IMG/VR virus record: IMGVR_UViG_3300033146_004404
Span: 128,001 to 192,000 of that record
Strand: one strand, 5' to 3'
Origin: a virus
Lineage: Duplodnaviria > Heunggongvirae > Uroviricota > Caudoviricetes
Length of the DNA stretch: 64,000 nt
Below, piece by piece: positions 1 to 64,000 of this stretch. The translations under genes were made by a program, and so were the position numbers. Under the pieces are notes generated by a model, which was given only the letters and a program-made list of their open reading frames with translations, did not search any database and had not been told where the DNA came from. Within the stretch, counting starts at the first letter, position 1, and each line of letters begins with the position of its first letter.

Positions 1-1158
1 GGCAATGTTTCTAGTTGCCCACATTATACCAGCAGGCATTTTCATGTAGTTATCATATTCACCAATTACATCTTCATTTACAGTAGGCCCATTAGGAATA
101 TCATTGCTAAGACACATTGCTGCGTCAGCAAAAAGTCCAGCTACTTTAATTGTATATCCATTATAAGGATAGTATTCACCAGATTCTTGTGTAGGCATTG
201 TTATGGTAAATGTAATTTTTGACTCAAGTGTATTTGTTTCACTAGTTTCGCCATACTCAAGAAGGACAGAGCCTGACTGCATGTATCTATATAATCTTGT
301 TGCGTAAATAAAAGCTGGTCTTCCAATTCCTCTGTATTCACCACTAGCAAATTCTTTTCCGTCATTAGTAGTTAATACATTATTTCCTGTATCACCATTT
401 AATCCGTCATAAGTAGAGTTTTTAACTGCTCCTTTAACTCCGTAATTATCTTCAGTCATTGGGTTTTCATCTTCTGTGAGAGAAGATGCGTAAATATCAT
501 TAACAGTTCTTGTTTTTACTAGTTCATGTGCCGTTCCGTCCCATCTAGTAGAATAGTAATTTGTCGTATCAACTGGACTTGTTGTTCCATCCTCAATTAG
601 AGAGTTGTTAAACGTAGTTTCTGTCCAGCCTCCATTGCTTACATGACCGTAGCCGTCTTGTCCAGTACCGTCACGACCAGCATCAATTATTTCCTGCCAG
701 TTAGCATATTCAATACCAGTTCCAAATAACATTTTTGTTGGAAAGAAAGGATATTTAAATGGTTCAGATACATCATCTCCACTATCACCTACTGGCGTTA
801 TGTCTGGATTAGGAACTGTCCAGTATTTATATCTAGCATCTCCAGAATCATAAAAAGCTGCATTATCTCCTAAGTATTGTTCGTTTGAGATCATAGTGCC
901 GTCATTATTAACGTCATCAGTATGATCAAGATCGTTTTCGCTTCTAGAGGCGAAAACGTTCGCACCATTTACTTCTCTATCTCCGTGAGTAGAAAAAGAC
1001 TCACTAGTTAAGAGGTGCATAGTAGCGTGCTTAGCCCATTTAGTTACAATGTTGTGCTGTTTTTCATGATGAAATACTTCGCCGTTTTTTAAAGCCCATA
1101 TCTCAAGCTCACCTCTAAAAGTGCTCATTCCATCTTTATTTTCTGTACTCTTTGTCAT
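1..1158 (-). CDS. Virion structural protein (baseplate/tail-associated), truncated at window edge
   Basis: Not in the ORF track. Manually read open frame from ATG at 1158 (MTKSTENKDGMSTFRGELEIWA...HNIVTKWAKHATMHLL...) runs off the edge. SD-like GAGGAAG and a late-type motif lie upstream; it follows baseplate genes. Confidence 0.7.
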   Translation of the reverse strand, partial: MTKSTENKDGMSTFRGELEIWALKNGEVFHHEKQHNIVTKWAKHATMHLLTSESFSTHGDREVNGANVFASRSENDLDHTDDVNNDGTMISNEQYLGDNAAFYDSGDARYKYWTVPNPDITPVGDSGDDVSEPFKYPFFPTKMLFGTGIEYANWQEIIDAGRDGTGQDGYGHVSNGGWTETTFNNSLIEDGTTSPVDTTNYYSTRWDGTAHELVKTRTVNDIYASSLTEDENPMTEDNYGVKGAVKNSTYDGLNGDTGNNVLTTNDGKEFASGEYRGIGRPAFIYATRLYRYMQSGSVLLEYGETSETNTLESKITFTITMPTQESGEYYPYNGYTIKVAGLFADAAMCLSNDIPNGPTVNEDVIGEYDNYMKMPAGIMWATRNIA

Positions 1159-1212
1159 ATTTACTTCCTCTTGTATATTATCTTTTAAAGGCATTATCTT
1201 CTCCTAAACTAT

Positions 1213-2838
1213 TTATGTATCTATCTTACTTGTAATTGAACTTCCTGATAAGTTTATTCCACCAGAAGGGATATAGTTTCTTGATCTTGCTGACATGTAG
1301 ATATGATCTTTCATTAAGCTATCACTATTTATATTACTAGTAGAACTTTCTAATGTAAAATCAAATTCTGTATCAGGCTTATTTTCAATATAAGGATAGG
1401 TTATAGTTTGAGCGTTAAGTGTCTCATCTATGTCATCATACATTGAATTGTTTGCAAGCAAGTTTATATTATCTTTAGGGATTGGAAAAGTTACTCTATT
1501 TACTAATCTATCCATGTTGTCCTGAGTCCAATCCCAAAGCTCTAATTCAGTAGCTATTTGTTCTTCTCCACCAACTCCGTCAGTTAATTCTTCAGCAGCT
1601 ATCCTTCTAAGAATAGTTCCTGCCATATTGGCAACGAACATTGAAGTTGATACTTCGTCAATAATTTGATTGCTGTCTTTAAGTATTAAGTTTGTAGCTT
1701 CATCTTCGAAAGGAGTTATGTTTACAACAATCTTTTTGGAAATAAAAATAGGAGTAAGGAAGTCAGTATAAGCCTGAATAGTATTTTCATCATCTTCTGA
1801 GAGACCAAGACCTTCTTCTGAAACTCCAGAGGTTAATTTGTTAATTGAATATTCGATAATATTTGTTTTAAAATAAGTATAGTCCATTCCGTAGTCAGGA
1901 ACACCATCTACATTCAGCATTTTTTTTAGTTTAGTTGGGCTATTATCTTCAAGAACTTTGTCAAACGTTAGTCCATTTCTTATCTCAGTTATTTCGTTTT
2001 CCATTGCAACAAAAGGAATAGGCATTTTATCTGGGTAAGATTCTGTTGGTTTATTAGGAGTTAAGTAATGAGCAAATTTATATTCGCTATATTCTTTTGT
2101 ATATGGGTTTACGGTTTCCGTACTAAAATAGAATCTTTTATCAAACCAGTATTCTATAATTTTTATCTCAAACCCAATAAAGTTAAAGAACAATTCAAAA
2201 GAATAATTAGTGCCTTTGATTCTATAGACTTCAATTATGTTCTTAGTTATCTCTCTAAATAGACTATCTCCAAGTGCTGTGTCACCTCTTTCAAATCCTA
2301 CAAGTTGAGCGATGTAATCAAGATATTCCTCAGCTACAGTATCAATATCCTGTATTCCCTTGATATTATCTATAATCATTGAGAATCTATCAAACTCTCT
2401 CATGAAAGCATCTTGCCAGATTTTAAGCTTTGCATTGTTAGTTATCACTTCGGCATCATAACTTGGTATGAAATCTGTGTAGTTATTTAAAAAGAATGAT
2501 TTTACAGTTCCATATTTATATGAATAGATTAGCTGTCTAACTACTTCATCATTAAAACTTCCAGAGTCAAGAATACCATCCAACCCTGATCTTAAGTCAG
2601 TATTGACTAAGAGATCAGTTATTACATATGAAGATACTAACTCACTATTATTTTCTAGTATAGTTAGTATTTCTTTATAGAAGTCAAGTCGATCCTGATT
2701 TGTTGTATCAGGATCTTCGTCATAGATATAAAGATTGTTTAATATTAAACAATCTTTGAGACCTACTTCATTTTCGTATACGTTCAACAAGTCGTCCATT
2801 CTAGTTTGGAAAACTATAGAAGCTCTTTCTAGTGCCAT
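1213..2838 (-). CDS. Baseplate wedge protein (P2 gpI / Mu gp48-like domain)
   Basis: DIDTVAEEYLDYIAQLVGF...REITKNIIEVYRIKGT..SFELFF pattern typical of gpI-like proteins; directly follows the baseplate J-like gene. Confidence 0.7.
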   Translation of the reverse strand: MALERASIVFQTRMDDLLNVYENEVGLKDCLILNNLYIYDEDPDTTNQDRLDFYKEILTILENNSELVSSYVITDLLVNTDLRSGLDGILDSGSFNDEVVRQLIYSYKYGTVKSFFLNNYTDFIPSYDAEVITNNAKLKIWQDAFMREFDRFSMIIDNIKGIQDIDTVAEEYLDYIAQLVGFERGDTALGDSLFREITKNIIEVYRIKGTNYSFELFFNFIGFEIKIIEYWFDKRFYFSTETVNPYTKEYSEYKFAHYLTPNKPTESYPDKMPIPFVAMENEITEIRNGLTFDKVLEDNSPTKLKKMLNVDGVPDYGMDYTYFKTNIIEYSINKLTSGVSEEGLGLSEDDENTIQAYTDFLTPIFISKKIVVNITPFEDEATNLILKDSNQIIDEVSTSMFVANMAGTILRRIAAEELTDGVGGEEQIATELELWDWTQDNMDRLVNRVTFPIPKDNINLLANNSMYDDIDETLNAQTITYPYIENKPDTEFDFTLESSTSNINSDSLMKDHIYMSARSRNYIPSGGINLSGSSITSKIDT

Positions 2839-2848
2839 ACTTTACCTT

Positions 2849-5800
2849 TTATAGTGTGCTATATGAGAATAACAATCCGTGAATCTGTTCACCTGAAGTG
2901 TTATATACATCATCTGATAATACAAGTAATTCGTCAAAATCTGACTCTATATTTAAGTCTTCATTGTTGTTGTATGTATTTGGGGCTGAGAAGTAAGTTG
3001 ATACATCATGACCAAAATAAGTAATGTTTAAATATCTTACTCCTGATACATCTAATACTAATCCAATAAATTCTGATTTATTTACATTTTCTGCAAGTAC
3101 TGTATTCTCAAGAGAATAAAAATTTCTAAGAGCTAAAACAACTGCTGACTTAACCTGCTCTAGTGAAGATGAAGTTTCAATATAAATATTTGCTTTAACA
3201 TCAAAAGTTGAGAATACAGGTTTTTTAAATGAATTATCAACTCCAGCTATCTTATAAGGCTGAAGTAAGTCTATCAAATCGTCCTCATCAGTTTTTAATC
3301 TGTAAGTCTCTTCATCCAAGAATTTATGCCTTCTGTCATTTATAAAGTGAGCGTAGAAAGACAAGTCAGGAATTCTACTTGTTGCACCTGAGATAATATG
3401 CATGTTAAAATATCCAAATTTCTCTTCTGCTGTTTCAGCATCAGGATCAACATAATGTTCTAGGTAATAATCTCCAGAAGGATAAATAGTTGTATTTTCT
3501 CCAGCTGCTCCTCCAAATATTGTAGCTCCAAGTAAACTTGTTTCATCATCATAAATAACAATTCTTCCAGTTTTCTTTTTGTTGTTAACGGTTAATGTTA
3601 TTTTATTACTGTCTTCAGAATTAACAGTAGCAAATACAACTGTAGCATCTTCTATTTCATTTGCTTGTACTCCCCATGTGCTATTTAAAATAGTTACTAG
3701 GCCTGAAATTGAGTCAATTTCAGTAATGTCAACTCTTATGTAGTCATTTTCATTTACTGAAATCTTTAGATATTTTAGATCTGTAATTAAAGTTCCAGTA
3801 TCAGGAGTTCCTCCGCTTCCAATTGAACTTAGATCTATAGAAGTAACCACAGGAAATCCAGTCAATTCTAATTCAAGATCGCTATTAATGCTTCCATCAG
3901 CGTTGATTACAAACAATGAGTTGTCATTAACTTCATCCTTTGTGAACTCTACATAGAAGCTTGAAACATCATAATCTATAAGTTCAGCAATTCCGTCATT
4001 CACAACTGGATCCAGTTTGTATATTGTATTGTAAATTCTATGAGCTTGGAGTTTATATTCAGGGTCAGTAACGTCAAAATTATCTGTGTAATAACTTCCT
4101 AGTTTTATTGTATCTTGTTCATTATTTAAATAATTCAAATATAAATAAGTAGGGTCTACGTCTTCATTAAATTGAATACTTCCGTGCTCATAAATGAAGT
4201 TAGCAAAATCTGCTTCTTCTGTATCTCTAAAAATGATTGTTAGTTTTCTTTGTCCGTAACAAGTATAAACACTAACATTGTCCATCCCAAAGTTTAACCC
4301 AAGAGCTTCATAAGTAACATCTCTTCCTGGAAGAGAGCTCTGAGTTATTACAACGCTTGATGTTGATCCAGTATTTGGAGATTGTAGTCTAATGAAATTT
4401 TCTTCACCTATTGTTTCAACTGAAGCAACATGAGAATAATCTCCCCAAGCTACTGGTTCAGTAGATATTGGTAGAGCTTCATAAGCTGATAATATATCAG
4501 TTGTTGTTCCACTATCTGATAATAGAACTTCTCCTGTAAATGTCTTTCTTGATATTCTAACATCACTACAAGCAATATTTGTCTTTGACTGAGCGAACGA
4601 AGCAACAAAGTCGGCATCTGCAATTCCAGTTCCAACAACTGCTGTTTCCATAGCCCCTGTTATTACCAACAAGTCCTGAGAATCTCCAGCTGTTATAGCT
4701 ATAGTACTTGCTGTTCCAGTTGTATTAGATGAAATTCTAACTTCACCGCCTTCTACTGTAGCTGTTGCATGAACTAGATTATCATAATCTTCTAAGAAAG
4801 CATTGTTAATCATATCAACTAATTCTTCTGCTGTTAATTGATTAGAAGACGCTCCTTCCGCAGCAACTAAAGTAATGTTCCTTACAGTTCCACCATTGAC
4901 AGATATGCTAAAATCATATTGAGTTCCATCTGTTACTGCGAATGGAATTGTTGTTGTGTGATTAAACTCTTGATATCCAAAAGCGCCTGCAGCATCAAAT
5001 GCAGCATTCATATAATCAATTAAAAGGTCGTAAGTCTGTGTCGTTCCAAGGTTTATTGAGAAAGTATGATTTCCGACCTTTAGAGCCCAATCATCTTCAT
5101 CAAAACTTTCAAGGTTTTCAACTATAGCAGTTGTGTCTTCTATTAACACGCCGAAATCATGGTATGCGAATACATCATTATAAGCATCCCTAAGATTATA
5201 ATTTATTAACTGAATAACACTATTGTCGACAGTATTGTTTCCAAGAGGAACAAGTTCACTATTAACTCCACCAAATGAAAGATCTATTATTACTTCTCCA
5301 TGCCCATCTATATTAAGATTAAGAAGGTTGGCGTTAAGACCGTAATCCACTTCACTTGATCCAATATAGACGCCAGTTGTTACATCTTTATTTGACTGTA
5401 GGTATGCGTGAATATTTTCTACTATCTCTTCTTTTGGAAGACCTGTATCATTATAGTTACCATAAAAAAAAGAATCTTCATCGTTATCATCAAGGTAATG
5501 ACTTGTTATGTCTTCAAGTAGTTGATAATCACCATCTTCATAGTTAGCTGTTGTTAAGCTTGCTTTCAAGTAAGGGTTGGCAACATAACTTTCATACTCA
5601 TCAGGAATTTCTTCGCTTTCATCAAGAACTGGAGCTACTGGATTTTCAATCCAGACGCTTTCTTTCCATGCATTAGGTGTAGTTAACACCATATAATTGT
5701 AGAAAGTTCTACCACCCTGATTGTTATAATCATAGTCACCACTTAATATGATTGACTTGTTATTGTTTAACGACAAAGCATTACCAAAAGAGCCGTCACT

Positions 5801-7114
5801 AAATGTTAATTTCTCATTGAAGTAATTCTCTAAGTTAAAAGTTCCCCAGTTAGCATATTTATATTTAGATGTAGGAACTTCTTCCCACCCTGATTTCTTT
5901 ATAATAACATAATTAAGAACTTCTAATGGACTTATATAAAGACCATACTTTTCATAGAATCCATGAGGAATGTTGTTATGCCCATAAGCCTTAGAAAGAA
6001 GAACGTTTATAAAACTTGAAAGAATAATGTCGTAATCTTCTTCAGTTACAGTCTTACCGGCAGCTTTAATTTGAAGTGGGCCAGAGTAAGCAGCATGTTC
6101 AATTGTTTCACTGTCTTCTGATCCAACACCTTCTGTTTTATTTAAGTAGAATACAGATGTATTTATTTCATTGTTTAATATTTCTTCAGTTATATTAATT
6201 GCATTTCTTGATATATTTCCGTCTATACCACCACCAACTCTATAAAAGATACGAATCGACGCACCTTCTGTTAGTCGTCTATCTTGGTCAGCTAAAAGTG
6301 AAGATGATCCAAATGTAATTTCTACTTCATCATCTTCAAGAACATTAACTACGTATGGAATAGCATTCTCTGTTCCATCAGCATTCTCTAACTGCTGAGC
6401 TTTTAAATTTAGAAAACTATCTACTGCAAGAAGTTCTGTCTCTGTTACTATCTCTCCATTTGTTTCTACAAGATAAACTTTAATAGAGTTTCTAACGACA
6501 GGACTTTCAGATATATTAAATACCTGAGCTTGATTAGTAGTTGAGTCAAAATCTTCAATCTTAGTTTGACCTTCATAAAAATCAACAGTAAAATTTAAAT
6601 AGTTGGCTGTGTCTAATTCGATAGGAAGTTTGTATAGGTATTCTGTTGTTGCTGAGTCATAGCCAATAGCTTCAAAGAATTTTGTGTTTCCTGCTTTATC
6701 CAATGCTGTAAGTGTTGTTGTCTCAAATGTTCCTGCTGCTTCTGAATAAACTGGTTTAAGAGTATATGCTCCACAAGCATCTTCAAATTCTATTTCAACA
6801 GGCACTGAAGCTGCTGCAGGAAGCGCAAACTTATAGCCGATAAGTTTTAGCAAGTTTATTATTGAGTTTCTTTGAGTAGCAGTTCCGATAAAGTTTTCAT
6901 TTACAACCCAATCTATTCTTGTAGCAAGCTGATCTGTAATCCAAGAAAATATAGTTGTCATCATAACACCAGCATCACTTGATAAGAAATCATCCCAGTT
7001 TCCGTTATACTCAGGATTTTCCTTAACCATGTTATAAACGTCTTCGAGGATATTACTGTATTCAAGTCCACTGAATTGAGTCTTCGGAAGTTCTAATAAT
7101 TGTTTTGTAGCCAT
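2849..7114 (-). CDS. Baseplate wedge subunit (T4 gp6 / baseplate J-like) with large central insertion
   Basis: N-terminal WDDFLSSDAG...NENFIGTATQRNSIINLLKLIGY; ITFG...YRVGGGIDGN; G.DSETIE...KTVTEEDY; J-like C-terminus. Confidence 0.85.
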   Translation of the reverse strand: MATKQLLELPKTQFSGLEYSNILEDVYNMVKENPEYNGNWDDFLSSDAGVMMTTIFSWITDQLATRIDWVVNENFIGTATQRNSIINLLKLIGYKFALPAAASVPVEIEFEDACGAYTLKPVYSEAAGTFETTTLTALDKAGNTKFFEAIGYDSATTEYLYKLPIELDTANYLNFTVDFYEGQTKIEDFDSTTNQAQVFNISESPVVRNSIKVYLVETNGEIVTETELLAVDSFLNLKAQQLENADGTENAIPYVVNVLEDDEVEITFGSSSLLADQDRRLTEGASIRIFYRVGGGIDGNISRNAINITEEILNNEINTSVFYLNKTEGVGSEDSETIEHAAYSGPLQIKAAGKTVTEEDYDIILSSFINVLLSKAYGHNNIPHGFYEKYGLYISPLEVLNYVIIKKSGWEEVPTSKYKYANWGTFNLENYFNEKLTFSDGSFGNALSLNNNKSIILSGDYDYNNQGGRTFYNYMVLTTPNAWKESVWIENPVAPVLDESEEIPDEYESYVANPYLKASLTTANYEDGDYQLLEDITSHYLDDNDEDSFFYGNYNDTGLPKEEIVENIHAYLQSNKDVTTGVYIGSSEVDYGLNANLLNLNIDGHGEVIIDLSFGGVNSELVPLGNNTVDNSVIQLINYNLRDAYNDVFAYHDFGVLIEDTTAIVENLESFDEDDWALKVGNHTFSINLGTTQTYDLLIDYMNAAFDAAGAFGYQEFNHTTTIPFAVTDGTQYDFSISVNGGTVRNITLVAAEGASSNQLTAEELVDMINNAFLEDYDNLVHATATVEGGEVRISSNTTGTASTIAITAGDSQDLLVITGAMETAVVGTGIADADFVASFAQSKTNIACSDVRISRKTFTGEVLLSDSGTTTDILSAYEALPISTEPVAWGDYSHVASVETIGEENFIRLQSPNTGSTSSVVITQSSLPGRDVTYEALGLNFGMDNVSVYTCYGQRKLTIIFRDTEEADFANFIYEHGSIQFNEDVDPTYLYLNYLNNEQDTIKLGSYYTDNFDVTDPEYKLQAHRIYNTIYKLDPVVNDGIAELIDYDVSSFYVEFTKDEVNDNSLFVINADGSINSDLELELTGFPVVTSIDLSSIGSGGTPDTGTLITDLKYLKISVNENDYIRVDITEIDSISGLVTILNSTWGVQANEIEDATVVFATVNSEDSNKITLTVNNKKKTGRIVIYDDETSLLGATIFGGAAGENTTIYPSGDYYLEHYVDPDAETAEEKFGYFNMHIISGATSRIPDLSFYAHFINDRRHKFLDEETYRLKTDEDDLIDLLQPYKIAGVDNSFKKPVFSTFDVKANIYIETSSSLEQVKSAVVLALRNFYSLENTVLAENVNKSEFIGLVLDVSGVRYLNITYFGHDVSTYFSAPNTYNNNEDLNIESDFDELLVLSDDVYNTSGEQIHGLLFSYSTL

Positions 7115-7152
7115 TAATTAACCCTTAATTTTTTATAGTTTATATACGAACC

Positions 7153-7506
7153 CTAGAATACTATCTCTAAAGATAAATTAAATTCGTCCAAATTTTCTTT
7201 TAGCTGAAGATCAATTATTACTTTAAGCCTCTCTTTATAAATCTCATCAAGAACTATCTCAATGTCTAAAATATTAACTCGTTTTTCCCAAGCTAATATA
7301 GAAGAAGTAATAACTTGTTCTAAGTCTTCAACTAATACACTGCTAAAGTTGAAAATATATTCTCTGACTCTTGAGCCAAATTTTATATTACCAACCATTT
7401 CGCCAGGAAGAGTGGTTAGAATCCTTCTTATGTTTTCTTTAACTAGCTCTTGGTCTTCTTTAATCTTTAAAAAGTCCGTTCCGTAAATTCCAATACCTTT
7501 CATCAC
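7153..7506 (-). CDS. Baseplate wedge gp25-like protein
   Basis: VKENIRRILTTLPGEMVGNIKFGSRVREYIF...I..WEKRV matches the GPW/gp25 pattern. Confidence 0.9.
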   Translation of the reverse strand: MMKGIGIYGTDFLKIKEDQELVKENIRRILTTLPGEMVGNIKFGSRVREYIFNFSSVLVEDLEQVITSSILAWEKRVNILDIEIVLDEIYKERLKVIIDLQLKENLDEFNLSLEIVF

Positions 7507-7525
7507 TATTCCTAATTTGTTTGGT

Positions 7526-7536
7526 ATTATCTTTAC
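7526..7536 (-). promoter_or_regulatory. Putative late promoter GTAAAGATAAT (gp25-gp6 operon)
   Basis: Intergenic, 19 nt before the gp25-like start; the motif recurs before many structural genes. Confidence 0.7.
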
Positions 7537-7541
7537 AACTA

Positions 7542-9119
7542 TTATGAAATTTCTTTAATTATTCTTAAGTCTTCAGATGTTATATAATCTGCGCTAAAAA
7601 TGACCCCATTAAAGAATATTTTATAACTTTCTTTGTAAGCTGTGAAGATATTTCCTTCATCGTCATACGTAGTTCGATAAGGGTCTTCTACCCTTGCATA
7701 GACTATGTGTGTTATCTCAGCATAAATTTCTTTGACGTTTTCATTGTCAGATAAAATATAGCACCAATCTCCAACCTCAAGACCATCAGGGTTTGCTATA
7801 AACAATCTCCTATAATAATCTCCATCTACCTGAGCTCTCTTAACTATAAAGAATTTCTTATACCACTCTAAGGAATTACTTTGTTCGTCAAGAACTTTGT
7901 TTATTACAGCATTACCTTTCTCGATAGTCATTATATCTTTTAAAGTTCCACCTACTTTTGACAGGCGAAGATCTAATATATTAAATCTGTCTTCGTAAAG
8001 TTCCTCTACAGCTTCTGTTATAAGATATGCATTTATATACGCTATTCTATTACTTAACATAGTAGAGTTTCTAACTGTCTGTATGTTGTCCATTAGTTCA
8101 ATCATTCTTGTAAATGTGTATCTATCTGCAACGTTTTCCCATACTTCAATTAGATCAATAACTGTATCTAATCCAGTTAATATAATAGCATTATCAGCGT
8201 CTTCGCTCTTAGGATTAAACTCAAGGTAGTGTCTACTCATTCTATAAGACAGTTCAAGATTTGCTATTGTTTGAGCTGCCATGTGAAGAATTATTGTAGT
8301 TCCTGCAGTGAAAGTGGATGTAATTACTGCATCATCAGGAACAGTTCCTTTTTGTCCGTATGGCGCTAACAGAATTCTACTTGGTGTATCTTTAGCTGCA
8401 AAGACTTTTCCAAAAGAAAAATTTGTGATGTCACCAGTATTAACAAGAACAAGCTCTCCTGTTGGATCCCAACCTTCAGCCATGTATCCGTTTTCAGGAT
8501 CTGACTGATATCCTGCATATCCAATAGCCATATAATCTTGTTCATTATCCTTTAATGAATAATCTATCTCGGAATAAGGGCCGGCGATAGTTGTTTCAAT
8601 ATTACCAGTTCCTCCTCCAGAGGTATACCATGTATTAAAAGTTCTAACCATTGCAATAAGATTGTTTTCAGTAGTCTCAAAATCTTTTACGTATATCACA
8701 TTCGAGTCTTCACACCAAAACGAATATTTAGTAGGTCTAATAGGATAACTTACAGTAGTTCCTTCTCTTGTGTTTAAGTGAAACTCGTTGCCAGTTTCTA
8801 GCTTTCCTGCACTGTGAAGTTTCATATTGTCCCAATATGATTTCTCTTCATAATTATTATCTGCGTCTAACCCTGTATAGATTACTTCTAGTTCATCGAG
8901 AGATGGGTGGTATTTTCCGGTAAGGTATCTATATTCATACGCTAGTCCAGTAAGTTCAGCATTAACTCGTCTAAAGATTCCGTTATTAGCTCTATCAGCT
9001 TCAACTTTATCAGCATATGTAAGGTCAATCTGTTTACCCATTTGTTCCAAGACATATTCATCAGCGATAGCTTTTGTTTTAGTAAGTTCTCTTCTCTTTT
9101 CTGTTGTGAATGTTGCCAT
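7542..9119 (-). CDS. Hypothetical virion protein in baseplate operon
   Basis: 525-aa ORF tightly packed between baseplate genes; no recognised motif. Confidence 0.55.
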   Translation of the reverse strand: MATFTTEKRRELTKTKAIADEYVLEQMGKQIDLTYADKVEADRANNGIFRRVNAELTGLAYEYRYLTGKYHPSLDELEVIYTGLDADNNYEEKSYWDNMKLHSAGKLETGNEFHLNTREGTTVSYPIRPTKYSFWCEDSNVIYVKDFETTENNLIAMVRTFNTWYTSGGGTGNIETTIAGPYSEIDYSLKDNEQDYMAIGYAGYQSDPENGYMAEGWDPTGELVLVNTGDITNFSFGKVFAAKDTPSRILLAPYGQKGTVPDDAVITSTFTAGTTIILHMAAQTIANLELSYRMSRHYLEFNPKSEDADNAIILTGLDTVIDLIEVWENVADRYTFTRMIELMDNIQTVRNSTMLSNRIAYINAYLITEAVEELYEDRFNILDLRLSKVGGTLKDIMTIEKGNAVINKVLDEQSNSLEWYKKFFIVKRAQVDGDYYRRLFIANPDGLEVGDWCYILSDNENVKEIYAEITHIVYARVEDPYRTTYDDEGNIFTAYKESYKIFFNGVIFSADYITSEDLRIIKEIS

Positions 9120-9127
9120 TGTTTTAC

Positions 9128-11266
9128 CTATAAATTCTTTATTATTACTTTTATACTAGCTACTAAGTCAGCTTCTTCTGCTTTTAATCTAATTATAAAT
9201 TCATCTATTAAGTTTACTGAACCTGCTTTTGTGTCAATTGCTGTTACGTAAGCTTCTGTAAGCTGTGCTTTCTTATCAATTATTGACTGAGCTTTTGTTC
9301 CATCTTGTGTGATAGTCCAATCAAGTCCATCGTTGTCAATAAAAACTCCAGCATTTCTAATCATCTCATCTTTAATTTTTTCTATCTTTCCTGTAGCTAT
9401 AAAGTAAAGTTCATCTTTAATCTGCTCACAAGGTTTACAAGCCTTGCATGGAATTATTGATTCATGTATAATTGTTTTAGCTGCATCTGCTATTTCTTTA
9501 TTGATTTCTCCATTAAATAATTTAACCATTTCTGTAAGCTTAAGTGGATCAATATAATCAGGAACGTCTGCTGCTGCGATGTTAAGAGATGTCTCATCAA
9601 GATTCTTCTTGATATTTAGAGATAGCTCACTTTTAAACCAATGCAACATATTGCATAATTGTTCAGCAAATCCACAAGTGTCTCTAACTTCAATAAGTTC
9701 ATCAATTATCATCTGTTTAGTATCTGCATAAATTTGATCTTTAAAAGCTATCATTTCAGAAGTACTATCTATTACTTCAGCAGCTACTGCTATAGCATTT
9801 GCTTCTTTAGTTGAAACTCTTAATAGTCCAAAATCACTATTTATGTTAAAACTAACACAGTCATCTAATACAACTTTTGTTGTATCAAACCCAACGTTGT
9901 CAATGCTGTAAATTACGTTTTGTAATATTTGTATTTTATTACTTTGTATTAATTCTTCCACTACAGCTATTGTAGTAATATCTTCTATTGAACCTGCTAC
10001 ATTATTTACTTTCTTGCTTATTTCTCTATTGAGCTCTAGCTCAGAGGCAGCTTCTATATCTAACTTAGGGAAAACTGATCCGTCGGTTTTATTATAAGCA
10101 GTTAAATTAAATACAAGCATGTTTCTTAATGCTTGTATGACGTTATCAGCAGCAGCTTCAGCTAAGCCAAAGTCTGCGAATCTTTCATTATCAGCTGTAG
10201 GAATAGATTGAGAAACAGCAAATTGTCTTCTAAGAAGTTCTTCTGTTTCAGCAACAGCAACTTTTTTGTTCATCTCTAACATACCGTCGAGCATAGCTTT
10301 CATCGCTTGTTTATCTTCAACGTCAGCATTTGCCATATCAGGAATGCTCAATACATCCATTTCTTCTTTGTTTACTTCTGCTATAATGTCTTGAACAACA
10401 GTCTTTTTTCCACATCCAAGTCCTGCAATTATATATTCTATAATGATATCTCTTAATGCTACAACGTCAGCCAGATCTTCCAATACAGGAATTGGGTTCC
10501 CTTGAGTATAACTTTGAATAGACGAATTTATTGATCCTTCTACTGCTCTAATGGCAGCAAGTGCATCAAGAACATCAGGACATCTTTGTTTAGATACTTC
10601 GAAATTAACTAATACTTCTTTTGTTACATTTTCAATATTTACTTTTGTTGTTACTATAAGATTTGTAATAACAATGCTTTGCTCGTTTGTAATAACTTTT
10701 GTGTATAAAGGAATATTTAATAATATATTCTTTAATAGTTCTATTAAATAAGGAGCAAACCCAATCAATACCTGTAATACCAGCTGAGCTATATCAGCAA
10801 TAAGTTCTCCAATAGCCATAAAGTTACATACAGCAATATCATTTATCTGCGATGCCACTTTTACAGCAGGTTTTGCTATCAGAAAAGCTTTTCTTCCATA
10901 ATCAAGATATTTATAGACACCAATAGCTTTAGATACTGGCTTAATAAGACTCTTCGCTACGGAGTTAGCAACAATAGTAGGAGATCTTCTAGCTGTTTTT
11001 AACAGCCTTTCCATCTCACGAATAGATAAAGCATTTTTTTGATTATCTATTCCTAAGTATTTAGCGACTGTAATTGTTTCTACTGAATAGCTCTTAACTG
11101 AGTATGTTTTTGACTTTCCAGCTAAAGCTCCAGAAGTTGCTTTTGCGGCAGCAGCTTGTTTCTTAGCGGCAGCTATTGATGCATCAGCCTTTCTTTCTTC
11201 TTCCGCTGCTTGTTTCTTTGCTTTCTTAGCCTTCTTTTTTGCTTTACATATTGAATTACAGCCCAT
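9128..11266 (-). CDS. Hypothetical helical protein downstream of spike gene
   Basis: 712-aa ORF with K/A-rich N-terminus, a hydrophobic helix and a CxxCxxC motif. Confidence 0.55.
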   Translation of the reverse strand: MGCNSICKAKKKAKKAKKQAAEEERKADASIAAAKKQAAAAKATSGALAGKSKTYSVKSYSVETITVAKYLGIDNQKNALSIREMERLLKTARRSPTIVANSVAKSLIKPVSKAIGVYKYLDYGRKAFLIAKPAVKVASQINDIAVCNFMAIGELIADIAQLVLQVLIGFAPYLIELLKNILLNIPLYTKVITNEQSIVITNLIVTTKVNIENVTKEVLVNFEVSKQRCPDVLDALAAIRAVEGSINSSIQSYTQGNPIPVLEDLADVVALRDIIIEYIIAGLGCGKKTVVQDIIAEVNKEEMDVLSIPDMANADVEDKQAMKAMLDGMLEMNKKVAVAETEELLRRQFAVSQSIPTADNERFADFGLAEAAADNVIQALRNMLVFNLTAYNKTDGSVFPKLDIEAASELELNREISKKVNNVAGSIEDITTIAVVEELIQSNKIQILQNVIYSIDNVGFDTTKVVLDDCVSFNINSDFGLLRVSTKEANAIAVAAEVIDSTSEMIAFKDQIYADTKQMIIDELIEVRDTCGFAEQLCNMLHWFKSELSLNIKKNLDETSLNIAAADVPDYIDPLKLTEMVKLFNGEINKEIADAAKTIIHESIIPCKACKPCEQIKDELYFIATGKIEKIKDEMIRNAGVFIDNDGLDWTITQDGTKAQSIIDKKAQLTEAYVTAIDTKAGSVNLIDEFIIRLKAEEADLVASIKVIIKNL

Positions 11267-11275
11267 TATATTTCC

Positions 11276-12346
11276 TTATGCTTTTACTTTATGAGTAGCA
11301 GTTAAGACAGTTCCATCTTCCATTCTATAAGAGAATGGAACTGAAGCAGTTACTACATATTCATTACCTAGACCGCCAAGCATTACTTCATCTCCTGATA
11401 AAGTAATTTTACTTTTACCATAAATATTCACTTCATCTTTACTTACTGTAACGCTTGCATCTTTAGTCTTTAAATTGACTTCTTTTGGATTACACGTAAC
11501 TGATGTTGTTCTTCCTGTATTGCTATTAGTTGATTGAAGCTTTACTTCGGATTCATCTATTTCAATTAAATTTTCTGTTTTAGCTTTAGAACTATTAGAT
11601 ATTATCTTTATATCTTTTTCTATAATTTCAATTCCAAAGTAATCTGTAGTATCACCTTTTCCTTCAACGTAAGACTTAATATTTATAGCTGTAACGCCTT
11701 TATTAGAAGATGTTTTATCAGTGTTTGTTTTAATTGCTATCTCTTGGTAATCAGAAGGAGTAAAAGCTCCATTGCTTTCATTCCAAGAAGAAACATGAGT
11801 AAGAGTATATTCATCTGCAGACATAACAGTTAAGTTTTCTGTTCTGTGATTGTCCCAGTTCATAGAACTAGCATTTCCAGACTCTGTTGATTTTTGTCTT
11901 ATTACTATACACCCACCATCAGATTTCATTTGAGATCCATTAGCTGAAACTCCATCAGTGCCAACACCTTCGAATTCTAATTGGTCGTTTGGAACAGTAG
12001 CCCCTATGAACTCACCATCGGCATCAAATGTTGGTCTAGCGAATGACCCCATCCAAACAGCTCTATCTGTATTTCCATCTAAGAAACTTACCATTCCAAC
12101 TGAGTTAACTTGCGGTAATGAAAACATTCCATGTCCGCTTCCGCCACCTATAGGCATACCAACAAAGCATTTAATGTCATTAGCTAATTCTTTAGTGAAA
12201 GCATCTTTGTTGTACCCTTGAGATAAATCCCATTCAATTGTTTCATTATAAAAAACAGAGACTCGAACTCTTAAGTATCCTCTTTGAAAAAACTCTGAGT
12301 TATCTGTAACTATTGCTTGGTAGATACCAAACTTTGGATATGCCAT
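11276..12346 (-). CDS. Baseplate central spike (gp5/gpV-like OB fold plus beta-helix)
   Basis: GIYQAIVTDN...GYLRVRV...GHGMFSLPQVNSVGMVSFLDGNTDRAVWMGS is the gp5/VgrG OB-fold pattern; beta-repeat C-terminus. Confidence 0.8.
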   Translation of the reverse strand: MAYPKFGIYQAIVTDNSEFFQRGYLRVRVSVFYNETIEWDLSQGYNKDAFTKELANDIKCFVGMPIGGGSGHGMFSLPQVNSVGMVSFLDGNTDRAVWMGSFARPTFDADGEFIGATVPNDQLEFEGVGTDGVSANGSQMKSDGGCIVIRQKSTESGNASSMNWDNHRTENLTVMSADEYTLTHVSSWNESNGAFTPSDYQEIAIKTNTDKTSSNKGVTAINIKSYVEGKGDTTDYFGIEIIEKDIKIISNSSKAKTENLIEIDESEVKLQSTNSNTGRTTSVTCNPKEVNLKTKDASVTVSKDEVNIYGKSKITLSGDEVMLGGLGNEYVVTASVPFSYRMEDGTVLTATHKVKA

Positions 12347-12355
12347 TATATCTCC

Positions 12356-12658
12356 TTAAACTATTTCTGATACTTTTTTAGGTGTAGGAACTTTAATAAC
12401 TCTTCCAGTATAGTATCCTTCTGGCGAGTCGTTTATATCATTTATATATGTAATTACCCAATGTAGATCACCTGTACCATAAAACAGGTTAGATATTAAG
12501 TCTGGTCTAAAATTAAAAGCTAAAGGAATTGTATAAAGAGATATGCTGTCGTCGTTTAATCTTTCCTTTAATGCTTCTGTATCTAATATTCCTTTTTGGT
12601 TATGCTGAATATCATCATTCCAAATATCTGGAAAAAATTGAAATCTTGAATATGACAC
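12356..12658 (-). CDS. Baseplate wedge gp53/LysM-like protein
   Basis: RPDLISNLFYGTGDLHWVITYINDI...G..IKVP. Confidence 0.8.
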   Translation of the reverse strand: MSYSRFQFFPDIWNDDIQHNQKGILDTEALKERLNDDSISLYTIPLAFNFRPDLISNLFYGTGDLHWVITYINDINDSPEGYYTGRVIKVPTPKKVSEIV

Positions 12659-12669
12659 GTTTTATCTCC

Positions 12670-14184
12670 TTAAAGCGTTGGCACTATTGAATAATAATCT
12701 TCAAAGCTTGGCAACACACCAATATACATAGGATCTATTTCATTAAGAGTTACAGTAACTTCAAATGTCATTAGGTCTACTATTCCATTATTATTCTTAT
12801 TTAATATAACTGGTGAGTTATCCCAGTCTTTCTTTATATCTACTTTAGAAACTACAAAGCTTCTATGATATACTTTAGTAGAACTAGCCATTTTGTATGG
12901 ATATGTTAATAAGTTATTGAAAGGCACTGTTTGTGTTACTTCTTCGCTATGATTAACTTGCGTAGTATCACCAAAAACAATTTTTACTACAGGAGGTCTA
13001 TAGAAAGATCCGGCTTCTTTTGATGTTTGTGGAAATACTAATCCTCTATATGCCATCTCTATGCTCTGTATATTTCTAAGTGTAAATATTTTCATCCAAC
13101 TATCTACACCAGAATTATCTCCAGTCTTAACACTTGTATCATCAGCATCTGGTGTTAATACAGTATAAGTAGTTGTTAAGTTTACTGAAGAACCTTCTGT
13201 TTTTATATATGATTGAATGTCACCAATTCTGCTTAAAATTGACGTTGCTTCATATTTAGCAGCTCTTCCAGATTCAGATATCTTAGGATTGAACTCAAAA
13301 GGTATTGTATACTTAGAAGAAATGCCGCCTTCAGTATTTGGATTTACTGGATAGACATGTAGAGCTCCAAGGTTTGAAATCTGCCCTTTTACGTTAAGGC
13401 TTTTTGTTATCTGGTCATAGCTCATAGTATCTGCTGAGTATGGAACATTAATTAAATTAGACGATTTAAAGAAAGGACTTAGGTTAAAGAAATCTATTTC
13501 ATTATCGCTTTTAATCTTTTTATCTTCTGTTATAGTTACTTCAGTATAGTTATCTTTAGTTGTGTCTTTTGATACATCAGTGAGTTTTTTAGTTTTTATC
13601 TCATTACTGATGTTTCCTATTTCAACAGAATCTTCAGCTATATTTATCTTAGAGCTTTCAACATCTCTTATTAAACTATTACTTACGTTCGACTTGTCTG
13701 CTTTTCCATATGCATCGATTAATTTTGGAATAATAAATAATTCATTTTCTGGCTCAATGGAAGGAGACAACTCTTGCTTACCTTTGTTGTCTTGAGTTAC
13801 CTTAAAGTCTGTTTTTGATTTAGATTCATATGTAGCGGATGATGGCAACCCAGGAATTTGTTTTTCTTCTGTCGTCCAAGTACTTATAGTTAAATCAGAA
13901 TCAATCGGTTCTATAGGGTATTCCCTCGCTGCTCCAAAAGCTCCTAAGTTATTAATATTCGTTACTTCAAAGAGACCCTGAAGTGCATCAGTAGGATCCT
14001 CTTGAGGTTTAGCGTCTTTTCCGGCTATTTCTCCTAACAGTCCAAATTCAATTTTTTCCTCAACTAATTCCTCTATTTCAATAGCAGTATCTTCTTTTAC
14101 TGTTTCTCCATGAGTAGGAGGATTTAATTCTATGTTCTCTGGATCTACTAGAGATAGATTATAGTTTATGTAATTCTTCTTCAC
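12670..14184 (-). CDS. Putative tail tube initiator / baseplate-tube junction protein
   Basis: IPFEFNPKISES...A.YE..SILSR...PPVVKIVFG pattern of tube-initiator proteins; located between tape measure and LysM genes. Confidence 0.55.
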   Translation of the reverse strand: MKKNYINYNLSLVDPENIELNPPTHGETVKEDTAIEIEELVEEKIEFGLLGEIAGKDAKPQEDPTDALQGLFEVTNINNLGAFGAAREYPIEPIDSDLTISTWTTEEKQIPGLPSSATYESKSKTDFKVTQDNKGKQELSPSIEPENELFIIPKLIDAYGKADKSNVSNSLIRDVESSKINIAEDSVEIGNISNEIKTKKLTDVSKDTTKDNYTEVTITEDKKIKSDNEIDFFNLSPFFKSSNLINVPYSADTMSYDQITKSLNVKGQISNLGALHVYPVNPNTEGGISSKYTIPFEFNPKISESGRAAKYEATSILSRIGDIQSYIKTEGSSVNLTTTYTVLTPDADDTSVKTGDNSGVDSWMKIFTLRNIQSIEMAYRGLVFPQTSKEAGSFYRPPVVKIVFGDTTQVNHSEEVTQTVPFNNLLTYPYKMASSTKVYHRSFVVSKVDIKKDWDNSPVILNKNNNGIVDLMTFEVTVTLNEIDPMYIGVLPSFEDYYSIVPTL

Positions 14185-14226
14185 TCAATTCTCCTAATCA
14201 TTTTTACTACTATTTTTATGCTCATC

Positions 14227-17200
14227 TTAGGTTCCGCTTCCATAAGCATCATAACTACTACGCTTAATTTTTTTGACAAAGTGACTTGCTTCTGCTATCT
14301 CTGTCTGTTTCTTAACTTCTTCTGCCTGCTGAATAATGACAACTTGTTTTATTTCTTCTTTTTCAATTAATGTATCTAGCTTTTTGTTTGTCTTTTCTGC
14401 TTCTTTAAGCGCTTTCTTTTGAGCTGGACTAGTAACAACTTTTCTGGCATCTTCTGTTTTAACAAATTCTGTAGCAGTTGCTTGCATAATAAATGGCATT
14501 AACTTGGTTGTTGTAGTTTCTGTATCAGGATCCGTATTTTCTGCTGTTTGCTCTGATAAGTCTAATTGATTTGAAGTATATTCATCCATTCCATTTAAAT
14601 CTACTTTAGGAATCTCTCCAAACTCTGAGTCTTTAAATGATTTTCCTATTGTTTCAGAGGCTTCAATCATTGCATCTCCAGAAGACTTAAATGATCCTGC
14701 CATTGCCTTCATTCCATTTATCATCGCCTGTTCTTTTGGAGTTGCTTTCTTCCCCATATCAGCAATAAACTGTCCTAGTTTAGCTATATTTTCAATCAAG
14801 AAACTTATTACTTTAAGTAAGTAACCTAATACTTTTAAGATTGGAGGAAGCGCTGCTTTCACAAGTTCTATAAAGATAGGAAGTATTGCCTTCATTACTT
14901 CTACGAGGACTCCCATGATAGGACCAAGTAAACTTCCTACTATTTCAACAAGTGGAAGTAAAGCATTAATTAATTGATCGAATACTGGCATTAACTGCTT
15001 TTCTATTATTGGCATCAAACGTCCTACTACTTTATCAAAAACTCCTTTAAGTTTATCCATTATTTTTCTGAATCCATCCATCTTCATCATTGCGCCGATT
15101 AACATGCCACCAATTAAAGCAATTGGCCCACCAATTTTTGATAGTCCTGCGCTAGCTAATTTTGTTGCTCCGCCTATTCCTTTGGCGAAAGTTTTTGCTC
15201 CCTTTGCGAAAGTTTTTGCAAGCCCTTTCGTCAAACTTCCTTCACCGACTGCTCTCAATGCTTTTAGCCAATTTTTAGGATTAATTCTCTCTTTAACAAC
15301 TTCTGCCCCAGCGATAAAAGAATCTCCTAGTTGCCCGATTCTTTCTTTAAGTCCAAGAACTAAGTTATCTTTTACCTGAATGGCTGCAGCTGCTAGTTTT
15401 GCACCCATAGGTTCAATAAGAACATCTAGGTCAGTTCCTGCTAAAGCTCCTAGCTGAGCTTTCTGGTTTGCATTAATTTCTTCAGTTAAGGCTTGCCATC
15501 CATCAGTTCCTTCTTCAAAACCTTGTCTCTGTGCTAATAAAATCTCTTCTGATGCAGCAAGACGATCATATTCTCTTTGAGTTATTGCAGAAGTCGTACT
15601 TAAAATATCGTTAAGTTTTCCTTTAGATTCTTCTTGTGATTCAAGAACTTTAAGTTCTTGTTTCTTTTGATTTTCAAGATGCTCAGTTTGTGCTTTATGT
15701 AATTCAGTGTTTTCTGATCTAATTCCTCTAAGTTTCTTTCTTTCTTCATCTAACTCCATTAGCTTTTCACTGCTGATACCAGCTTCAGTTTTTGCTGCTT
15801 TTATCTCTTCTAGTCGTGCTTCAATTATTCTATTAGAACTATCAAGTTCTGATAGTGTCAATTCAGCCAGTTCTTTCTGTCCCTTTATTCTAATTAAGTC
15901 TGAGTTAGCTCCAGCTAACTCAGACTTGAGCTCAATAGCTTGCATTTTTCTTTGTTCTTTTGATAGATTCTTTAAGTAAGATTTTTCTCTTGCATGCGAT
16001 CTTGTCTTAACATCCTCAAGTTTATCAAAAGCTTTTTGCTGAACTTTTCCTTGATGAGCAAGCTCTTTACTTATTAATTTTTGTTCTCTCCCTTGAGCCC
16101 AAGTGAGTTTACCTGTTCTACTTATTAAGTCAAGTTGATCAGCTCTTGTTCTTAAATCCTGTATTCTATTCTCAACTGCTTTCTTGTCATTGTCTAAAAA
16201 GTTAATTTTCATCTTAGCATCTTGTCTAGTTAGCTTAATTGCTTCCAACGTATTTTCATTTGCTCTCTCAATCCATTTACTGATCATACTAACTGGCTTT
16301 GCTCCAGCTGAAATCTTATCTAGCCATTCCGCATTTGCCTCTGTTAATTTTTTTGCTGAAGCGTTTATATTTGTATTTGATAGAATTTTAAAATAGTTTG
16401 CTGAAGCTTTTGTTGCAGCATAGTTGCTGCTTTCTATAATTCTGTCTTGTAAATTTGTAGTATAGTTTTTGACGGCTGCTGCCATTATTCTAACGAACTT
16501 CTTAGAAGATTTTTGAGCACCCATCTCCATAGACTCATCCATTCCAGTATCAAGAGATTCTCTTAGTTGTTCTCCTATTTCTGTATTTACAGAGAAGAAC
16601 TTCTTTCTAAATATTTTAAACGCAACGACTGCAGCAACAATACCACCAACTATAGCAACTGCAATTCCTTTACCGCCTTTTCCTGAGAACATTCCCATGA
16701 AGTTTTTAGCGTATCCAAGTAGTTTATCAAAGTTTTTAGCTATGAATGTTGCCGCCATGTTAATTAAAGGCATTGCTTTTGAACCAATTTGAACAGCAAG
16801 TGCTTTAAATTTTTCCATACTTGTCGAGAGTGCTTTTTGAGCTGTAGCTTGTTTTTCCTGTTCTTCTGACATCTTACCTGCACTTCCTGTCATTCCAGCG
16901 AACGTCTTTTCTAACTCTCCTGTATCCATCTCTCCCATTGCTCTTAAGTCTGTTAAACTCATTCCCATTGACTTAGCCATTTGAGAAGCAGCAATTGGAT
17001 TCATATTCTTAAGCTCTGCTCCAAGATCTTTAAATCCTCCAACTAAAGCTGCAGGGTCTATATTTCCAGACATAGCATCTTCCATTGTGACACCAAGTTT
17101 ACTAAACAATAACATATTATCTTGTATAGCACCAGGATCCATTAATTTTTCTATGAAGCCTGCAGCTACTTCTGCTTTTATACCAACGCTTGCGAATGCT

Positions 17201-17979
17201 CCAGCTAGTTTTGTAACTCCTGTTGAGAATTTCGCAACATCTGCTGATGATTTTCCAAGCTGTCTTAAGTTTGTAGTTGACCCAACTATTGTTTCACTAA
17301 GTCTATTGACTTCACCTGAAGTTAAACCAAAAGCTCTTTGCGCTCCAACCATTCCTTTTAATACATTTTTTATTTGTTTAGTTCCAAGGCCGCCCATTTT
17401 ATATAAGCTACCTGTAAGATTTTGAACTGCGTCATCACTTGCTCCAGTAATTTCTCCAAAATGAGCTCCAGCTATAGCTAAGTTTCCGACATCTTTTGTT
17501 GCAACACGCATTCCCCTTAATACTTTAATCCATTCTTTTGATCTATCCAAAGAGATTCCAGTAGCCATTGTAGTGTCAGTTACAGCCTCTGTTAATGCTC
17601 CTACTGACTTTCCACCTTCTCCCATCCTATATGACAGGTCTGTCATCTCCTGATTTAGACTAAATACCGAATGGACTATATCTCCAAAACTAAAAATAGC
17701 AAAACCTCCAAGAATTGTTCCGACAATTCTTTTAGCCATACCTGCTACTTTCTTTAATCCGTCAAGAAGCTTATCTGTATGAGCGCTTGTTTTTTCTGAG
17801 TTTTCTGCTATGTCATCATAATCTTCATTTAGCATATTTGAAGATTTGGTTGTTTTTTCCATTGTTTTATTTATTTTTCCAGAGACATCATTGATATTAT
17901 TCATGCTGCCTTCTGCTTTCTTCATGGACTCGTCTAAGCCATTAGATATGTTTAAAAATAAATCTGCTGAATTTGCCAT
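14227..17979 (-). CDS. Tail tape measure protein
   Basis: 1250-aa A/G/K/M-rich helical protein with coiled coils, hydrophobic segments and amphipathic repeats (LLPLVEIVGSLLGPIMGVLVEVM); tail-module context. Confidence 0.85.
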   Translation of the reverse strand: MANSADLFLNISNGLDESMKKAEGSMNNINDVSGKINKTMEKTTKSSNMLNEDYDDIAENSEKTSAHTDKLLDGLKKVAGMAKRIVGTILGGFAIFSFGDIVHSVFSLNQEMTDLSYRMGEGGKSVGALTEAVTDTTMATGISLDRSKEWIKVLRGMRVATKDVGNLAIAGAHFGEITGASDDAVQNLTGSLYKMGGLGTKQIKNVLKGMVGAQRAFGLTSGEVNRLSETIVGSTTNLRQLGKSSADVAKFSTGVTKLAGAFASVGIKAEVAAGFIEKLMDPGAIQDNMLLFSKLGVTMEDAMSGNIDPAALVGGFKDLGAELKNMNPIAASQMAKSMGMSLTDLRAMGEMDTGELEKTFAGMTGSAGKMSEEQEKQATAQKALSTSMEKFKALAVQIGSKAMPLINMAATFIAKNFDKLLGYAKNFMGMFSGKGGKGIAVAIVGGIVAAVVAFKIFRKKFFSVNTEIGEQLRESLDTGMDESMEMGAQKSSKKFVRIMAAAVKNYTTNLQDRIIESSNYAATKASANYFKILSNTNINASAKKLTEANAEWLDKISAGAKPVSMISKWIERANENTLEAIKLTRQDAKMKINFLDNDKKAVENRIQDLRTRADQLDLISRTGKLTWAQGREQKLISKELAHQGKVQQKAFDKLEDVKTRSHAREKSYLKNLSKEQRKMQAIELKSELAGANSDLIRIKGQKELAELTLSELDSSNRIIEARLEEIKAAKTEAGISSEKLMELDEERKKLRGIRSENTELHKAQTEHLENQKKQELKVLESQEESKGKLNDILSTTSAITQREYDRLAASEEILLAQRQGFEEGTDGWQALTEEINANQKAQLGALAGTDLDVLIEPMGAKLAAAAIQVKDNLVLGLKERIGQLGDSFIAGAEVVKERINPKNWLKALRAVGEGSLTKGLAKTFAKGAKTFAKGIGGATKLASAGLSKIGGPIALIGGMLIGAMMKMDGFRKIMDKLKGVFDKVVGRLMPIIEKQLMPVFDQLINALLPLVEIVGSLLGPIMGVLVEVMKAILPIFIELVKAALPPILKVLGYLLKVISFLIENIAKLGQFIADMGKKATPKEQAMINGMKAMAGSFKSSGDAMIEASETIGKSFKDSEFGEIPKVDLNGMDEYTSNQLDLSEQTAENTDPDTETTTTKLMPFIMQATATEFVKTEDARKVVTSPAQKKALKEAEKTNKKLDTLIEKEEIKQVVIIQQAEEVKKQTEIAEASHFVKKIKRSSYDAYGSGT

Positions 17980-18030
17980 TGTTTCTCCAAATACCTGTTT
18001 ATGTTATCTTTTCAATTATTCTTCATAACG

Positions 18031-19983
18031 TCAAGTTTCGATTCCTGTTGTTGGATATCTTTGAACCTCAAGAATTGTTTTAAATCCTGAAGCGTTGATG
18101 TTGTGAGTAATCTTCTTTATTAGATAATATCCAGTTAGGTAACTCTGGCTCAATATCTTTTTATTTGAACTTTTACTATATTCATTATAGCTTCTGTATA
18201 CGTTTATCTTTATGTAATATTGAAATGGCTGTAGTGAAGAATCAAACATAAAGAACGGATCTCCAAGTATCTCAATAGTTCCAGTAAATATACCATCATT
18301 CATATTTTGAACTACTTTCGTAGCAATTACATTAGCTCCCCCTTCTCCATTATCTTCAACAATCTTATTTACTAATGAGAAACTTCCATTATTAATTTTA
18401 TCAGTCAATGCAGATGTTATATCAGCAGGTGCTGATCCTTGATTGTTATCCGTTTCCTTATTAGGTGCTGAAATCAAAGCGTCAAGATTTTCACCTTTAA
18501 CTACAATACTCTGATTAAGTTGGACAAAATCCAAACTATTTTTTACGTTAAAATTTTTTATTAATGAAGTAGGTGACTGCATATAATCATAACTTCTAAC
18601 AAAACCTTGCTTTGTATTATCAAGTCTTCTATAGAAGAATCTGATAATAACTATAGTGTCAGTTATTGCTCCGTCTCCAAGATCTGTCGTTTGTTCATTT
18701 ATAGAATATGTATATTTAATTGGCTCAAACGCTGTAGAGTCATATTTCTTAGTAGTGTTATCCATTATCTTCTTTACAACTTCAGCATCTGTTATGTACT
18801 TATTAGTATTTTTATTTCTTAAAATACAAGGAACTTTACTAACAAAATCGTTAAGAAGATTTTTCAATGACATAAATTCATTTATAATTTTTCCTGTCAT
18901 TTCCCCGTTTGCGCTTGTTTCATATCTTGGTTCACCACCAAGAGACAAACTTATATTAAGCCATTTTGCACTTTCTTCTAAGTCTTTTCTTTGTGCTCTT
19001 GTTAAAGATCTTGGATAGGTTTTAGAAGCTCCTTCTTTCGACGATACTGCCCATTGTATTGGAAGATCACTCGGAACTCCATAATCAACATTTGAACCCA
19101 AAGCACTAGTCACGTCATTAGGCAATATTGGTTTTGATGGTGCCGATGATGTACTTCCTGCTAATACTCCTTGCACTACTTGAACTCTTCCTCCAGTAGC
19201 TGAGTATATTTGCCGAGCTATACCATTAAATAGTTTCTTCGGAGTTCCTTTCATTAAAGCAAAGCGTTTAATTATTTTAGTCTTATCTAAGAATGAATTT
19301 GAAATAGAAACTCCTTTTACATCAGCAGACATTCCTTTTTGGGTTAGATTAAACTCTAGCCCCATCATCATGAAGTAAGTCCATGGGCTTTTAATATAAA
19401 GAGATCCTTTTTTTGAATTTGTAGTTCTAGCTTTCCATTCAGGAGATGATTTCAAAGCTGGTCTATAAACGTCTGTGCCGCCTCCAGGATCAGAGTATCC
19501 AAATCTAATTCTAAAATTTATATTAGATGAAGGATTTGGCATAAATTCTAGCACTGCTTTAGGAGTTGCCTTTGCTAATGAATTCATAGCAATTTCATTC
19601 CCTCCTTTAACTGCAACCATAGACTTTATTATGATGTTCTCAAGTCTCTCAAGATCTTTATCAAACAATTGAAGCTGGCAGTTTATAACTCCACCAGAAT
19701 CTTCTAATGTAACGTTCTCAAAGTAATTATCAAATCTTAATGAACTTTCATCTCCTTGTTTGAGAGGAACTGAATAAGTGTCACTAGCCGCTCGTGAAGT
19801 TACTGTAGTCCACTCATTTTTAGAAGATGGAGTTATTTTATTTAAATTTGATTCTTCTGTTATATTTGTTCTAAATTGAATTTCAACCCAAGGGATTGAA
19901 GGTAGTATTCCAGTCGCACTTTGGTTTGTGTTGTTTGCATCTAGCTTAAATGAATCTTCTGCTCTTACTATTTCTTTTGCCAT
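18031..19983 (-). CDS. Baseplate hub protein (gp27/gpD-like)
   Basis: IRFGYS motif and C-terminal TIEILGDP...LTGYYLIKKITHNINASGFKTILEV. Confidence 0.75.
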   Translation of the reverse strand: MAKEIVRAEDSFKLDANNTNQSATGILPSIPWVEIQFRTNITEESNLNKITPSSKNEWTTVTSRAASDTYSVPLKQGDESSLRFDNYFENVTLEDSGGVINCQLQLFDKDLERLENIIIKSMVAVKGGNEIAMNSLAKATPKAVLEFMPNPSSNINFRIRFGYSDPGGGTDVYRPALKSSPEWKARTTNSKKGSLYIKSPWTYFMMMGLEFNLTQKGMSADVKGVSISNSFLDKTKIIKRFALMKGTPKKLFNGIARQIYSATGGRVQVVQGVLAGSTSSAPSKPILPNDVTSALGSNVDYGVPSDLPIQWAVSSKEGASKTYPRSLTRAQRKDLEESAKWLNISLSLGGEPRYETSANGEMTGKIINEFMSLKNLLNDFVSKVPCILRNKNTNKYITDAEVVKKIMDNTTKKYDSTAFEPIKYTYSINEQTTDLGDGAITDTIVIIRFFYRRLDNTKQGFVRSYDYMQSPTSLIKNFNVKNSLDFVQLNQSIVVKGENLDALISAPNKETDNNQGSAPADITSALTDKINNGSFSLVNKIVEDNGEGGANVIATKVVQNMNDGIFTGTIEILGDPFFMFDSSLQPFQYYIKINVYRSYNEYSKSSNKKILSQSYLTGYYLIKKITHNINASGFKTILEVQRYPTTGIET

Positions 19984-20055
19984 TAATTTTCCTCTGGTAT
20001 TATCTTTTCAATAAAAAAGTAAAGTTATACTTATAATGAATATAAGGTTTGTAAT

Positions 20056-20223
20056 ATGAAATTTAGTGAAGTAAAGAAGATGATAGGCAAGAAGGTTTCA
20101 AGTAAAAGACTTAAAGAGATCATAAATAAAATAACTCCTTCTGAGTTTCAAAAAGAGATTAGAGGGAAAGGATCTATATTAGATATAATAAAAAGGAAAA
20201 TAAAAAATGAAAAGGACTCATAA
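20056..20223 (+). CDS. Small basic hypothetical protein (55 aa)
   Basis: Manually read ORF MKFSEVKKMIGKK... with TAAGG upstream; overlaps the start of the next ORF. Confidence 0.45.
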   Translation: MKFSEVKKMIGKKVSSKRLKEIINKITPSEFQKEIRGKGSILDIIKRKIKNEKDS

Positions 20224-20404
20224 AGAAAGCATAACATTAAACGTATTAGTAATTGCATCTCTGTTAGCTGTAATAATCACACCTTTTGTAAACTTTGGAA
20301 TTCCAATGCTTATTCTTGAAGTGTTAGCTCACATAGTAGTTTCAGGAGTGTGTTTAACAGCAATTGTAGTTGGTTTTGTGTTAAATCTTATGAACGTTCA
20401 GTAA
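20207..20404 (+). CDS. Small two-TM membrane protein
   Basis: 65 aa, two hydrophobic stretches, AAGGA upstream. Confidence 0.55.
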   Translation: MKRTHKESITLNVLVIASLLAVIITPFVNFGIPMLILEVLAHIVVSGVCLTAIVVGFVLNLMNVQ

Positions 20405-21028
20405 CTAAGGTCTATTGATGTTAGTTACATTAGTAGTAGACACAGGATTATTAACTGATAATGTAGTTATCGGTCTTGCGTTTATTGCTGTGTTTATTCT
20501 ATCCGTTAATTCGGTTGGTGAATAAGCAACCTTCACTTTAGTAAAGTTAATTTCAGCTGGCTGTAAAGTCTTATTTAATTGTGTTATCCACGGATCATTA
20601 AAAGGATAAACCATTCTATCAAAATGAGTCCATCCAGCACTTACCATCCTTGGCTGTATTATCATGTTTGAATGATATCTTCTATAAGCAGTCCTTGCTA
20701 TATTAGGTCTATTCATTTTTAAAAATCTATAAAACAAATGCGGTTGCATCTGCTGACTACCTTTCTTTATTAAATAGATAGTTTTCGCTAGCCACATCTT
20801 ATCACTCATGTTTAAATAATGGAGATTGATTCCGTCAGTGTAGTGACCTGAAACATGAACGAAAGTTCTTGGGCCTGAGTATAAAACTAAAATTAACGGA
20901 TTCGGATCTCTCTTCCAGTTCGAATATCTCATTGAGTAGATACAGCCAAAAATTAATTGTTTTCCGTTTGTTCTCTGTAGAGCATATCTCCTACTTCTTA
21001 ATTTCGAGAGTAACCAAGAAACTATCAT
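20405..21028 (-). CDS. DNA end protector protein (T4 gp2-like)
   Basis: G.IYSMRY...DPNPLILVL...GINLHYL resembles the gp2-family D.FPL...GLNLHYL motif. Confidence 0.6.
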   Translation of the reverse strand: MIVSWLLSKLRSRRYALQRTNGKQLIFGCIYSMRYSNWKRDPNPLILVLYSGPRTFVHVSGHYTDGINLHYLNMSDKMWLAKTIYLIKKGSQQMQPHLFYRFLKMNRPNIARTAYRRYHSNMIIQPRMVSAGWTHFDRMVYPFNDPWITQLNKTLQPAEINFTKVKVAYSPTELTDRINTAINARPITTLSVNNPVSTTNVTNINRP

Positions 21029-21030
21029 AA

Positions 21031-21213
21031 TTAGCTACCACCAGTTTGGATTTGTTCTTTTAGTTCTACGTAGTATTTACCTGAAGATGTCATTGAGACT
21101 ATAACACCGTTGAACTGAAGTTTTGTTTTAGTATTTACAACTTCACAGTTACCAGACTCCTCTTTTGAAAGAAACTGCCAGTTACTTTTATCCATTTCAA
21201 TTAATACTTTCAT
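21031..21213 (-). CDS. Hypothetical protein
   Basis: 60-aa ORF coupled to both neighbours. Confidence 0.5.
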   Translation of the reverse strand: MKVLIEMDKSNWQFLSKEESGNCEVVNTKTKLQFNGVIVSMTSSGKYYVELKEQIQTGGS

Positions 21214-21464
21214 TATCTTTTAGCCATACTTCTTTTTCTTTTAGCGTTGATAGAAGCCATCTTACTCTTCATCTTTCTTGCTGCACGTTTTCCAGCTCTC
21301 TTTCTTTTGCGAATTTCAGATGGAGACATTTTAACTTCTCTTCTACCTTCTTCGTTGTTTAGGATTTTATATCCTTCTCTGTCAGTAGTATATCTAATTT
21401 TCCACTGACCTTTTCTAACAACTCTTTCTCTTTGCATCATTTCAGTTATTTCTTTTAATTTCAC
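21213..21464 (-). CDS. Small very basic protein, possible internal head protein
   Basis: R/K-rich; N-terminus MKLKEITE; AAGGAG SD. Confidence 0.6.
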   Translation of the reverse strand: MKLKEITEMMQRERVVRKGQWKIRYTTDREGYKILNNEEGRREVKMSPSEIRKRKRAGKRAARKMKSKMASINAKRKRSMAKR

Positions 21465-21540
21465 GTTTAAACTCCTTTAGTTCTTTTCCAGTCAATTAAA
21501 TTATATTCTAAGTTTTTCAAATTACTTTCCTCTCTACTGT

Positions 21541-21585
21541 ATTATCTTTACGTAAATACTTTTGAAATACTGCTGTAAAGATAAT
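21541..21585. promoter_or_regulatory. Divergent pair of putative late promoters
   Basis: GTAAAGATAAT on minus (21541-21551) and on plus (21575-21585), each pointing at its downstream gene. Confidence 0.7.
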
Positions 21586-21619
21586 AATAACAGTAGTTAG
21601 CAAATAGGAGATTAGTAAA

Positions 21620-22117
21620 ATGATACTAGAACAACTTTTAGAAGAAATAAAATATGGAAAAGAATTCGTTGACTCTAAAAATACAATAAAAGATATAGGC
21701 AGCTTTATTGACGAGGACTATGACATACTTCTTGTTGGTAAAAGATCTTCTGCTTTACTTGAAGGCTGTGACAACACAAAATCTTTTATTAAAAAATTAA
21801 ATAGAGCATCAAGAAACTACCAAGAGTTCGAGAACAAGATTCTTGAAGGAACTAAAGTTTCTTCCATTTATGCAAAAATGAAAATGGATTCAATTGTAGA
21901 GGATATCAATGCTTCAATAACTGAACTTGATAAATCACCAAAAATCTTAAGAGAGTCAAATAAAGATGCAGTTGTAAAAACTATTGCATGTCTTGAACAC
22001 GGGATTTCACTTATTGCCGAACATACATCTTTAGGTGCAAGACAGATAACTGAAGGTAAACAAGTTTTACAGTCTTTCATAAATAAAGAGAAGCGCCTCA
22101 TAGAAGAGGTACTATAA
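21620..22117 (+). CDS. Hypothetical late protein (leader-family related)
   Basis: AGGAG SD, late motif at 21575, N-terminus MILEQLLEEIK. Confidence 0.65.
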   Translation: MILEQLLEEIKYGKEFVDSKNTIKDIGSFIDEDYDILLVGKRSSALLEGCDNTKSFIKKLNRASRNYQEFENKILEGTKVSSIYAKMKMDSIVEDINASITELDKSPKILRESNKDAVVKTIACLEHGISLIAEHTSLGARQITEGKQVLQSFINKEKRLIEEVL

Positions 22118-22149
22118 AAAAAAGACATCCAATTGGATGTCTTTTTTTT
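22116..22149. terminator. Bidirectional intrinsic terminator
   Basis: A-tract + GACATCCAATTGGATGTC + T-tract between convergent genes. Confidence 0.85.
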
Positions 22150-22164
22150 ATTTTCTTCTACTTT

Positions 22165-23805
22165 CTAGTATTTTCTAGTATTTTCTAGTATTTTCTGTTT
22201 AAGGGTTATAGTAGCTTCGTTCGTAGGCTTCTTTTTCATAACTTCAGCAATTTTTTTATCAACTTCTTCAGCCATAATTTTTTTAAAATAATTCATAACT
22301 TTTACTTTGTTTTTAGAATATTCTTTCTTAGCGTCTTCAAGTTCTTTAAGTCTACCAAGCTTAGCAGCAAGTCCAGGAACTTTCTTTAAGAATTCCTCTC
22401 TTGGCGCTTTTCTTTTCATGACGCTTAAAGCTTTAACTCTTTTACTAATAGGAACGATCGCTTTATATTCTTCTCTCATTTTCTTAGGCATCAATCCAAA
22501 AAGTCCCATACCACCAGCATTTGTAATACCAGCATGTCCGCCCATTTCTTCATCTATAATGTTAAAAGCCCAAGTATTATATTTATTTTCAAACTTAGCT
22601 CTAACTTTAGTTAATGACTCTTTCATTATTTCAACAAGGTTAATTGCATCTTTAACTTCTTTAGGAGCTTCAGGACTAAGTGACATCTGGAAGAATCCCA
22701 TTCCATTCCAACTTCTAATCATTGAAAAGTATTTTTTAACATCTGGATCATCATTAGGAACTGTAAATCCAAGATATCTAGAAGGCTGTTTAGCACCAGA
22801 AAGTTCAGATAGCACAATATACTTTCCTGCTTTCTTAAAATAAAGTTCTTTATCTTCAAAGTCTTTTACATTCTTTTCTTTTAATTTTTCTGGAGAGTTA
22901 AGGAATTTTGATTTATTTCCTTTCTTAACTTCCATTGCTAATTCCCTGAAGCCACTTTTTATAAGCTGTTTTCTAATTTCATCTGCTTCTTTCTGGCTAG
23001 GCTCTTTCTTTCTATTTAAAGCGTTCTGTCCTTTATTTGCTAAATTTATAGCTGCAGCTAATTTCTTAGAATAAGTATACATTGACATTAAACTATCACC
23101 GCTGTTTTTAATAAACAGTTTAGAAGCAACAGGAGACTTCATTGGGCCTCTAGCAAACTGAGAAAGATAAATGAACAATCCATTAATTATTTTAAATTCT
23201 TTCTTAGCGGATGGTTTAAGTCCAAGTGCTGAAGAAAGTTTTTCTTTAAAAGTAGCACTATCAGTATCTGAAAATGCTAATACTGCTTTTGCATCAACAC
23301 CTTTAGAAACTATTTTAGTTGCTAAATGTTCTGTATCTGATCTGAAATCTGTAGCGCCGGTCTTTCCGCCACCTGTTGAACGTGGAGTTTCAGTCTCATG
23401 ATGGTCTGAATGAAAGTTGATTGCACCGTTTTTAATTAATGCAGCTACTTTAGGGCCAAATTTTTCAAACCTGTCAAAGTCAACAACAATAATTACTTGA
23501 TTAGCTGATTTCTGTAAAGCTTTCTCTACATGCTGTTGGGTAGAACCATCTGTTACATCTTTATATACGATTCTACTATCTATAATTTTATAGATCTGCT
23601 TGTCTGTCTTTCCTGGATTTTTCTTCTTGAATTTTTTGAAAAGCTGGTTGTGTAACTGTTTTCTAATCATCTTCGCTGAACCAAGTCCGTCCGCATCGTC
23701 ATGGTGTAAAATTTTAAATGACTGAGCAGTAGGAGGTAATCTAATACCTGCCTCGTTGATCATTTCAGCTTTGCTCTCATTTAATATACTCATAAAATTT
23801 TTCAT
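22165..23805 (-). CDS. DHH/DHHA1-family phosphoesterase
   Basis: HHDDADGLGS, VVDFD, SDHHE, SDTDS and C-terminal GGH motifs in the canonical order. Confidence 0.8.
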   Translation of the reverse strand: MKNFMSILNESKAEMINEAGIRLPPTAQSFKILHHDDADGLGSAKMIRKQLHNQLFKKFKKKNPGKTDKQIYKIIDSRIVYKDVTDGSTQQHVEKALQKSANQVIIVVDFDRFEKFGPKVAALIKNGAINFHSDHHETETPRSTGGGKTGATDFRSDTEHLATKIVSKGVDAKAVLAFSDTDSATFKEKLSSALGLKPSAKKEFKIINGLFIYLSQFARGPMKSPVASKLFIKNSGDSLMSMYTYSKKLAAAINLANKGQNALNRKKEPSQKEADEIRKQLIKSGFRELAMEVKKGNKSKFLNSPEKLKEKNVKDFEDKELYFKKAGKYIVLSELSGAKQPSRYLGFTVPNDDPDVKKYFSMIRSWNGMGFFQMSLSPEAPKEVKDAINLVEIMKESLTKVRAKFENKYNTWAFNIIDEEMGGHAGITNAGGMGLFGLMPKKMREEYKAIVPISKRVKALSVMKRKAPREEFLKKVPGLAAKLGRLKELEDAKKEYSKNKVKVMNYFKKIMAEEVDKKIAEVMKKKPTNEATITLKQKILENTRKY

Positions 23806-23807
23806 TT

Positions 23808-24167
23808 TTAATCCTCATCCTCATCTTCATCGTCTCTTTCTTTAACTTTACCTTTGAAGATTTCTTCTATTTCTTTTTTAACAAGTTCAAGCTTATCCAT
23901 TGCAACTTCATGAAGTTTTTCAACATCTGCTTCTTTTTCATCGTCATCATCTCTACCTCGTCCAAGACCAGGACCAGAGAATGGCCCGCCCATACGCATG
24001 CCATTTCCTCTATTGCAAATGTCACGTTTGATGAATTTTAATTCTCTAAGCAGATTAGAGAACGCTCCAAGAAGTCTACTTTCAGCTTCCATAGTTTTAA
24101 ACTGACTGACATCAGATTCGTTTATAATCACTCCTGAGTTTTTTTTCATTTCTTCCATTAGGTTCAT
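23808..24167 (-). CDS. Leader-family hypothetical protein
   Basis: N-terminus MNLMEEMKKNSGVIINE; AGGAG SD. Confidence 0.7.
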   Translation of the reverse strand: MNLMEEMKKNSGVIINESDVSQFKTMEAESRLLGAFSNLLRELKFIKRDICNRGNGMRMGGPFSGPGLGRGRDDDDEKEADVEKLHEVAMDKLELVKKEIEEIFKGKVKERDDEDEDED

Positions 24168-24176
24168 TTTTTTCTC

Positions 24177-24506
24177 CTAGAAAACTTCTTCTTCAGTTTC
24201 CTTGTCCTTATCTTCACTATTTAAGTCTTCATCATTTTTCTTGACTCTAACTTGCACTAAAGGATATTTTTGTTTATCTATTCTTATGCTTTTACCAGTT
24301 TGTTTGAAATCAGCTACTGCTTCTTTCCCTATCCACTTTTTGAAAAGCATGAAGTCGTTTAAGGATTTTTCAAGAACAAAAGCTTTGCCTGTGTCAATTT
24401 GTTTCATTACTACTACAGGGCCTGATTTAATTTCACTTTCTAAAAATTTTACTTTCTGTCCTCTTTGTGTCTCACTTTGCTGTGTTATAAATTCATTTAA
24501 TGTCAT
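24177..24506 (-). CDS. Hypothetical protein
   Basis: 109-aa ORF, N-terminus MTLNEFI, AAGGGA SD. Confidence 0.6.
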   Translation of the reverse strand: MTLNEFITQQSETQRGQKVKFLESEIKSGPVVVMKQIDTGKAFVLEKSLNDFMLFKKWIGKEAVADFKQTGKSIRIDKQKYPLVQVRVKKNDEDLNSEDKDKETEEEVF

Positions 24507-24599
24507 GGTTCCCTTCTGAATTTTGATATATGTCGGAAATTAATTTCCGACATAGAGAACCACAGTTCTCATTAATAATATAGTAGAAATCAGAGATTT

Positions 24600-25412
24600 C
24601 TACTTAGTAGATTTTCTTGCTTTAACTTGTAAGTCTTTCAGAAATCTAACAGTGTTTTTAGCAACAACACTATTTTTTGCTAAACCACTTAGTCCAACTA
24701 TAATAGTTCCAATAGCAGCTACTACTTTACCAGCTATAGTACCAATATTTTTTACTTGTACTATAGGACCTAGTGATTTATTATGCTCTGTTTCTAATTG
24801 CCACAACGCACCTTGGTTAGCTACTTTCTGCGCATCAAGTACTAGAGCTTTTCTGCTTTTATCGAAAAGCATTTCAACGCCTGTAACTTTTTCAGCAGCT
24901 CCAATCAAAACTTTTGCTTCTCCATCTATAGGATTAGGTCCTATATCATGAATGAATCCCTCGATTTCCATTGAGGAAAAAACAGCAAATGCTATAAATC
25001 CAATTACAGCAAATATACCTCCAGTTATAATTAAATGGTTTAGCGTATCATCTTTTTTAATTAGTTTTAGAAATTCATAATATTGTTTTTCTAAAACTTT
25101 ATATTCTTTTTTCAGTCTTGAGACTGAAGCCTTGTCTTTTTTTTGTTTTGCTGTGATAAGATCTTTTTGTAAGCCTTCGAAATTTCTAAGAAGTACTTTA
25201 CAATTTTTTATTGCACCTTCTGTGAGTTTAGCGTCGCCTTTCTTGCCTTTGCTTTCAAGTTTGTCTTTTCTAGTCTCTAACTTTCTTATCATTTTTCTCA
25301 TTGCTTTTAGCTGAGACTCTGATGACCTTAAACCTTCATTAAGTTCATAAACTCCTGAGTTTAACTTAATCTCTTCCATTAACGACATAATACTATTATC
25401 TATATTGCTCAT
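24600..25412 (-). CDS. Leader-family coiled-coil protein with two hydrophobic segments
   Basis: LMEEIKLNSGVYELNEG leader; TM-like LIITGGIFAVIGFIAFAVF; late motif at 25442. Confidence 0.7.
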   Translation of the reverse strand: MSNIDNSIMSLMEEIKLNSGVYELNEGLRSSESQLKAMRKMIRKLETRKDKLESKGKKGDAKLTEGAIKNCKVLLRNFEGLQKDLITAKQKKDKASVSRLKKEYKVLEKQYYEFLKLIKKDDTLNHLIITGGIFAVIGFIAFAVFSSMEIEGFIHDIGPNPIDGEAKVLIGAAEKVTGVEMLFDKSRKALVLDAQKVANQGALWQLETEHNKSLGPIVQVKNIGTIAGKVVAAIGTIIVGLSGLAKNSVVAKNTVRFLKDLQVKARKSTK

Positions 25413-25522
25413 ATTTTTACCTCTATTCTCTTTATTATAATATTATCTTTACAAGTACGTTTTTTTTCTTTTCTGTTTTTTTTGGTAAGATATGTCGTAT
25501 ATACATAAAGGAGAAATAATTA

Positions 25523-26371
25523 ATGGCAAATGAAAAAGCACCAGCTGCTCCAAAAATAGACATGAGCAAAATAGCTAATGTTCCTAACAGAGCTAAAAAG
25601 AATGGTGGCAATAAGTTTAATTTTACACAAGAAGAAACGGCTTCTCTTCCATCAAAGGGACTTCTATATAGAAATATAACTGAAGATAAAGACATTCTTA
25701 ATGGACAGATAAAAATGTTCAACATGACAGTTAAAGATGAAGAAGTTCTTTCAACATCTAGGTTCCTAAAATCTGGGGCTGCTACAAGAATGGTAATAGA
25801 TAATTGTATCTCTTCTGACATTGATGCTAAAGACATCCTACTTTATGATAGTAATTATCTTTTGTTTTTCTTGAGAAGTATTTCCTATGGAGATGAATAC
25901 AAATTCAAACTAAAATGTAGTAATAGTAGCTGTGAAAAAGAGTTTGGACATACAGTTAAAATATCTGAACTTGAATTTAAAGAGTTACCAGATGATATAA
26001 AAGAACCTTTTGTTGTAACTCTTCCTAAGACTAAATATAAAGTTATGTTTGTATTACCTAGATTAGAGCATTCAGAAGAAATTCATAATAGAAGTAAAAA
26101 CAGAGAGAAAACAACTTCTTCATCAGATCAAAGAATGGTTGATAATTTAATAGTAACAACCATTAAAATAATTGCTCCAGACGGATCAGAAGTTCCTCAT
26201 GGAGACTGGGAAGATTTTTTTGAAGCTATTCCTTCAATGGATAGAGCGACATTAAGTGACGCTTCTAGTTATACGACTGGAGTAGATAAACTCGAAGGGG
26301 TAGTATGTCCATACTGCGAGACTGATTACTCGGGTTCGATCCCTATAGGTGCCGAGTTTTTTCGGTTCTAG
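25523..26371 (+). CDS. Baseplate hub assembly / tail assembly chaperone (T4 gp26-like)
   Basis: LPSKG..Y, MTVKDEEVL, D.NYLLFFLRSISYGDEY, CxxxxC and CPYC zinc motifs, ends EFFRF. Confidence 0.8.
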   Translation: MANEKAPAAPKIDMSKIANVPNRAKKNGGNKFNFTQEETASLPSKGLLYRNITEDKDILNGQIKMFNMTVKDEEVLSTSRFLKSGAATRMVIDNCISSDIDAKDILLYDSNYLLFFLRSISYGDEYKFKLKCSNSSCEKEFGHTVKISELEFKELPDDIKEPFVVTLPKTKYKVMFVLPRLEHSEEIHNRSKNREKTTSSSDQRMVDNLIVTTIKIIAPDGSEVPHGDWEDFFEAIPSMDRATLSDASSYTTGVDKLEGVVCPYCETDYSGSIPIGAEFFRF

Positions 26372-26552
26372 TGAAGAAAATTTAGTTCACATACAAGAGA
26401 GCGTCTTTTATTTAGTTAAATGGGGCTTCAGATATGCGGAACTAAAAGATATGCCTTTATTTGAATACAATAAGTATGTAAAAATGCTTAATGAATACAA
26501 TGCTGAAAAGCAAAAGGCAGCTAATCCAGGAGGCACGACAAGGCCAGTTTAA
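26349..26552 (+). CDS. T4 gp51-like short protein, probably made as a frameshift extension of the upstream gene
   Basis: FYLVKWGFRYAELKDMPLFEYNKYVKML resembles gp51/tail-chaperone C-parts; overlaps the upstream ORF in the +1 frame; no good SD. Confidence 0.65.
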   Translation: MPSFFGSSEENLVHIQESVFYLVKWGFRYAELKDMPLFEYNKYVKMLNEYNAEKQKAANPGGTTRPV

Positions 26553-26573
26553 AAGCACTCATTGAGTGCTTTT
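26551..26573 (+). terminator. Intrinsic terminator
   Basis: AAAAGCACTC-ATT-GAGTGCTTTT hairpin. Confidence 0.7.
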
Positions 26574-26589
26574 AAACGTCATGTATTAC

Positions 26590-26618
26590 TTGACAAAAAA
26601 AGAATAATATGTTATACT
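26590..26618 (+). promoter_or_regulatory. sigma70-type promoter, conserved 29-bp repeat, copy 1
   Basis: TTGACA-AAAAAAGAATAATATGT-TATACT, 17-bp spacer. Confidence 0.85.
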
Positions 26619-26708
26619 AATTACAGGAAGCGGCGGAGAGGCTCCGGACGACTAACAAAATAGGCTGGAAATTATAATATAGAATTTTAATAAGGTCTTG
26701 AAGAAAAC

Positions 26709-26737
26709 TTGACAAAAAAAGAATAATATGTTATAAT
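26709..26737 (+). promoter_or_regulatory. sigma70-type promoter, copy 2 (SSB)
   Basis: TTGACA-N17-TATAAT, same spacer. Confidence 0.9.
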
Positions 26738-26828
26738 TAAGTATAAACACCCGAAAGGGAAAACAAATTAAAAATGCCCAAGTGTCCAACACCCCAAAGG
26801 GAAAATGACAAAACGGCAAGGAGAAAAA

Positions 26829-27665
26829 ATGAACGCACAAGAAACAAAAGCAATGCTAGCGGCAATGGAATCGGACAACAAGAAAGGTGGAGGATCATTC
26901 TGGTCACCACAACCTGACGAAAACGTAATTCGCTTTCTACCCCCAAATAAAGCTGCTGGAGAAGTAATGCCTTTCTTTCATCACAAAGTTCACTGGATTG
27001 ATGGAACACCTTATGAGTGTATTGCTCAAACATTCACAGATAAAAATGGAAATGTACATGAAGCAGAAATATGCCCAGCTTGTCAGAAATCTAAAAAATT
27101 CTACAAGATTGGTGAGAAGGATTCCGAAGAAAGAGAAATTGCTTATGAGCTATCTGGAAAAGATAGATATGTTTTTAGAATTGTTGATAGAGCAAAGAGT
27201 GATGATGCAGTTGCAAAACCTGAATTTTACGAAGTTGGGCCAACCATCTACAAGAAATTTTATGGTATTATGAAAGGTGGAAGATATGGAAATATCGTTC
27301 ATCCATTAGAAGGAAGAGATTTTATTGTCGATAAACAGGGAACTGGTCGTCGAACAAACTATGACAATAGTGCTCCAGATCCAAATATTACACCAATATT
27401 TGCTGATAGAGAAATGCTGAAAGAAACTCTTACCTATGTTAAGGAAATGAAATACAGTGAATTAATTGAATTTCCTACAGCTGACACTATTAAGAAAGCT
27501 GTTGAAGAGTTCCTTAACCCTGATGAAGTAATGGCAGCACCTGTTAAAGGACAAGCTGTAGAAGTTGGAAACGGAACAGTGGCCACAGAAATTACATCCT
27601 CAGACGTAAAAGCTGAAGAAGCAGATACTGATGCTGTAGATGACATCCTAAGTGAATTCACTTAA
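26829..27665 (+). CDS. Single-stranded DNA-binding protein (T4 gp32-like)
   Basis: FW.P...N.IRFLPP, H...C...CPAC zinc site, G.DF...K.G.G..T.YD.S, acidic tail DDILSEF. Start moved to ATG 26829, which has an AAGGAG SD. Confidence 0.9.
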   Translation: MNAQETKAMLAAMESDNKKGGGSFWSPQPDENVIRFLPPNKAAGEVMPFFHHKVHWIDGTPYECIAQTFTDKNGNVHEAEICPACQKSKKFYKIGEKDSEEREIAYELSGKDRYVFRIVDRAKSDDAVAKPEFYEVGPTIYKKFYGIMKGGRYGNIVHPLEGRDFIVDKQGTGRRTNYDNSAPDPNITPIFADREMLKETLTYVKEMKYSELIEFPTADTIKKAVEEFLNPDEVMAAPVKGQAVEVGNGTVATEITSSDVKAEEADTDAVDDILSEFT

Positions 27666-27669
27666 GATT

Positions 27670-27691
27670 AAACACCCTTCGGGGTGTTTTT
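27670..27691 (+). terminator. Intrinsic terminator with UUCG loop
   Basis: AAACACCC-TTCG-GGGTGTTTTT. Confidence 0.85.
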
Positions 27692-27704
27692 AAAAGAAGG
27701 TAAA

Positions 27705-29669
27705 ATGGCAAAAGAAAAAGAAGTAGTAAAAGAATCTTCTGTTTTTGATAGTCTTGATGACATGATTAAAAAGCAATTCAATAACGTAATTGACCTTTCT
27801 AAAGTGGATGGAAAAGTAAAAACTTGGTATGACACTGGAGTTACAGTGTTAAATTATGCTATGTCAAGAAATTTGAGATATGGTATTCCTGGTGGAAGAA
27901 TTACATCGTTTTCAGGATTAAGTGGTTGTATTTTTGATAATACAATTATTAAAGTTAATAGAGGTAAAAGAACTGAGTGTGGAGAGTATACAGTAAAAGA
28001 ATTATATCAAAAAATGGGATATGATGAAAAATATACTGGAAGAAAATTTGATATGTCTTTACCTACGAATACATTTTCTTTTAAAAAAAGCTGTATAGGG
28101 CATAATGAAATTGTTGAAGTTATTGACTCTGGTGAAAAAGAAACTTTCATGTTAAAAACAGAGAGTGGAAAAACAATAATTGTATCAGAAGAACATCCGT
28201 TCAAAGTTCCTGATGAAAACATAAAAGGAAGAGGAGATCCAGAAAAAGATGACTTTGTCGCTTTGAAAGATTTAGTTGTCGGGGAAACAGTAATGGTAAA
28301 GTCTTCTGCTGATCAAGAAGTTGACTTTGGAAGTAGAAAGAAAAACGGAAGAGGAATAAATGATATTCAATATCCTACGAATACTTGGAGAAAAGAGACT
28401 AATGATGTTTTAGAGGGTTTAGCTAAAAAAGAAAATAATAAAAATCATTCTGTTAAACAAAACTTTAGAGATTTTAGACATAATGATTTTCATTGGGAAA
28501 AAATAGTTTCTATCAATAGCGTTGGAAAAAAACACACTTATGACATACGAATGAAAAAGCCATATAGTAATTTTGTAGCTAATGATTTTGTAGTTCACAA
28601 TACAGGTAAATCACTTATTGCAGCAACTGCTATGAGAGATCCACAGATAGATATGATTATTGTTCTGGAAACAGAAGGTGGTGGTCACGCAAAAGAACTT
28701 ATTGAGTTCGCAGGAGTTGATCCTAAAAAAGTAAGAATTGTAAAAGCTCATACTTTTGGTAATTATAAAATAAATAAAAAAACAAACAAAATTGATGAAG
28801 TTGCCGATTCGAAGTTTCCTGCTAAGTTGGAATCTCCTGATAATCACTTTGTTGAAGGCGCAATAAGACAAACGAAGAAAATTGTTAATGCCTTACAGTT
28901 TAATAAGAAGTTAGAAGATGCTAAAATTCTTTTAATTCTTGACTCACTTGGAAACTTGCAGTCAGTTAGAGAGTTCTCTGGAACTGTTGATATGGGAGCA
29001 AGAGCGCAGGATGTTGGTAGATTTTTTAGAACGTTCGACACAGCATTTGAAAAGTCTAACATAGGTTTTGTTTTTACGAATAAAATTTATGTAAACCTTG
29101 GAAATATCTACGATCCTTATAAAGAGACGGGTGGAGTAAATGCTGAATATAATCCTTCAGTTTCTTGTAGGTTTACTGAGATGGCAGCACATGCTGAAGT
29201 TTCAGATAAAGAGATGTCAGCCGAAAAAGACCGGAGAAAAACTTCTCTTGGTTCCTCTTTGAAAAGTATTAGAGGACAGATTATAAAATCTAGGTTTGGA
29301 ACAGAAAGAAGAAATTGTTGGTTCTTGCTTGACTTTGCAGTTGGGCCAGTTAAACATTCTGGATTATTCACACTACTTAAAGATTTTGGATTAGTTTCTA
29401 AATCTGGTAGTAGATACTCTGTTAATGGATGGAGAAAAGATAATTCTTTTTATAAGAAAGACTTCATTAAATTGTTAATGGAAGATGAAGAAGCTAATCT
29501 TGATATCTTCCAAGCTCTATTGGATGCTAAAGAAGTTAGCATGAAAGAAGAAAAAAAGAACTTGAATGTCAATGACTTAACAGAAGTTAATAACATAGAC
29601 GATGAAGAAGATGATGAATACGCAGCTTCAGAAATGATAAATGCTATGGAAAATTTAGAAGAAGGATAA
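27705..29669 (+). CDS. recA: RecA/UvsX-like recombinase, intein-containing
   Basis: DTG...LN.A....GIPGGRITSFSGLSG|TGKS Walker A, LETE, LILDSLGNL Walker B, TGG, IIKSRF; ATG 27705 with GAAGG SD. Confidence 0.9.
   Translation: MAKEKEVVKESSVFDSLDDMIKKQFNNVIDLSKVDGKVKTWYDTGVTVLNYAMSRNLRYGIPGGRITSFSGLSGCIFDNTIIKVNRGKRTECGEYTVKELYQKMGYDEKYTGRKFDMSLPTNTFSFKKSCIGHNEIVEVIDSGEKETFMLKTESGKTIIVSEEHPFKVPDENIKGRGDPEKDDFVALKDLVVGETVMVKSSADQEVDFGSRKKNGRGINDIQYPTNTWRKETNDVLEGLAKKENNKNHSVKQNFRDFRHNDFHWEKIVSINSVGKKHTYDIRMKKPYSNFVANDFVVHNTGKSLIAATAMRDPQIDMIIVLETEGGGHAKELIEFAGVDPKKVRIVKAHTFGNYKINKKTNKIDEVADSKFPAKLESPDNHFVEGAIRQTKKIVNALQFNKKLEDAKILLILDSLGNLQSVREFSGTVDMGARAQDVGRFFRTFDTAFEKSNIGFVFTNKIYVNLGNIYDPYKETGGVNAEYNPSVSCRFTEMAAHAEVSDKEMSAEKDRRKTSLGSSLKSIRGQIIKSRFGTERRNCWFLLDFAVGPVKHSGLFTLLKDFGLVSKSGSRYSVNGWRKDNSFYKKDFIKLLMEDEEANLDIFQALLDAKEVSMKEEKKNLNVNDLTEVNNIDDEEDDEYAASEMINAMENLEEG
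27927..28601 (+). mobile_element. Intein in RecA P-loop (225 aa, no recognisable endonuclease)
   Basis: Starts CIFDNT, block B SEEHPF, ends TYDI.M..PYSNFVANDFVVHN/T. Confidence 0.9.
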
Positions 29670-29672
29670 ATA

Positions 29673-30005
29673 ATGGCAAAAGAAAAAGTTAAAGATTTAG
29701 AGGCAAGAACAAGCATTTCACCTCTAGGAGAAATGATAATAATCAGCTTTCATAAAGCTGAAAAGAAAAACAAAACAGAGTCTGGGCTTATTCTAATGGA
29801 CAATGGCGAAGACAAGTATCATTCAGTAGTTGACGCTATTGGAAACAAAGTTGATCTTGAGACATGTGGATTTAAAGTTGGAGATAAAATAATCTTTAAT
29901 CAGCACGATGTAATGTCGTTTAATGAAACTGATCCAGAGAATCCTTTGAAGGAAATCCAGAAAGGGCTGATTAAAGCAGACTCTATCTGGGGAGTTTACG
30001 CATAA
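29673..30005 (+). CDS. groES: Co-chaperonin GroES-like
   Basis: ISPLGEMIII...KTESGLIL...V.AIG...FKVGDKIIF...I.GV. Confidence 0.85.
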   Translation: MAKEKVKDLEARTSISPLGEMIIISFHKAEKKNKTESGLILMDNGEDKYHSVVDAIGNKVDLETCGFKVGDKIIFNQHDVMSFNETDPENPLKEIQKGLIKADSIWGVYA

Positions 30006-32396
30006 TTGAAGCTTCTTATTACTGACTCTCACATAGCTTTAGGCGGAGTTCCGGATTTGTTGATTAAGGACATAAAAGCCGAGTTCACATTTAAGGACAT
30101 GTCTAAAACTATGACAAGAGGCGGGTTTGATAAGAGGAAAGTTAAAAATGTTTGCTTTGCTGGTCAAAAAGGCAAAGCCCTCGTTTTTAGAGCTGGGTTT
30201 TTAAAGGAGCTTCTGCTTTATTTAAAATCAAGTAATGTAAAACTTGAAGAAATTCAAGATAAAAGAACAAAACTAATAACAGAAAAATATACAGATGGAG
30301 AATTACGAAAGTATTTCAATCCTGATTTTAAATATGTAAAGCATCAAATAGGATCGCTTCAGGCAATGCTTAAGACAAATATTGGCATAATAAAAGCACC
30401 AACATCTGCAGGAAAATGTTTTGGCGAAAATACTGAAATTCTGATGTTTGATGGTTCTATAAAGAAAGTGCAAAAAGTAGTTGTAGGAGATACTATAATG
30501 GGTTGGGACTCAACTCCAAGAAAAGTTTTGTCTACAACTTCTGGAGTTGATACTCTATATAAAATTAAAAACTTAAAGGGTAATGGTTTTCATATAGTTA
30601 ACAGCTCTCACGTTATTACTTTAAAAGCTACAAGAACTTTATCAAAAGAGATAAAAAAGAATGATGTTATAGACATATCATTAAAAGAGTATCTTTTAAA
30701 GAATAAAGACTTTAAAAAAGTATTTAAGTTATTTCAAGAACCAGTTATTGCTTGGCCCGAAGCGAGTCATAAGCTAGATCCATATTTTCTTGGAGTGTGG
30801 CTTGGCGATGGTAGAAGTAACGCTCCTTCTATTACTTCTATAGATAATGAAATTATCGAGTATTTATATGAATATGCAGAATGTTTTAGCGACTTAAGTG
30901 TTTCTGTTTACGAGCAAGAAGATAGATGCAATAATTATGTATTGACAGGACGAAAGAAACAGAAGAATGCTATAACAGAAGAGTTAAGAAGGCTTAATCT
31001 CATTAATAATAAACATATCCCAAACGATTTCTTGATAGATAATTTTGAGAATAGACTAAAGTTACTTGCAGGATTATTAGATACAGATGGCTATTTAGAT
31101 AAAAAGAGAGGAGTGTTTGAGTTCTCTCAGAAAAATAAAAGATTGTCAAGCGAGGTTGTTTTTTTAGCTAAAAGCCTTGGGTTTTATGCTTCTATGAACA
31201 AAGGAAAAAAGAAGTCACAAAATGGAATTGAAGGGTTGTATTATTCATTGTATATAGCTGGAGACATTTGGAAAATACCGACGAAGATAAAAAGAAAACA
31301 GGCTTCCCCAAAGATTAAAAAAAAGCATGAGCTGAAAGATCCAACGAAAATAGGATTTAGCGTTAAAAAATTGGATGAAGGTGATTACTATGGATTTACT
31401 GTCGATGGAGATGGAAGATTTATGCTTGGCGACTTTATAGTTTCTCATAATACTGAAATAATAATTGCATATTTAATGATAACTAAGCTTCCTTGTTTAG
31501 TTTTAGTTGACAGTGTTTCTTTAGCGACACAGACAGTTAGAAGGTTTACTGAAGCTGGACTTAGTTGTGGAATTTGCACTGGAAAAGGAAAGATTGATGG
31601 AGATCATGTTGTTTCAACAATAGGCTCTTATAAAAAACTTGGAGATTTAACTAGGTATAAAACTGTTATTGTTGATGAGTGTCATATAGTTGGCAGCAAG
31701 AGCTTTCAAGAATTTTTTGAATTAACAAACTATCCTTATAGATATGGATTTTCAGCGACTCCGGACGGAAATGATAAGTATAGATTTGCTACTGTTAGGC
31801 AGCACATCGGCGATATCTTATTTGAGATCTATACAAAAGAGTTGATAGAGAATGATGTAATGGCTAAGCCTGTCATAAAATTCTTGACAGTGGATTGTAT
31901 AGCTACTCCTTCGTGGGATTCAGCGTATGATAAATGTATAGTTAATAATAAAAGAAGAAATGAAAAGGTTATAGAGATTGCTGAAGAGCATAAAAATGTT
32001 CCTGTTTTAATTTTATATAAGATTATCGAACACGGAAAGGTCTTGGGAAAAAAGATTCCTAATTCAGTTGTGTTGAGTGGATCTGATAGCAATGCTGTTA
32101 GAGAAGAAGCAATAGCAAAATTTATTTCTGGTGAAATAAAATGTTTAATTGCAAGTAACATTTTTAAACAAGGTATTTCAATCAGCAATATAGAAGTGCT
32201 GATAAATGTTTCAGGCGGCAAGTCTAAAATAGAAGTATTACAGAAAATAGGTAGATCGCTTAGACTAAGCAAAGGTAAAACAACTGCTTTAGTTTATGAT
32301 TTTATGGACTTAGGGAATAAGTTCACAGAGAAGCATTCATTGCAAAGAGAAGATCTTTATAAGAAGAATGGATTTACCGATATAGAGCATTTATAA
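30006..32396 (+). CDS. uvsW: SF2 DNA helicase (UvsW-like), intein-containing
   Basis: HQ..., APTSAGK|T, VDECH, GFSATP, QGISI, QKIGRSLR. Confidence 0.85.
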   Translation: MKLLITDSHIALGGVPDLLIKDIKAEFTFKDMSKTMTRGGFDKRKVKNVCFAGQKGKALVFRAGFLKELLLYLKSSNVKLEEIQDKRTKLITEKYTDGELRKYFNPDFKYVKHQIGSLQAMLKTNIGIIKAPTSAGKCFGENTEILMFDGSIKKVQKVVVGDTIMGWDSTPRKVLSTTSGVDTLYKIKNLKGNGFHIVNSSHVITLKATRTLSKEIKKNDVIDISLKEYLLKNKDFKKVFKLFQEPVIAWPEASHKLDPYFLGVWLGDGRSNAPSITSIDNEIIEYLYEYAECFSDLSVSVYEQEDRCNNYVLTGRKKQKNAITEELRRLNLINNKHIPNDFLIDNFENRLKLLAGLLDTDGYLDKKRGVFEFSQKNKRLSSEVVFLAKSLGFYASMNKGKKKSQNGIEGLYYSLYIAGDIWKIPTKIKRKQASPKIKKKHELKDPTKIGFSVKKLDEGDYYGFTVDGDGRFMLGDFIVSHNTEIIIAYLMITKLPCLVLVDSVSLATQTVRRFTEAGLSCGICTGKGKIDGDHVVSTIGSYKKLGDLTRYKTVIVDECHIVGSKSFQEFFELTNYPYRYGFSATPDGNDKYRFATVRQHIGDILFEIYTKELIENDVMAKPVIKFLTVDCIATPSWDSAYDKCIVNNKRRNEKVIEIAEEHKNVPVLILYKIIEHGKVLGKKIPNSVVLSGSDSNAVREEAIAKFISGEIKCLIASNIFKQGISISNIEVLINVSGGKSKIEVLQKIGRSLRLSKGKTTALVYDFMDLGNKFTEKHSLQREDLYKKNGFTDIEHL
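30417..31451 (+). mobile_element. Intein with LAGLIDADG endonuclease (345 aa)
   Basis: CFGENT start; FLGVWLGDG and LLAGLLDTDG motifs; ends YYGFTVDGDGRFMLGDFIVSHN/T. Confidence 0.95.
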
Positions 32397-32401
32397 TTAT
32401 G

Positions 32402-32452
32402 AACGCTTCCAAGTTATGTAAAGATACATATATAACTCGGAAGCGTTTTTTT
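32402..32452 (+). terminator. Long hairpin plus T-tract after helicase; loop carries a late-motif variant
   Basis: AACGCTTCCAAGTTAT...ATAACTCGGAAGCGTT followed by T run; GTAAAGATAC at 32418. Confidence 0.7.
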
Positions 32453-32493
32453 GTCTTCCATATAATGTAAAGATAACATAAAGGAAAACATTA

Positions 32494-34461
32494 ATGGCTA
32501 ATTTAGAAAATATAATTTTTCAAGAACTAGAAACTGACGATATAAAAGATGCTATGCTCGTAGAAGGGGCATTGTCTTTAACTCCTATGTTGGCTTTCTA
32601 CACACTCAAAAGAAATACAATGAAAACTCTAAGAAAAGTAGAGAAAGAGACTGTCGGAGAAGCTAAGAAAAGAGCTAGAAAACTTAAAGGAAAAGCTTTA
32701 ACTGCAAGAGAGAAAATAAGAGCAAGCCAGGGATCAGCTGGTGGATCGAAAGGCGAAAACACAGTATATAAACTAACTAAAGAACAGATAGAAGTTTTGT
32801 CTAAAGTTTTTGAAAAGCATGGGCCAGAAATAATAAAAGACATAATGAAGTTTAGAAAAGAAGTTCTTGCTCCATATCAAGTAATTAAACGAACAGTTAA
32901 AAACAATAAAATGCTTACTTCTCAAGACACTTTTGGAATGACAAAAGAACAGTTCATCTCATCTCTTGAGTCAGGAAGAAGAAAGATTGAATCAAGAAAC
33001 GACAGAGATTCTAACTTTGAAGATTTTCAAGAAAGAATTGACAAGCAAGATAGAATTATACAAGATCTTGAAACAACAAGAGACGGAATTAGAGAAAAAA
33101 AAGAAATTCCACCAAGGATTTTAGCAAGAATACTTAAAGAGTATGGAGTTGGAAGAAAAGAGTTTGAACAGTTCTCTTTAAGTGATTTAAGCAAGGCATA
33201 CAACAATATCAAGAACGCTGGAGAGGAACTTGGAGAGCTAGGTGGTGATGATGACAACTCATTAGAGAAAGCTGCTGCTATAAATCAAAAAGTAAAAGAA
33301 ATAGTAGATTACAGGAAAGGTAGAGTTGCTAAAAGTGATGCGAAGAAAAGATATGAAAAAAACAAAGCTATAAGACAAGGCAAGGAATTAAATGCAGACG
33401 ACGATGGAGAAGTAAATGAATCATTAATTCTTGAATATAAAATTGACTTAACTAAGAATAAAAATTTTAGCCTTGCTGGCGGTGGTTTCAATAGTGCTCT
33501 TGGGTTATATTTTCTTAGAAAGAGCATAATAGCTGAGCTTAAGCCTGAAAGACCTGATTCTGTATATAGAGAAACTTACTTTAAAATAATCGACGAACTA
33601 ATAAAATCAACTAAAGAAAAAAAAATAGAGCTTTCAACAAAACAAGTTAAAAGTAAAGCAAGTATAGAATTTAATGAAAAAGAAAGAAAAATCTGGGAAT
33701 TAAAACCTGGAATTAAATATCAGTCTGGAAAAATTGGCGATTATATTCAAAAACTTAAAGAAGAAGATTTTTTTAACCCTGAGTATATTCATAAGTCACC
33801 TGCGTTGTTAAAAGCAGAAAAGTCAATTGAAGCAGGAATTAAAAGATTTGAAAGATCTCTTAAGAGAAAGATAGGTGATGAAGACTTTAAAGAACTTAAA
33901 AAATATAGATTAATAAATGATCTCATTGTAGTTAGTGATTTAAAATCACCAGATAAACTTTTCAAGTCGCCTGACGAAATTAGAAAAATGAGTATTGAAA
34001 AGAAAGCTGATGCATTTCTTTCAGATGAAAATTTCGAAAGAAGAATTAAGGAAATTCTTAGAGCTGAATATGATTCAATAAGAGAATTAAATAGTGCTAG
34101 AAGAAAAGCTGTTGAGCTGTTTGAAATTAAGAGAAGTCAGGACGATGGAGACATTGCTGATAAGTTTGAGGAAGTTCTTACTAAAATAAAGAAGAGAAAG
34201 GAACTTAAACCTAATAAGGTTGACAAGGGCGATGTTAACGTTGCCGATGCGGACAAAAAGATAGATATTGATGATATAGAAAAGTTGCTTGTTACGTTAA
34301 ATAAAAAAGATTATGGCAACGAAGACAATAATTATAACACAGATAATGATAGACTGAGATTGATGATCGATAAGTTTAAGAGTCAGAATGAAAAAGCTGA
34401 TGAAGAGCTTGAAGATCTTTCATTCTTACTTAATAATTTTAAGACTAAGGCGCTTAGTTAG
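32494..34461 (+). CDS. Hypothetical highly charged helical late protein
   Basis: 655 aa; late motif at 32467; AAGGA SD; LVE/VNE/ILE candidate cleavage sites. Confidence 0.65.
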   Translation: MANLENIIFQELETDDIKDAMLVEGALSLTPMLAFYTLKRNTMKTLRKVEKETVGEAKKRARKLKGKALTAREKIRASQGSAGGSKGENTVYKLTKEQIEVLSKVFEKHGPEIIKDIMKFRKEVLAPYQVIKRTVKNNKMLTSQDTFGMTKEQFISSLESGRRKIESRNDRDSNFEDFQERIDKQDRIIQDLETTRDGIREKKEIPPRILARILKEYGVGRKEFEQFSLSDLSKAYNNIKNAGEELGELGGDDDNSLEKAAAINQKVKEIVDYRKGRVAKSDAKKRYEKNKAIRQGKELNADDDGEVNESLILEYKIDLTKNKNFSLAGGGFNSALGLYFLRKSIIAELKPERPDSVYRETYFKIIDELIKSTKEKKIELSTKQVKSKASIEFNEKERKIWELKPGIKYQSGKIGDYIQKLKEEDFFNPEYIHKSPALLKAEKSIEAGIKRFERSLKRKIGDEDFKELKKYRLINDLIVVSDLKSPDKLFKSPDEIRKMSIEKKADAFLSDENFERRIKEILRAEYDSIRELNSARRKAVELFEIKRSQDDGDIADKFEEVLTKIKKRKELKPNKVDKGDVNVADADKKIDIDDIEKLLVTLNKKDYGNEDNNYNTDNDRLRLMIDKFKSQNEKADEELEDLSFLLNNFKTKALS

Positions 34462-34469
34462 GAGAGTAT

Positions 34470-35237
34470 ATGGCTTTTGTAAATGGCTTCTGGCAAGAAG
34501 AGACAATATTTGAAAAGAAGAAAACTGAAGAGAAGATAAAACTAAGACCATCTCAGGTAAACTTACAATTCCTCTCTGGAAGGCCAGCTAAGGGAACTTA
34601 TATTGTAAGCCATTCAGTTATAATTCAATCTATAGGAGCAGAACCTATTCAGTTAAGAGGTTTGAATAAAAAAGTTTATGAAGATTGCTTAATAAAGAGT
34701 ACTAAGCGGCTAGATCAGAAATACATGAAATTAACTAAGTACACAACAACAAAAGCTACGTTTGAGTTCGATGTTAATAAATGGTTAAAAGATTCTTTAT
34801 ATAATGTCAAACCAAGCAATAGAGTGTCTAGGTTTGAGCAGGTATTCAAGTTGAAAGTATCTCCACCAGAAATGATATCTTATTCAGTATCTAAGATTCA
34901 TTTTGATAAATTTATACTTAATAAATTTATGAACTATATGGATAAAAACAGAAAGAGCAAAGTTTGGTTTAAGAATTTTCTGTCTAATAAAATGTTTTCC
35001 AAAAAAAGCAGAATAATCTCACTTATGTTTGACTATGAATATAATTGGCAAGAAAATAAATTTCTTGCCAAACTTAAACCCTTATATATAATGGGTTTAT
35101 TATTTGCGGTAGGAAATACAGCGAATAAACTAAGAGGAAAAAGTTATATTAAATTTAATTTTGACAGTAAAGTTAGAAGAAAGGTAGCGAGCTACAATAA
35201 CGGATTTAACGGCTTTAAAAATAAGCGTTATTTTTGA
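34470..35237 (+). CDS. Hypothetical basic protein
   Basis: 255 aa, AGGAG SD. Confidence 0.6.
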   Translation: MAFVNGFWQEETIFEKKKTEEKIKLRPSQVNLQFLSGRPAKGTYIVSHSVIIQSIGAEPIQLRGLNKKVYEDCLIKSTKRLDQKYMKLTKYTTTKATFEFDVNKWLKDSLYNVKPSNRVSRFEQVFKLKVSPPEMISYSVSKIHFDKFILNKFMNYMDKNRKSKVWFKNFLSNKMFSKKSRIISLMFDYEYNWQENKFLAKLKPLYIMGLLFAVGNTANKLRGKSYIKFNFDSKVRRKVASYNNGFNGFKNKRYF

Positions 35238-35238
35238 C

Positions 35239-35267
35239 TTGACTAAAAAAGAATAATTTGGTATAAT
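35239..35267 (+). promoter_or_regulatory. sigma70-type promoter, copy 3 (Hsp20)
   Basis: TTGACT-AAAAAAGAATAATTTGG-TATAAT. Confidence 0.85.
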
Positions 35268-35329
35268 AAAATATATTTGCCTCGTATGAGGGAATAAAAA
35301 AAACAATAAATGCTTAAAAGAGGTTTATT

Positions 35330-35755
35330 ATGACAAAGAGAAGTTACGATTTACAAGACATGTTCGATGATATTTTTATGGACATAGCTCCAGCACTAGG
35401 TGCAACATGCATCTACCCAGCACAAAGTTTCCCGCCATTAGATGTTATTTTAGACGAGAAGACAAAAGATCTTCTTTTTAGATTCGCCATAGCTGGATAC
35501 AGCAAAGACGAAGTTGATGTTTCATTTACTGAAAACATCATGACTCTATCTATTGAGCCAAAGAAAAAAGAAAGTGAAAGAAGTTTAAAGTTCCTTAAGA
35601 AAGGAATTAAAACATCTTCAGTAAAAGCAAAGTATGAAGTTCCAGTAACGAAATACAGAGTAGATTCAACTACAGCAAAAGTTGAGAATGGAATATTAGA
35701 AATTTTCATTCCTGCACTTGAAGAAATTAAACCAAAAAGTATTAAGATAGAATAA
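35330..35755 (+). CDS. Small heat-shock protein (Hsp20/IbpA-like)
   Basis: FPPLDV...FAIAGYSKDEVDV...KGI...AKVENGILEIFIP....KPKSIKI. Confidence 0.9.
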   Translation: MTKRSYDLQDMFDDIFMDIAPALGATCIYPAQSFPPLDVILDEKTKDLLFRFAIAGYSKDEVDVSFTENIMTLSIEPKKKESERSLKFLKKGIKTSSVKAKYEVPVTKYRVDSTTAKVENGILEIFIPALEEIKPKSIKIE

Positions 35756-35777
35756 GCTGCGGGTAAAGCCGTTAAAT

Positions 35778-35808
35778 AAAAAAAGGCATCCAATTGGATG
35801 CCTTTTTT
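35778..35808. terminator. Bidirectional intrinsic terminator
   Basis: A-tract + GGCATCCAATTGGATGCC + T-tract between convergent genes. Confidence 0.85.
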
Positions 35809-35822
35809 GTTGGTTGAGTGAT

Positions 35823-36362
35823 TTAGAATACTGGTGTAGTATCGTCATCATTTCCTTTAAGTGCGTAATCGTATTTAAATGTAGCAGTACATTCAGATAT
35901 TCCATCGTCGTCGTAAGAAAGTCCTTCACCCCAAGTTATAGCTGTAGGCCATAAGTAATAAATGTTCCAAAGTCTTACGATTCCACCTGCTGGGTCTAAC
36001 TGTCCCATTGTTGCAGAAGTGCTGTACTGTGATTTGAAATACATCTGTCCAGTAATTGGGTTATAAATACTCTGCGACCAATCGTAAAGGATCTGTCCAG
36101 CAGAATTTCCACCTGCGATGTAATCATAAAAAGAACATGCAAGGTCGTTGTACGTTGGTTTTCCGGCAGTCCAGAATCTTTCGTTCAATCTCTGCTGTTC
36201 AGTTGCATTAAATGTAATACTTGGAATTGTTGCTGTGTGCATTGCAAAGCCAAGTTCTGCTGCGTCTCCACCACCTGGAACGGCTGCGAGTTGCATAACG
36301 AATCTGTTTTTCTTTATAGATTCTAATCCTGAGCTTCTACTTGTTGTTAATGATATAGCCAT
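35823..36362 (-). CDS. Tail tube protein (T4 gp19-like)
   Basis: KNRF...P.I......N....AGK..YND....FYD...LYDW...WP.....LSY......TF.YDY. Confidence 0.85.
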   Translation of the reverse strand: MAISLTTSRSSGLESIKKNRFVMQLAAVPGGGDAAELGFAMHTATIPSITFNATEQQRLNERFWTAGKPTYNDLACSFYDYIAGGNSAGQILYDWSQSIYNPITGQMYFKSQYSTSATMGQLDPAGGIVRLWNIYYLWPTAITWGEGLSYDDDGISECTATFKYDYALKGNDDDTTPVF

Positions 36363-36460
36363 TAATTTTCTCCTAATTGTAGTTGTTATTGTAATCTTAA
36401 CTTACCACGTAAATAAGATAGTTGTATAAAAAGTTATCAAAGAAAATTCATTGAGGATAT

Positions 36461-37051
36461 ATGAACAGAAAAGAATATCAAAAAAAGTATAGAGAGCTTA
36501 ATAAAGAAGAAATTACTGAGTATAAGAAGGTTTGGTATAATGAAAATTCCGCTGCTATTCTAAAAAAAAGTGCTGAATATTACCAGAGTAATAAAGAGAA
36601 AATAAAGGAGAAGAATAAAAAGCGAAAGAAGCTGAAAGAAAACCTTGATTCTAATTACAAAACAAAAGTTAATGTAGCTACTTCTATAATGACAGGGATA
36701 GCAAATCAGGAATTTAGCGATAAGCTTAGTAGGTTTCTTGGTTATTCTTTCTTAGACTTAAAAAAGTATTTAGAGGATCTGTTCGCTGAAGATATGACTT
36801 GGAAAAACTTTAGTGTAAGTCAAGTAAAGGATGGATCATGGCATATTCATAATCATATTCCAACTTATATATATAATTTTTATGATGAAAGTGACATAAA
36901 AAAATGTTGGAGTTTAGAGAACTTATCTCCTATGTGGAATAAGTATGCTAACAATACATTAAATTGGGAAATAATTAACGATATGGGCTTGTCAGAACTG
37001 TTACCGGAGATAGTCCTTGTTGAAGACATAATAGGTGATATAAAGAAATGA
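36461..37051 (+). CDS. HNH-type endonuclease-like protein, possibly degenerate
   Basis: KEY...N-terminal repeats; LGYS...LK.YLE..F...MTW.N...WHIHNHIP...CWSLENLSPMW..N; the usual HIDHI motif is altered. Confidence 0.65.
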   Translation: MNRKEYQKKYRELNKEEITEYKKVWYNENSAAILKKSAEYYQSNKEKIKEKNKKRKKLKENLDSNYKTKVNVATSIMTGIANQEFSDKLSRFLGYSFLDLKKYLEDLFAEDMTWKNFSVSQVKDGSWHIHNHIPTYIYNFYDESDIKKCWSLENLSPMWNKYANNTLNWEIINDMGLSELLPEIVLVEDIIGDIKK

Positions 37052-37332
37052 AGTTTAATACTATGGTTAAAAAGTTTGTATATTTTCTTGAGAATAAAAG
37101 GGAATATAGTGAGAAGTATGCTTCTATGATAATGGAAGAATCTACAGCGTGGAATAAGGAAGAAGTTTTAAAAGATTTGGTTAAACAAGTTGGTATTTTT
37201 GTGGAGTATGAAGAAGTGAAAGATTCTAAGGTTGATTTTAATTATCTTCCATTCTGCGAGAAGTTCAAACAAAGAGAGCTAAAAGTCTTGACAAAAAAAG
37301 AACAATATGGTATAATTACATATGATAAATAA
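37048..37332 (+). CDS. Hypothetical protein
   Basis: 94-aa ORF, ATGA-coupled to the previous gene. Confidence 0.5.
   Translation: MKFNTMVKKFVYFLENKREYSEKYASMIMEESTAWNKEEVLKDLVKQVGIFVEYEEVKDSKVDFNYLPFCEKFKQRELKVLTKKEQYGIITYDK
37288..37316 (+). promoter_or_regulatory. sigma70-type promoter, copy 4 (gp47/gp46 operon)
   Basis: TTGACA-AAAAAAGAACAATATGG-TATAAT inside the 3' end of the upstream ORF. Confidence 0.85.
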
Positions 37333-37522
37333 AGAATACGTTGAAAAGAAAAAAGAGCTAGACGACCTTGCAGAAGTAATCACTGCAGCAAAAAAAATAG
37401 GTGAATTGAAAAAAATAATTAGTGAAGAAGAAAAACTGGGATCTCTTAAAATGAATACAAAAAAAATAATAGAAGCTCAAAATAAAATGGCTACTGTTTT
37501 ACGAGAGGTGACAGATGAGTAA
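37322..37522 (+). CDS. Hypothetical coiled-coil protein (likely leaderless)
   Basis: ATG 5 nt after the -10 box. Confidence 0.6.
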   Translation: MINKEYVEKKKELDDLAEVITAAKKIGELKKIISEEEKLGSLKMNTKKIIEAQNKMATVLREVTDE

Positions 37523-38498
37523 AATATTAATCACTTCAGATTGGCATATTCAATCTGGGATTTATACAAGCATTGGGATGGACTATATTGATTATCTCTC
37601 AACGTTTTGTACAGAAAATGGCATAGAGGATATTTTTATTGCTGGCGATATATTTGAGAAATCAAGTAAGATCAGTAATGATGCATTTATTCCACTATTC
37701 TTTAAATTCATGGAGCTTAAAAAGAAAGGCTTCAAAATAACCATAGTACTTGGAAACCATGACATCTATTCAGTCGATAACGATAGCTTGGTAGAGACGT
37801 TCGCTGTGTTTGGAAAAGTATTTAAAGAAGTTGGACAAATAGAATTAGGTGGAAGAAAAATTGATTTACTTCCTTATACAAAAGATCCAAACAATATTCC
37901 TCCAATGGGAGATGTATTAATCACACATCTAAGTATTGCAGATTTTGCATTTGATAATAAATATCATGTAAGTGAAAAAGCTGGATTCTCAAGAAAACTC
38001 TTCGAGGATTATGACAAGGTATTTACAGGACATTTCCACAGACCGCAAAGCAAAGACAATATTATTTATATGGGATCTCCATATCAAATGAACTTTGGAG
38101 AAATAGATCAGCAGAAAGGATTTATTGTTTTTGATCTGGAAACAAATGAATATGAAAGACATATGTATACTGGTGCTCCAACATACAAAAGGATAAAAAG
38201 CAAAGACTATAATAAAGTTGATGTAAATAATTGTTTCGTTCAGGTTGAAATTGAAGAGAAGCTAGATAGTTACGTTCAGCTCAAACACATACTTTATGAA
38301 AAAGGAGCTATTGAAGTATCTCCCGTATTTATAGAAAATGCTGATGCAGCGGCAAAAATAAATAATGATTCAAAAATTGATGTCAATAATTCTGTTCCTG
38401 ACATGATTAAAGAGTACATAAATGACAGTATTGAAATTGAAGGTATTAAAGCAGATAAGCTTATTAAGATTTTTGATAAGCTTCTAGGGGAGATGTAG
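37515..38498 (+). CDS. Recombination endonuclease (T4 gp47 / SbcD / Mre11-like)
   Basis: SDWH, GDIF, GNHD, GHFH, Y.GSPYQ.NFGE. Confidence 0.95.
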   Translation: MSKILITSDWHIQSGIYTSIGMDYIDYLSTFCTENGIEDIFIAGDIFEKSSKISNDAFIPLFFKFMELKKKGFKITIVLGNHDIYSVDNDSLVETFAVFGKVFKEVGQIELGGRKIDLLPYTKDPNNIPPMGDVLITHLSIADFAFDNKYHVSEKAGFSRKLFEDYDKVFTGHFHRPQSKDNIIYMGSPYQMNFGEIDQQKGFIVFDLETNEYERHMYTGAPTYKRIKSKDYNKVDVNNCFVQVEIEEKLDSYVQLKHILYEKGAIEVSPVFIENADAAAKINNDSKIDVNNSVPDMIKEYINDSIEIEGIKADKLIKIFDKLLGEM

Positions 38499-38659
38499 TG
38501 AAAACAGTAAAAGGAAGAGTTAAAGCATTACCGACTTTATTTAAATATTACTTAGATGATATGATCTTTATTTCTTTGACTAATGAAAAAATATCTGTGT
38601 TTCATGATGGATCAATAAAGAGAACTATCAGTTCAAAAACAAAAGGAGCTAGAAAATAA

Positions 38660-40834
38660 ATGAATTTACAGGCAGTAAAATTTAAAAATTTTAAAAGCTA
38701 TCCTGATGTTGAGACTGTAGTAGACTTAAGCTTCGACGGAATAAAACTTTTACTTGGCCCAAACGGTGCAGGTAAATCTACATTCTTCGATGCTATAGTC
38801 TGGGCCATCTATGGAAAAAACAAAGATGGTGTTGACGGAGTCATCAACAGAAAGACTAAGAAGAATTGTAAGGTTGAGGTATGCTTTAAAATATCAAATA
38901 GCAATTACTCAATTATTAGATATAGAAAGCATGACACAAATGGAAATAAACTATTATTTTTCAAGAATAATAAAAACATCTCACAGAGAACAACAGGAGC
39001 AACGCAGGAGTTAATAGACAATACAATTCAGATATCGTACAACACAATGATATCTTCAATAGTACTGTCATCTGAGTTGTATACTTCTTTTCTTAGATCT
39101 TCAAGATCAGATAGGCTAAAAACGATTGAATCTATTCTATCACTTAGATCTATAACAGATTACTATACGAAGTTAAGAAAGTTGAAAGGGCCTATTGACG
39201 AAAAAGTAACTGACGTTGAAAATGAAAAGAGAAAAGCAGAAGTCTCAATATCAACACTACAGGAAAGCGTTGAAGAATATAAAAGTAATACTAAAGAACT
39301 ATTATTAGGATTAAAAGCAAAGAAAGAAAAGCTTCAAGAGGATGTTTTTGATTTAACAAAGAAAATTGCTGAGTATGATAAGATTGATGTTGATAAAGAA
39401 ATAACTGCAAGAAAAACTTATGAATTAATAACAGAGAAAAATAATAAACTTAAAATAAGAAAAATAGAAGAAGGAGCAAGCAAACAAAACATTACAGACT
39501 TAACGAATCAGTATAACGATATTCTTGACGAGATTAAAAAGCTTGAAGAAATTGATATTCAAACTAACTTAGAAGAGAATAGAAAATACGAAGAAGAAAC
39601 AAAAACTAACGAAAAGATAAAAGCAGCTGTAAATAAACTACTCTTACTTAAAGTTGAAACTAGCGAAACTAAGAAATCAATAGCAGAAAAGAAAAGACAA
39701 AAAAATAAAATAGATGACGAGATTGAGTTAACTTCAGCAAATATTGATGTTTGTCCAGTATGTGGTTCTGTGGGGCAAGAAGAAAAAATAAAAGAGTTTA
39801 TAAAGGTGAAGCAGGCAAGCTCAGATAGTCTTAGCTCTACAATTACTGAGCTTGCTGAAGCAACAGTCAAGATAGATAAAAAAAATGAAGACATTGACGC
39901 TGCTATATTAAAAATAAAGAAGAAGATCGTACAGGTGTTTACTCCAAAATATGAAGAAGATTATCTTATTGAGTTAGATGATACAATAAAGGTTAAGAAG
40001 CATAAGAGCCTCATGTTAAACAAAGATATTATAAATGGAGAAAATAACAATAGAGAAATAAATAAAAGAGTTGAAGGTATAGATGCCGAGATAAAGAATA
40101 ATTCAGAAGGGATCGAAGAGCCTTCTTATCACATGGTATTCTTAAAAGATTTGAAAGAAAGAATTGAAATAATAAAAGACGAAGCAGAAGAGAAAAGAAT
40201 GGAAATTGAGAAGATTGATGTAGAGGCAAGATCTTCATATAATAAAGAATATATAGATACTATCGCAGTTAATATAGAAGCACTTAAGAAAGAACTTACT
40301 AAGATCAAAAAGAAGCATAATAAAGCAGTTGATGATCAGAACCATTATGAAGCTTTACTTACAATCTTTTCTAATAAAGAATCAGGTTTTAAAAAGTTCT
40401 TCATAAATAAAATGATAGGTGTGTTTAACGATAGAGTTAATTTCTACTTGCCATTCTTTTTTGACGAGCAGATAGACATACAATTTGATAAAGAGCTTCT
40501 GGATAAAATAATTGTTGACGGAGAGGAGGTTAGTTTTACTTCATTCAGTTCAGGACAGAAGACACGGTTTGACTTAGCTGTATCGTTCTCTTTGTTTATG
40601 ATGGTTAAAACATTCTTTCCTTCAACAATTAATCTTCTAGTATTTGATGAGATATTAGACATGAACCTTGATAAAAAAGGTTTTAACTCTGTTAAAGAAA
40701 TCATTGACAACTTAGGTGAGAACAATACAGTGTTTGTTGTTTCACATCAGGATTACTTAAAAGAGAAATTTCAACATAGTATAAAAATTGGAATGGACCA
40801 TAATAAATTTAGCTACATAGTTGGAGAAGATTAA
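38660..40834 (+). CDS. Recombination ATPase (T4 gp46 / SbcC / Rad50-like)
   Basis: GPNGAGKS, coiled coil with CPVC hook, FSSGQ signature, LVFDE, VSH. Confidence 0.95.
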   Translation: MNLQAVKFKNFKSYPDVETVVDLSFDGIKLLLGPNGAGKSTFFDAIVWAIYGKNKDGVDGVINRKTKKNCKVEVCFKISNSNYSIIRYRKHDTNGNKLLFFKNNKNISQRTTGATQELIDNTIQISYNTMISSIVLSSELYTSFLRSSRSDRLKTIESILSLRSITDYYTKLRKLKGPIDEKVTDVENEKRKAEVSISTLQESVEEYKSNTKELLLGLKAKKEKLQEDVFDLTKKIAEYDKIDVDKEITARKTYELITEKNNKLKIRKIEEGASKQNITDLTNQYNDILDEIKKLEEIDIQTNLEENRKYEEETKTNEKIKAAVNKLLLLKVETSETKKSIAEKKRQKNKIDDEIELTSANIDVCPVCGSVGQEEKIKEFIKVKQASSDSLSSTITELAEATVKIDKKNEDIDAAILKIKKKIVQVFTPKYEEDYLIELDDTIKVKKHKSLMLNKDIINGENNNREINKRVEGIDAEIKNNSEGIEEPSYHMVFLKDLKERIEIIKDEAEEKRMEIEKIDVEARSSYNKEYIDTIAVNIEALKKELTKIKKKHNKAVDDQNHYEALLTIFSNKESGFKKFFINKMIGVFNDRVNFYLPFFFDEQIDIQFDKELLDKIIVDGEEVSFTSFSSGQKTRFDLAVSFSLFMMVKTFFPSTINLLVFDEILDMNLDKKGFNSVKEIIDNLGENNTVFVVSHQDYLKEKFQHSIKIGMDHNKFSYIVGED

Positions 40835-41262
40835 TGGAAATAGGTAAAGAAATCGAGGCTATTTTATCAGAGATTAAGTTTAAACATGACATTGTTGATA
40901 AAGTAAAGAAAACTTTTGGGCTTGCCTATTTGAAAGACGGAGTCATCATAAAAATTTTATATAATTTTGAATTGATTGCTGAATTGTGGAGTCTATATAC
41001 TACAGCTACAGCAATTGGTGATAAAAGCATGGTGTCAACAATACTTACAGAAAATACTTCTGGAGGTATTGTTGACACCGGTGACACAATGATTAACATT
41101 AAAGATGTTAGTGCGATGGTGCCTGTTTATCGCTTCAGGAATGACACTCAAGAAGCTAGAGAAGAAATGAGTGCTAGGATGGGAGAAATGGAACTCTATT
41201 TATTTGGTTCTAATGCTTTCGACGACAATGATGAAGATGAAGACGACTACGACGACTATTAA
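40834..41262 (+). CDS. Hypothetical protein with acidic tail
   Basis: 142 aa, coupled to the gp46-like gene. Confidence 0.6.
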   Translation: MEIGKEIEAILSEIKFKHDIVDKVKKTFGLAYLKDGVIIKILYNFELIAELWSLYTTATAIGDKSMVSTILTENTSGGIVDTGDTMINIKDVSAMVPVYRFRNDTQEAREEMSARMGEMELYLFGSNAFDDNDEDEDDYDDY

Positions 41263-41292
41263 AAAAGGCAACCAATTGGTTGCCTTTTTTAA
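41259..41292. terminator. Bidirectional intrinsic terminator
   Basis: TTAAAAAAGGCAACCAATTGGTTGCCTTTTTTAA perfect palindrome that contains both convergent stop codons. Confidence 0.85.
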
Positions 41293-42785
41293 TTCATATT
41301 ATTTTTAATTTTATTTTCTGCCTCAGCTGCTCTAACTTTATTTGGTTGGTTGGTATTATTCTTTGCTTTTCTAGCGGCACTTCTCATAGCCCTACTGTTA
41401 CGTTCTTTTTTCTTATTTTCATCTCTTGCAGTTTCAGCTTTATTGTATATCTTAAGAGCTTCTGGATCCATTGGATTCATGCTAGCATATTTTTCAGCTG
41501 CTTCGGGAGAAATGTACTTAGCAACTAAAGCTTTGCCTGTAAAAGCATCTTTAACAGCAGTAGCTTTATTTGTTATTGCTTCTGTTCCTTTTTTAACATA
41601 CTTTTGATTAGCAATGCTTTGAACTATTTTTTGAGGTTTAGGTATTTTATCAAGGTTCAATCTCTTTTTAAGTGTTTTTGATGCAGCACCAAGAGCAGTA
41701 CTTTCTCGTGCGTTTTTAAACTTCTGGGTTGCTTTTATTGAAATTTCAAGATCGTATTTATTTGATACATTATTAGAAGCATTTTTAAGTTTTCTAGCTT
41801 CTGACGAAGCTTTTATTCTCTTAGTAGAATTCGATTTTGATTTAAAATTTACTTGCTGATCTCTTGCTTTGTTTATAAGATTGTTCATCTCTTTATTATA
41901 CTTATTAATAAGTTTTCTATTTTTAGCTTGTATAAGAGGGTTTTGAATTACTTTGAAGCGCTCTTCAAACTTACTTAGATTTTTTTGTTTTATTGCTTCT
42001 ATTTCATCGGCGATAGAGTTAGGACTATCTTTACTCATTCTTACTTTTGAATCTGGATCTATTTCTTCAGGCTCTTCATAAGTAGATCCTTCTGCTTCAG
42101 CTTTTGCTTTTGCTTTTGCTTTTGCTTTTGCTTGATTAACCCTTGACCTGTCATATGTTGTATCTTGTTCGTTTTCAGGCTTTCCAATTGAGTTTCTAAT
42201 TTCTTCACTTTCTGCACTGGCTTGTTTAGCATTTGCTGCCATTACTGCTGGATCAGTTTCATCTGTTTTATCATCTGTTTTATCATCTGTTTTATCATCT
42301 GTAGTTTTAGTGCCTTCAGCTCCAGCTTTATTTTTATTATTTTCGGCTTTAGCTTCTCTTCTGTACTTAGTTACCGTTTTCGTTGAGCTAGTAGTAATTG
42401 CGCTAATGATTTTATCATCTATTTCTTTAGCTTTATCTTTAACGTCATCTCCAGTATTTCCTTCTGTATTGAAGTTAAGCTTCTTCATCTGTTCCTTATC
42501 TTTGCTAAGGACTGATATTGCAAAAGCTAAATCATAGAATGCTGAAGACGGGTCGTTAAAAATTTTTACCATGGCTGAAGTAGGATTCTTTTCGATTCGA
42601 GTTTTAAGTTGAAGAACAAGATCTTGATCTATCTTTTTAATCACTTCCTTTGCTTTAGCAACAACTTCAGGAATTCTTTTCCATTGTTTCCCAAGCCCTT
42701 GAGTTTTAATTATTTGTTTGAAGCTATTGTTATCTTCATTTTCATTTAATGTCTTGTTGTTATAAAATTCTCTAAAAGAGCTCAT
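41289..42785 (-). CDS. K/A-rich late protein, putative internal head protein
   Basis: N-terminus MSSFREFYNNKTLNE resembles the T4 capsid-targeting sequence; TDDK and KA repeats; triple late motif upstream. Confidence 0.6.
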   Translation of the reverse strand: MSSFREFYNNKTLNENEDNNSFKQIIKTQGLGKQWKRIPEVVAKAKEVIKKIDQDLVLQLKTRIEKNPTSAMVKIFNDPSSAFYDLAFAISVLSKDKEQMKKLNFNTEGNTGDDVKDKAKEIDDKIISAITTSSTKTVTKYRREAKAENNKNKAGAEGTKTTDDKTDDKTDDKTDETDPAVMAANAKQASAESEEIRNSIGKPENEQDTTYDRSRVNQAKAKAKAKAKAEAEGSTYEEPEEIDPDSKVRMSKDSPNSIADEIEAIKQKNLSKFEERFKVIQNPLIQAKNRKLINKYNKEMNNLINKARDQQVNFKSKSNSTKRIKASSEARKLKNASNNVSNKYDLEISIKATQKFKNARESTALGAASKTLKKRLNLDKIPKPQKIVQSIANQKYVKKGTEAITNKATAVKDAFTGKALVAKYISPEAAEKYASMNPMDPEALKIYNKAETARDENKKKERNSRAMRSAARKAKNNTNQPNKVRAAEAENKIKNNMN

Positions 42786-42808
42786 TCGTTTTCTCCATTT
42801 TTGTTTAT

Positions 42809-42844
42809 ATTACCTTTACTATTACCTTTACTATTATCTTTACT
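42809..42844 (-). promoter_or_regulatory. Three tandem 12-bp late-promoter motifs
   Basis: + strand ATTACCTTTACT ATTACCTTTACT ATTATCTTTACT, i.e. AGTAAAG(A/G)TAAT x3 on minus. Confidence 0.7.
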
Positions 42845-42872
42845 TGACAAAAAAAGAATAATATGTTATAAT
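42844..42872 (+). promoter_or_regulatory. sigma70-type promoter, copy 5 (DnaE part A)
   Basis: TTGACA-N17-TATAAT, consensus spacer. Confidence 0.9.
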
Positions 42873-42890
42873 TAATTAAAAGGAGCAAAA

Positions 42891-44180
42891 ATGGCATATT
42901 CACATCTCCACGTCCATTCCCATCTTGGGAGTCAGCTTGATGGAATCGGAACATCGGAACAATACGCTAAATTAGCAAAAGAAATGGGACATCCATCTCT
43001 AGCAATAACAGATCACGGAAAAATGAACGGTCATTACGATCACTTCCTAGCTTGTAAAAAACATGGGATTAATCCTATATTTGGAGTTGAAGCATACGTT
43101 GAATTCGAGCTAGAACGATTTGAAGAAAAGAATGGAAAACAGAAAAGAGTTAGAAATAAGAATATGCACTTAGTCCTCCTTGCAAAGAACGAAGTCGGTT
43201 ATAAAAATCTTCTTAAGCTGAACTATAAATCTATGTCTGATGAAAAACATTTCTATTACAAGAATCATATAACCATAAAAGAACTCTTTGAAAACAAAGA
43301 AGGGATAATCGTAGGAACAGCTTGTATGGGATCTCCGTTCGCAAGACTATATAGAGACAAAAAAATAGTAGAAGCAGAGAAGTTATTTAAACTATTTAAG
43401 AATCAATTCGGTGAAGACTTCTATGCTGAGTTACAAATAAATGAAATAGATCATTCCATTGATAACTTTGAAGAAGGACAGAAATCTGTAAACGCATTTA
43501 TTTTGAGGTTAGCTAAAGAGTATGATGTTCCAGTTGTGCTTACTGGTGACGTTCATTATTCAAAAAAGGGGATGGCAAAAATACAAACACTAGCAATAGC
43601 AATCAGTAGAAAAGTAACTCTTGATGAACTTGATTGGGAACTTGAAGGAAAGAGTTTGTTTTATATGGACATTCCTGACTTTAAAAAATTCAATGAAGAT
43701 TGGGGTTATGGATATACAAATCAGCAGATCGAAGAATGGTGTGAGAACACTCAGCTTATTGCTGATAGATGTGACTTTCAATACAGAGAGAGGAATAGAG
43801 TTCTCCTTCCAACGTTTTCGGAAGATGATGATGCTTTATTAATAAAAGAAAGTATGAAAGGATTAGCTGAGAAATTAAAAGTTGAAGACTTTAAACATGC
43901 TCCAAAAGAATATAGAGAAAGATTAGCGAAAGAACTTGAGATCATATTAAGGAAGGGGTTTGCTTCATATATTATGATATTATGGGATGTGTTTAATTTT
44001 GCAAAAGAAGAAGATATAATGCGAGGTCCCGCTCGGGGCAGCGGTGGTGGTTCATTACTTTTGTATGCTCTTGATATAACAACATTAGATCCAATAAAAT
44101 ATGAACTCATCTTTGAACGTTTCTTGTCGGATCAGAGATCCGTAGATGTTGTTTATGATTGGTTTGGTGAAATAAAATAA
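42891..44180 (+). CDS. dnaE: DNA polymerase III alpha, part A (PHP domain plus start of palm)
   Basis: HLHVHS, AITDHG, GVEAY, HLVLLAKN.VGYKNL, GDVHY, RGSGGGS, LIFERFL. Confidence 0.95.
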   Translation: MAYSHLHVHSHLGSQLDGIGTSEQYAKLAKEMGHPSLAITDHGKMNGHYDHFLACKKHGINPIFGVEAYVEFELERFEEKNGKQKRVRNKNMHLVLLAKNEVGYKNLLKLNYKSMSDEKHFYYKNHITIKELFENKEGIIVGTACMGSPFARLYRDKKIVEAEKLFKLFKNQFGEDFYAELQINEIDHSIDNFEEGQKSVNAFILRLAKEYDVPVVLTGDVHYSKKGMAKIQTLAIAISRKVTLDELDWELEGKSLFYMDIPDFKKFNEDWGYGYTNQQIEEWCENTQLIADRCDFQYRERNRVLLPTFSEDDDALLIKESMKGLAEKLKVEDFKHAPKEYRERLAKELEIILRKGFASYIMILWDVFNFAKEEDIMRGPARGSGGGSLLLYALDITTLDPIKYELIFERFLSDQRSVDVVYDWFGEIK

Positions 44181-44191
44181 AGGAAGGTATA

Positions 44192-44359
44192 ATGGAAAAA
44201 GAATACACAGTGAAATGCGTTGAGTGTGGCAATAAATTTAAGGCAAGGTTTGAAGCGGATAAGCTTGATGGGTATGAAACATTAGCTTATTGCACAGAGT
44301 GTAATGACGTTAAAGAAGTTACTTTATCTGGAGCTTTTCAAGCAAAGAAAAAATCTTGA
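44192..44359 (+). CDS. Small zinc-ribbon protein (55 aa)
   Basis: Manually read MEKEYTVKCVECGNKF...YCTECNDVK..., AAGGAAGG SD; below the ORF-track cutoff. Confidence 0.7.
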   Translation: MEKEYTVKCVECGNKFKARFEADKLDGYETLAYCTECNDVKEVTLSGAFQAKKKS

Positions 44360-44384
44360 CAAAAAAAGAATAATATGCTATAAT
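44356..44384 (+). promoter_or_regulatory. sigma70-type promoter, copy 6 (helicase)
   Basis: TTGACA-AAAAAAGAATAATATGC-TATAAT. Confidence 0.9.
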
Positions 44385-44391
44385 TGAGTAT

Positions 44392-45708
44392 ATGGAAGAA
44401 ACAAAAGAAAAAATAAATGATATTATCAACACTTACTTAGATGGCTTTCAAGACCTTGGTTATGAAATAACGGAAGATATAAAGAAAGCTTTGTTGTTCG
44501 CAGAATTTTCAAAAAAGAATTTAATAATTTCTGGTTCAGCGGGAACTGGAAAATCAACATTTATAGAACTATTTAAGAAAAATTCAAAAAAGTCAGTCGT
44601 AACCCTAGCCCCCACTGGGGTTGCGGCTGTTAACGCAAACGGAGTAACCATACATTCGTTTTTTAAAATGGCAATAGGTATAGCAAACAAATATTCAGTT
44701 TCAAAAGAAGCTAAAGAAGTAGTTAATAAAGTCGATGTTATTATCATTGATGAAATCTCAATGGTTAGAGCAGATCTTATGGATGCTGTAGATTCACATT
44801 TAAGAATCCTTACAGGAAACGCTGATAAGCCTTTTGGTGGAATTAAGATAGTTGCTGTTGGAGATTTATTTCAATTGCCTCCAGTAGTTCAAAGCGGAAC
44901 TCCGGACTTTGCTTATATTAGAGATAACTTTTATTCAAAGTGGTTTTTTAGTGCGCCGGAGGTCGGTGAATTTAACGTAGTTGAATTAAAGAAGATCTTC
45001 CGTCAAAGCGAAGAACAGTTCATTAATACTTTAAATAGAATTCGTGTTGGAAAGCAGTCATGGGATGATCTCAAACTAATAAATACAAGAGTAGTAACAG
45101 AAGAGGAGTTTGGTAAAGACGGAGAAGATTATATTTATTTAGCGTCTACTAATAAGACAGCTGATAACGTAAACTCCGAGAGGTTAAAGAAAATAAATGA
45201 ACCATCGTTCTTTTTTCACTCATCTACTAAGGGCGATTACCCAAAAGGGTCTATGCCAGCTCCGGAAATAATTGAGTTAAAAAAGGGCTCTCAAGTAATG
45301 ATGCTTAGAAATATAGCAGCACACAATCTTTATAACGGCCAGGTTGGAAGAGTAATTGCTTTAGGTGAATACTTTATCAAAGTTAAATTTGGGAAAGCAG
45401 ATTATGTAATTAATAAAGAAATCTGGTTGAACAATGAATACTCGTTAGTTGATGGAAAAATACAACTGAAAGAACTTGGTTCATATACTCAGTATCCTTT
45501 AAAACTTGCTTATTCAATAACCATTCATAAAAGTCAAAGTAAAACTTATGAGAAGATTTTTATTGATTTAGGTGGCGGTGCTTTCAGTGCCGGACAGACT
45601 TATGTTGCTTTATCAAGATGCAAGACTCTTAATGGAATTGGCCTTAAGTATAAAATTGAAAAAAGAGATATAATAGTTGATAGAGTTTTAAAAGAGACTT
45701 TTCTTTGA
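44392..45708 (+). CDS. Pif1/RecD-like SF1B helicase
   Basis: GSAGTGKS, APTGVAA, TIHSFF, IIDEISM, GDLFQLPPV, YSITIHKSQ, YVALSR. Confidence 0.95.
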   Translation: MEETKEKINDIINTYLDGFQDLGYEITEDIKKALLFAEFSKKNLIISGSAGTGKSTFIELFKKNSKKSVVTLAPTGVAAVNANGVTIHSFFKMAIGIANKYSVSKEAKEVVNKVDVIIIDEISMVRADLMDAVDSHLRILTGNADKPFGGIKIVAVGDLFQLPPVVQSGTPDFAYIRDNFYSKWFFSAPEVGEFNVVELKKIFRQSEEQFINTLNRIRVGKQSWDDLKLINTRVVTEEEFGKDGEDYIYLASTNKTADNVNSERLKKINEPSFFFHSSTKGDYPKGSMPAPEIIELKKGSQVMMLRNIAAHNLYNGQVGRVIALGEYFIKVKFGKADYVINKEIWLNNEYSLVDGKIQLKELGSYTQYPLKLAYSITIHKSQSKTYEKIFIDLGGGAFSAGQTYVALSRCKTLNGIGLKYKIEKRDIIVDRVLKETFL

Positions 45709-45733
45709 CAGAAAAAGAATAATTGAATATAAT
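45705..45733 (+). promoter_or_regulatory. sigma70-type promoter, copy 7 (DnaE part B)
   Basis: TTGACA-GAAAAAGAATAATTGAA-TATAAT. Confidence 0.8.
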
Positions 45734-45769
45734 ATAATATAATAGACTTATTACCGAAGGAGATAAAAA

Positions 45770-46672
45770 TTGAAGACTTGGACTGAGCTTAAAGATTTTT
45801 GTGAAAAAAGCGAACGTTTTTTAGACTTAAGCGAAGAAGAAAAAAAAAGATATAAAAAGGAAATTGCTGTAGCAAAAAGATTTTATTCCAATAAAAGAAA
45901 TCTTTTTGACGAACTTCAAATAAAAAAGGATAGAATTGATAATAGATACATAATTCCTTTTTTATTAAAGCTTACTGACTGTATTGCCAACAAAAGACCT
46001 GCTTATATTCAGGTAAAGTCAGGAGCTTCAGGAGGGATAGACATAGACACCGATTGGCAGGGTGATGGTAGAGAGAAAATCTATAATTATCTCGTTGAAA
46101 AATATGGAATAGAAAGAGTTCTTCATGTAGGAACTTTTTCAGCTCTTGGGCCGGCATCAGCAGCAAAAGATGTTTTAAGAGCAAATAAAATTGACTTTGG
46201 TAAATCAAATGCCTTCACTAAAGTTCTTGAAAAGCAAGAAAGTTGGGAAGAGAATCTTGAGAGAATTAAAGGAACAGATCAAGCCAACTGGAGATTCTAT
46301 GAAGAGAATAAAGAAGTTCTTGAAGATGTTCCTCACTTAATTGGAAAGATAAGACAGTGTTTGCCTTGGAATCAAGATGTAGATATCATTGACGAATATG
46401 GAGTTAAAACAAAAAAGCTCATAAAGTTTATAGATCCAGCCCAGGATTATATTTCTTATATGGATAAAGATGGAAATAAACAATATACTAAAAATTATGA
46501 GGTATTCCCTTCTGGAAAGAAGAAGATATATGAAATAACTACCTCAAAAGGAAAAAAGATAAGAGCGTCTGCTAATCATAAATTTTTTTTAAGAAGTGGT
46601 GAAATTAAAAGATTAAAAGATTTAAAGAATGACGATGAAATCATCATTGATAGTAATTCCGCCTCCGTGTAA
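45770..46672 (+). CDS. dnaE: DnaE part B (palm DID motif) fused to split-intein N-half
   Basis: IDIDTDW..GREKIYNYLVEKYG..RV..VGTF...LIGKIRQ then CLPWNQ...SANHKFF (intein blocks A and B). Confidence 0.9.
   Translation: MKTWTELKDFCEKSERFLDLSEEEKKRYKKEIAVAKRFYSNKRNLFDELQIKKDRIDNRYIIPFLLKLTDCIANKRPAYIQVKSGASGGIDIDTDWQGDGREKIYNYLVEKYGIERVLHVGTFSALGPASAAKDVLRANKIDFGKSNAFTKVLEKQESWEENLERIKGTDQANWRFYEENKEVLEDVPHLIGKIRQCLPWNQDVDIIDEYGVKTKKLIKFIDPAQDYISYMDKDGNKQYTKNYEVFPSGKKKIYEITTSKGKKIRASANHKFFLRSGEIKRLKDLKNDDEIIIDSNSASV
46358..46669 (+). mobile_element. Split intein N-fragment (104 aa)
   Basis: Cys1 CLPWNQDV; SGKKKIYEITTSKGKKIRASANHKF; LKDLK..DEI; then stop. Confidence 0.9.
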
Positions 46673-46699
46673 AGGTAATGTAAACACGGAGGTGGAATT
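46655..46699 (+). promoter_or_regulatory. RBS-occluding hairpin with late promoter at its loop
   Basis: AATTCCGCCTCCGTGT / ACACGGAGGTGGAATT 16-bp stem (one G-U); GTAAAGGTAAT at 46669-46679; GGAGG in the 3' arm. Confidence 0.8.
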
Positions 46700-46702
46700 T
46701 AT

Positions 46703-47572
46703 ATGAAGTGCTTAATATGTGGAGAAGAAGTAGAGAGAAGTAGTTTTCATTTTCATTTAAAAAAACATAATATGAAAATGAAAGAGTATTATGTAAAATT
46801 CAATTTTGACTTTACGAAAAAAGATTATTTAGAAAATGAATATTGTAAAAATGAAAAATCACTGAAACAGATAACAAAAGAATGTGAAGAGAAATATAAT
46901 ATTTCAAATTTAAAAAGTACTGTACTTGATTTTGCTAAAGAATTTTATATAAAAAAAAGAACTATTTCAGGTGCTGGAAAATTGTATTTTGAAAATAATG
47001 AAATTTGGAATAAAGGGTGTACGAAAAAAGATAATGCTTCTGTAGCTTTATATTCAAAAAAGAAAAAAGAGCTTTATAAAAAAGTAAGAAAAAAACTAGA
47101 AAGTTTATCTATAAGTGAATTACTAAAGTTTAATATTCAACAGAATAAAAAAATTAGAAACATACTAAGAAAAAAGCTTATAGAAAAACAAGATAATATC
47201 TGTCCTATTTGCGAAAGCAGTTTAACAAATTTAGATAAAAGATTGCAACATATCCATCATATAGACAGAGACAATTCAAATGATACAGAAGAAAATTTAA
47301 TCGTTTTGTGTGCAAGCTGTCATACAAAATTATCTGGGCACAAACACAGACTTAAAGAACTTGATTTTATATTATCTTATGATGACTTTGTTAATAATTT
47401 AGAACTTGTTAGATATGAAATATCTAAAATAAAAAAAAATAAAGAAGATATGATGTGTCAATTAGAAAGCGTTGATAAATTTGATAAAAAAAAGTATTAT
47501 GAAAATATAAAGGAGAATGGAAAATGCTCGATAAACATATCAAAATTAAAACTGACAGAATTTATTCAATAG
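46703..47572 (+). CDS. Free-standing HNH homing endonuclease between split-intein halves
   Basis: N-terminal CLIC...H...H finger; CPIC...HIHHIDRDNSNDTEENLIVLCASCH. Confidence 0.9.
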   Translation: MKCLICGEEVERSSFHFHLKKHNMKMKEYYVKFNFDFTKKDYLENEYCKNEKSLKQITKECEEKYNISNLKSTVLDFAKEFYIKKRTISGAGKLYFENNEIWNKGCTKKDNASVALYSKKKKELYKKVRKKLESLSISELLKFNIQQNKKIRNILRKKLIEKQDNICPICESSLTNLDKRLQHIHHIDRDNSNDTEENLIVLCASCHTKLSGHKHRLKELDFILSYDDFVNNLELVRYEISKIKKNKEDMMCQLESVDKFDKKKYYENIKENGKCSINISKLKLTEFIQ

Positions 47573-47964
47573 TTGAAAAAGAAGAAGAAGAAACATATGA
47601 TATTCAAAACTTTCAAGATGATTGCTTTTTAAAAGAACCAAATTTTTTTGCTGATGGTTTTCTCGTTCATAATTCTGGAAAGCATGCTGGTGGAATCGTA
47701 ATTAGTGACAAACCAATTTATAACTATATTCCTGTTGATAGAGTTCAGGGAGAAGTTGTTACAGCATTTCCAGAAAGTGGAAGCAACACTGTTCTTGATG
47801 AGATCGGTATAATAAAATATGATATTTTAGGTATATCAATCTTGGATGTTATATCAGAAGCTATAGGTATGATAGACGAAGACATTTATTTAATTGAAGA
47901 TGACGATGGAATTCAGAAAGCGGTCCCTGCATCTTACATAGATAACATAATAAAAAAACTTTGA
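47524..47964 (+). CDS. dnaE: Split-intein C-half (50 aa, 47524-47673) fused to DnaE part C
   Basis: DRIYSI....EETYDI...PNFFADGFLVHN|SGKHAGGIVIS...IPV...GIIKYDILG; own AAGGAG SD inside the HNH gene. Confidence 0.9.
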   Translation: MLDKHIKIKTDRIYSIVEKEEEETYDIQNFQDDCFLKEPNFFADGFLVHNSGKHAGGIVISDKPIYNYIPVDRVQGEVVTAFPESGSNTVLDEIGIIKYDILGISILDVISEAIGMIDEDIYLIEDDDGIQKAVPASYIDNIIKKL

Positions 47965-47976
47965 GGTAATTTATTC

Positions 47977-49488
47977 GTGACTGATTTTGCATTATTGAAC
48001 TATAAAAAAAGAGAAAAAAAGAAAAAAATCATTGATGGCTTTTTATTAAATGCAAAGCAGGACGATAAAACACTCTTTAAGTGCTTGGTGTGTGGAAAAG
48101 AAACAAGTAAGACAATCTCTGCTTTGATTAAAAGAGGTATTGATTATAAAAAAATAGACGTAGAAAATAACGATACGATTTTTATGTGTCGAAAACATTC
48201 TCAAGAAGCTATAACTGAAAAGAAATATGGAGTTAAGAATAATTTTCAAAATCCAGCTTCAATAAAAAAGATCAAGAAAAAGAGAGAAAAAAAAAGAATA
48301 GAAAGTGGAGATCCTCTCTATTTTTTAAATCAAGGTGATCTTATCGTTTTTACTTGTGAAGTATGTGGAAAGAAAACATCCGTTCAGAAAAGAAAATACA
48401 CTAGTAATTTATGCAGAGAATGCAAGATAAAAAAGGCTAATAGAGAGAAAATTCTTCCTGTGATATTAAAAAGGCTTAAAGGCAACAATATTGAATTGTT
48501 AAAACCTTATTCTAACCAGAGAGAGTTAGAAGAAAACGTTCTTTATGATTTTAAGTGCTTAATTTGCAATAATACCTTTAAGGATCATCTTCACTCTCAT
48601 ATTCCAAGATGTCCTACTTGCTATCCAAAATATTCTTCAATTGGTGAAAAAGAAATAAAAGTTTTTATAGAGTCTTTAGGTTTTGATGTCATAGAAAACG
48701 ACAGAAAGATTCTTAGTGGCCTAGAGTTAGATATTTATATTCCGGATAAAAAAATAGCAATAGAGTTTAATGGTCTTTATTGGCATAGTGAGCAGAAAGG
48801 AAAAGATAAAAACTACCATTTAAACAAAACATTAAAATGTGCAGAAAAAGAAATTCAGTTAATTCACTTCTTTGAAGATGAATGGTATAATAAAAAAGAA
48901 ATAGTGAAATCCATTATTGCAACAAGATTGGGGATAGTAGGTAAAAGAATTTATGCTAGAAAGTGTATTATAAAAAATGTGACAAATAAAGAGGAAAGAA
49001 GATTCTTAGAAGAAAATCATATTCAGGGATATTATCCTTCTTCTATTAAGCTAGGCTTATACTATGAAGAAGAATTAGTTTTAATTTTAACTTTTGGAAA
49101 ATCACGATTTAGTAATCACGATTTTGAGTTAATAAGATTTGCTAATAAATTAAATTCTTCTGTGGTTGGTGGATTTTCTAAGCTTTTAAAATCTTTTAGA
49201 AAAGATAATAAAGGAAGCTTAATAACCTTTTCAGAGAGAAGGCTGTTTTCAGGAAATGTTTATGAGAAGAGCGGTTTCTCGTTTTTAAAAACGACCTTAC
49301 CAAATTATTACTATGTAGACGAAAACTATAATAAGAGATTTAATAGAATGAAATTTCAAAAGCATAAATTAAAGAATTTGTTAAAAGAGTACAATGAAGA
49401 ATTAACAGAGAAGGAAAATATGATAGTTAATAACTATGATAGAATTTGGGACTGTGGAAATAATTCTTTTGAAATAAAAAAACTTTAA
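47977..49488 (+). CDS. Homing endonuclease, zinc ribbons plus Vsr/DUF559-like nuclease (Hef-like)
   Basis: Several CxxC; S.GEKEI..FI, LELDIYIP...IAIEFNGLYWHS, IYARKC, NHIQG, RIWDCG. Confidence 0.8.
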   Translation: MTDFALLNYKKREKKKKIIDGFLLNAKQDDKTLFKCLVCGKETSKTISALIKRGIDYKKIDVENNDTIFMCRKHSQEAITEKKYGVKNNFQNPASIKKIKKKREKKRIESGDPLYFLNQGDLIVFTCEVCGKKTSVQKRKYTSNLCRECKIKKANREKILPVILKRLKGNNIELLKPYSNQRELEENVLYDFKCLICNNTFKDHLHSHIPRCPTCYPKYSSIGEKEIKVFIESLGFDVIENDRKILSGLELDIYIPDKKIAIEFNGLYWHSEQKGKDKNYHLNKTLKCAEKEIQLIHFFEDEWYNKKEIVKSIIATRLGIVGKRIYARKCIIKNVTNKEERRFLEENHIQGYYPSSIKLGLYYEEELVLILTFGKSRFSNHDFELIRFANKLNSSVVGGFSKLLKSFRKDNKGSLITFSERRLFSGNVYEKSGFSFLKTTLPNYYYVDENYNKRFNRMKFQKHKLKNLLKEYNEELTEKENMIVNNYDRIWDCGNNSFEIKKL

Positions 49489-49499
49489 AGGAAGTAAGC

Positions 49500-49724
49500 A
49501 TGAGCAAGAAAAAGAAAACTGTCAAAGAAGAGATTGCCTCTAAAAATGAAGTAGAAGTAGAAGTGAAAGCTCCTGAAGTAGAAGTAGAAGTAGAAGTGAA
49601 AGCTCCTGAAGTAGAAGTAAAAGTGAAAGCTCCTGAAGTAGAAGTAAAAGTGAAAGCTCCTGAAGTAGAAGTGAAGCAGACGCCAAAGTCTAATTACGAA
49701 ATTAGAACTGGAGTAAAGAAGTAA
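49500..49724 (+). CDS. Small low-complexity repeat protein (EVEVKVKAP)n
   Basis: 74 aa, AAGGAAG SD, followed by a terminator; ~27-bp tandem DNA repeats. Confidence 0.65.
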   Translation: MSKKKKTVKEEIASKNEVEVEVKAPEVEVEVEVKAPEVEVKVKAPEVEVKVKAPEVEVKQTPKSNYEIRTGVKK

Positions 49725-49758
49725 AAAAAGAGTTGGTTTAAAAACCAACTCTTTTTTT
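49724..49758 (+). terminator. Intrinsic terminator
   Basis: AAAAAAGAGTTGGTTT..AAACCAACTCTTTTTT. Confidence 0.8.
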
Positions 49759-49760
49759 AC

Positions 49761-49789
49761 TTGACAAAAAAAGAACAATATGGTATAAT
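49761..49789 (+). promoter_or_regulatory. sigma70-type promoter, copy 8
   Basis: TTGACA-AAAAAAGAACAATATGG-TATAAT. Confidence 0.9.
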
Positions 49790-49808
49790 GTAATATAAGG
49801 AGAAAAAA

Positions 49809-50027
49809 TTGGCTATAAAAAACAAAGAAGTAATGGGGCTAATTAACCAAAAAACAAAAGAGATGGAAAAGCATCTTAATAGTATTGAAGAAGAATTAAA
49901 AAAAGATGAAGATCGATTTAGTAAAGCAGCTGTGTCATTAAGTGTTGGTAAAGTTATGAAACTTCATCAAGATATAGCTTTTTTTCTCGGCGTTCATGAT
50001 GACAATCCAAAATACCTAGGCAACTAG
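49809..50027 (+). CDS. Hypothetical early protein
   Basis: TTG start with TAAGGAG SD. Confidence 0.65.
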   Translation: MAIKNKEVMGLINQKTKEMEKHLNSIEEELKKDEDRFSKAAVSLSVGKVMKLHQDIAFFLGVHDDNPKYLGN

Positions 50028-50075
50028 AGTTTATCGTGCTAACTCTAAATTTTTTTATGACGTAAAGATAAAGTA

Positions 50076-51001
50076 ATGAATAAATTAACCATTAATGAAG
50101 CAAAAAAGAGATTTAAAGAAAAGCACGGCGATAAATATAGATATTTTAATTTTTGTAGATATGAAGGAACAAGCCAAAAAATTAAAATAATATGTCCTAT
50201 CCATGGAGAGTTCTTTCAGAGTGTAAAAATGCACCTTGCTGGTCAAGGCTGTAGATTATGTAGTTATGAAAAAAGAGCAAGTCAATCAAAAAAAACAAGC
50301 CTTGTTTTTATAACTGAATCCAAAGAAGTTCATGGTGACGAATACGACTATTCAAAGGTCTTTTATTTAAGGAAAGACAAAAAGGTAAAAATAATATGTC
50401 CTATTCATGGAGTTTTTTTGCAAAGACCTGATGTTCATTTAAATGGAGCTGGATGTCCTACTTGCGGAAGAATAAAAAGTGACTTAAGTAGAAGAAAAAC
50501 TACAGAAGATTTCATTAATCGTTCTGTAAAAGTACACGGTAATAAATACAACTACGCTAAAACAAAATATGTTACAGCAAAAGAAAAAGTGTTAATATGT
50601 TGTAAAAAGCACGGAGAATTTTTACAAAGACCAAATAACCACTTAAACGGAGCTGGATGTCCTGTTTGTTGTGAGAGCAGGGAGAGAAGGAAATAGAGGA
50701 AATTCTTACAGAAAGAAAAATTGCTTTTACAAGACAAAAACTTTTTAAGGGTTGTAATGGAGTAAAGAGAGCTCTGCCTTTCGATTTCTTTTTAGAAGAG
50801 TTAAACGTTTGTATAGAATACGACAGAGTTCAGCATTATAAGCCAATAGCTTATTTTGGAGGTTCCGAAAAACTAAACAAGACCCAGTAAGCAGATAAAA
50901 TAAAAAATCTTTTTTGTAAAAAAGAAAAAATAAAATTAATACGAATTCCTTATTATGAATATAAGAATATAGAGGAGTTTCTTATGGAGAAAATAAACTA
51001 A
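50076..51001 (+). pseudogene. Decayed homing endonuclease (ICP.HG.F.Q....HL.G.GC repeats plus Vsr-like domain)
   Basis: ORF stops at 50696. Another frame from ~50681 reads GEKEIEEIL...LPFDFFL....CIEYDRVQHYKP...FGG, has an in-frame TAA at 50888, then LIRIPY to a stop at 51001. Confidence 0.85.
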
Positions 51002-52318
51002 ATGTTAAAAAAACTACAGGAAATGGTAGATGATCTTTCATCTACTAACTCAAAGAATGAAAAACTTGAGAGACTTAAAAAATACGATGATGAATTTACT
51101 CTTGCATTGATTAAGTACGCTCACGATCCGATGATACAATTTAATGTGACGTCGAAAACTATAAAAGCTTACACAGGCTCTCATAAAAATAGAGTTATGG
51201 TAGAGGATGACATATTCTCTTTGCTAGATCAGTTAAAAGACAGAAAACTCACTGGTCACGCAGCACTTGCAGCAGTAAGAGAATACGTAGATTCTTTTAA
51301 ACAGTATGAAGATCTTATCTATTCAATCATAGATAAAAATTTAAAAATAAGAATGAGTGACAGCTCAATAAACAAAGTATTCCCAGATCTCATCCCAGAG
51401 TTCAAAGTGCAACTCGCAGACAAATATAATAAAGACAGACTTCCTCCATTCAAAACAGAGAAGTGGTACTCATCAAGAAAACTGGACGGTGTTAGATGTA
51501 TTGCAGTAGTGGATTTTACTTTTGGGAAAGAAGTAGTGGACTTTTACAGCAGGACTGGCAAAGAGTTCTTCACGCTTGGCGTCGTAGGTGTCGCAATAAA
51601 AAAAGAATTAAAAAAAATTTATACCAACGAAAAATTCATCTTAGACGGCGAAATGTGTATTGTTGACGAGAAAGGTGATGAAAGCTTTTCTGAAGTTATA
51701 AAGCTTGTCAGAAAGAAAGATTATTATATAGAAAATCCAAGATATAAAATCTTTGATATAATTCTTTTTGATGACTTTATAAAGAAATCAGGAAAAACTC
51801 TTTTTAGTAAACGCTATGATAAATATATGCAGATTAAATCACCTTCTGGCATTCTTGATCCTGTAAAACAGACAGTCATTGAAGACGAAGAAGATTTTAA
51901 CATTTGTAATGTCGAAGCTATTACGAATGAATGGGAAGGGTTAATAATAAGAAAAGATTGTGAATATGCCGGAAAACGTTCTAAGAACATGCTAAAAGTA
52001 AAACAATTTCATGAAGCAGAATATGTTGTTAAAAGTATTGGAACTGATATGGTTAGATATATTGATGAGACTACTGGAGTTGAAGCTGAAGAAGAAATGC
52101 TTAAGCGAATTAACATAATCCACAAAGGAAACAATGTCGGTGTTGGTTCTGGATTTTCTTTACAGCAGAGAAAAGATTTCTTTAAAGACCCTTCATTAAT
52201 AATAGGAAAGACAATAACAGTTAAATTTTTTGAAGAGTCAATGGATGCCAAATCAGGAATGTATTCATTAAGGTTTCCAGTATTGAAAGCGATTCATGGA
52301 AAAGAGAGAGTAGTGTAA
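51002..52318 (+). CDS. ATP-dependent DNA ligase
   Basis: KLDGVRC, YSRTGK, LDGE, IFD, EGLIIR, KRSKNMLKVK, VGSGF, SLRFP. Confidence 0.95.
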   Translation: MLKKLQEMVDDLSSTNSKNEKLERLKKYDDEFTLALIKYAHDPMIQFNVTSKTIKAYTGSHKNRVMVEDDIFSLLDQLKDRKLTGHAALAAVREYVDSFKQYEDLIYSIIDKNLKIRMSDSSINKVFPDLIPEFKVQLADKYNKDRLPPFKTEKWYSSRKLDGVRCIAVVDFTFGKEVVDFYSRTGKEFFTLGVVGVAIKKELKKIYTNEKFILDGEMCIVDEKGDESFSEVIKLVRKKDYYIENPRYKIFDIILFDDFIKKSGKTLFSKRYDKYMQIKSPSGILDPVKQTVIEDEEDFNICNVEAITNEWEGLIIRKDCEYAGKRSKNMLKVKQFHEAEYVVKSIGTDMVRYIDETTGVEAEEEMLKRINIIHKGNNVGVGSGFSLQQRKDFFKDPSLIIGKTITVKFFEESMDAKSGMYSLRFPVLKAIHGKERVV

Positions 52319-52350
52319 AGATAATTATATAAAAAAGTAAGGATTATATA

Positions 52351-53814
52351 ATGACTTTAATAGAAGAGATTAGAAGAAACTCTGGGGTTGAGTTAAATGA
52401 GACAATTCATGGACGATTAACAATAAGAGCTATAAAAAAGATTCAGAAAGAAGTTGATAAAATGTATTCTAAGGAAGCAGCTTCCTTAGACTCTAGTTCC
52501 AGTAAAGCTGATAAAAAAGATCTTGAATATTTTGGAATTTTTAGAAGAAGAGTTAGCGAAGTAGTGATAGAGCTTGAAACCCTTGATAAGAAGACTAATT
52601 CATCAAGAGGATTTGAGAGAAGAATGAATAAAGAGAAATTCAAATCTCTTGAAACTAAATATTCTGCTTTAATTTCTGCTTCAAGACATATGAAGAAATC
52701 AAGAAAGTTGAAAATATTAGGGGTTCTAGTTCTAACTTCAGGAATAAGTATGTATATAGCCACCAGAATTGGTGTTGATCTTCCTAATCCTGGTGGCTTT
52801 AATGCGTGGATAAATATGTTATTAGTTGGTGGTGGAATGGGGGCTCTTGGATCGTCGGATTTGAAAAACATGCAAAAAAACGAGGAAATGGATAAAGCCC
52901 TTGTAAGGCTAGTATCAGAAGAGCTTGAGAAAAAGTCTAAGGGAGACTATAAAAAAAAGAGCAGTAAATTAGATGAAAGCGTAAGTGATAAGGTTGAAAG
53001 TTCAAAGAAAAGGATCTTTAGAAAAATAAGAATAGCAGTTGAGCTATCACGAAAAAAACGTTCAAAGAAGTTTTTTGCTGGCTTGTATAAAATATTGAAA
53101 AAGAAAGGTCAGCAAGAAGAAAAAATAGATGAAGCTTTAATAACTAAGGCTGATATTAAAATGCTTTTCTGGGGACATAATTCCCCAGAAGAAACTAAAT
53201 CAGTTAATAAAATGACTAAAGATATTTTACGTATTAGCTTTAAAGAGATAAAGAATATAGATAAGATAGAAAAATCTGTAGATAAACTTTTGAGTCTACT
53301 TATTAAGAATGAATATGATAAACAAGATGAGAAAGATTACAAAGAAATACAGAAGGTCTTTAGAAAAAATAAAATAAAAATTGAAAGTGTTATAGGTGGA
53401 GATTCTGATGCTCAAGGAGTTCATCAGTTAGAATCTAAAAAAACAGTTTTTTCTGTAGATATAACAAAGAATAGAGAAATAGTAAAATCTACTATTATTC
53501 ATGAATTAACGCATAAGAAACAGTCAGAGCTCTTAAAGAAATACGCCCCAAGAACTTGGAAACGTCTTTGGATGAGAATAAATGACAAAGATTATCACGA
53601 TATTGCAATGGAAGTAGGTGCTTTTCATGAAGAGTATGTTTATTTAATAGAGAAGATGGAAAAAGCTGACAAGAAAACAAAAAGAGTATTATCAGCTTTT
53701 TTAATAGAAGAGATTTTCTACAGAGATAACTTAAAGGACAATATTTTGAGGGACTATCCAAAAAATGATCCTGTAGTAAAATTTATAAAGAGAGTTAAAG
53801 TAATAAAAATATAA
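52351..53814 (+). CDS. Leader-family protein: coiled coil, two hydrophobic helices, C-terminal HExxH zincin-like domain
   Basis: MTLIEEIRRNSGVELNE; IIHELTHKKQ...Y....MEVGAF; late motif at 52315. Confidence 0.65.
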   Translation: MTLIEEIRRNSGVELNETIHGRLTIRAIKKIQKEVDKMYSKEAASLDSSSSKADKKDLEYFGIFRRRVSEVVIELETLDKKTNSSRGFERRMNKEKFKSLETKYSALISASRHMKKSRKLKILGVLVLTSGISMYIATRIGVDLPNPGGFNAWINMLLVGGGMGALGSSDLKNMQKNEEMDKALVRLVSEELEKKSKGDYKKKSSKLDESVSDKVESSKKRIFRKIRIAVELSRKKRSKKFFAGLYKILKKKGQQEEKIDEALITKADIKMLFWGHNSPEETKSVNKMTKDILRISFKEIKNIDKIEKSVDKLLSLLIKNEYDKQDEKDYKEIQKVFRKNKIKIESVIGGDSDAQGVHQLESKKTVFSVDITKNREIVKSTIIHELTHKKQSELLKKYAPRTWKRLWMRINDKDYHDIAMEVGAFHEEYVYLIEKMEKADKKTKRVLSAFLIEEIFYRDNLKDNILRDYPKNDPVVKFIKRVKVIKI

Positions 53815-53826
53815 GAAGGGAATATA

Positions 53827-54210
53827 ATGCTAGACATAGATAAAGAAGTGCTGAATGAGAAGTATAATAATGGAGACATGGAATACTTTTTTAGTAAAGC
53901 AGAAAAAATTGCTGACTTCTTACTAACTAGAAACTATAAAGTTTTTGATAGCGAAAAAAGAGCCGATATGGTTCAAGAGTGCCTTGAAAATCTTTGGAAG
54001 AAACAACTCCAAGGAAAGATAGATGGATCTAAAAACCTAATGGCTTTCATTTGGAAAAATTCAGATTTTAGGATAAAAGAGATATTCAGAAAAGAGAATA
54101 ACAGGAACAGAATTGCTCCTTTTATTTCATACGATAATGAAGAATTTGAGTTTCTTAAGGGAATCGGCAGCGAGAAGTATAATAAAGAATTCTTTGAAAT
54201 GCTTGCTTGA
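53827..54210 (+). CDS. Putative late sigma factor (sigma region-2 only, T4 gp55-like)
   Basis: EKIADFL...DMVQECLENLWK......SKNLMAFIW.....IKEIFRKE resembles sigma region 2 / gp55. Confidence 0.6.
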   Translation: MLDIDKEVLNEKYNNGDMEYFFSKAEKIADFLLTRNYKVFDSEKRADMVQECLENLWKKQLQGKIDGSKNLMAFIWKNSDFRIKEIFRKENNRNRIAPFISYDNEEFEFLKGIGSEKYNKEFFEMLA

Positions 54211-54212
54211 TC

Positions 54213-54321
54213 TTATTCTCTCCTTGTAAAGATAAAGGAGAGAATAATTATTTTCTCCCTGTAAAGATAATATAAAGGAGAGAATAATTATTTTCTCCCT
54301 GTAAAGATAATATAAAGGAGA
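54213..54321 (+). repeat. Three tandem 34-40 bp hairpin units, each with late motif and SD
   Basis: TTATT(C/T)TCTCC(T/C)T-GTAAAGATAA(TATA)-A(A)GGAGAGAATAA repeated at 54213, 54248 and 54288. Confidence 0.9.
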
Positions 54322-54325
54322 AGCT

Positions 54326-55027
54326 ATGACCTTAAGAAAGAAGATAGAAATGACTTCTATCAATGAAGAAAATGAGTATTTAGTAGAAGGAATTCGATTC
54401 TTCAAAACTTCAAAAAAAATCACTTCATATATAAAAAAAATAGAAAAAAAGAATACCAACGGATCTCTTGATGGCCTAATAGAGCGACTTGAAAGAGTAT
54501 CTAAAAACTTTGAAGTCGCCGAAAGAATGCACCAAACTGGTAGAAAAACTGAAGCAAAACAATTATATTTACAGTACAAAAAAGATAATATTTTATTAAT
54601 GACTGCTCTAAATAAAGAATCAACTAAGAAAATATTAGTAAGACTAGGAATAGGATTAATTGTATTACAAGTTCTTTTAAGTATGACTACCGGAATTGGT
54701 TTATATGAAAGATTATTTATGAGAGGAGCATCGACAGCAGCAAGAATGGCTGGAAGATCAGGAGCTTTAGTTTCAACTGAAGTTCTTAGCGATAATCTTC
54801 CTGGCTCATCAGGGGCTCCTTCTTTAGAATCCCTTGACGCATCGCAACTCGTACTAAACAATGAAATAAAAAACTTAAAGAAAGATGTAGGTTTTTCTAA
54901 AGATGCAATAAAAGACAAAGCTAAAGAACTTGCAGCTCTTGAGAAGTTTGAAAAAGCACTAAAAAAGTTTAATAAAGCAAATGGAAAAGGACTAAGCATC
55001 TTAGATAAGATATTAGGTAGAAAATAA
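54326..55027 (+). CDS. Late membrane-helix protein, paralogue of the next gene
   Basis: LVEGIRFFKTSKKI..YIKKIEKKN..G..D.LI..L; hydrophobic ILVRLGIGLIVLQVLL. Confidence 0.7.
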   Translation: MTLRKKIEMTSINEENEYLVEGIRFFKTSKKITSYIKKIEKKNTNGSLDGLIERLERVSKNFEVAERMHQTGRKTEAKQLYLQYKKDNILLMTALNKESTKKILVRLGIGLIVLQVLLSMTTGIGLYERLFMRGASTAARMAGRSGALVSTEVLSDNLPGSSGAPSLESLDASQLVLNNEIKNLKKDVGFSKDAIKDKAKELAALEKFEKALKKFNKANGKGLSILDKILGRK

Positions 55028-55062
55028 TTTAATCTGTAAAGTTAAGTATATAAATAATAACA

Positions 55063-55797
55063 ATGGAGAAAACTATGAATTTAATGGAAGAAATTACAAG
55101 TAATGCTGGTGTAGAGTATCTTGAAAAATCTATTTCCCTTGAAGAAGATTTAAAAAATCCAGACAACTTCTATATAACAGAAGGTCTTGTGTTTTTTAAA
55201 ACTTCTAAGAGATTAGAGAAATATATCAAAAAACTTGAGAAAAAGAATAAAGACGGAGCTATTGATATTTTGATAAACAAGCTAAAAGACACACGAGCTA
55301 ATTTTGTCAAAGTTGAAGCTATGCACAAAAACGGCGAAAGAAAAAAAGCTAAAGAACTATACAAGAAGCTAAGAACTGATAACGTAGGAATAGTTCGAAT
55401 GATGAGAAAAGATTCTATGAAAAAAGCTTTAATAACTGCTGGTGTTGCAGGATTAGCTCTTACAGCAGTAGGATTTGCTGTTTATGGAATGGGCGGATTT
55501 GGTATAGCTGGAGCAAAAATTGCTTCAGGCGTAGGTGCATTAAAAGGCAAGGCTGCAGAAGGAGCAGGTGCATTAAAAGGCAAGGCTGCAGACGTATTTG
55601 GAAAAGGCGCTGAAGCCCCAGGTGTTAGAACTGGATTTGGCCAAGATGTAGGCAACAAAGCTTATCAGGGAAGAAAAATTTTAGGCGCTAATAAAATTAG
55701 AACATTAGAAGCTATTCCTGCGACTCCTTCTGATTCTCAGTACTTAAAAAATATGGAGAAAATGCAAGCAGTTATTTCTGGTCATCGAAACGTTTAA
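55063..55797 (+). CDS. Leader-family membrane-helix protein
   Basis: MNLMEEITSNAGV; ITEGLVFFKTSKRL..YIKKLEKKN; G/A-rich hydrophobic segment; GALKGKAA repeat. Confidence 0.7.
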   Translation: MEKTMNLMEEITSNAGVEYLEKSISLEEDLKNPDNFYITEGLVFFKTSKRLEKYIKKLEKKNKDGAIDILINKLKDTRANFVKVEAMHKNGERKKAKELYKKLRTDNVGIVRMMRKDSMKKALITAGVAGLALTAVGFAVYGMGGFGIAGAKIASGVGALKGKAAEGAGALKGKAADVFGKGAEAPGVRTGFGQDVGNKAYQGRKILGANKIRTLEAIPATPSDSQYLKNMEKMQAVISGHRNV

Positions 55798-55821
55798 GAT
55801 ATAGATCAACTAGATAATTAA

Positions 55822-55850
55822 TTGACAAAAAAAGAATAATATGTTATAAT
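55822..55850 (+). promoter_or_regulatory. sigma70-type promoter, copy 9 (DnaE part D, leaderless)
   Basis: TTGACA-N17-TATAAT, ATG 6 nt downstream. Confidence 0.9.
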
Positions 55851-55856
55851 TCTTAT

Positions 55857-58205
55857 ATGAGAATACTAAGAAAAATAACAAAACGAGAATTGAAAGATCA
55901 TCTGTATGAACTTAATACAGATGATCTTAGTCTTTATAAGGAAGCTAATAACCCTAATTCAATTGGAATCTTCCAATTGAATGGCGCTCTTGCTAGTGAG
56001 ATTATAAAGAAAGTTAGACCTTCATGCTTCGACGAAATAAATGCTGTGTCTGCATTCGCCAGACCAGGAACCTCAAGCTTCGTAGAACAATACGTAGAAA
56101 ACAGAGAAACAAAAAAATCTCCTTATTCAAATCAAGTAGCTGACTTGCTTACTGAAACAAACAGTATTTGTTTATATCAGGAACAAGCCATGTCTATTTT
56201 TAACAAGATAGGTGGGTTCTCACTCGAAGAGTGCGACGGAATCAGAGGTCTTATGAAAAAGCTTGGAAAGGCAGATAAGAAAAAAGAAGATCTTGATAGA
56301 TGGAATGTTATCATAGCTCAGTTTAATAAAGGCGCAGTTGAAAAAGGCATGTCAATCAAAGATGCTAAAATGATAGCAGCCGACCTTTTGAAAATGAGTT
56401 CTTATAATTTTAACAAGTGTTTCTCTGGCGACATGGTTATAGATAAAGATAATTCTACTGGCTGGGTTCCTACTATAGAAGAAATGTATCTTACAAGAAA
56501 CGATAGAGAGTGGGCCAAAAATAACGGGCATGATTTTCTTCATTATAAGTATAAAACAAAGGGGTATGTCTCTGGATTTTCTTTACAGGAAGATGGAAAG
56601 CTCTATAAGAATAAAATAAAAAATATTTATTTTCAAGGTAAAAAAGATGTTTATAGAATAACTCTTGAAAACGGAAAGATGATAGAAGTCACTGATAATC
56701 ATAGGTTTCCGGTAATAATTGAAGGCGAAGTAGAATATAAAAGTATTGATTCTGGATTATCTATCAATGACTCTCTTTTATCTAACGATGGATATGAGAT
56801 AACGGATTTTAAAGGAAAATATAATTTTACAAAAAAAAATAATGAAACAAGAAAATTTAAAACTGCAGTTTACTATGGAAGTGGAGAAAAAAATACTGGT
56901 TATATAAATGGTGAGTCTATTAAATTTAAAGAGAATAGAAAAATTCTTCTAGAACAAGCTGAAAATATTTGTCCTATTTGCGGAAATAATATAAATAGAA
57001 AAGAATGCCATCATATCGATGGCAATAGATACAATAACGAACTTGAAAATCTTATAGTCCTTTGTCCTTCTTGCCATAAAAAAGAAGATTATAAAATTGG
57101 CAGAAATAGAAAAGGAGATAAGGGGAAAATTACATCTTTATCTAAGATCGTTTCCATTGAAAAGATCGGTGAAAAAAATACGTATGATGTCGAAATGAAC
57201 GCACCTTTTCATACAGTTTCTGTAAATGGAATAGTTGCTCACAATAGCCACAGTACAGCATATGCTTATATAGCGGCACAGACACTTTACCTCTCATATT
57301 ATTTCCGTAAGTATTTTTATGCTTCTGTTCTTCACTATGAAGTTGGAAGAGATAAGTACTTAATAGAGAGATTGAAAGCGGTTAAGAAACAAGGCTTTAA
57401 CATTCTTCCTCCAAACATCAATAAGTCAAAAGTAGCAATCTCTCCAACTGGAGATGACAATATTGTTTTTGGCTTATTCGATATTAAAGGAGTTGGTGAA
57501 GTTCCTGCAACTACAATAGTTTCACTACAGCCATTCGGTTCATTTGAAGATTTCTTAATAAGAATTCTTGGGCAGAAAGTGTCAGTAACGGTAATAAAAG
57601 CACTGATTGGAGTTGGAGCTTTTGATGAGATTTATAACCTTGATAGAAAAAGACTGATCGAAACTTTTGATATTTATTGGAAAAATAAAAAGAGTACGAA
57701 AGTACCAGAAAAGCTTTTAGCTGTCTGGGAGGCCGCTCAGGAAGAAATCAGGGCAATTCCTGACATGACCGCTTCCATTGAAGAACTTAGAGATTTAGAA
57801 AAGAAGTACTTTGGGTTCAATTTTTTCTTGAGTCCATTCAACGAAAAATTTATTGATGCTGTTGATTTAATGGTAACTAAGGGAATGATCTATAGAAACT
57901 TTGAAGTTATTAAAACTGGATCTATGAAGGTTCCAGCAATAGTTAGCGGCATAAGAATACTTAATGACAGGAACGGAAATGAGATGGCATTTCTTGAGCT
58001 TGAGGATATTGAAGGTGAATCAATAAGTATTCCTATCTTTCAAAGTTTCTGGAAAGTATTGAAAGCAAGATTTATTCAGGGAAAAGTTCATATGATAAAT
58101 CTTTATTACAATAAAGAACAAGAGCAGATAATGTTTGGAAGTAAAAGGTTCATAAAGAAAGAAACAGAAATATCAAGACTTGTGAAACGATTAGATAATC
58201 TTTGA
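55857..58205 (+). CDS. dnaE: DnaE part D (fingers, HhH, OB fold) with cis intein
   Basis: GIFQL, A..RPG, LYQEQ.M, YNFNK|SHSTAYA, ILPPNINKS, FGL..IKGVG, OB-fold NGNEMAFLELED. Confidence 0.95.
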   Translation: MRILRKITKRELKDHLYELNTDDLSLYKEANNPNSIGIFQLNGALASEIIKKVRPSCFDEINAVSAFARPGTSSFVEQYVENRETKKSPYSNQVADLLTETNSICLYQEQAMSIFNKIGGFSLEECDGIRGLMKKLGKADKKKEDLDRWNVIIAQFNKGAVEKGMSIKDAKMIAADLLKMSSYNFNKCFSGDMVIDKDNSTGWVPTIEEMYLTRNDREWAKNNGHDFLHYKYKTKGYVSGFSLQEDGKLYKNKIKNIYFQGKKDVYRITLENGKMIEVTDNHRFPVIIEGEVEYKSIDSGLSINDSLLSNDGYEITDFKGKYNFTKKNNETRKFKTAVYYGSGEKNTGYINGESIKFKENRKILLEQAENICPICGNNINRKECHHIDGNRYNNELENLIVLCPSCHKKEDYKIGRNRKGDKGKITSLSKIVSIEKIGEKNTYDVEMNAPFHTVSVNGIVAHNSHSTAYAYIAAQTLYLSYYFRKYFYASVLHYEVGRDKYLIERLKAVKKQGFNILPPNINKSKVAISPTGDDNIVFGLFDIKGVGEVPATTIVSLQPFGSFEDFLIRILGQKVSVTVIKALIGVGAFDEIYNLDRKRLIETFDIYWKNKKSTKVPEKLLAVWEAAQEEIRAIPDMTASIEELRDLEKKYFGFNFFLSPFNEKFIDAVDLMVTKGMIYRNFEVIKTGSMKVPAIVSGIRILNDRNGNEMAFLELEDIEGESISIPIFQSFWKVLKARFIQGKVHMINLYYNKEQEQIMFGSKRFIKKETEISRLVKRLDNL
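56418..57245 (+). mobile_element. Intein with HNH endonuclease (276 aa) at the FNK/SH site of DnaE
   Basis: CFSGDM start; TDNHRF; CPICG...HHIDGNRYNNELENLIVLCPSCH; ends TYDVEM.APFHTVSVNGIVAHN/S. Confidence 0.95.
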
Positions 58206-58242
58206 TGTAAAGGTAATAATATCAAACGATAAAAGGAAAAAT

Positions 58243-58899
58243 ATGTTATTAACAGAAGAGATTAGAAAGAATGCAGGGTATGAAATAGATGAAGGTCGAT
58301 ATTTGACAGAAACAGAAAAAGAGTTTTTAACAGAAGCTAAGAAAAGAGCTTCTGAAAAAATTAATGATGTTTTAGACATCCTAAAGAAACAAGAAAGAAG
58401 AGCTCGTTTACATGCAGAAGAGTACGGCTCTTCAGAAGCTCGATCATACGCAACTAAGTGGGAAAAAGTAGTTGAATCCACTGAAAAATTTGTAAAAGAC
58501 TTTGCCCAGACTGAAAAGGATCTAAAAAAAACTAAGTTTAATAGAAATAGAAAAGAGTTTTTTAAGGCTAAAATTGAAAGGTTGAAAAAAAGCCATAAGT
58601 TATTATATGCTGAAGCTAAGGAATTAGATAGAGCTAGGAATGAAGCTAAGAAAGTTGCAAAGAAAAGTATTAAGTTTTCATATGCTGCTATAGTGATAGC
58701 ACCTTTAATTTTAGGTTTAGGGTCAGCTATATTTCCTCCTCTTGCAGCATTTTTAGCAGCAGTAGTAGCTTCTACAGTCACTGCAGTACTTCCTTCAGAA
58801 CATTATAGAAAAAAATCGGATAAGATGAAAAGCGCAGCTAGAAATAGATTAGTTAATAGTAGAGATGAGGATGAATTGTTTAAGAGCGTGACTGATTAA
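58243..58899 (+). CDS. Leader-family coiled-coil protein with hydrophobic hairpin
   Basis: MLLTEEIRKNAGYEIDEG..LTE; long apolar stretch FSYAAIVIAPLILGLGSAIFPPLAAFLAAVVASTVTAVLP; late motif at 58207. Confidence 0.7.
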   Translation: MLLTEEIRKNAGYEIDEGRYLTETEKEFLTEAKKRASEKINDVLDILKKQERRARLHAEEYGSSEARSYATKWEKVVESTEKFVKDFAQTEKDLKKTKFNRNRKEFFKAKIERLKKSHKLLYAEAKELDRARNEAKKVAKKSIKFSYAAIVIAPLILGLGSAIFPPLAAFLAAVVASTVTAVLPSEHYRKKSDKMKSAARNRLVNSRDEDELFKSVTD

Positions 58900-58901
58900 T
58901 A

Positions 58902-59321
58902 ATGAGGCTTAACCATAAAACTTTAATAGATGATAGACAAGTAACTCCATTTCTAGTACAGGGAGCTAACGTCTATTGTTTTGACGAGAAAAAACAAACT
59001 GTTATTCTTGATGTTGAAAAATTTAAGAAGAGCAAGAAAAATATTGTAAGATCTATTATGCCAAGAGCAGTAATTAGAAGAAAGAAAGCTTCCTTTAATT
59101 ACGCAGGAAGTGGAATAATTTCATTAATAGGATCTGCTGATTATAAAACAATAAAGAAGAAATCTACTAAGAAAAAAATAGATCTCTCTTATACTGCGGA
59201 AGGTTCTATTAAAGTTTTCGGCGCTTCTAATACAAGTATGGAAAATAAAACGTTTGTAGTCCCTCCTATTATAGATAATACTAGGTACTTAAGACCTACG
59301 TTAGACGATGAGTACATTTAG
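58902..59321 (+). CDS. Hypothetical protein
   Basis: 139-aa ORF in operon. Confidence 0.55.
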   Translation: MRLNHKTLIDDRQVTPFLVQGANVYCFDEKKQTVILDVEKFKKSKKNIVRSIMPRAVIRRKKASFNYAGSGIISLIGSADYKTIKKKSTKKKIDLSYTAEGSIKVFGASNTSMENKTFVVPPIIDNTRYLRPTLDDEYI

Positions 59322-59327
59322 GAGAAA

Positions 59328-59660
59328 ATGATGGATTTTAGAGAAATATTAAACGAAGAATTAAACGTACAGTTTGTAAATAAAGAGCTTGCTGGATTAG
59401 AAGCTTCTAAGAAGCAGTTAGATGCAGTGGTTCAACAGAATCCATTAATTGGAAAACAAATAGCGGCACCTATAGCTGAAATAGACAAGAAAATAACAAG
59501 TCTTAAATATGCCGTTGCCGAATATGTTAATAAAGAGAAAATGCAAAAGAAAGCTGGAGTCGGTTCACAAACCCAAGCACAGCCTACTTTACCTACGCCT
59601 GCTGCAAAACCAGCTCCAGCAACTCCTGCTGCAGCTCCAGCAGTAAAACCAGCTCAATAA
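59328..59660 (+). CDS. Hypothetical protein with P/A-rich tail and CTS-like start
   Basis: MDFREILNEE; AGGAG SD. Confidence 0.6.
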   Translation: MMDFREILNEELNVQFVNKELAGLEASKKQLDAVVQQNPLIGKQIAAPIAEIDKKITSLKYAVAEYVNKEKMQKKAGVGSQTQAQPTLPTPAAKPAPATPAAAPAVKPAQ

Positions 59661-59664
59661 AATA

Positions 59665-59693
59665 TTGACAAAAAAAGAATAATATGGTATAAT
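59665..59693 (+). promoter_or_regulatory. sigma70-type promoter, copy 10
   Basis: TTGACA-AAAAAAGAATAATATGG-TATAAT. Confidence 0.9.
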
Positions 59694-59712
59694 TAAAGCA
59701 AGGAGAGAGTTA

Positions 59713-59958
59713 TTGAATAATTTTTGCAGCAATTGTAATACCAGAAATGTTCCCGATAGTTTAAAGAAAAAATTTAACGAAAATTATAAACCCACTTTTT
59801 TGAATTGCCCTCAAGACGATCCAAATGTAGCTGGGTGTTTAATAAAGAACTCGAAAATAAATTGGAGTAGCTTTTGTAATTACTTATTTGATCATAAAAT
59901 GCTAACAGTTGATGAAGCGAGTACGATGGCGACTATGGGACTCTTTATAAAAAAATGA
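59713..59958 (+). CDS. Small Cys-rich hypothetical protein
   Basis: TTG start, AAGGAG SD, CxxC. Confidence 0.6.
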   Translation: MNNFCSNCNTRNVPDSLKKKFNENYKPTFLNCPQDDPNVAGCLIKNSKINWSSFCNYLFDHKMLTVDEASTMATMGLFIKK

Positions 59959-60524
59959 CAAAAGAAGAAGCTACGTATAGATTAGCTTCCGCCTACATTA
60001 AAGAATATAGGCAAGTAGGTGGATACTTATTTACAATGAAAAATGTAGATAGAACAAAGTGGATAAAATTCTTTGAGAGAGCAGCAGGATACCGATCTAT
60101 AGTAGGATGGAGTCCTGAAGAGCACGTCAAAAGCTGTTTTGAAAAACATGGTAAGATACTTCCTTTCAGAATTTTTGGAAAAACTGCAATAGAAGCATGG
60201 GAAGAATATAATCACAGATATAAGAATAAAATTAAGAATGATTATATAGTTCAAATGCTAGATTCATACAAAAAAATCAAAAAGTGGAACAAACAAGAGT
60301 ATGACCCTACATATTACAGAAGTAATATTCTATTGATGAAAAGAAAAACTTTATCAATCTATTTACTTTGTCTATCTAAAGAATATAGAATTTTGAATAA
60401 AGAGCAGCATTACTATACAGAAGAAGAGCTTGATATAAAAAGGGTAATTGTATTCACTAATAAAAAAGTATGGAATAAAATGATAGAAGTCTTAAAAGAC
60501 GACTTCTATCAAAAGGGAGAATAA
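59955..60524 (+). CDS. Possible helicase loader (T4 gp59-like)
   Basis: Weak pattern resemblance (YRL...IK, KFFERA..Y, A...WEEY..R.K, K.LSIY); adjacent to the rnh-like gene, and T4 gene 59 lies near rnh. Confidence 0.35.
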   Translation: MTKEEATYRLASAYIKEYRQVGGYLFTMKNVDRTKWIKFFERAAGYRSIVGWSPEEHVKSCFEKHGKILPFRIFGKTAIEAWEEYNHRYKNKIKNDYIVQMLDSYKKIKKWNKQEYDPTYYRSNILLMKRKTLSIYLLCLSKEYRILNKEQHYYTEEELDIKRVIVFTNKKVWNKMIEVLKDDFYQKGE

Positions 60525-60526
60525 AT

Positions 60527-61489
60527 TTGAAGGTACTAATCGATCATATGAACTATCTGTTTATAGGATATCATTCAGCAAGAAGAAGTTTTAAAGAAGA
60601 GACAGGAAAAGATGAAATTCTAATGGAAGATATGGGATTTTTTTATCACATGCTTTTCAAGAATTATAACTACCTCTTCAAAGATTATGGAAACTTAATA
60701 ATCTGCCATGAAGGAAAAGGATCTCTAGATTGGAGAAGAAATATCTATGATGACTATAAAAGAAATCGAGATAAATCAAAACAGGAGCAATCATATCTTG
60801 ACCTGAAGCAGACATTCTCAGTTATAGAAAAACAACTTGATTATTATCCTACGAAACAAATTAAAGTGGATGGAATGGAAGCAGATGATGTGATGTTTGC
60901 TTTAGCTTGTGAGTTCGCCAGTAAAGGTGAAGACGTTACAGTAATTTCGACTGATAAGGACATGATTCAGTTAAAAAATTATTATGATAATATTGATGTA
61001 TATAATTCAATAAAAAAAACGTTCTATAATAAGAGCGAAAATATTGTAATGGAAAAAGCAATCTGCGGAGATTCATCAGATAATATTCCTGGGTTGTATA
61101 GAGTTGGGCCAAAGACTCTTGAAAAGATGCTTGTAGATAAAGATCTTTGGAGAAAGAAAATGGCAGGTGGAAATAAAGAGATTTATGAAACATTTTCACA
61201 GATTGTTGATTTGAGTGCTTTCCCTAAAGAGAAACATGAAGAAGCAGTCAAACAGTTTTATGATAAAAAATATAATTTATTTGATCCAAATCAAATAGAA
61301 CTATTCTATTATGAGAACAAAATGGCAGACCATTTATCAAGATGGGGAAGAGAAGCTGGAGATATAATTGATACTCTTGTTTCGCAAGGATATAAGACAG
61401 CAAATTATGATCCATTTAAAAACACGGACGTTTCAGTTGAAGCGGAAGTAAATACTGAAGTAGATGACTTTTTACAGGACTTTGTATGA
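60527..61489 (+). CDS. rnh: 5'-3' exonuclease / T4 RNase H-like (FEN family)
   Basis: LID..N, WRR.IY.DYKRNR, EADD, ISTDKDMIQL, GDSSDNIPG...VGPKT. Confidence 0.9.
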   Translation: MKVLIDHMNYLFIGYHSARRSFKEETGKDEILMEDMGFFYHMLFKNYNYLFKDYGNLIICHEGKGSLDWRRNIYDDYKRNRDKSKQEQSYLDLKQTFSVIEKQLDYYPTKQIKVDGMEADDVMFALACEFASKGEDVTVISTDKDMIQLKNYYDNIDVYNSIKKTFYNKSENIVMEKAICGDSSDNIPGLYRVGPKTLEKMLVDKDLWRKKMAGGNKEIYETFSQIVDLSAFPKEKHEEAVKQFYDKKYNLFDPNQIELFYYENKMADHLSRWGREAGDIIDTLVSQGYKTANYDPFKNTDVSVEAEVNTEVDDFLQDFV

Positions 61490-62508
61490 TAACAGTGGGC
61501 GTAGGAAATACAGGAATGAAATTAGCTAGAATGTTTGATGAAGATTCTATTCTTATTTCTACTGCCCATCAAGACTCTGAAAACTTTAAGGACTATGAAG
61601 TCCATACTTTTACAGAGGAAGGATGCGGCAAGAAATTCGGGACTGGAGTCAAACTTTGGAAAGGAATTACAAATCAATTAGAAGATTTGCTCGATGGAAT
61701 TGAGAATGAGAAAGTTGTTATTTTTTCAAGTTTAGGTGGTGGTTCTGGAAGTTCATCACTTCAGTTTCTATCTAAGATCCTTTTAGCTAAAGAGAATAAA
61801 GTTTTTATAGTTGGAGTTCTTCCATACAAGAAAGAAGTTGTTCCTCCATTAGCAAACGCAGTTCAATCAATAAATAGCTTAATGCCATTTATCAATGACG
61901 TAACTGTTATGCTTTTTGATAATCAAACTCTTCTTAAAGAATATGAAAATTCTTGGAAGGATGTAAATGAAAGCATCATAATGAAAGTGAATTATGTAGT
62001 GAATCTTCTTAAGAAACATTCTGTAGATGGATATTCTCCATTAACTATAGATCAATCAGAGCTTGAATCAGTTGTATTCGGCGGTGGTTTTATAGATGTG
62101 TCAGATGATTTCTTAGAAGAAACAACTCCTAAGTTTCATTATGGAAAGATGGACGCTCAAACAAAAAACGTGTTAATTGCTATGTTTGTAGATCAATACG
62201 TTTCTGACAGAAAAATGGAAGAGTATCATAATACTTTGACTTCAGTTCAAATGAAGTATTCAGGAAGAGTTAAAAACGCTAGAATGGTTACTGGGATAGT
62301 TAGAGGTAGAGTTCTTGGATCCAAGTCAAACTTAAACTTTAAAGATAGAGCTTATGTTACAATTGCTTCAGGATTAAATGTTGAGAAATACTCGATTAAG
62401 ATTGAGAAGCTTAGAGATGAAGCAATAGAAAAGGCAACTATCTTTTCATCAAAAATAGTTGGAGCAAAAGTTGTTAGCAGCAAAGATTCTAAATTGTTAG
62501 ATATTTAA
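61486..62508 (+). CDS. phuZ: Tubulin/FtsZ-family GTPase (PhuZ/TubZ-like)
   Basis: VGVGNTG, EGCGK..G.G, SSLGGGSGSS tubulin signature, VLP..E, FDN, IDQSE. Confidence 0.85.
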   Translation: MITVGVGNTGMKLARMFDEDSILISTAHQDSENFKDYEVHTFTEEGCGKKFGTGVKLWKGITNQLEDLLDGIENEKVVIFSSLGGGSGSSSLQFLSKILLAKENKVFIVGVLPYKKEVVPPLANAVQSINSLMPFINDVTVMLFDNQTLLKEYENSWKDVNESIIMKVNYVVNLLKKHSVDGYSPLTIDQSELESVVFGGGFIDVSDDFLEETTPKFHYGKMDAQTKNVLIAMFVDQYVSDRKMEEYHNTLTSVQMKYSGRVKNARMVTGIVRGRVLGSKSNLNFKDRAYVTIASGLNVEKYSIKIEKLRDEAIEKATIFSSKIVGAKVVSSKDSKLLDI

Positions 62509-62509
62509 T

Positions 62510-62538
62510 TTGACAAAAAAAGAATAATATGCTATAAT
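62510..62538 (+). promoter_or_regulatory. sigma70-type promoter, copy 11
   Basis: TTGACA-AAAAAAGAATAATATGC-TATAAT. Confidence 0.9.
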
Positions 62539-62557
62539 TACTATAGGAGAAAGAAAA

Positions 62558-62851
62558 TTGGGAAAAAGAAAAACAGCATTAAAAAAGAACAATCCTAATA
62601 GACACAAAGCTTTAGTATTATTGAGAAATCATAATTACATTGAAAACTTTGTAATGAAAAATGGGGTTGAAGTTGCTTTTAATCCAATGAAAACTTTTCT
62701 TATGCTAAAAGAGTATAAGCACGAAGAATTCAAAAAGGGATTAATGAGGTTGGCTTCTAAAATTGCACTCGGAGAAAAGAAATACAATGAGATGTCAGAA
62801 GCTAAAGGGTTAGCAGAAGCAGAAAAAATAATGGCAGAGGCGGGAATATAA
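62558..62851 (+). CDS. Hypothetical early protein
   Basis: TTG start, AGGAG SD. Confidence 0.6.
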   Translation: MGKRKTALKKNNPNRHKALVLLRNHNYIENFVMKNGVEVAFNPMKTFLMLKEYKHEEFKKGLMRLASKIALGEKKYNEMSEAKGLAEAEKIMAEAGI

Positions 62852-63091
62852 ATGTTAGATCCATCAGAAAAGAAAGCAGTTCAGGAAAATTTCCAGACAT
62901 GGTTAGAGATTCAGGACAGAAGAAAAGAACTTACAGTTGAGAATAAAGACGTTGTAGATTTAACAGCATCTCTCTTGGGACAGAAGACAAAAATGGTTAA
63001 TAAGCTATTTAAAGTTTTACAGAATAAAATGGAAAATGGCGAAGATGAACTGGAAGAACTTTATAGTTTAATGACAGACATAGAAGCATAG
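62852..63091 (+). CDS. dsDNA-binding protein (T4 DsbA / GapR-like)
   Basis: Size and pattern K.L....KD.......LG...KM.NKL...E.LY resemble T4 DsbA, which neighbours rnh. Confidence 0.5.
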   Translation: MLDPSEKKAVQENFQTWLEIQDRRKELTVENKDVVDLTASLLGQKTKMVNKLFKVLQNKMENGEDELEELYSLMTDIEA

Positions 63092-63118
63092 TAAAGATAA
63101 ATAATAGAGAGGTCTATT

Positions 63119-63478
63119 ATGAAAAACGACAATAACGATTTATTAGCTTGGTATGATAAAATATTAAACGAAGAGGAAGGGCTTGGAACTTTTACAGTTC
63201 CAGTTCTTCAAAATCAAGAGCAGCAAGAACCATCAATTGTGCAGACACAAGAACCGCCAGAAGGCGATCAGTCGCAGTTGGCGAAAGATCCTGTTGTCCA
63301 GAAAGACAAAGGCAATTCATTAGTTGCTTTTGTCATAGCTAAAAAAATTCAAGACATATTAGTTAGAGTTGCCGGCCTTGAAGAACCTTACGAATCTGAT
63401 TCTGAGGAACGACAAATGATGGTCGACAAATTGAAAAAACTTTATGAAAAACTTGGAGAACATATAGGAAGCTTATGA
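63119..63478 (+). CDS. Hypothetical late protein
   Basis: Late motif at 63091, GAGG SD, ILNEE candidate cleavage site. Confidence 0.6.
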   Translation: MKNDNNDLLAWYDKILNEEEGLGTFTVPVLQNQEQQEPSIVQTQEPPEGDQSQLAKDPVVQKDKGNSLVAFVIAKKIQDILVRVAGLEEPYESDSEERQMMVDKLKKLYEKLGEHIGSL

Positions 63479-63684
63479 ATTTAAGTCTTATAGAAAAAGA
63501 GGCTATGTTTCAAGATCTCAAAGAAATCAAGAAAACTAATGCTGCAATAGCAGAAACTAATAAAGCTATTGCAGTATTACTTAAAGGCATGAATGATTTC
63601 TTTAGGTCTATGGAAGAACTTGAAACTAAAGATGACGGAAGTTATCAGAAAGAACTAAGTAAAGGGTATGGGCCAAAAATATGA
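63475..63684 (+). CDS. Hypothetical protein
   Basis: 69 aa, ATGA-coupled. Confidence 0.55.
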   Translation: MNLSLIEKEAMFQDLKEIKKTNAAIAETNKAIAVLLKGMNDFFRSMEELETKDDGSYQKELSKGYGPKI

Positions 63685-64000
63685 GCGATGAATATGAGCG
63701 ATAAATATCCTCCTCTATTGAGTTTCCAGGACTTACAAAAAAACGGAAAAGCTCGTCTATATGGGGTTTTCACTTAAAAATAACGAAGGGTTGGATGGTA
63801 AAAACGATAGAAGCTTTAGTATCAGTAAAGTTTTTTATGAAAAACAGTAAGATCTTTCAACATTTTATAATTGAAAAAAAGCGTGGAGTTTCTAAGTATT
63901 TACTTGATCCACGCTTTTTAGTTTATGATAGATTGGAAGAAAAAATAAAAGAATTTGCTCTGTCGAATATTTCTGCTGATTATCTCTTTACAGAAAGGAG

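What the first reader, a model, noticed from the sequence alone, without database searches (positions are those of the whole stretch)
46655..46705. Promoter-in-loop hairpin that would silence the HNH on early mRNA and release it late
Seen: a 16-bp stem sequesters the GGAGG SD of the HNH gene. The late motif sits at the loop, overlapping the intein-N stop codon. Early read-through mRNA, which is needed for DnaE part C, would fold and block HNH translation. A late transcript starting in the loop lacks the 5' arm. Known: the same logic controls T4 I-TevI. This independently supports the late-promoter call.
Basis: partly seen in the sequence, partly recalled or inferred. Interest (0 to 1): 0.72.

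Follow-up and report, generated by a model that had tools for sequence, protein, structure and literature searches.

The report
RBS-masking hairpin with promoter in loop
A strong RNA hairpin in a large phage hides the ribosome-binding site of a selfish nuclease gene that splits the phage's DNA polymerase gene, and a phage promoter motif sits in the hairpin loop; this is a known control design seen here with a different promoter type.

Summary
Bases 46655-46699 form a 16-bp stem (15 Watson-Crick pairs and one G:U) with a 13-nt loop. The 81-nt fold is -29.9 kcal/mol, z = -5.5. The 3' arm holds the GGAGGTG Shine-Dalgarno (SD) of an HNH gene whose ATG is at 46703. The loop holds GTAAAGGTAAT, a phage promoter-like motif that overlaps the TAA stop of the DnaE-B/intein-N ORF.

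The motif is real: 16 copies in the window against 0.71 expected, and 28 in the genome. It is also enriched in two related phage contigs and sits before tail-sheath and baseplate genes.

The HNH gene and a split intein are an insertion. Three related contigs carry the uninterrupted DnaE site.

Predicted SD accessibility is 0.000 on read-through RNA and about 0.77 on RNA starting in the loop. The opening cost is 22.3 against 5.6 kcal/mol. The four codons that build most of the 5' arm are among the rarest synonymous choices in the genome.

Most likely, the SD is sequestered on early read-through mRNA and freed on loop-initiated transcripts. This is the published logic of T4 I-TevI, Aeh1 mobE and 'fractured genes' (Dassa 2009). 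One caveat is that the 5' arm is translated, so early repression may be leaky or coupled to translation. No transcription start, timing or covariation data could be obtained. It is a new member of a known kind, of moderate interest.

The parts
45705..45733 (+). Early-type promoter, a perfect TTGACA-17-TATAAT, ahead of DnaE part B. It would start the read-through transcript that contains both hairpin arms.
   Evidence: 9 perfect matches in the window against 0.04 expected, all on the + strand.
45770..46672 (+). ORF for DnaE part B fused to the N-terminal split-intein half. The intein part is 46358-46669 (104 aa, starts with Cys). The stop TAA is at 46670-46672.
   Evidence: Pfam DNA_pol3_alpha 6.3e-13 and Intein_splicing 6.3e-9. 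Relatives read straight through KIRQ|SGKH. Coordinates.
46655..46670 (+). 5' arm of the hairpin (the anti-SD arm). It consists of the last five sense codons of the intein-N ORF plus the first base of the stop.
   Evidence: Codons TCC GCC TCC GTG are used at 3.4, 5.4, 3.4 and 6.4% among synonyms in 112 long ORFs of the genome.
46669..46679 (+). Phage promoter-like motif GTAAAGGTAAT in the loop, 34 nt before the HNH ATG.
   Evidence: PWM score 16.7 bits, rank 22 of 28 core matches and above every non-core site.
46671..46683 (+). The 13-nt loop.
46684..46699 (+). 3' arm of the hairpin, containing the SD GGAGGTG (46688-46694).
46703..47572 (+). Free-standing HNH endonuclease gene (289 aa, 23% GC).
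   Evidence: Pfam HNH 1.4e-4, 22.4 bits against a cut-off of 21.4. PHROG HNH endonuclease 9.6e-10. Four homologues at 48-70% identity begin with the same N-terminus. GC.
47524..47964 (+). ORF for the C-terminal split-intein half (47524-47673, 50 aa, ends HN followed by Ser) fused to DnaE part C. It has its own AAGGAG SD and overlaps the HNH ORF by 49 nt.
47977..49488 (+). Second homing-endonuclease-like gene (Hef/HNH-like) at the end of the same predicted early transcription unit.
   Evidence: PHROG homing endonuclease 3.2e-117. DNA similarity of 63-68% to Campylobacter phage Hef genes among the listed hits.
49719..49762 (.). Canonical bidirectional terminator (20-bp stem, 4-nt loop, A and T runs) that closes the unit. 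It shows what terminators look like in this genome.
   Evidence: genome 177719-177762; sequence.

Best explanation
The hairpin is a cis-acting translational gate for a selfish HNH homing-endonuclease gene. That gene sits between the two halves of a split intein inside the phage's dnaE gene.

Transcripts from the sigma70-type promoter at 45705 carry DnaE part B, the hairpin, the HNH gene and DnaE part C. On these RNAs the last 16 nt of the intein-N ORF pair with the HNH SD region, so 30S subunits cannot bind. Part C keeps its own SD and is still made.

A second, phage-specific promoter class (GTAAAGRTAAT, found before structural genes) lies in the loop. An RNA started there lacks the 5' arm, so its SD is free and HNH is translated.

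Shown: the structure, the motif statistics, the insertion status and the predicted accessibility change. Inferred: that the motif is a promoter, that it fires late, where it starts, and that translation follows accessibility.
For: 1. Structure. A 16-bp stem at -29.9 kcal/mol, z = -5.5, with 0 of 200 shuffles as good. It persists in 250-nt and 500-nt contexts. Nothing as stable appears in 10 whole-genome shuffles.

2. Accessibility. The mean probability that SD bases are unpaired is 0.000 on RNAs starting at 46400, 46550 or 46640. It is 0.77-0.78 on RNAs starting at 46671-46684, and 0.34 on one starting at 46686. Opening 46686-46708 costs 22.3 against 5.6 kcal/mol.

3. Selection at the nucleotide level. 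The arm-forming codons TCC, GCC, TCC and GTG are used at 3.4-6.4% among their synonyms. The joint probability of the five codon choices is 2.7e-6. The arms are 53% GC, next to a 23% GC gene. The single imperfection is G:U on the + strand RNA.

4. The motif.
- 16 in the window against 0.71 expected, and 28 in the genome.
- 7 and 9 copies in two related contigs, against 0 and 1 for the reversed control.
- Nearly all copies lie 14-65 nt before a start codon in the same orientation.
- It precedes tail sheath, a head-tail adaptor-like gene and a baseplate wedge gene.
- It occurs in back-to-back divergent pairs (21542/21575) and before the only minus-strand gene in a plus-strand block (42810-42843). 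Nothing upstream could supply those sites with a transcript, which favours a promoter over an RNA processing site.

5. Outlier status.
- Of the 28 motif copies, 25 have a downstream ORF. Among these, the rise in opening cost from short to long RNA is largest here, 17.4 kcal/mol. The next values are 12.9, 7.7 and 7.3.
- In the whole genome only two hairpins at or below -20 kcal/mol hold an SD in the 3' arm before an ORF.

6. Mobile-element context. Relatives at 77% and 51% identity have the uninterrupted site. The HNH and intein-C ORFs overlap by 49 nt.

7. Precedent. Passages of PMC2988022 describe the same switch for I-TevI, I-TevII, I-TevIII, segB and Aeh1 mobE. Section 14 of PMC2677866 reports hairpins in 15 of 16 endonuclease 5' UTRs of fractured genes, 10 with a late-promoter element, and 6-69 bp overlaps.
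Against: - No transcription start, no timing data and no expression data exist for this phage. No sequencing run was listed.
- No homologous hairpin could be fetched, so there is no covariation test.
- The 5' arm lies inside a translated ORF and ends at its stop codon. Terminating ribosomes must open the stem, so early repression may be partial.
- If HNH is untranslated early, 851 nt of ribosome-free RNA precede part C. That could cost part C expression through polarity or decay.
- A 10-of-12 sigma70-like match at 47472-47500 could drive part C on its own. Such matches are at chance frequency, 78 found against 75 expected.
- No factor that would read the motif (sigma or RNA polymerase) was identified.
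- The motif also precedes genes of unknown function in the replication block, so 'late' is an association and not a measurement.
- In a few copies an SD-like GGAG follows the 10-nt core directly (genome 64825 and 182226), so the start point relative to the motif is uncertain.
Confidence: 0.6

Rival explanations
1. Translational-coupling gate. The hairpin's main job is to tie HNH initiation to ribosomes finishing the intein-N ORF. A ribosome stopped at TAA 46670-46672 covers the whole 5' arm and frees the SD 16-20 nt downstream. HNH would then be made at a low, fixed ratio to DnaE part B at all times, and the loop motif would add to this or play no part.
For: The 5' arm is exactly the last 16 nt of the ORF, including the first base of the stop. 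The stop-to-ATG distance is 30 nt. That ribosomes unwind mRNA they translate, and that hairpin melting couples neighbouring cistrons, is textbook knowledge recalled here and not checked in a paper.
Against: - Coupling alone does not explain why a full promoter motif, scoring within the range of the other 27 copies, fills the loop at the usual spacing from the start codon.
- The published homing-endonuclease cases work through promoter position.
- A local hairpin should refold quickly once the ribosome leaves.
Confidence: 0.2
2. Transcription attenuator or 3'-end stabiliser. The stem-loop ends or protects the part B message and lowers read-through into the HNH gene.
For: It is a GC-rich stem at the end of an ORF. 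The review passages note weak terminators inside T4 mobE and segF (PMC2988022).
Against: - No U-tract follows the stem. The 13-nt loop and the tail differ from this genome's terminators, which have 4-nt loops and long T runs. The terminator scan did not list it.
- Part C, needed in step with part B, lies downstream with no consensus promoter of its own.
Confidence: 0.07
3. DNA-level palindrome. The inverted repeat flanking the motif is an operator for a dimeric regulator, or for the endonuclease itself as with I-TevI autorepression. Alternatively it is a remnant of the element's insertion.
For: I-TevI binds an operator overlapping its late promoter (PMC2988022 passage). The repeat brackets the motif symmetrically.
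Against: - The single mismatch is tolerated as G:U only in + strand RNA.
- One arm is exactly the SD and the other an anti-SD-like CCUCC run, which points to RNA and ribosome logic.
- The arm sequence occurs nowhere else in the window.
- The intein-less target site shares only the short AAAGRTAA core with the loop. That core is common in this window, 23 hits on the + strand alone.
Confidence: 0.06
4. Relic without present function. The HNH gene is decaying and the hairpin is inherited baggage.
For: This HNH lacks a segment of about 65 aa, with a second Cys/His motif, that all four homologues carry.
Against: The ORF is intact with its HNH motif. The stem has 16 of 16 pairs despite needing rare codons.
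Confidence: 0.05

Closest known systems
T4 intron endonuclease I-TevI (also I-TevII, I-TevIII and free-standing segB): an RBS-sequestering hairpin with a late promoter placed so that late transcripts lack the inhibitory arm
   Same: - The SD is buried in a stable local hairpin on transcripts from upstream early or middle promoters.
- A second promoter sits just upstream of the endonuclease gene so that its transcript cannot form the stem.
- The endonuclease is embedded in an early gene that must still be expressed.
   Basis: PMC2988022 passages.
   Different: - The promoter motif here is GTAAAGRTAAT, not the T4-type TATAAATA.
- The host gene is interrupted by a split intein, not a group I intron.
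- The 5' arm here lies in a translated ORF.
- Nothing has been tested experimentally here.
[quoted passage not shown]
   Same: - A free-standing HNH gene splits an essential replication-related gene.
- A hairpin sequesters its RBS and a late promoter is associated with the hairpin.
- The endonuclease ORF overlaps the downstream gene half.
   Different: - No intein is mentioned for that split in the passages read.
- That phage uses a T4-type late promoter.
- The host phage lineage and polymerase type differ.
'Fractured genes' (Dassa et al. 2009, PMC2677866): split inteins with a free-standing homing endonuclease gene between the halves, three DnaE loci among them
   Same: - The layout is extein-IntN, then hairpin, then endonuclease ORF, then IntC-extein.
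- Hairpins precede the endonuclease start in 15 of 16 cases, 10 of them with a late-promoter element.
- The endonuclease and IntC ORFs overlap by 6-69 bp; here the overlap is 49 bp.
- IntN is 88-105 aa and IntC 33-54 aa there; here they are 104 and 50 aa.
   Different: - The endonucleases there are GIY-YIG or Vsr-like; here it is HNH.
- The promoter element there is TATAAATA.
- Those loci came from short marine reads. Here a 201-kb genome gives the full promoter and terminator context, and intein-less relatives are available.
T4 late genes soc, e, 39, 25 and 26, regulated by RBS sequestration on long early transcripts
   Same: Generic logic of late genes carried on early polycistronic RNA (PMC2988022 passage). 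A second, weaker example in this genome precedes a 924-aa non-endonuclease gene.
   Different: Different phage lineage and promoter class.

Membership tests
Promoter-in-hairpin translational switch (I-TevI / mobE type) | The SD and/or start codon of the endonuclease gene is paired in a stable local hairpin | tested here: met
   16-bp stem; SD unpaired probability 0.000 on long RNA; z = -5.5.
Promoter-in-hairpin translational switch (I-TevI / mobE type) | An upstream early or middle promoter produces transcripts containing both arms | tested here: met
   A perfect sigma70-type promoter at 45705-45733 with no terminator-like site before the hairpin. This is sequence-level evidence only.
Promoter-in-hairpin translational switch (I-TevI / mobE type) | A second promoter is placed so that its transcript lacks the 5' arm | tested here: inconclusive
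   The motif is at 46669-46679, in the loop, and is statistically and contextually promoter-like. No 5' end data exist.
Promoter-in-hairpin translational switch (I-TevI / mobE type) | The second promoter is late in infection | not testable with these tools
   The only evidence is association with tail sheath, adaptor-like and baseplate genes. No run was listed.
Promoter-in-hairpin translational switch (I-TevI / mobE type) | Translation is repressed on the long RNA and relieved on the short RNA | not testable with these tools
   Thermodynamic prediction only: 22.3 against 5.6 kcal/mol to open the site.
Fractured gene (split intein plus free-standing homing endonuclease; Dassa 2009) | The host gene lies in two adjacent same-strand ORFs, interrupted relative to intact homologues | tested here: met
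   Relatives L001, L002 and L052 read through the site.
Fractured gene (split intein plus free-standing homing endonuclease; Dassa 2009) | Split-intein halves carry the splicing residues | tested here: met
   IntN starts with Cys and matches Pfam Intein_splicing at 6.3e-9. IntC is a 50-aa extra segment ending His-Asn, followed by Ser. IntC has no Pfam hit of its own. Splicing activity was not tested.
Fractured gene (split intein plus free-standing homing endonuclease; Dassa 2009) | A free-standing endonuclease ORF lies between the halves | tested here: met
   HNH by Pfam and PHROGs. The family differs from the GIY-YIG and Vsr-like families of the paper.
Fractured gene (split intein plus free-standing homing endonuclease; Dassa 2009) | A hairpin lies upstream of the endonuclease start, and the endonuclease ORF overlaps the IntC ORF | tested here: met
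   Hairpin. The overlap is 49 nt, 47524-47572, within the published 6-69 bp.
Intrinsic terminator | A GC-rich stem with a short loop, followed directly by a U-tract | tested here: not met
   The loop is 13 nt and the tail is not U-rich. The site is absent from the terminator scan and unlike this genome's terminators.
Any Rfam family | A covariance-model match at the gathering score | tested here: not met
   0 matches at gathering score in the window. Only generic miRNA-hairpin hits appeared, far below threshold.

The most novel reading that the evidence does not exclude
A T4-like jumbo phage lineage that replicates with a multi-piece DnaE uses its own late-type promoter class (GTAAAGRTAAT, reader unknown). 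It has built the promoter-in-loop, SD-masking switch at least twice: before the HNH gene, and more weakly before a 924-aa gene at genome 97.8 kb. At the HNH gene the switch would be a two-input gate. The SD is exposed either by a start in the loop or, briefly, by ribosomes terminating on the 5' arm. The selfish nuclease would then be throttled early in proportion to polymerase synthesis and released late.
Probability: 0.3. Interest if true: 0.5.

Novelty: new member of a known kind. Interest (0 to 1): 0.35.

Why it matters
If correct, the hairpin-plus-internal-promoter solution for taming a homing endonuclease inside an essential early gene is not tied to the T4 gp55 / TATAAATA system. It can be rebuilt around a different promoter motif. 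That makes it a useful annotation rule: an anti-SD/SD stem around a phage promoter motif marks late-only genes.

The locus also gives a clean natural case for experiments. There is an intact split intein, an HNH gene, intein-less relatives that supply the target site, and a stem built from rare codons that can be broken with synonymous changes. It adds no new principle.

Tried and rejected
Searches for a homologous hairpin, needed for a covariation test:
- HNH protein against the phage collection: no match.
- HNH protein against viral contigs: 22 pattern hits, 0 relatives.
- Profile scans of viral, metagenome and genome contigs gave only distant relatives: 13, 9 and 4 loci, with best-segment identity 23-62% over partial matches.
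- Only 3 of those 26 loci had matches starting at the protein's N-terminus (L005, L006, L026). Their upstream regions show no comparable stem.

Other dead ends:
- Sequencing runs: none was listed and no RNA holder was listed.
- Earlier notes of this scan: none.
- Rfam: nothing at gathering score. Only sub-threshold miRNA-like hairpin hits appeared.
- Relatives of the 924-aa protein behind the second hairpin: none.
- Primary mobE papers PMC2655525 and PMC1913452: not held.
- A literature search for the 10-mer motif found 54 papers. The 10 listed are unrelated by title and abstract start, and the other 44 were not seen.

Search for the factor that reads the motif:
- Pfam at 1e-5 on 141 ORFs outside the window and at 0.01 on 12 window ORFs: no sigma or RNA polymerase.
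- PHROGs on 101 and 67 ORFs: none.
- One lead is window ORF 53827-54210. It is homologous to a conserved ORF in relative L052. It resembles a 'Sigma-70 region 2' cluster only at rank 17 in the Atlas feature search, and lenient Pfam gives no support.

Readings rejected:
- Dispersed repeat.
- Intrinsic terminator.
- Chance.
- RNA processing site as the meaning of the motif. Divergent pairs and an isolated minus-strand gene argue for a promoter.
Full report
**What is there**

The window is bases 128001-192000 of a single 201,184-bp viral contig with 32.7% GC. The genome encodes T4-type capsid (Gp23), portal (Gp20) and prohead protease proteins, a tail sheath and baseplate wedge proteins. It replicates with a DnaE-type polymerase. 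No close relative exists in the phage collection.

- The 5' arm is 46655-46670, the loop 46671-46683 and the 3' arm 46684-46699.
- The stem has 16 uninterrupted pairs, one of them G:U (46661:46693).
- The 3' arm contains GGAGGTG (46688-46694). The HNH ATG is at 46703.
- The loop carries GTAAAGGTAAT (46669-46679), whose bases 2-4 are the TAA stop of ORF 45770-46672.

**Is it more than chance?**

- The 81-nt segment folds at -29.9 kcal/mol against -13.2 ± 3.0 for shuffles. That is z = -5.5, and 0 of 200 shuffles do as well.
- In a scan of the whole genome, the + strand has 8 uninterrupted hairpins at or below this one's -25.7 kcal/mol. Ten dinucleotide shuffles of the genome have none, with a best value of -20.3.
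- The arm is not a dispersed repeat.

**The genes around it**

DnaE is encoded in pieces.
- Part A is 42891-44180.
- A Dda-like helicase gene follows, with its own promoter.
- Part B is 45770-46672.
- Part C is 47524-47964.
- Part D is 55857-58205 and carries a full intein with an HNH domain.

Part B ends in a 104-aa intein-N half that starts with Cys (46358-46669). Part C starts with a 50-aa intein-C half that ends His-Asn and is followed by Ser.

Between them lies a 289-aa HNH ORF (Pfam 1.4e-4, just above the family cut-off; PHROG HNH endonuclease 9.6e-10). Its last 49 nt overlap the intein-C ORF.

Two viral contigs with 77% identical part B (L001, L002) and a third at 51% (L052) read straight through the site (…KIRQ|SGKH…). 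The split intein and the HNH gene are therefore an insertion particular to this genome.

This is the 'fractured gene' layout of Dassa et al. 2009. I read section 14 and other passages of PMC2677866. It reports hairpins in 15 of 16 endonuclease 5' UTRs, 10 of them with the TATAAATA late element. It also reports 6-69 bp overlaps between the endonuclease and the downstream intein half, and it includes three DnaE loci.

**Two promoter classes**

The first class is the perfect TTGACA-17-TATAAT. It occurs 9 times in the window against 0.04 expected, always on the + strand, and almost identical over 29 nt. It sits before replication-type genes, part B among them, at 45705.

The second class is GTAAAGRTAA.
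- It occurs 16 times in the window against 0.71 expected, and 28 times in the genome.
- It occurs 7 and 9 times in the two related contigs, against 0 and 1 for the reversed control.
- Nearly all copies lie 14-65 nt upstream of a start codon in the same orientation.
- Genes served include tail sheath, a head-tail adaptor-like gene and a gp25-like baseplate wedge.
- They also include several unknown genes inside the + strand replication block.
- Copies occur as back-to-back divergent pairs (21542/21575). Three tandem copies precede the only minus-strand gene in a plus-strand region (42810-42843). A promoter explains these placements; an RNA processing signal does not.

The loop copy scores 16.7 bits in a matrix built from the other copies. 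That is rank 22 of 28 and above all non-core sites. Its distance to the ATG is a typical 34 nt.

I found no sigma factor or RNA polymerase that could read the motif. One weak lead is listed under things noticed.

**What the fold would do**

On RNAs starting at 46400, 46550 or 46640, the SD is unpaired with probability 0.000. Opening 46686-46708 costs 22.3 kcal/mol. On RNAs starting anywhere from 46671 to 46684, the SD is unpaired with probability about 0.77, and opening costs 5.6 kcal/mol. An RNA starting at 46686 gives 0.34.

Any start at or after the third base of the motif leaves out the 5' arm. The conclusion therefore does not depend on the exact start point. That start point is uncertain, because in a few copies an SD-like GGAG follows the 10-nt core directly.

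Of the 28 motif copies, 25 have a downstream ORF. Among these the long-minus-short opening cost is largest here at 17.4 kcal/mol. The next values are 12.9, 7.7 and 7.3, and the rest are 4.9 or lower.

**Evidence that the stem is selected**

Most of the 5' arm consists of the last four sense codons of the intein-N ORF: TCC, GCC, TCC and GTG. In 112 long ORFs of this genome these are used for 3.4, 5.4, 3.4 and 6.4% of their amino acids. With the preceding AAT codon, the joint chance of these choices is 2.7e-6. The arms are 53% GC, next to an HNH gene of 23% GC. The only imperfect pair is G:U on the + strand RNA. That would be a mismatch in DNA or in the antisense RNA.

**Transcription unit**

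No consensus promoter, motif copy or strong terminator-like site lies between 45733 and part C. The unit ends at a canonical bidirectional terminator at 49719-49762. That terminator has a 20-bp stem, a 4-nt loop and T runs, and looks quite unlike the hairpin in question.

Part C has its own AAGGAG SD. However, a 10-of-12 sigma70-like match at 47472-47500 cannot be excluded as a separate source. Matches of that quality are at chance frequency.

**Best explanation and its weak points**

I read the hairpin as a translational gate of the I-TevI / mobE type. The SD is masked on early read-through RNA and free on RNA started in the loop. Passages of the review PMC2988022 describe this mechanism for I-TevI, I-TevII, I-TevIII, segB and Aeh1 mobE, and for ordinary T4 late genes.

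Everything beyond structure, statistics and context is inference.
- There is no 5' end, timing or expression evidence.
- There is no homologous hairpin for a covariation test. The four close HNH homologues (48-70% identity) are on contigs I could not fetch.

Each termination event must melt the stem. Early repression may therefore be leaky, or the element may act partly as a coupling device. That ribosomes unwind translated mRNA is recalled general knowledge, not checked here.

A second cost follows if HNH is silent early. Part C would then sit behind 851 nt of untranslated RNA.

**Rivals**

A terminator or attenuator is unlikely, because there is no U-tract, the loop is long, and an essential partner gene lies downstream. 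A DNA-level operator is possible but is not favoured by the G:U asymmetry or by the SD/anti-SD content of the arms. A relic reading is weakened by the 16-of-16 stem built from rare codons. It gains a little support from this HNH lacking a roughly 65-aa segment that its four homologues carry.

**Support from elsewhere in the genome**

Outside the window, at genome 97.8 kb on the minus strand, another copy of the motif lies in the loop of a hairpin. The outer pairs of that hairpin join CCUC to the GGAG SD of a 924-aa gene. Its opening-cost difference is 12.9 kcal/mol, but the fold is only -18.5 kcal/mol with z = -2.4, and 2 of 200 shuffles do as well.

At genome 122770-122811 on the minus strand, an 18-bp stem (-27.1 kcal/mol) buries AGGAGG and the ATG of a 70-aa ORF just after the intein-bearing ribonucleotide reductase gene. 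No motif lies in its loop. The ORF matches only the C-terminal 60 residues of a 353-position PHROG of unknown function.

These suggest that SD-masking stems are a recurring device in this phage. They are weaker evidence than the main case.

**Verdict**

The design is already known, including for split-intein DnaE loci. The new points are a different promoter motif, an HNH-family endonuclease, a complete genomic context with intein-less relatives, and a stem written in rare codons. It is a new member of a known kind, with interest 0.35.

Noticed in passing
Outside the window: G000:C1 about 97745-97845, minus strand (L057:3745-3845:-): A second promoter-in-loop hairpin. CCUC pairs with the GGAG SD of a 924-aa gene (P0006), and GGTAAAGATAAA lies in the 19-nt loop. 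The fold is -18.5 kcal/mol, z = -2.4, with 2 of 200 shuffles as good. The opening-cost difference is 12.9 kcal/mol. No relatives of the protein were found in viral contigs.
   Followed up: partly
Outside the window: G000:C1:122770-122811, minus strand (in L049): An 18-bp hairpin (-27.1 kcal/mol) buries AGGAGG and the ATG of a 70-aa ORF directly after the intein-containing ribonucleotide reductase gene. The ORF matches only the C-terminal 60 positions of phrog_22677 (unknown function), plus a weak REase_MTES_1575 hit (E 0.0017). It may be a gene fragment. No promoter motif lies in the loop.
   Followed up: partly
window 32401-32476: A terminator-like hairpin after the helicase gene (z = -5.2, followed by a T run) has a near-copy of the motif (GTAAAGATAC) inside it. 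A consensus copy follows at 32467, 27 nt before gene 32494. A start inside the terminator would escape termination.
   Followed up: partly
L002 4258-4443 (also L001 and L052 at the same place): Relatives carry a group I intron (RF00028, 65.1 bits, E 1.8e-16 in L002) in dnaE part B at the GASGG|IDIDTD junction. This window has no intron there. The same gene is thus invaded by different mobile elements in different relatives.
   Followed up: partly
window 42891-58205: dnaE is encoded in at least four pieces (A, B, C, D) spread over 15 kb. A Dda-like helicase, two more endonuclease-like genes, a DNA ligase and unknown genes lie between them. The A/B break has no intein and is shared with the relatives. 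Part D holds a complete intein with an HNH domain.
   Followed up: partly
window 53827-54210, and 54226-54310: This 127-aa ORF is conserved in relative L052 (34% identity, E 4e-15). In the Atlas feature search, a cluster labelled 'Sigma-70 region 2' appears at rank 17 with score 0.96. Pfam gives no support. Directly downstream are three tandem copies of the promoter motif interleaved with palindromes. It is a lead for the factor that reads the motif.
   Followed up: partly
window 46703-47572: This HNH protein lacks a segment of about 65 aa, with a second Cys/His (HNH-like) motif, that all four database homologues (351-360 aa) carry.
   Followed up: no
window 42810-42872: Three tandem motif copies on the minus strand abut a perfect sigma70-type promoter on the plus strand. 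This is a compact divergent control region between gene 41289-42785 and dnaE part A.
   Followed up: no
window 47977-49488 and genome 196681-198156: Two Hef-like endonuclease genes (a Mom-family domain plus a nuclease domain). The window copy shares 63-68% DNA identity over about 500 nt with Hef genes of Campylobacter T4-like phages among the listed hits.
   Followed up: no
Outside the window: genome about 99-113 kb, minus strand (L048): A run of eight radical-SAM/SPASM-type genes, with an aminotransferase and a cytidylyltransferase. This is an unusual biosynthetic block for a phage.
   Followed up: no
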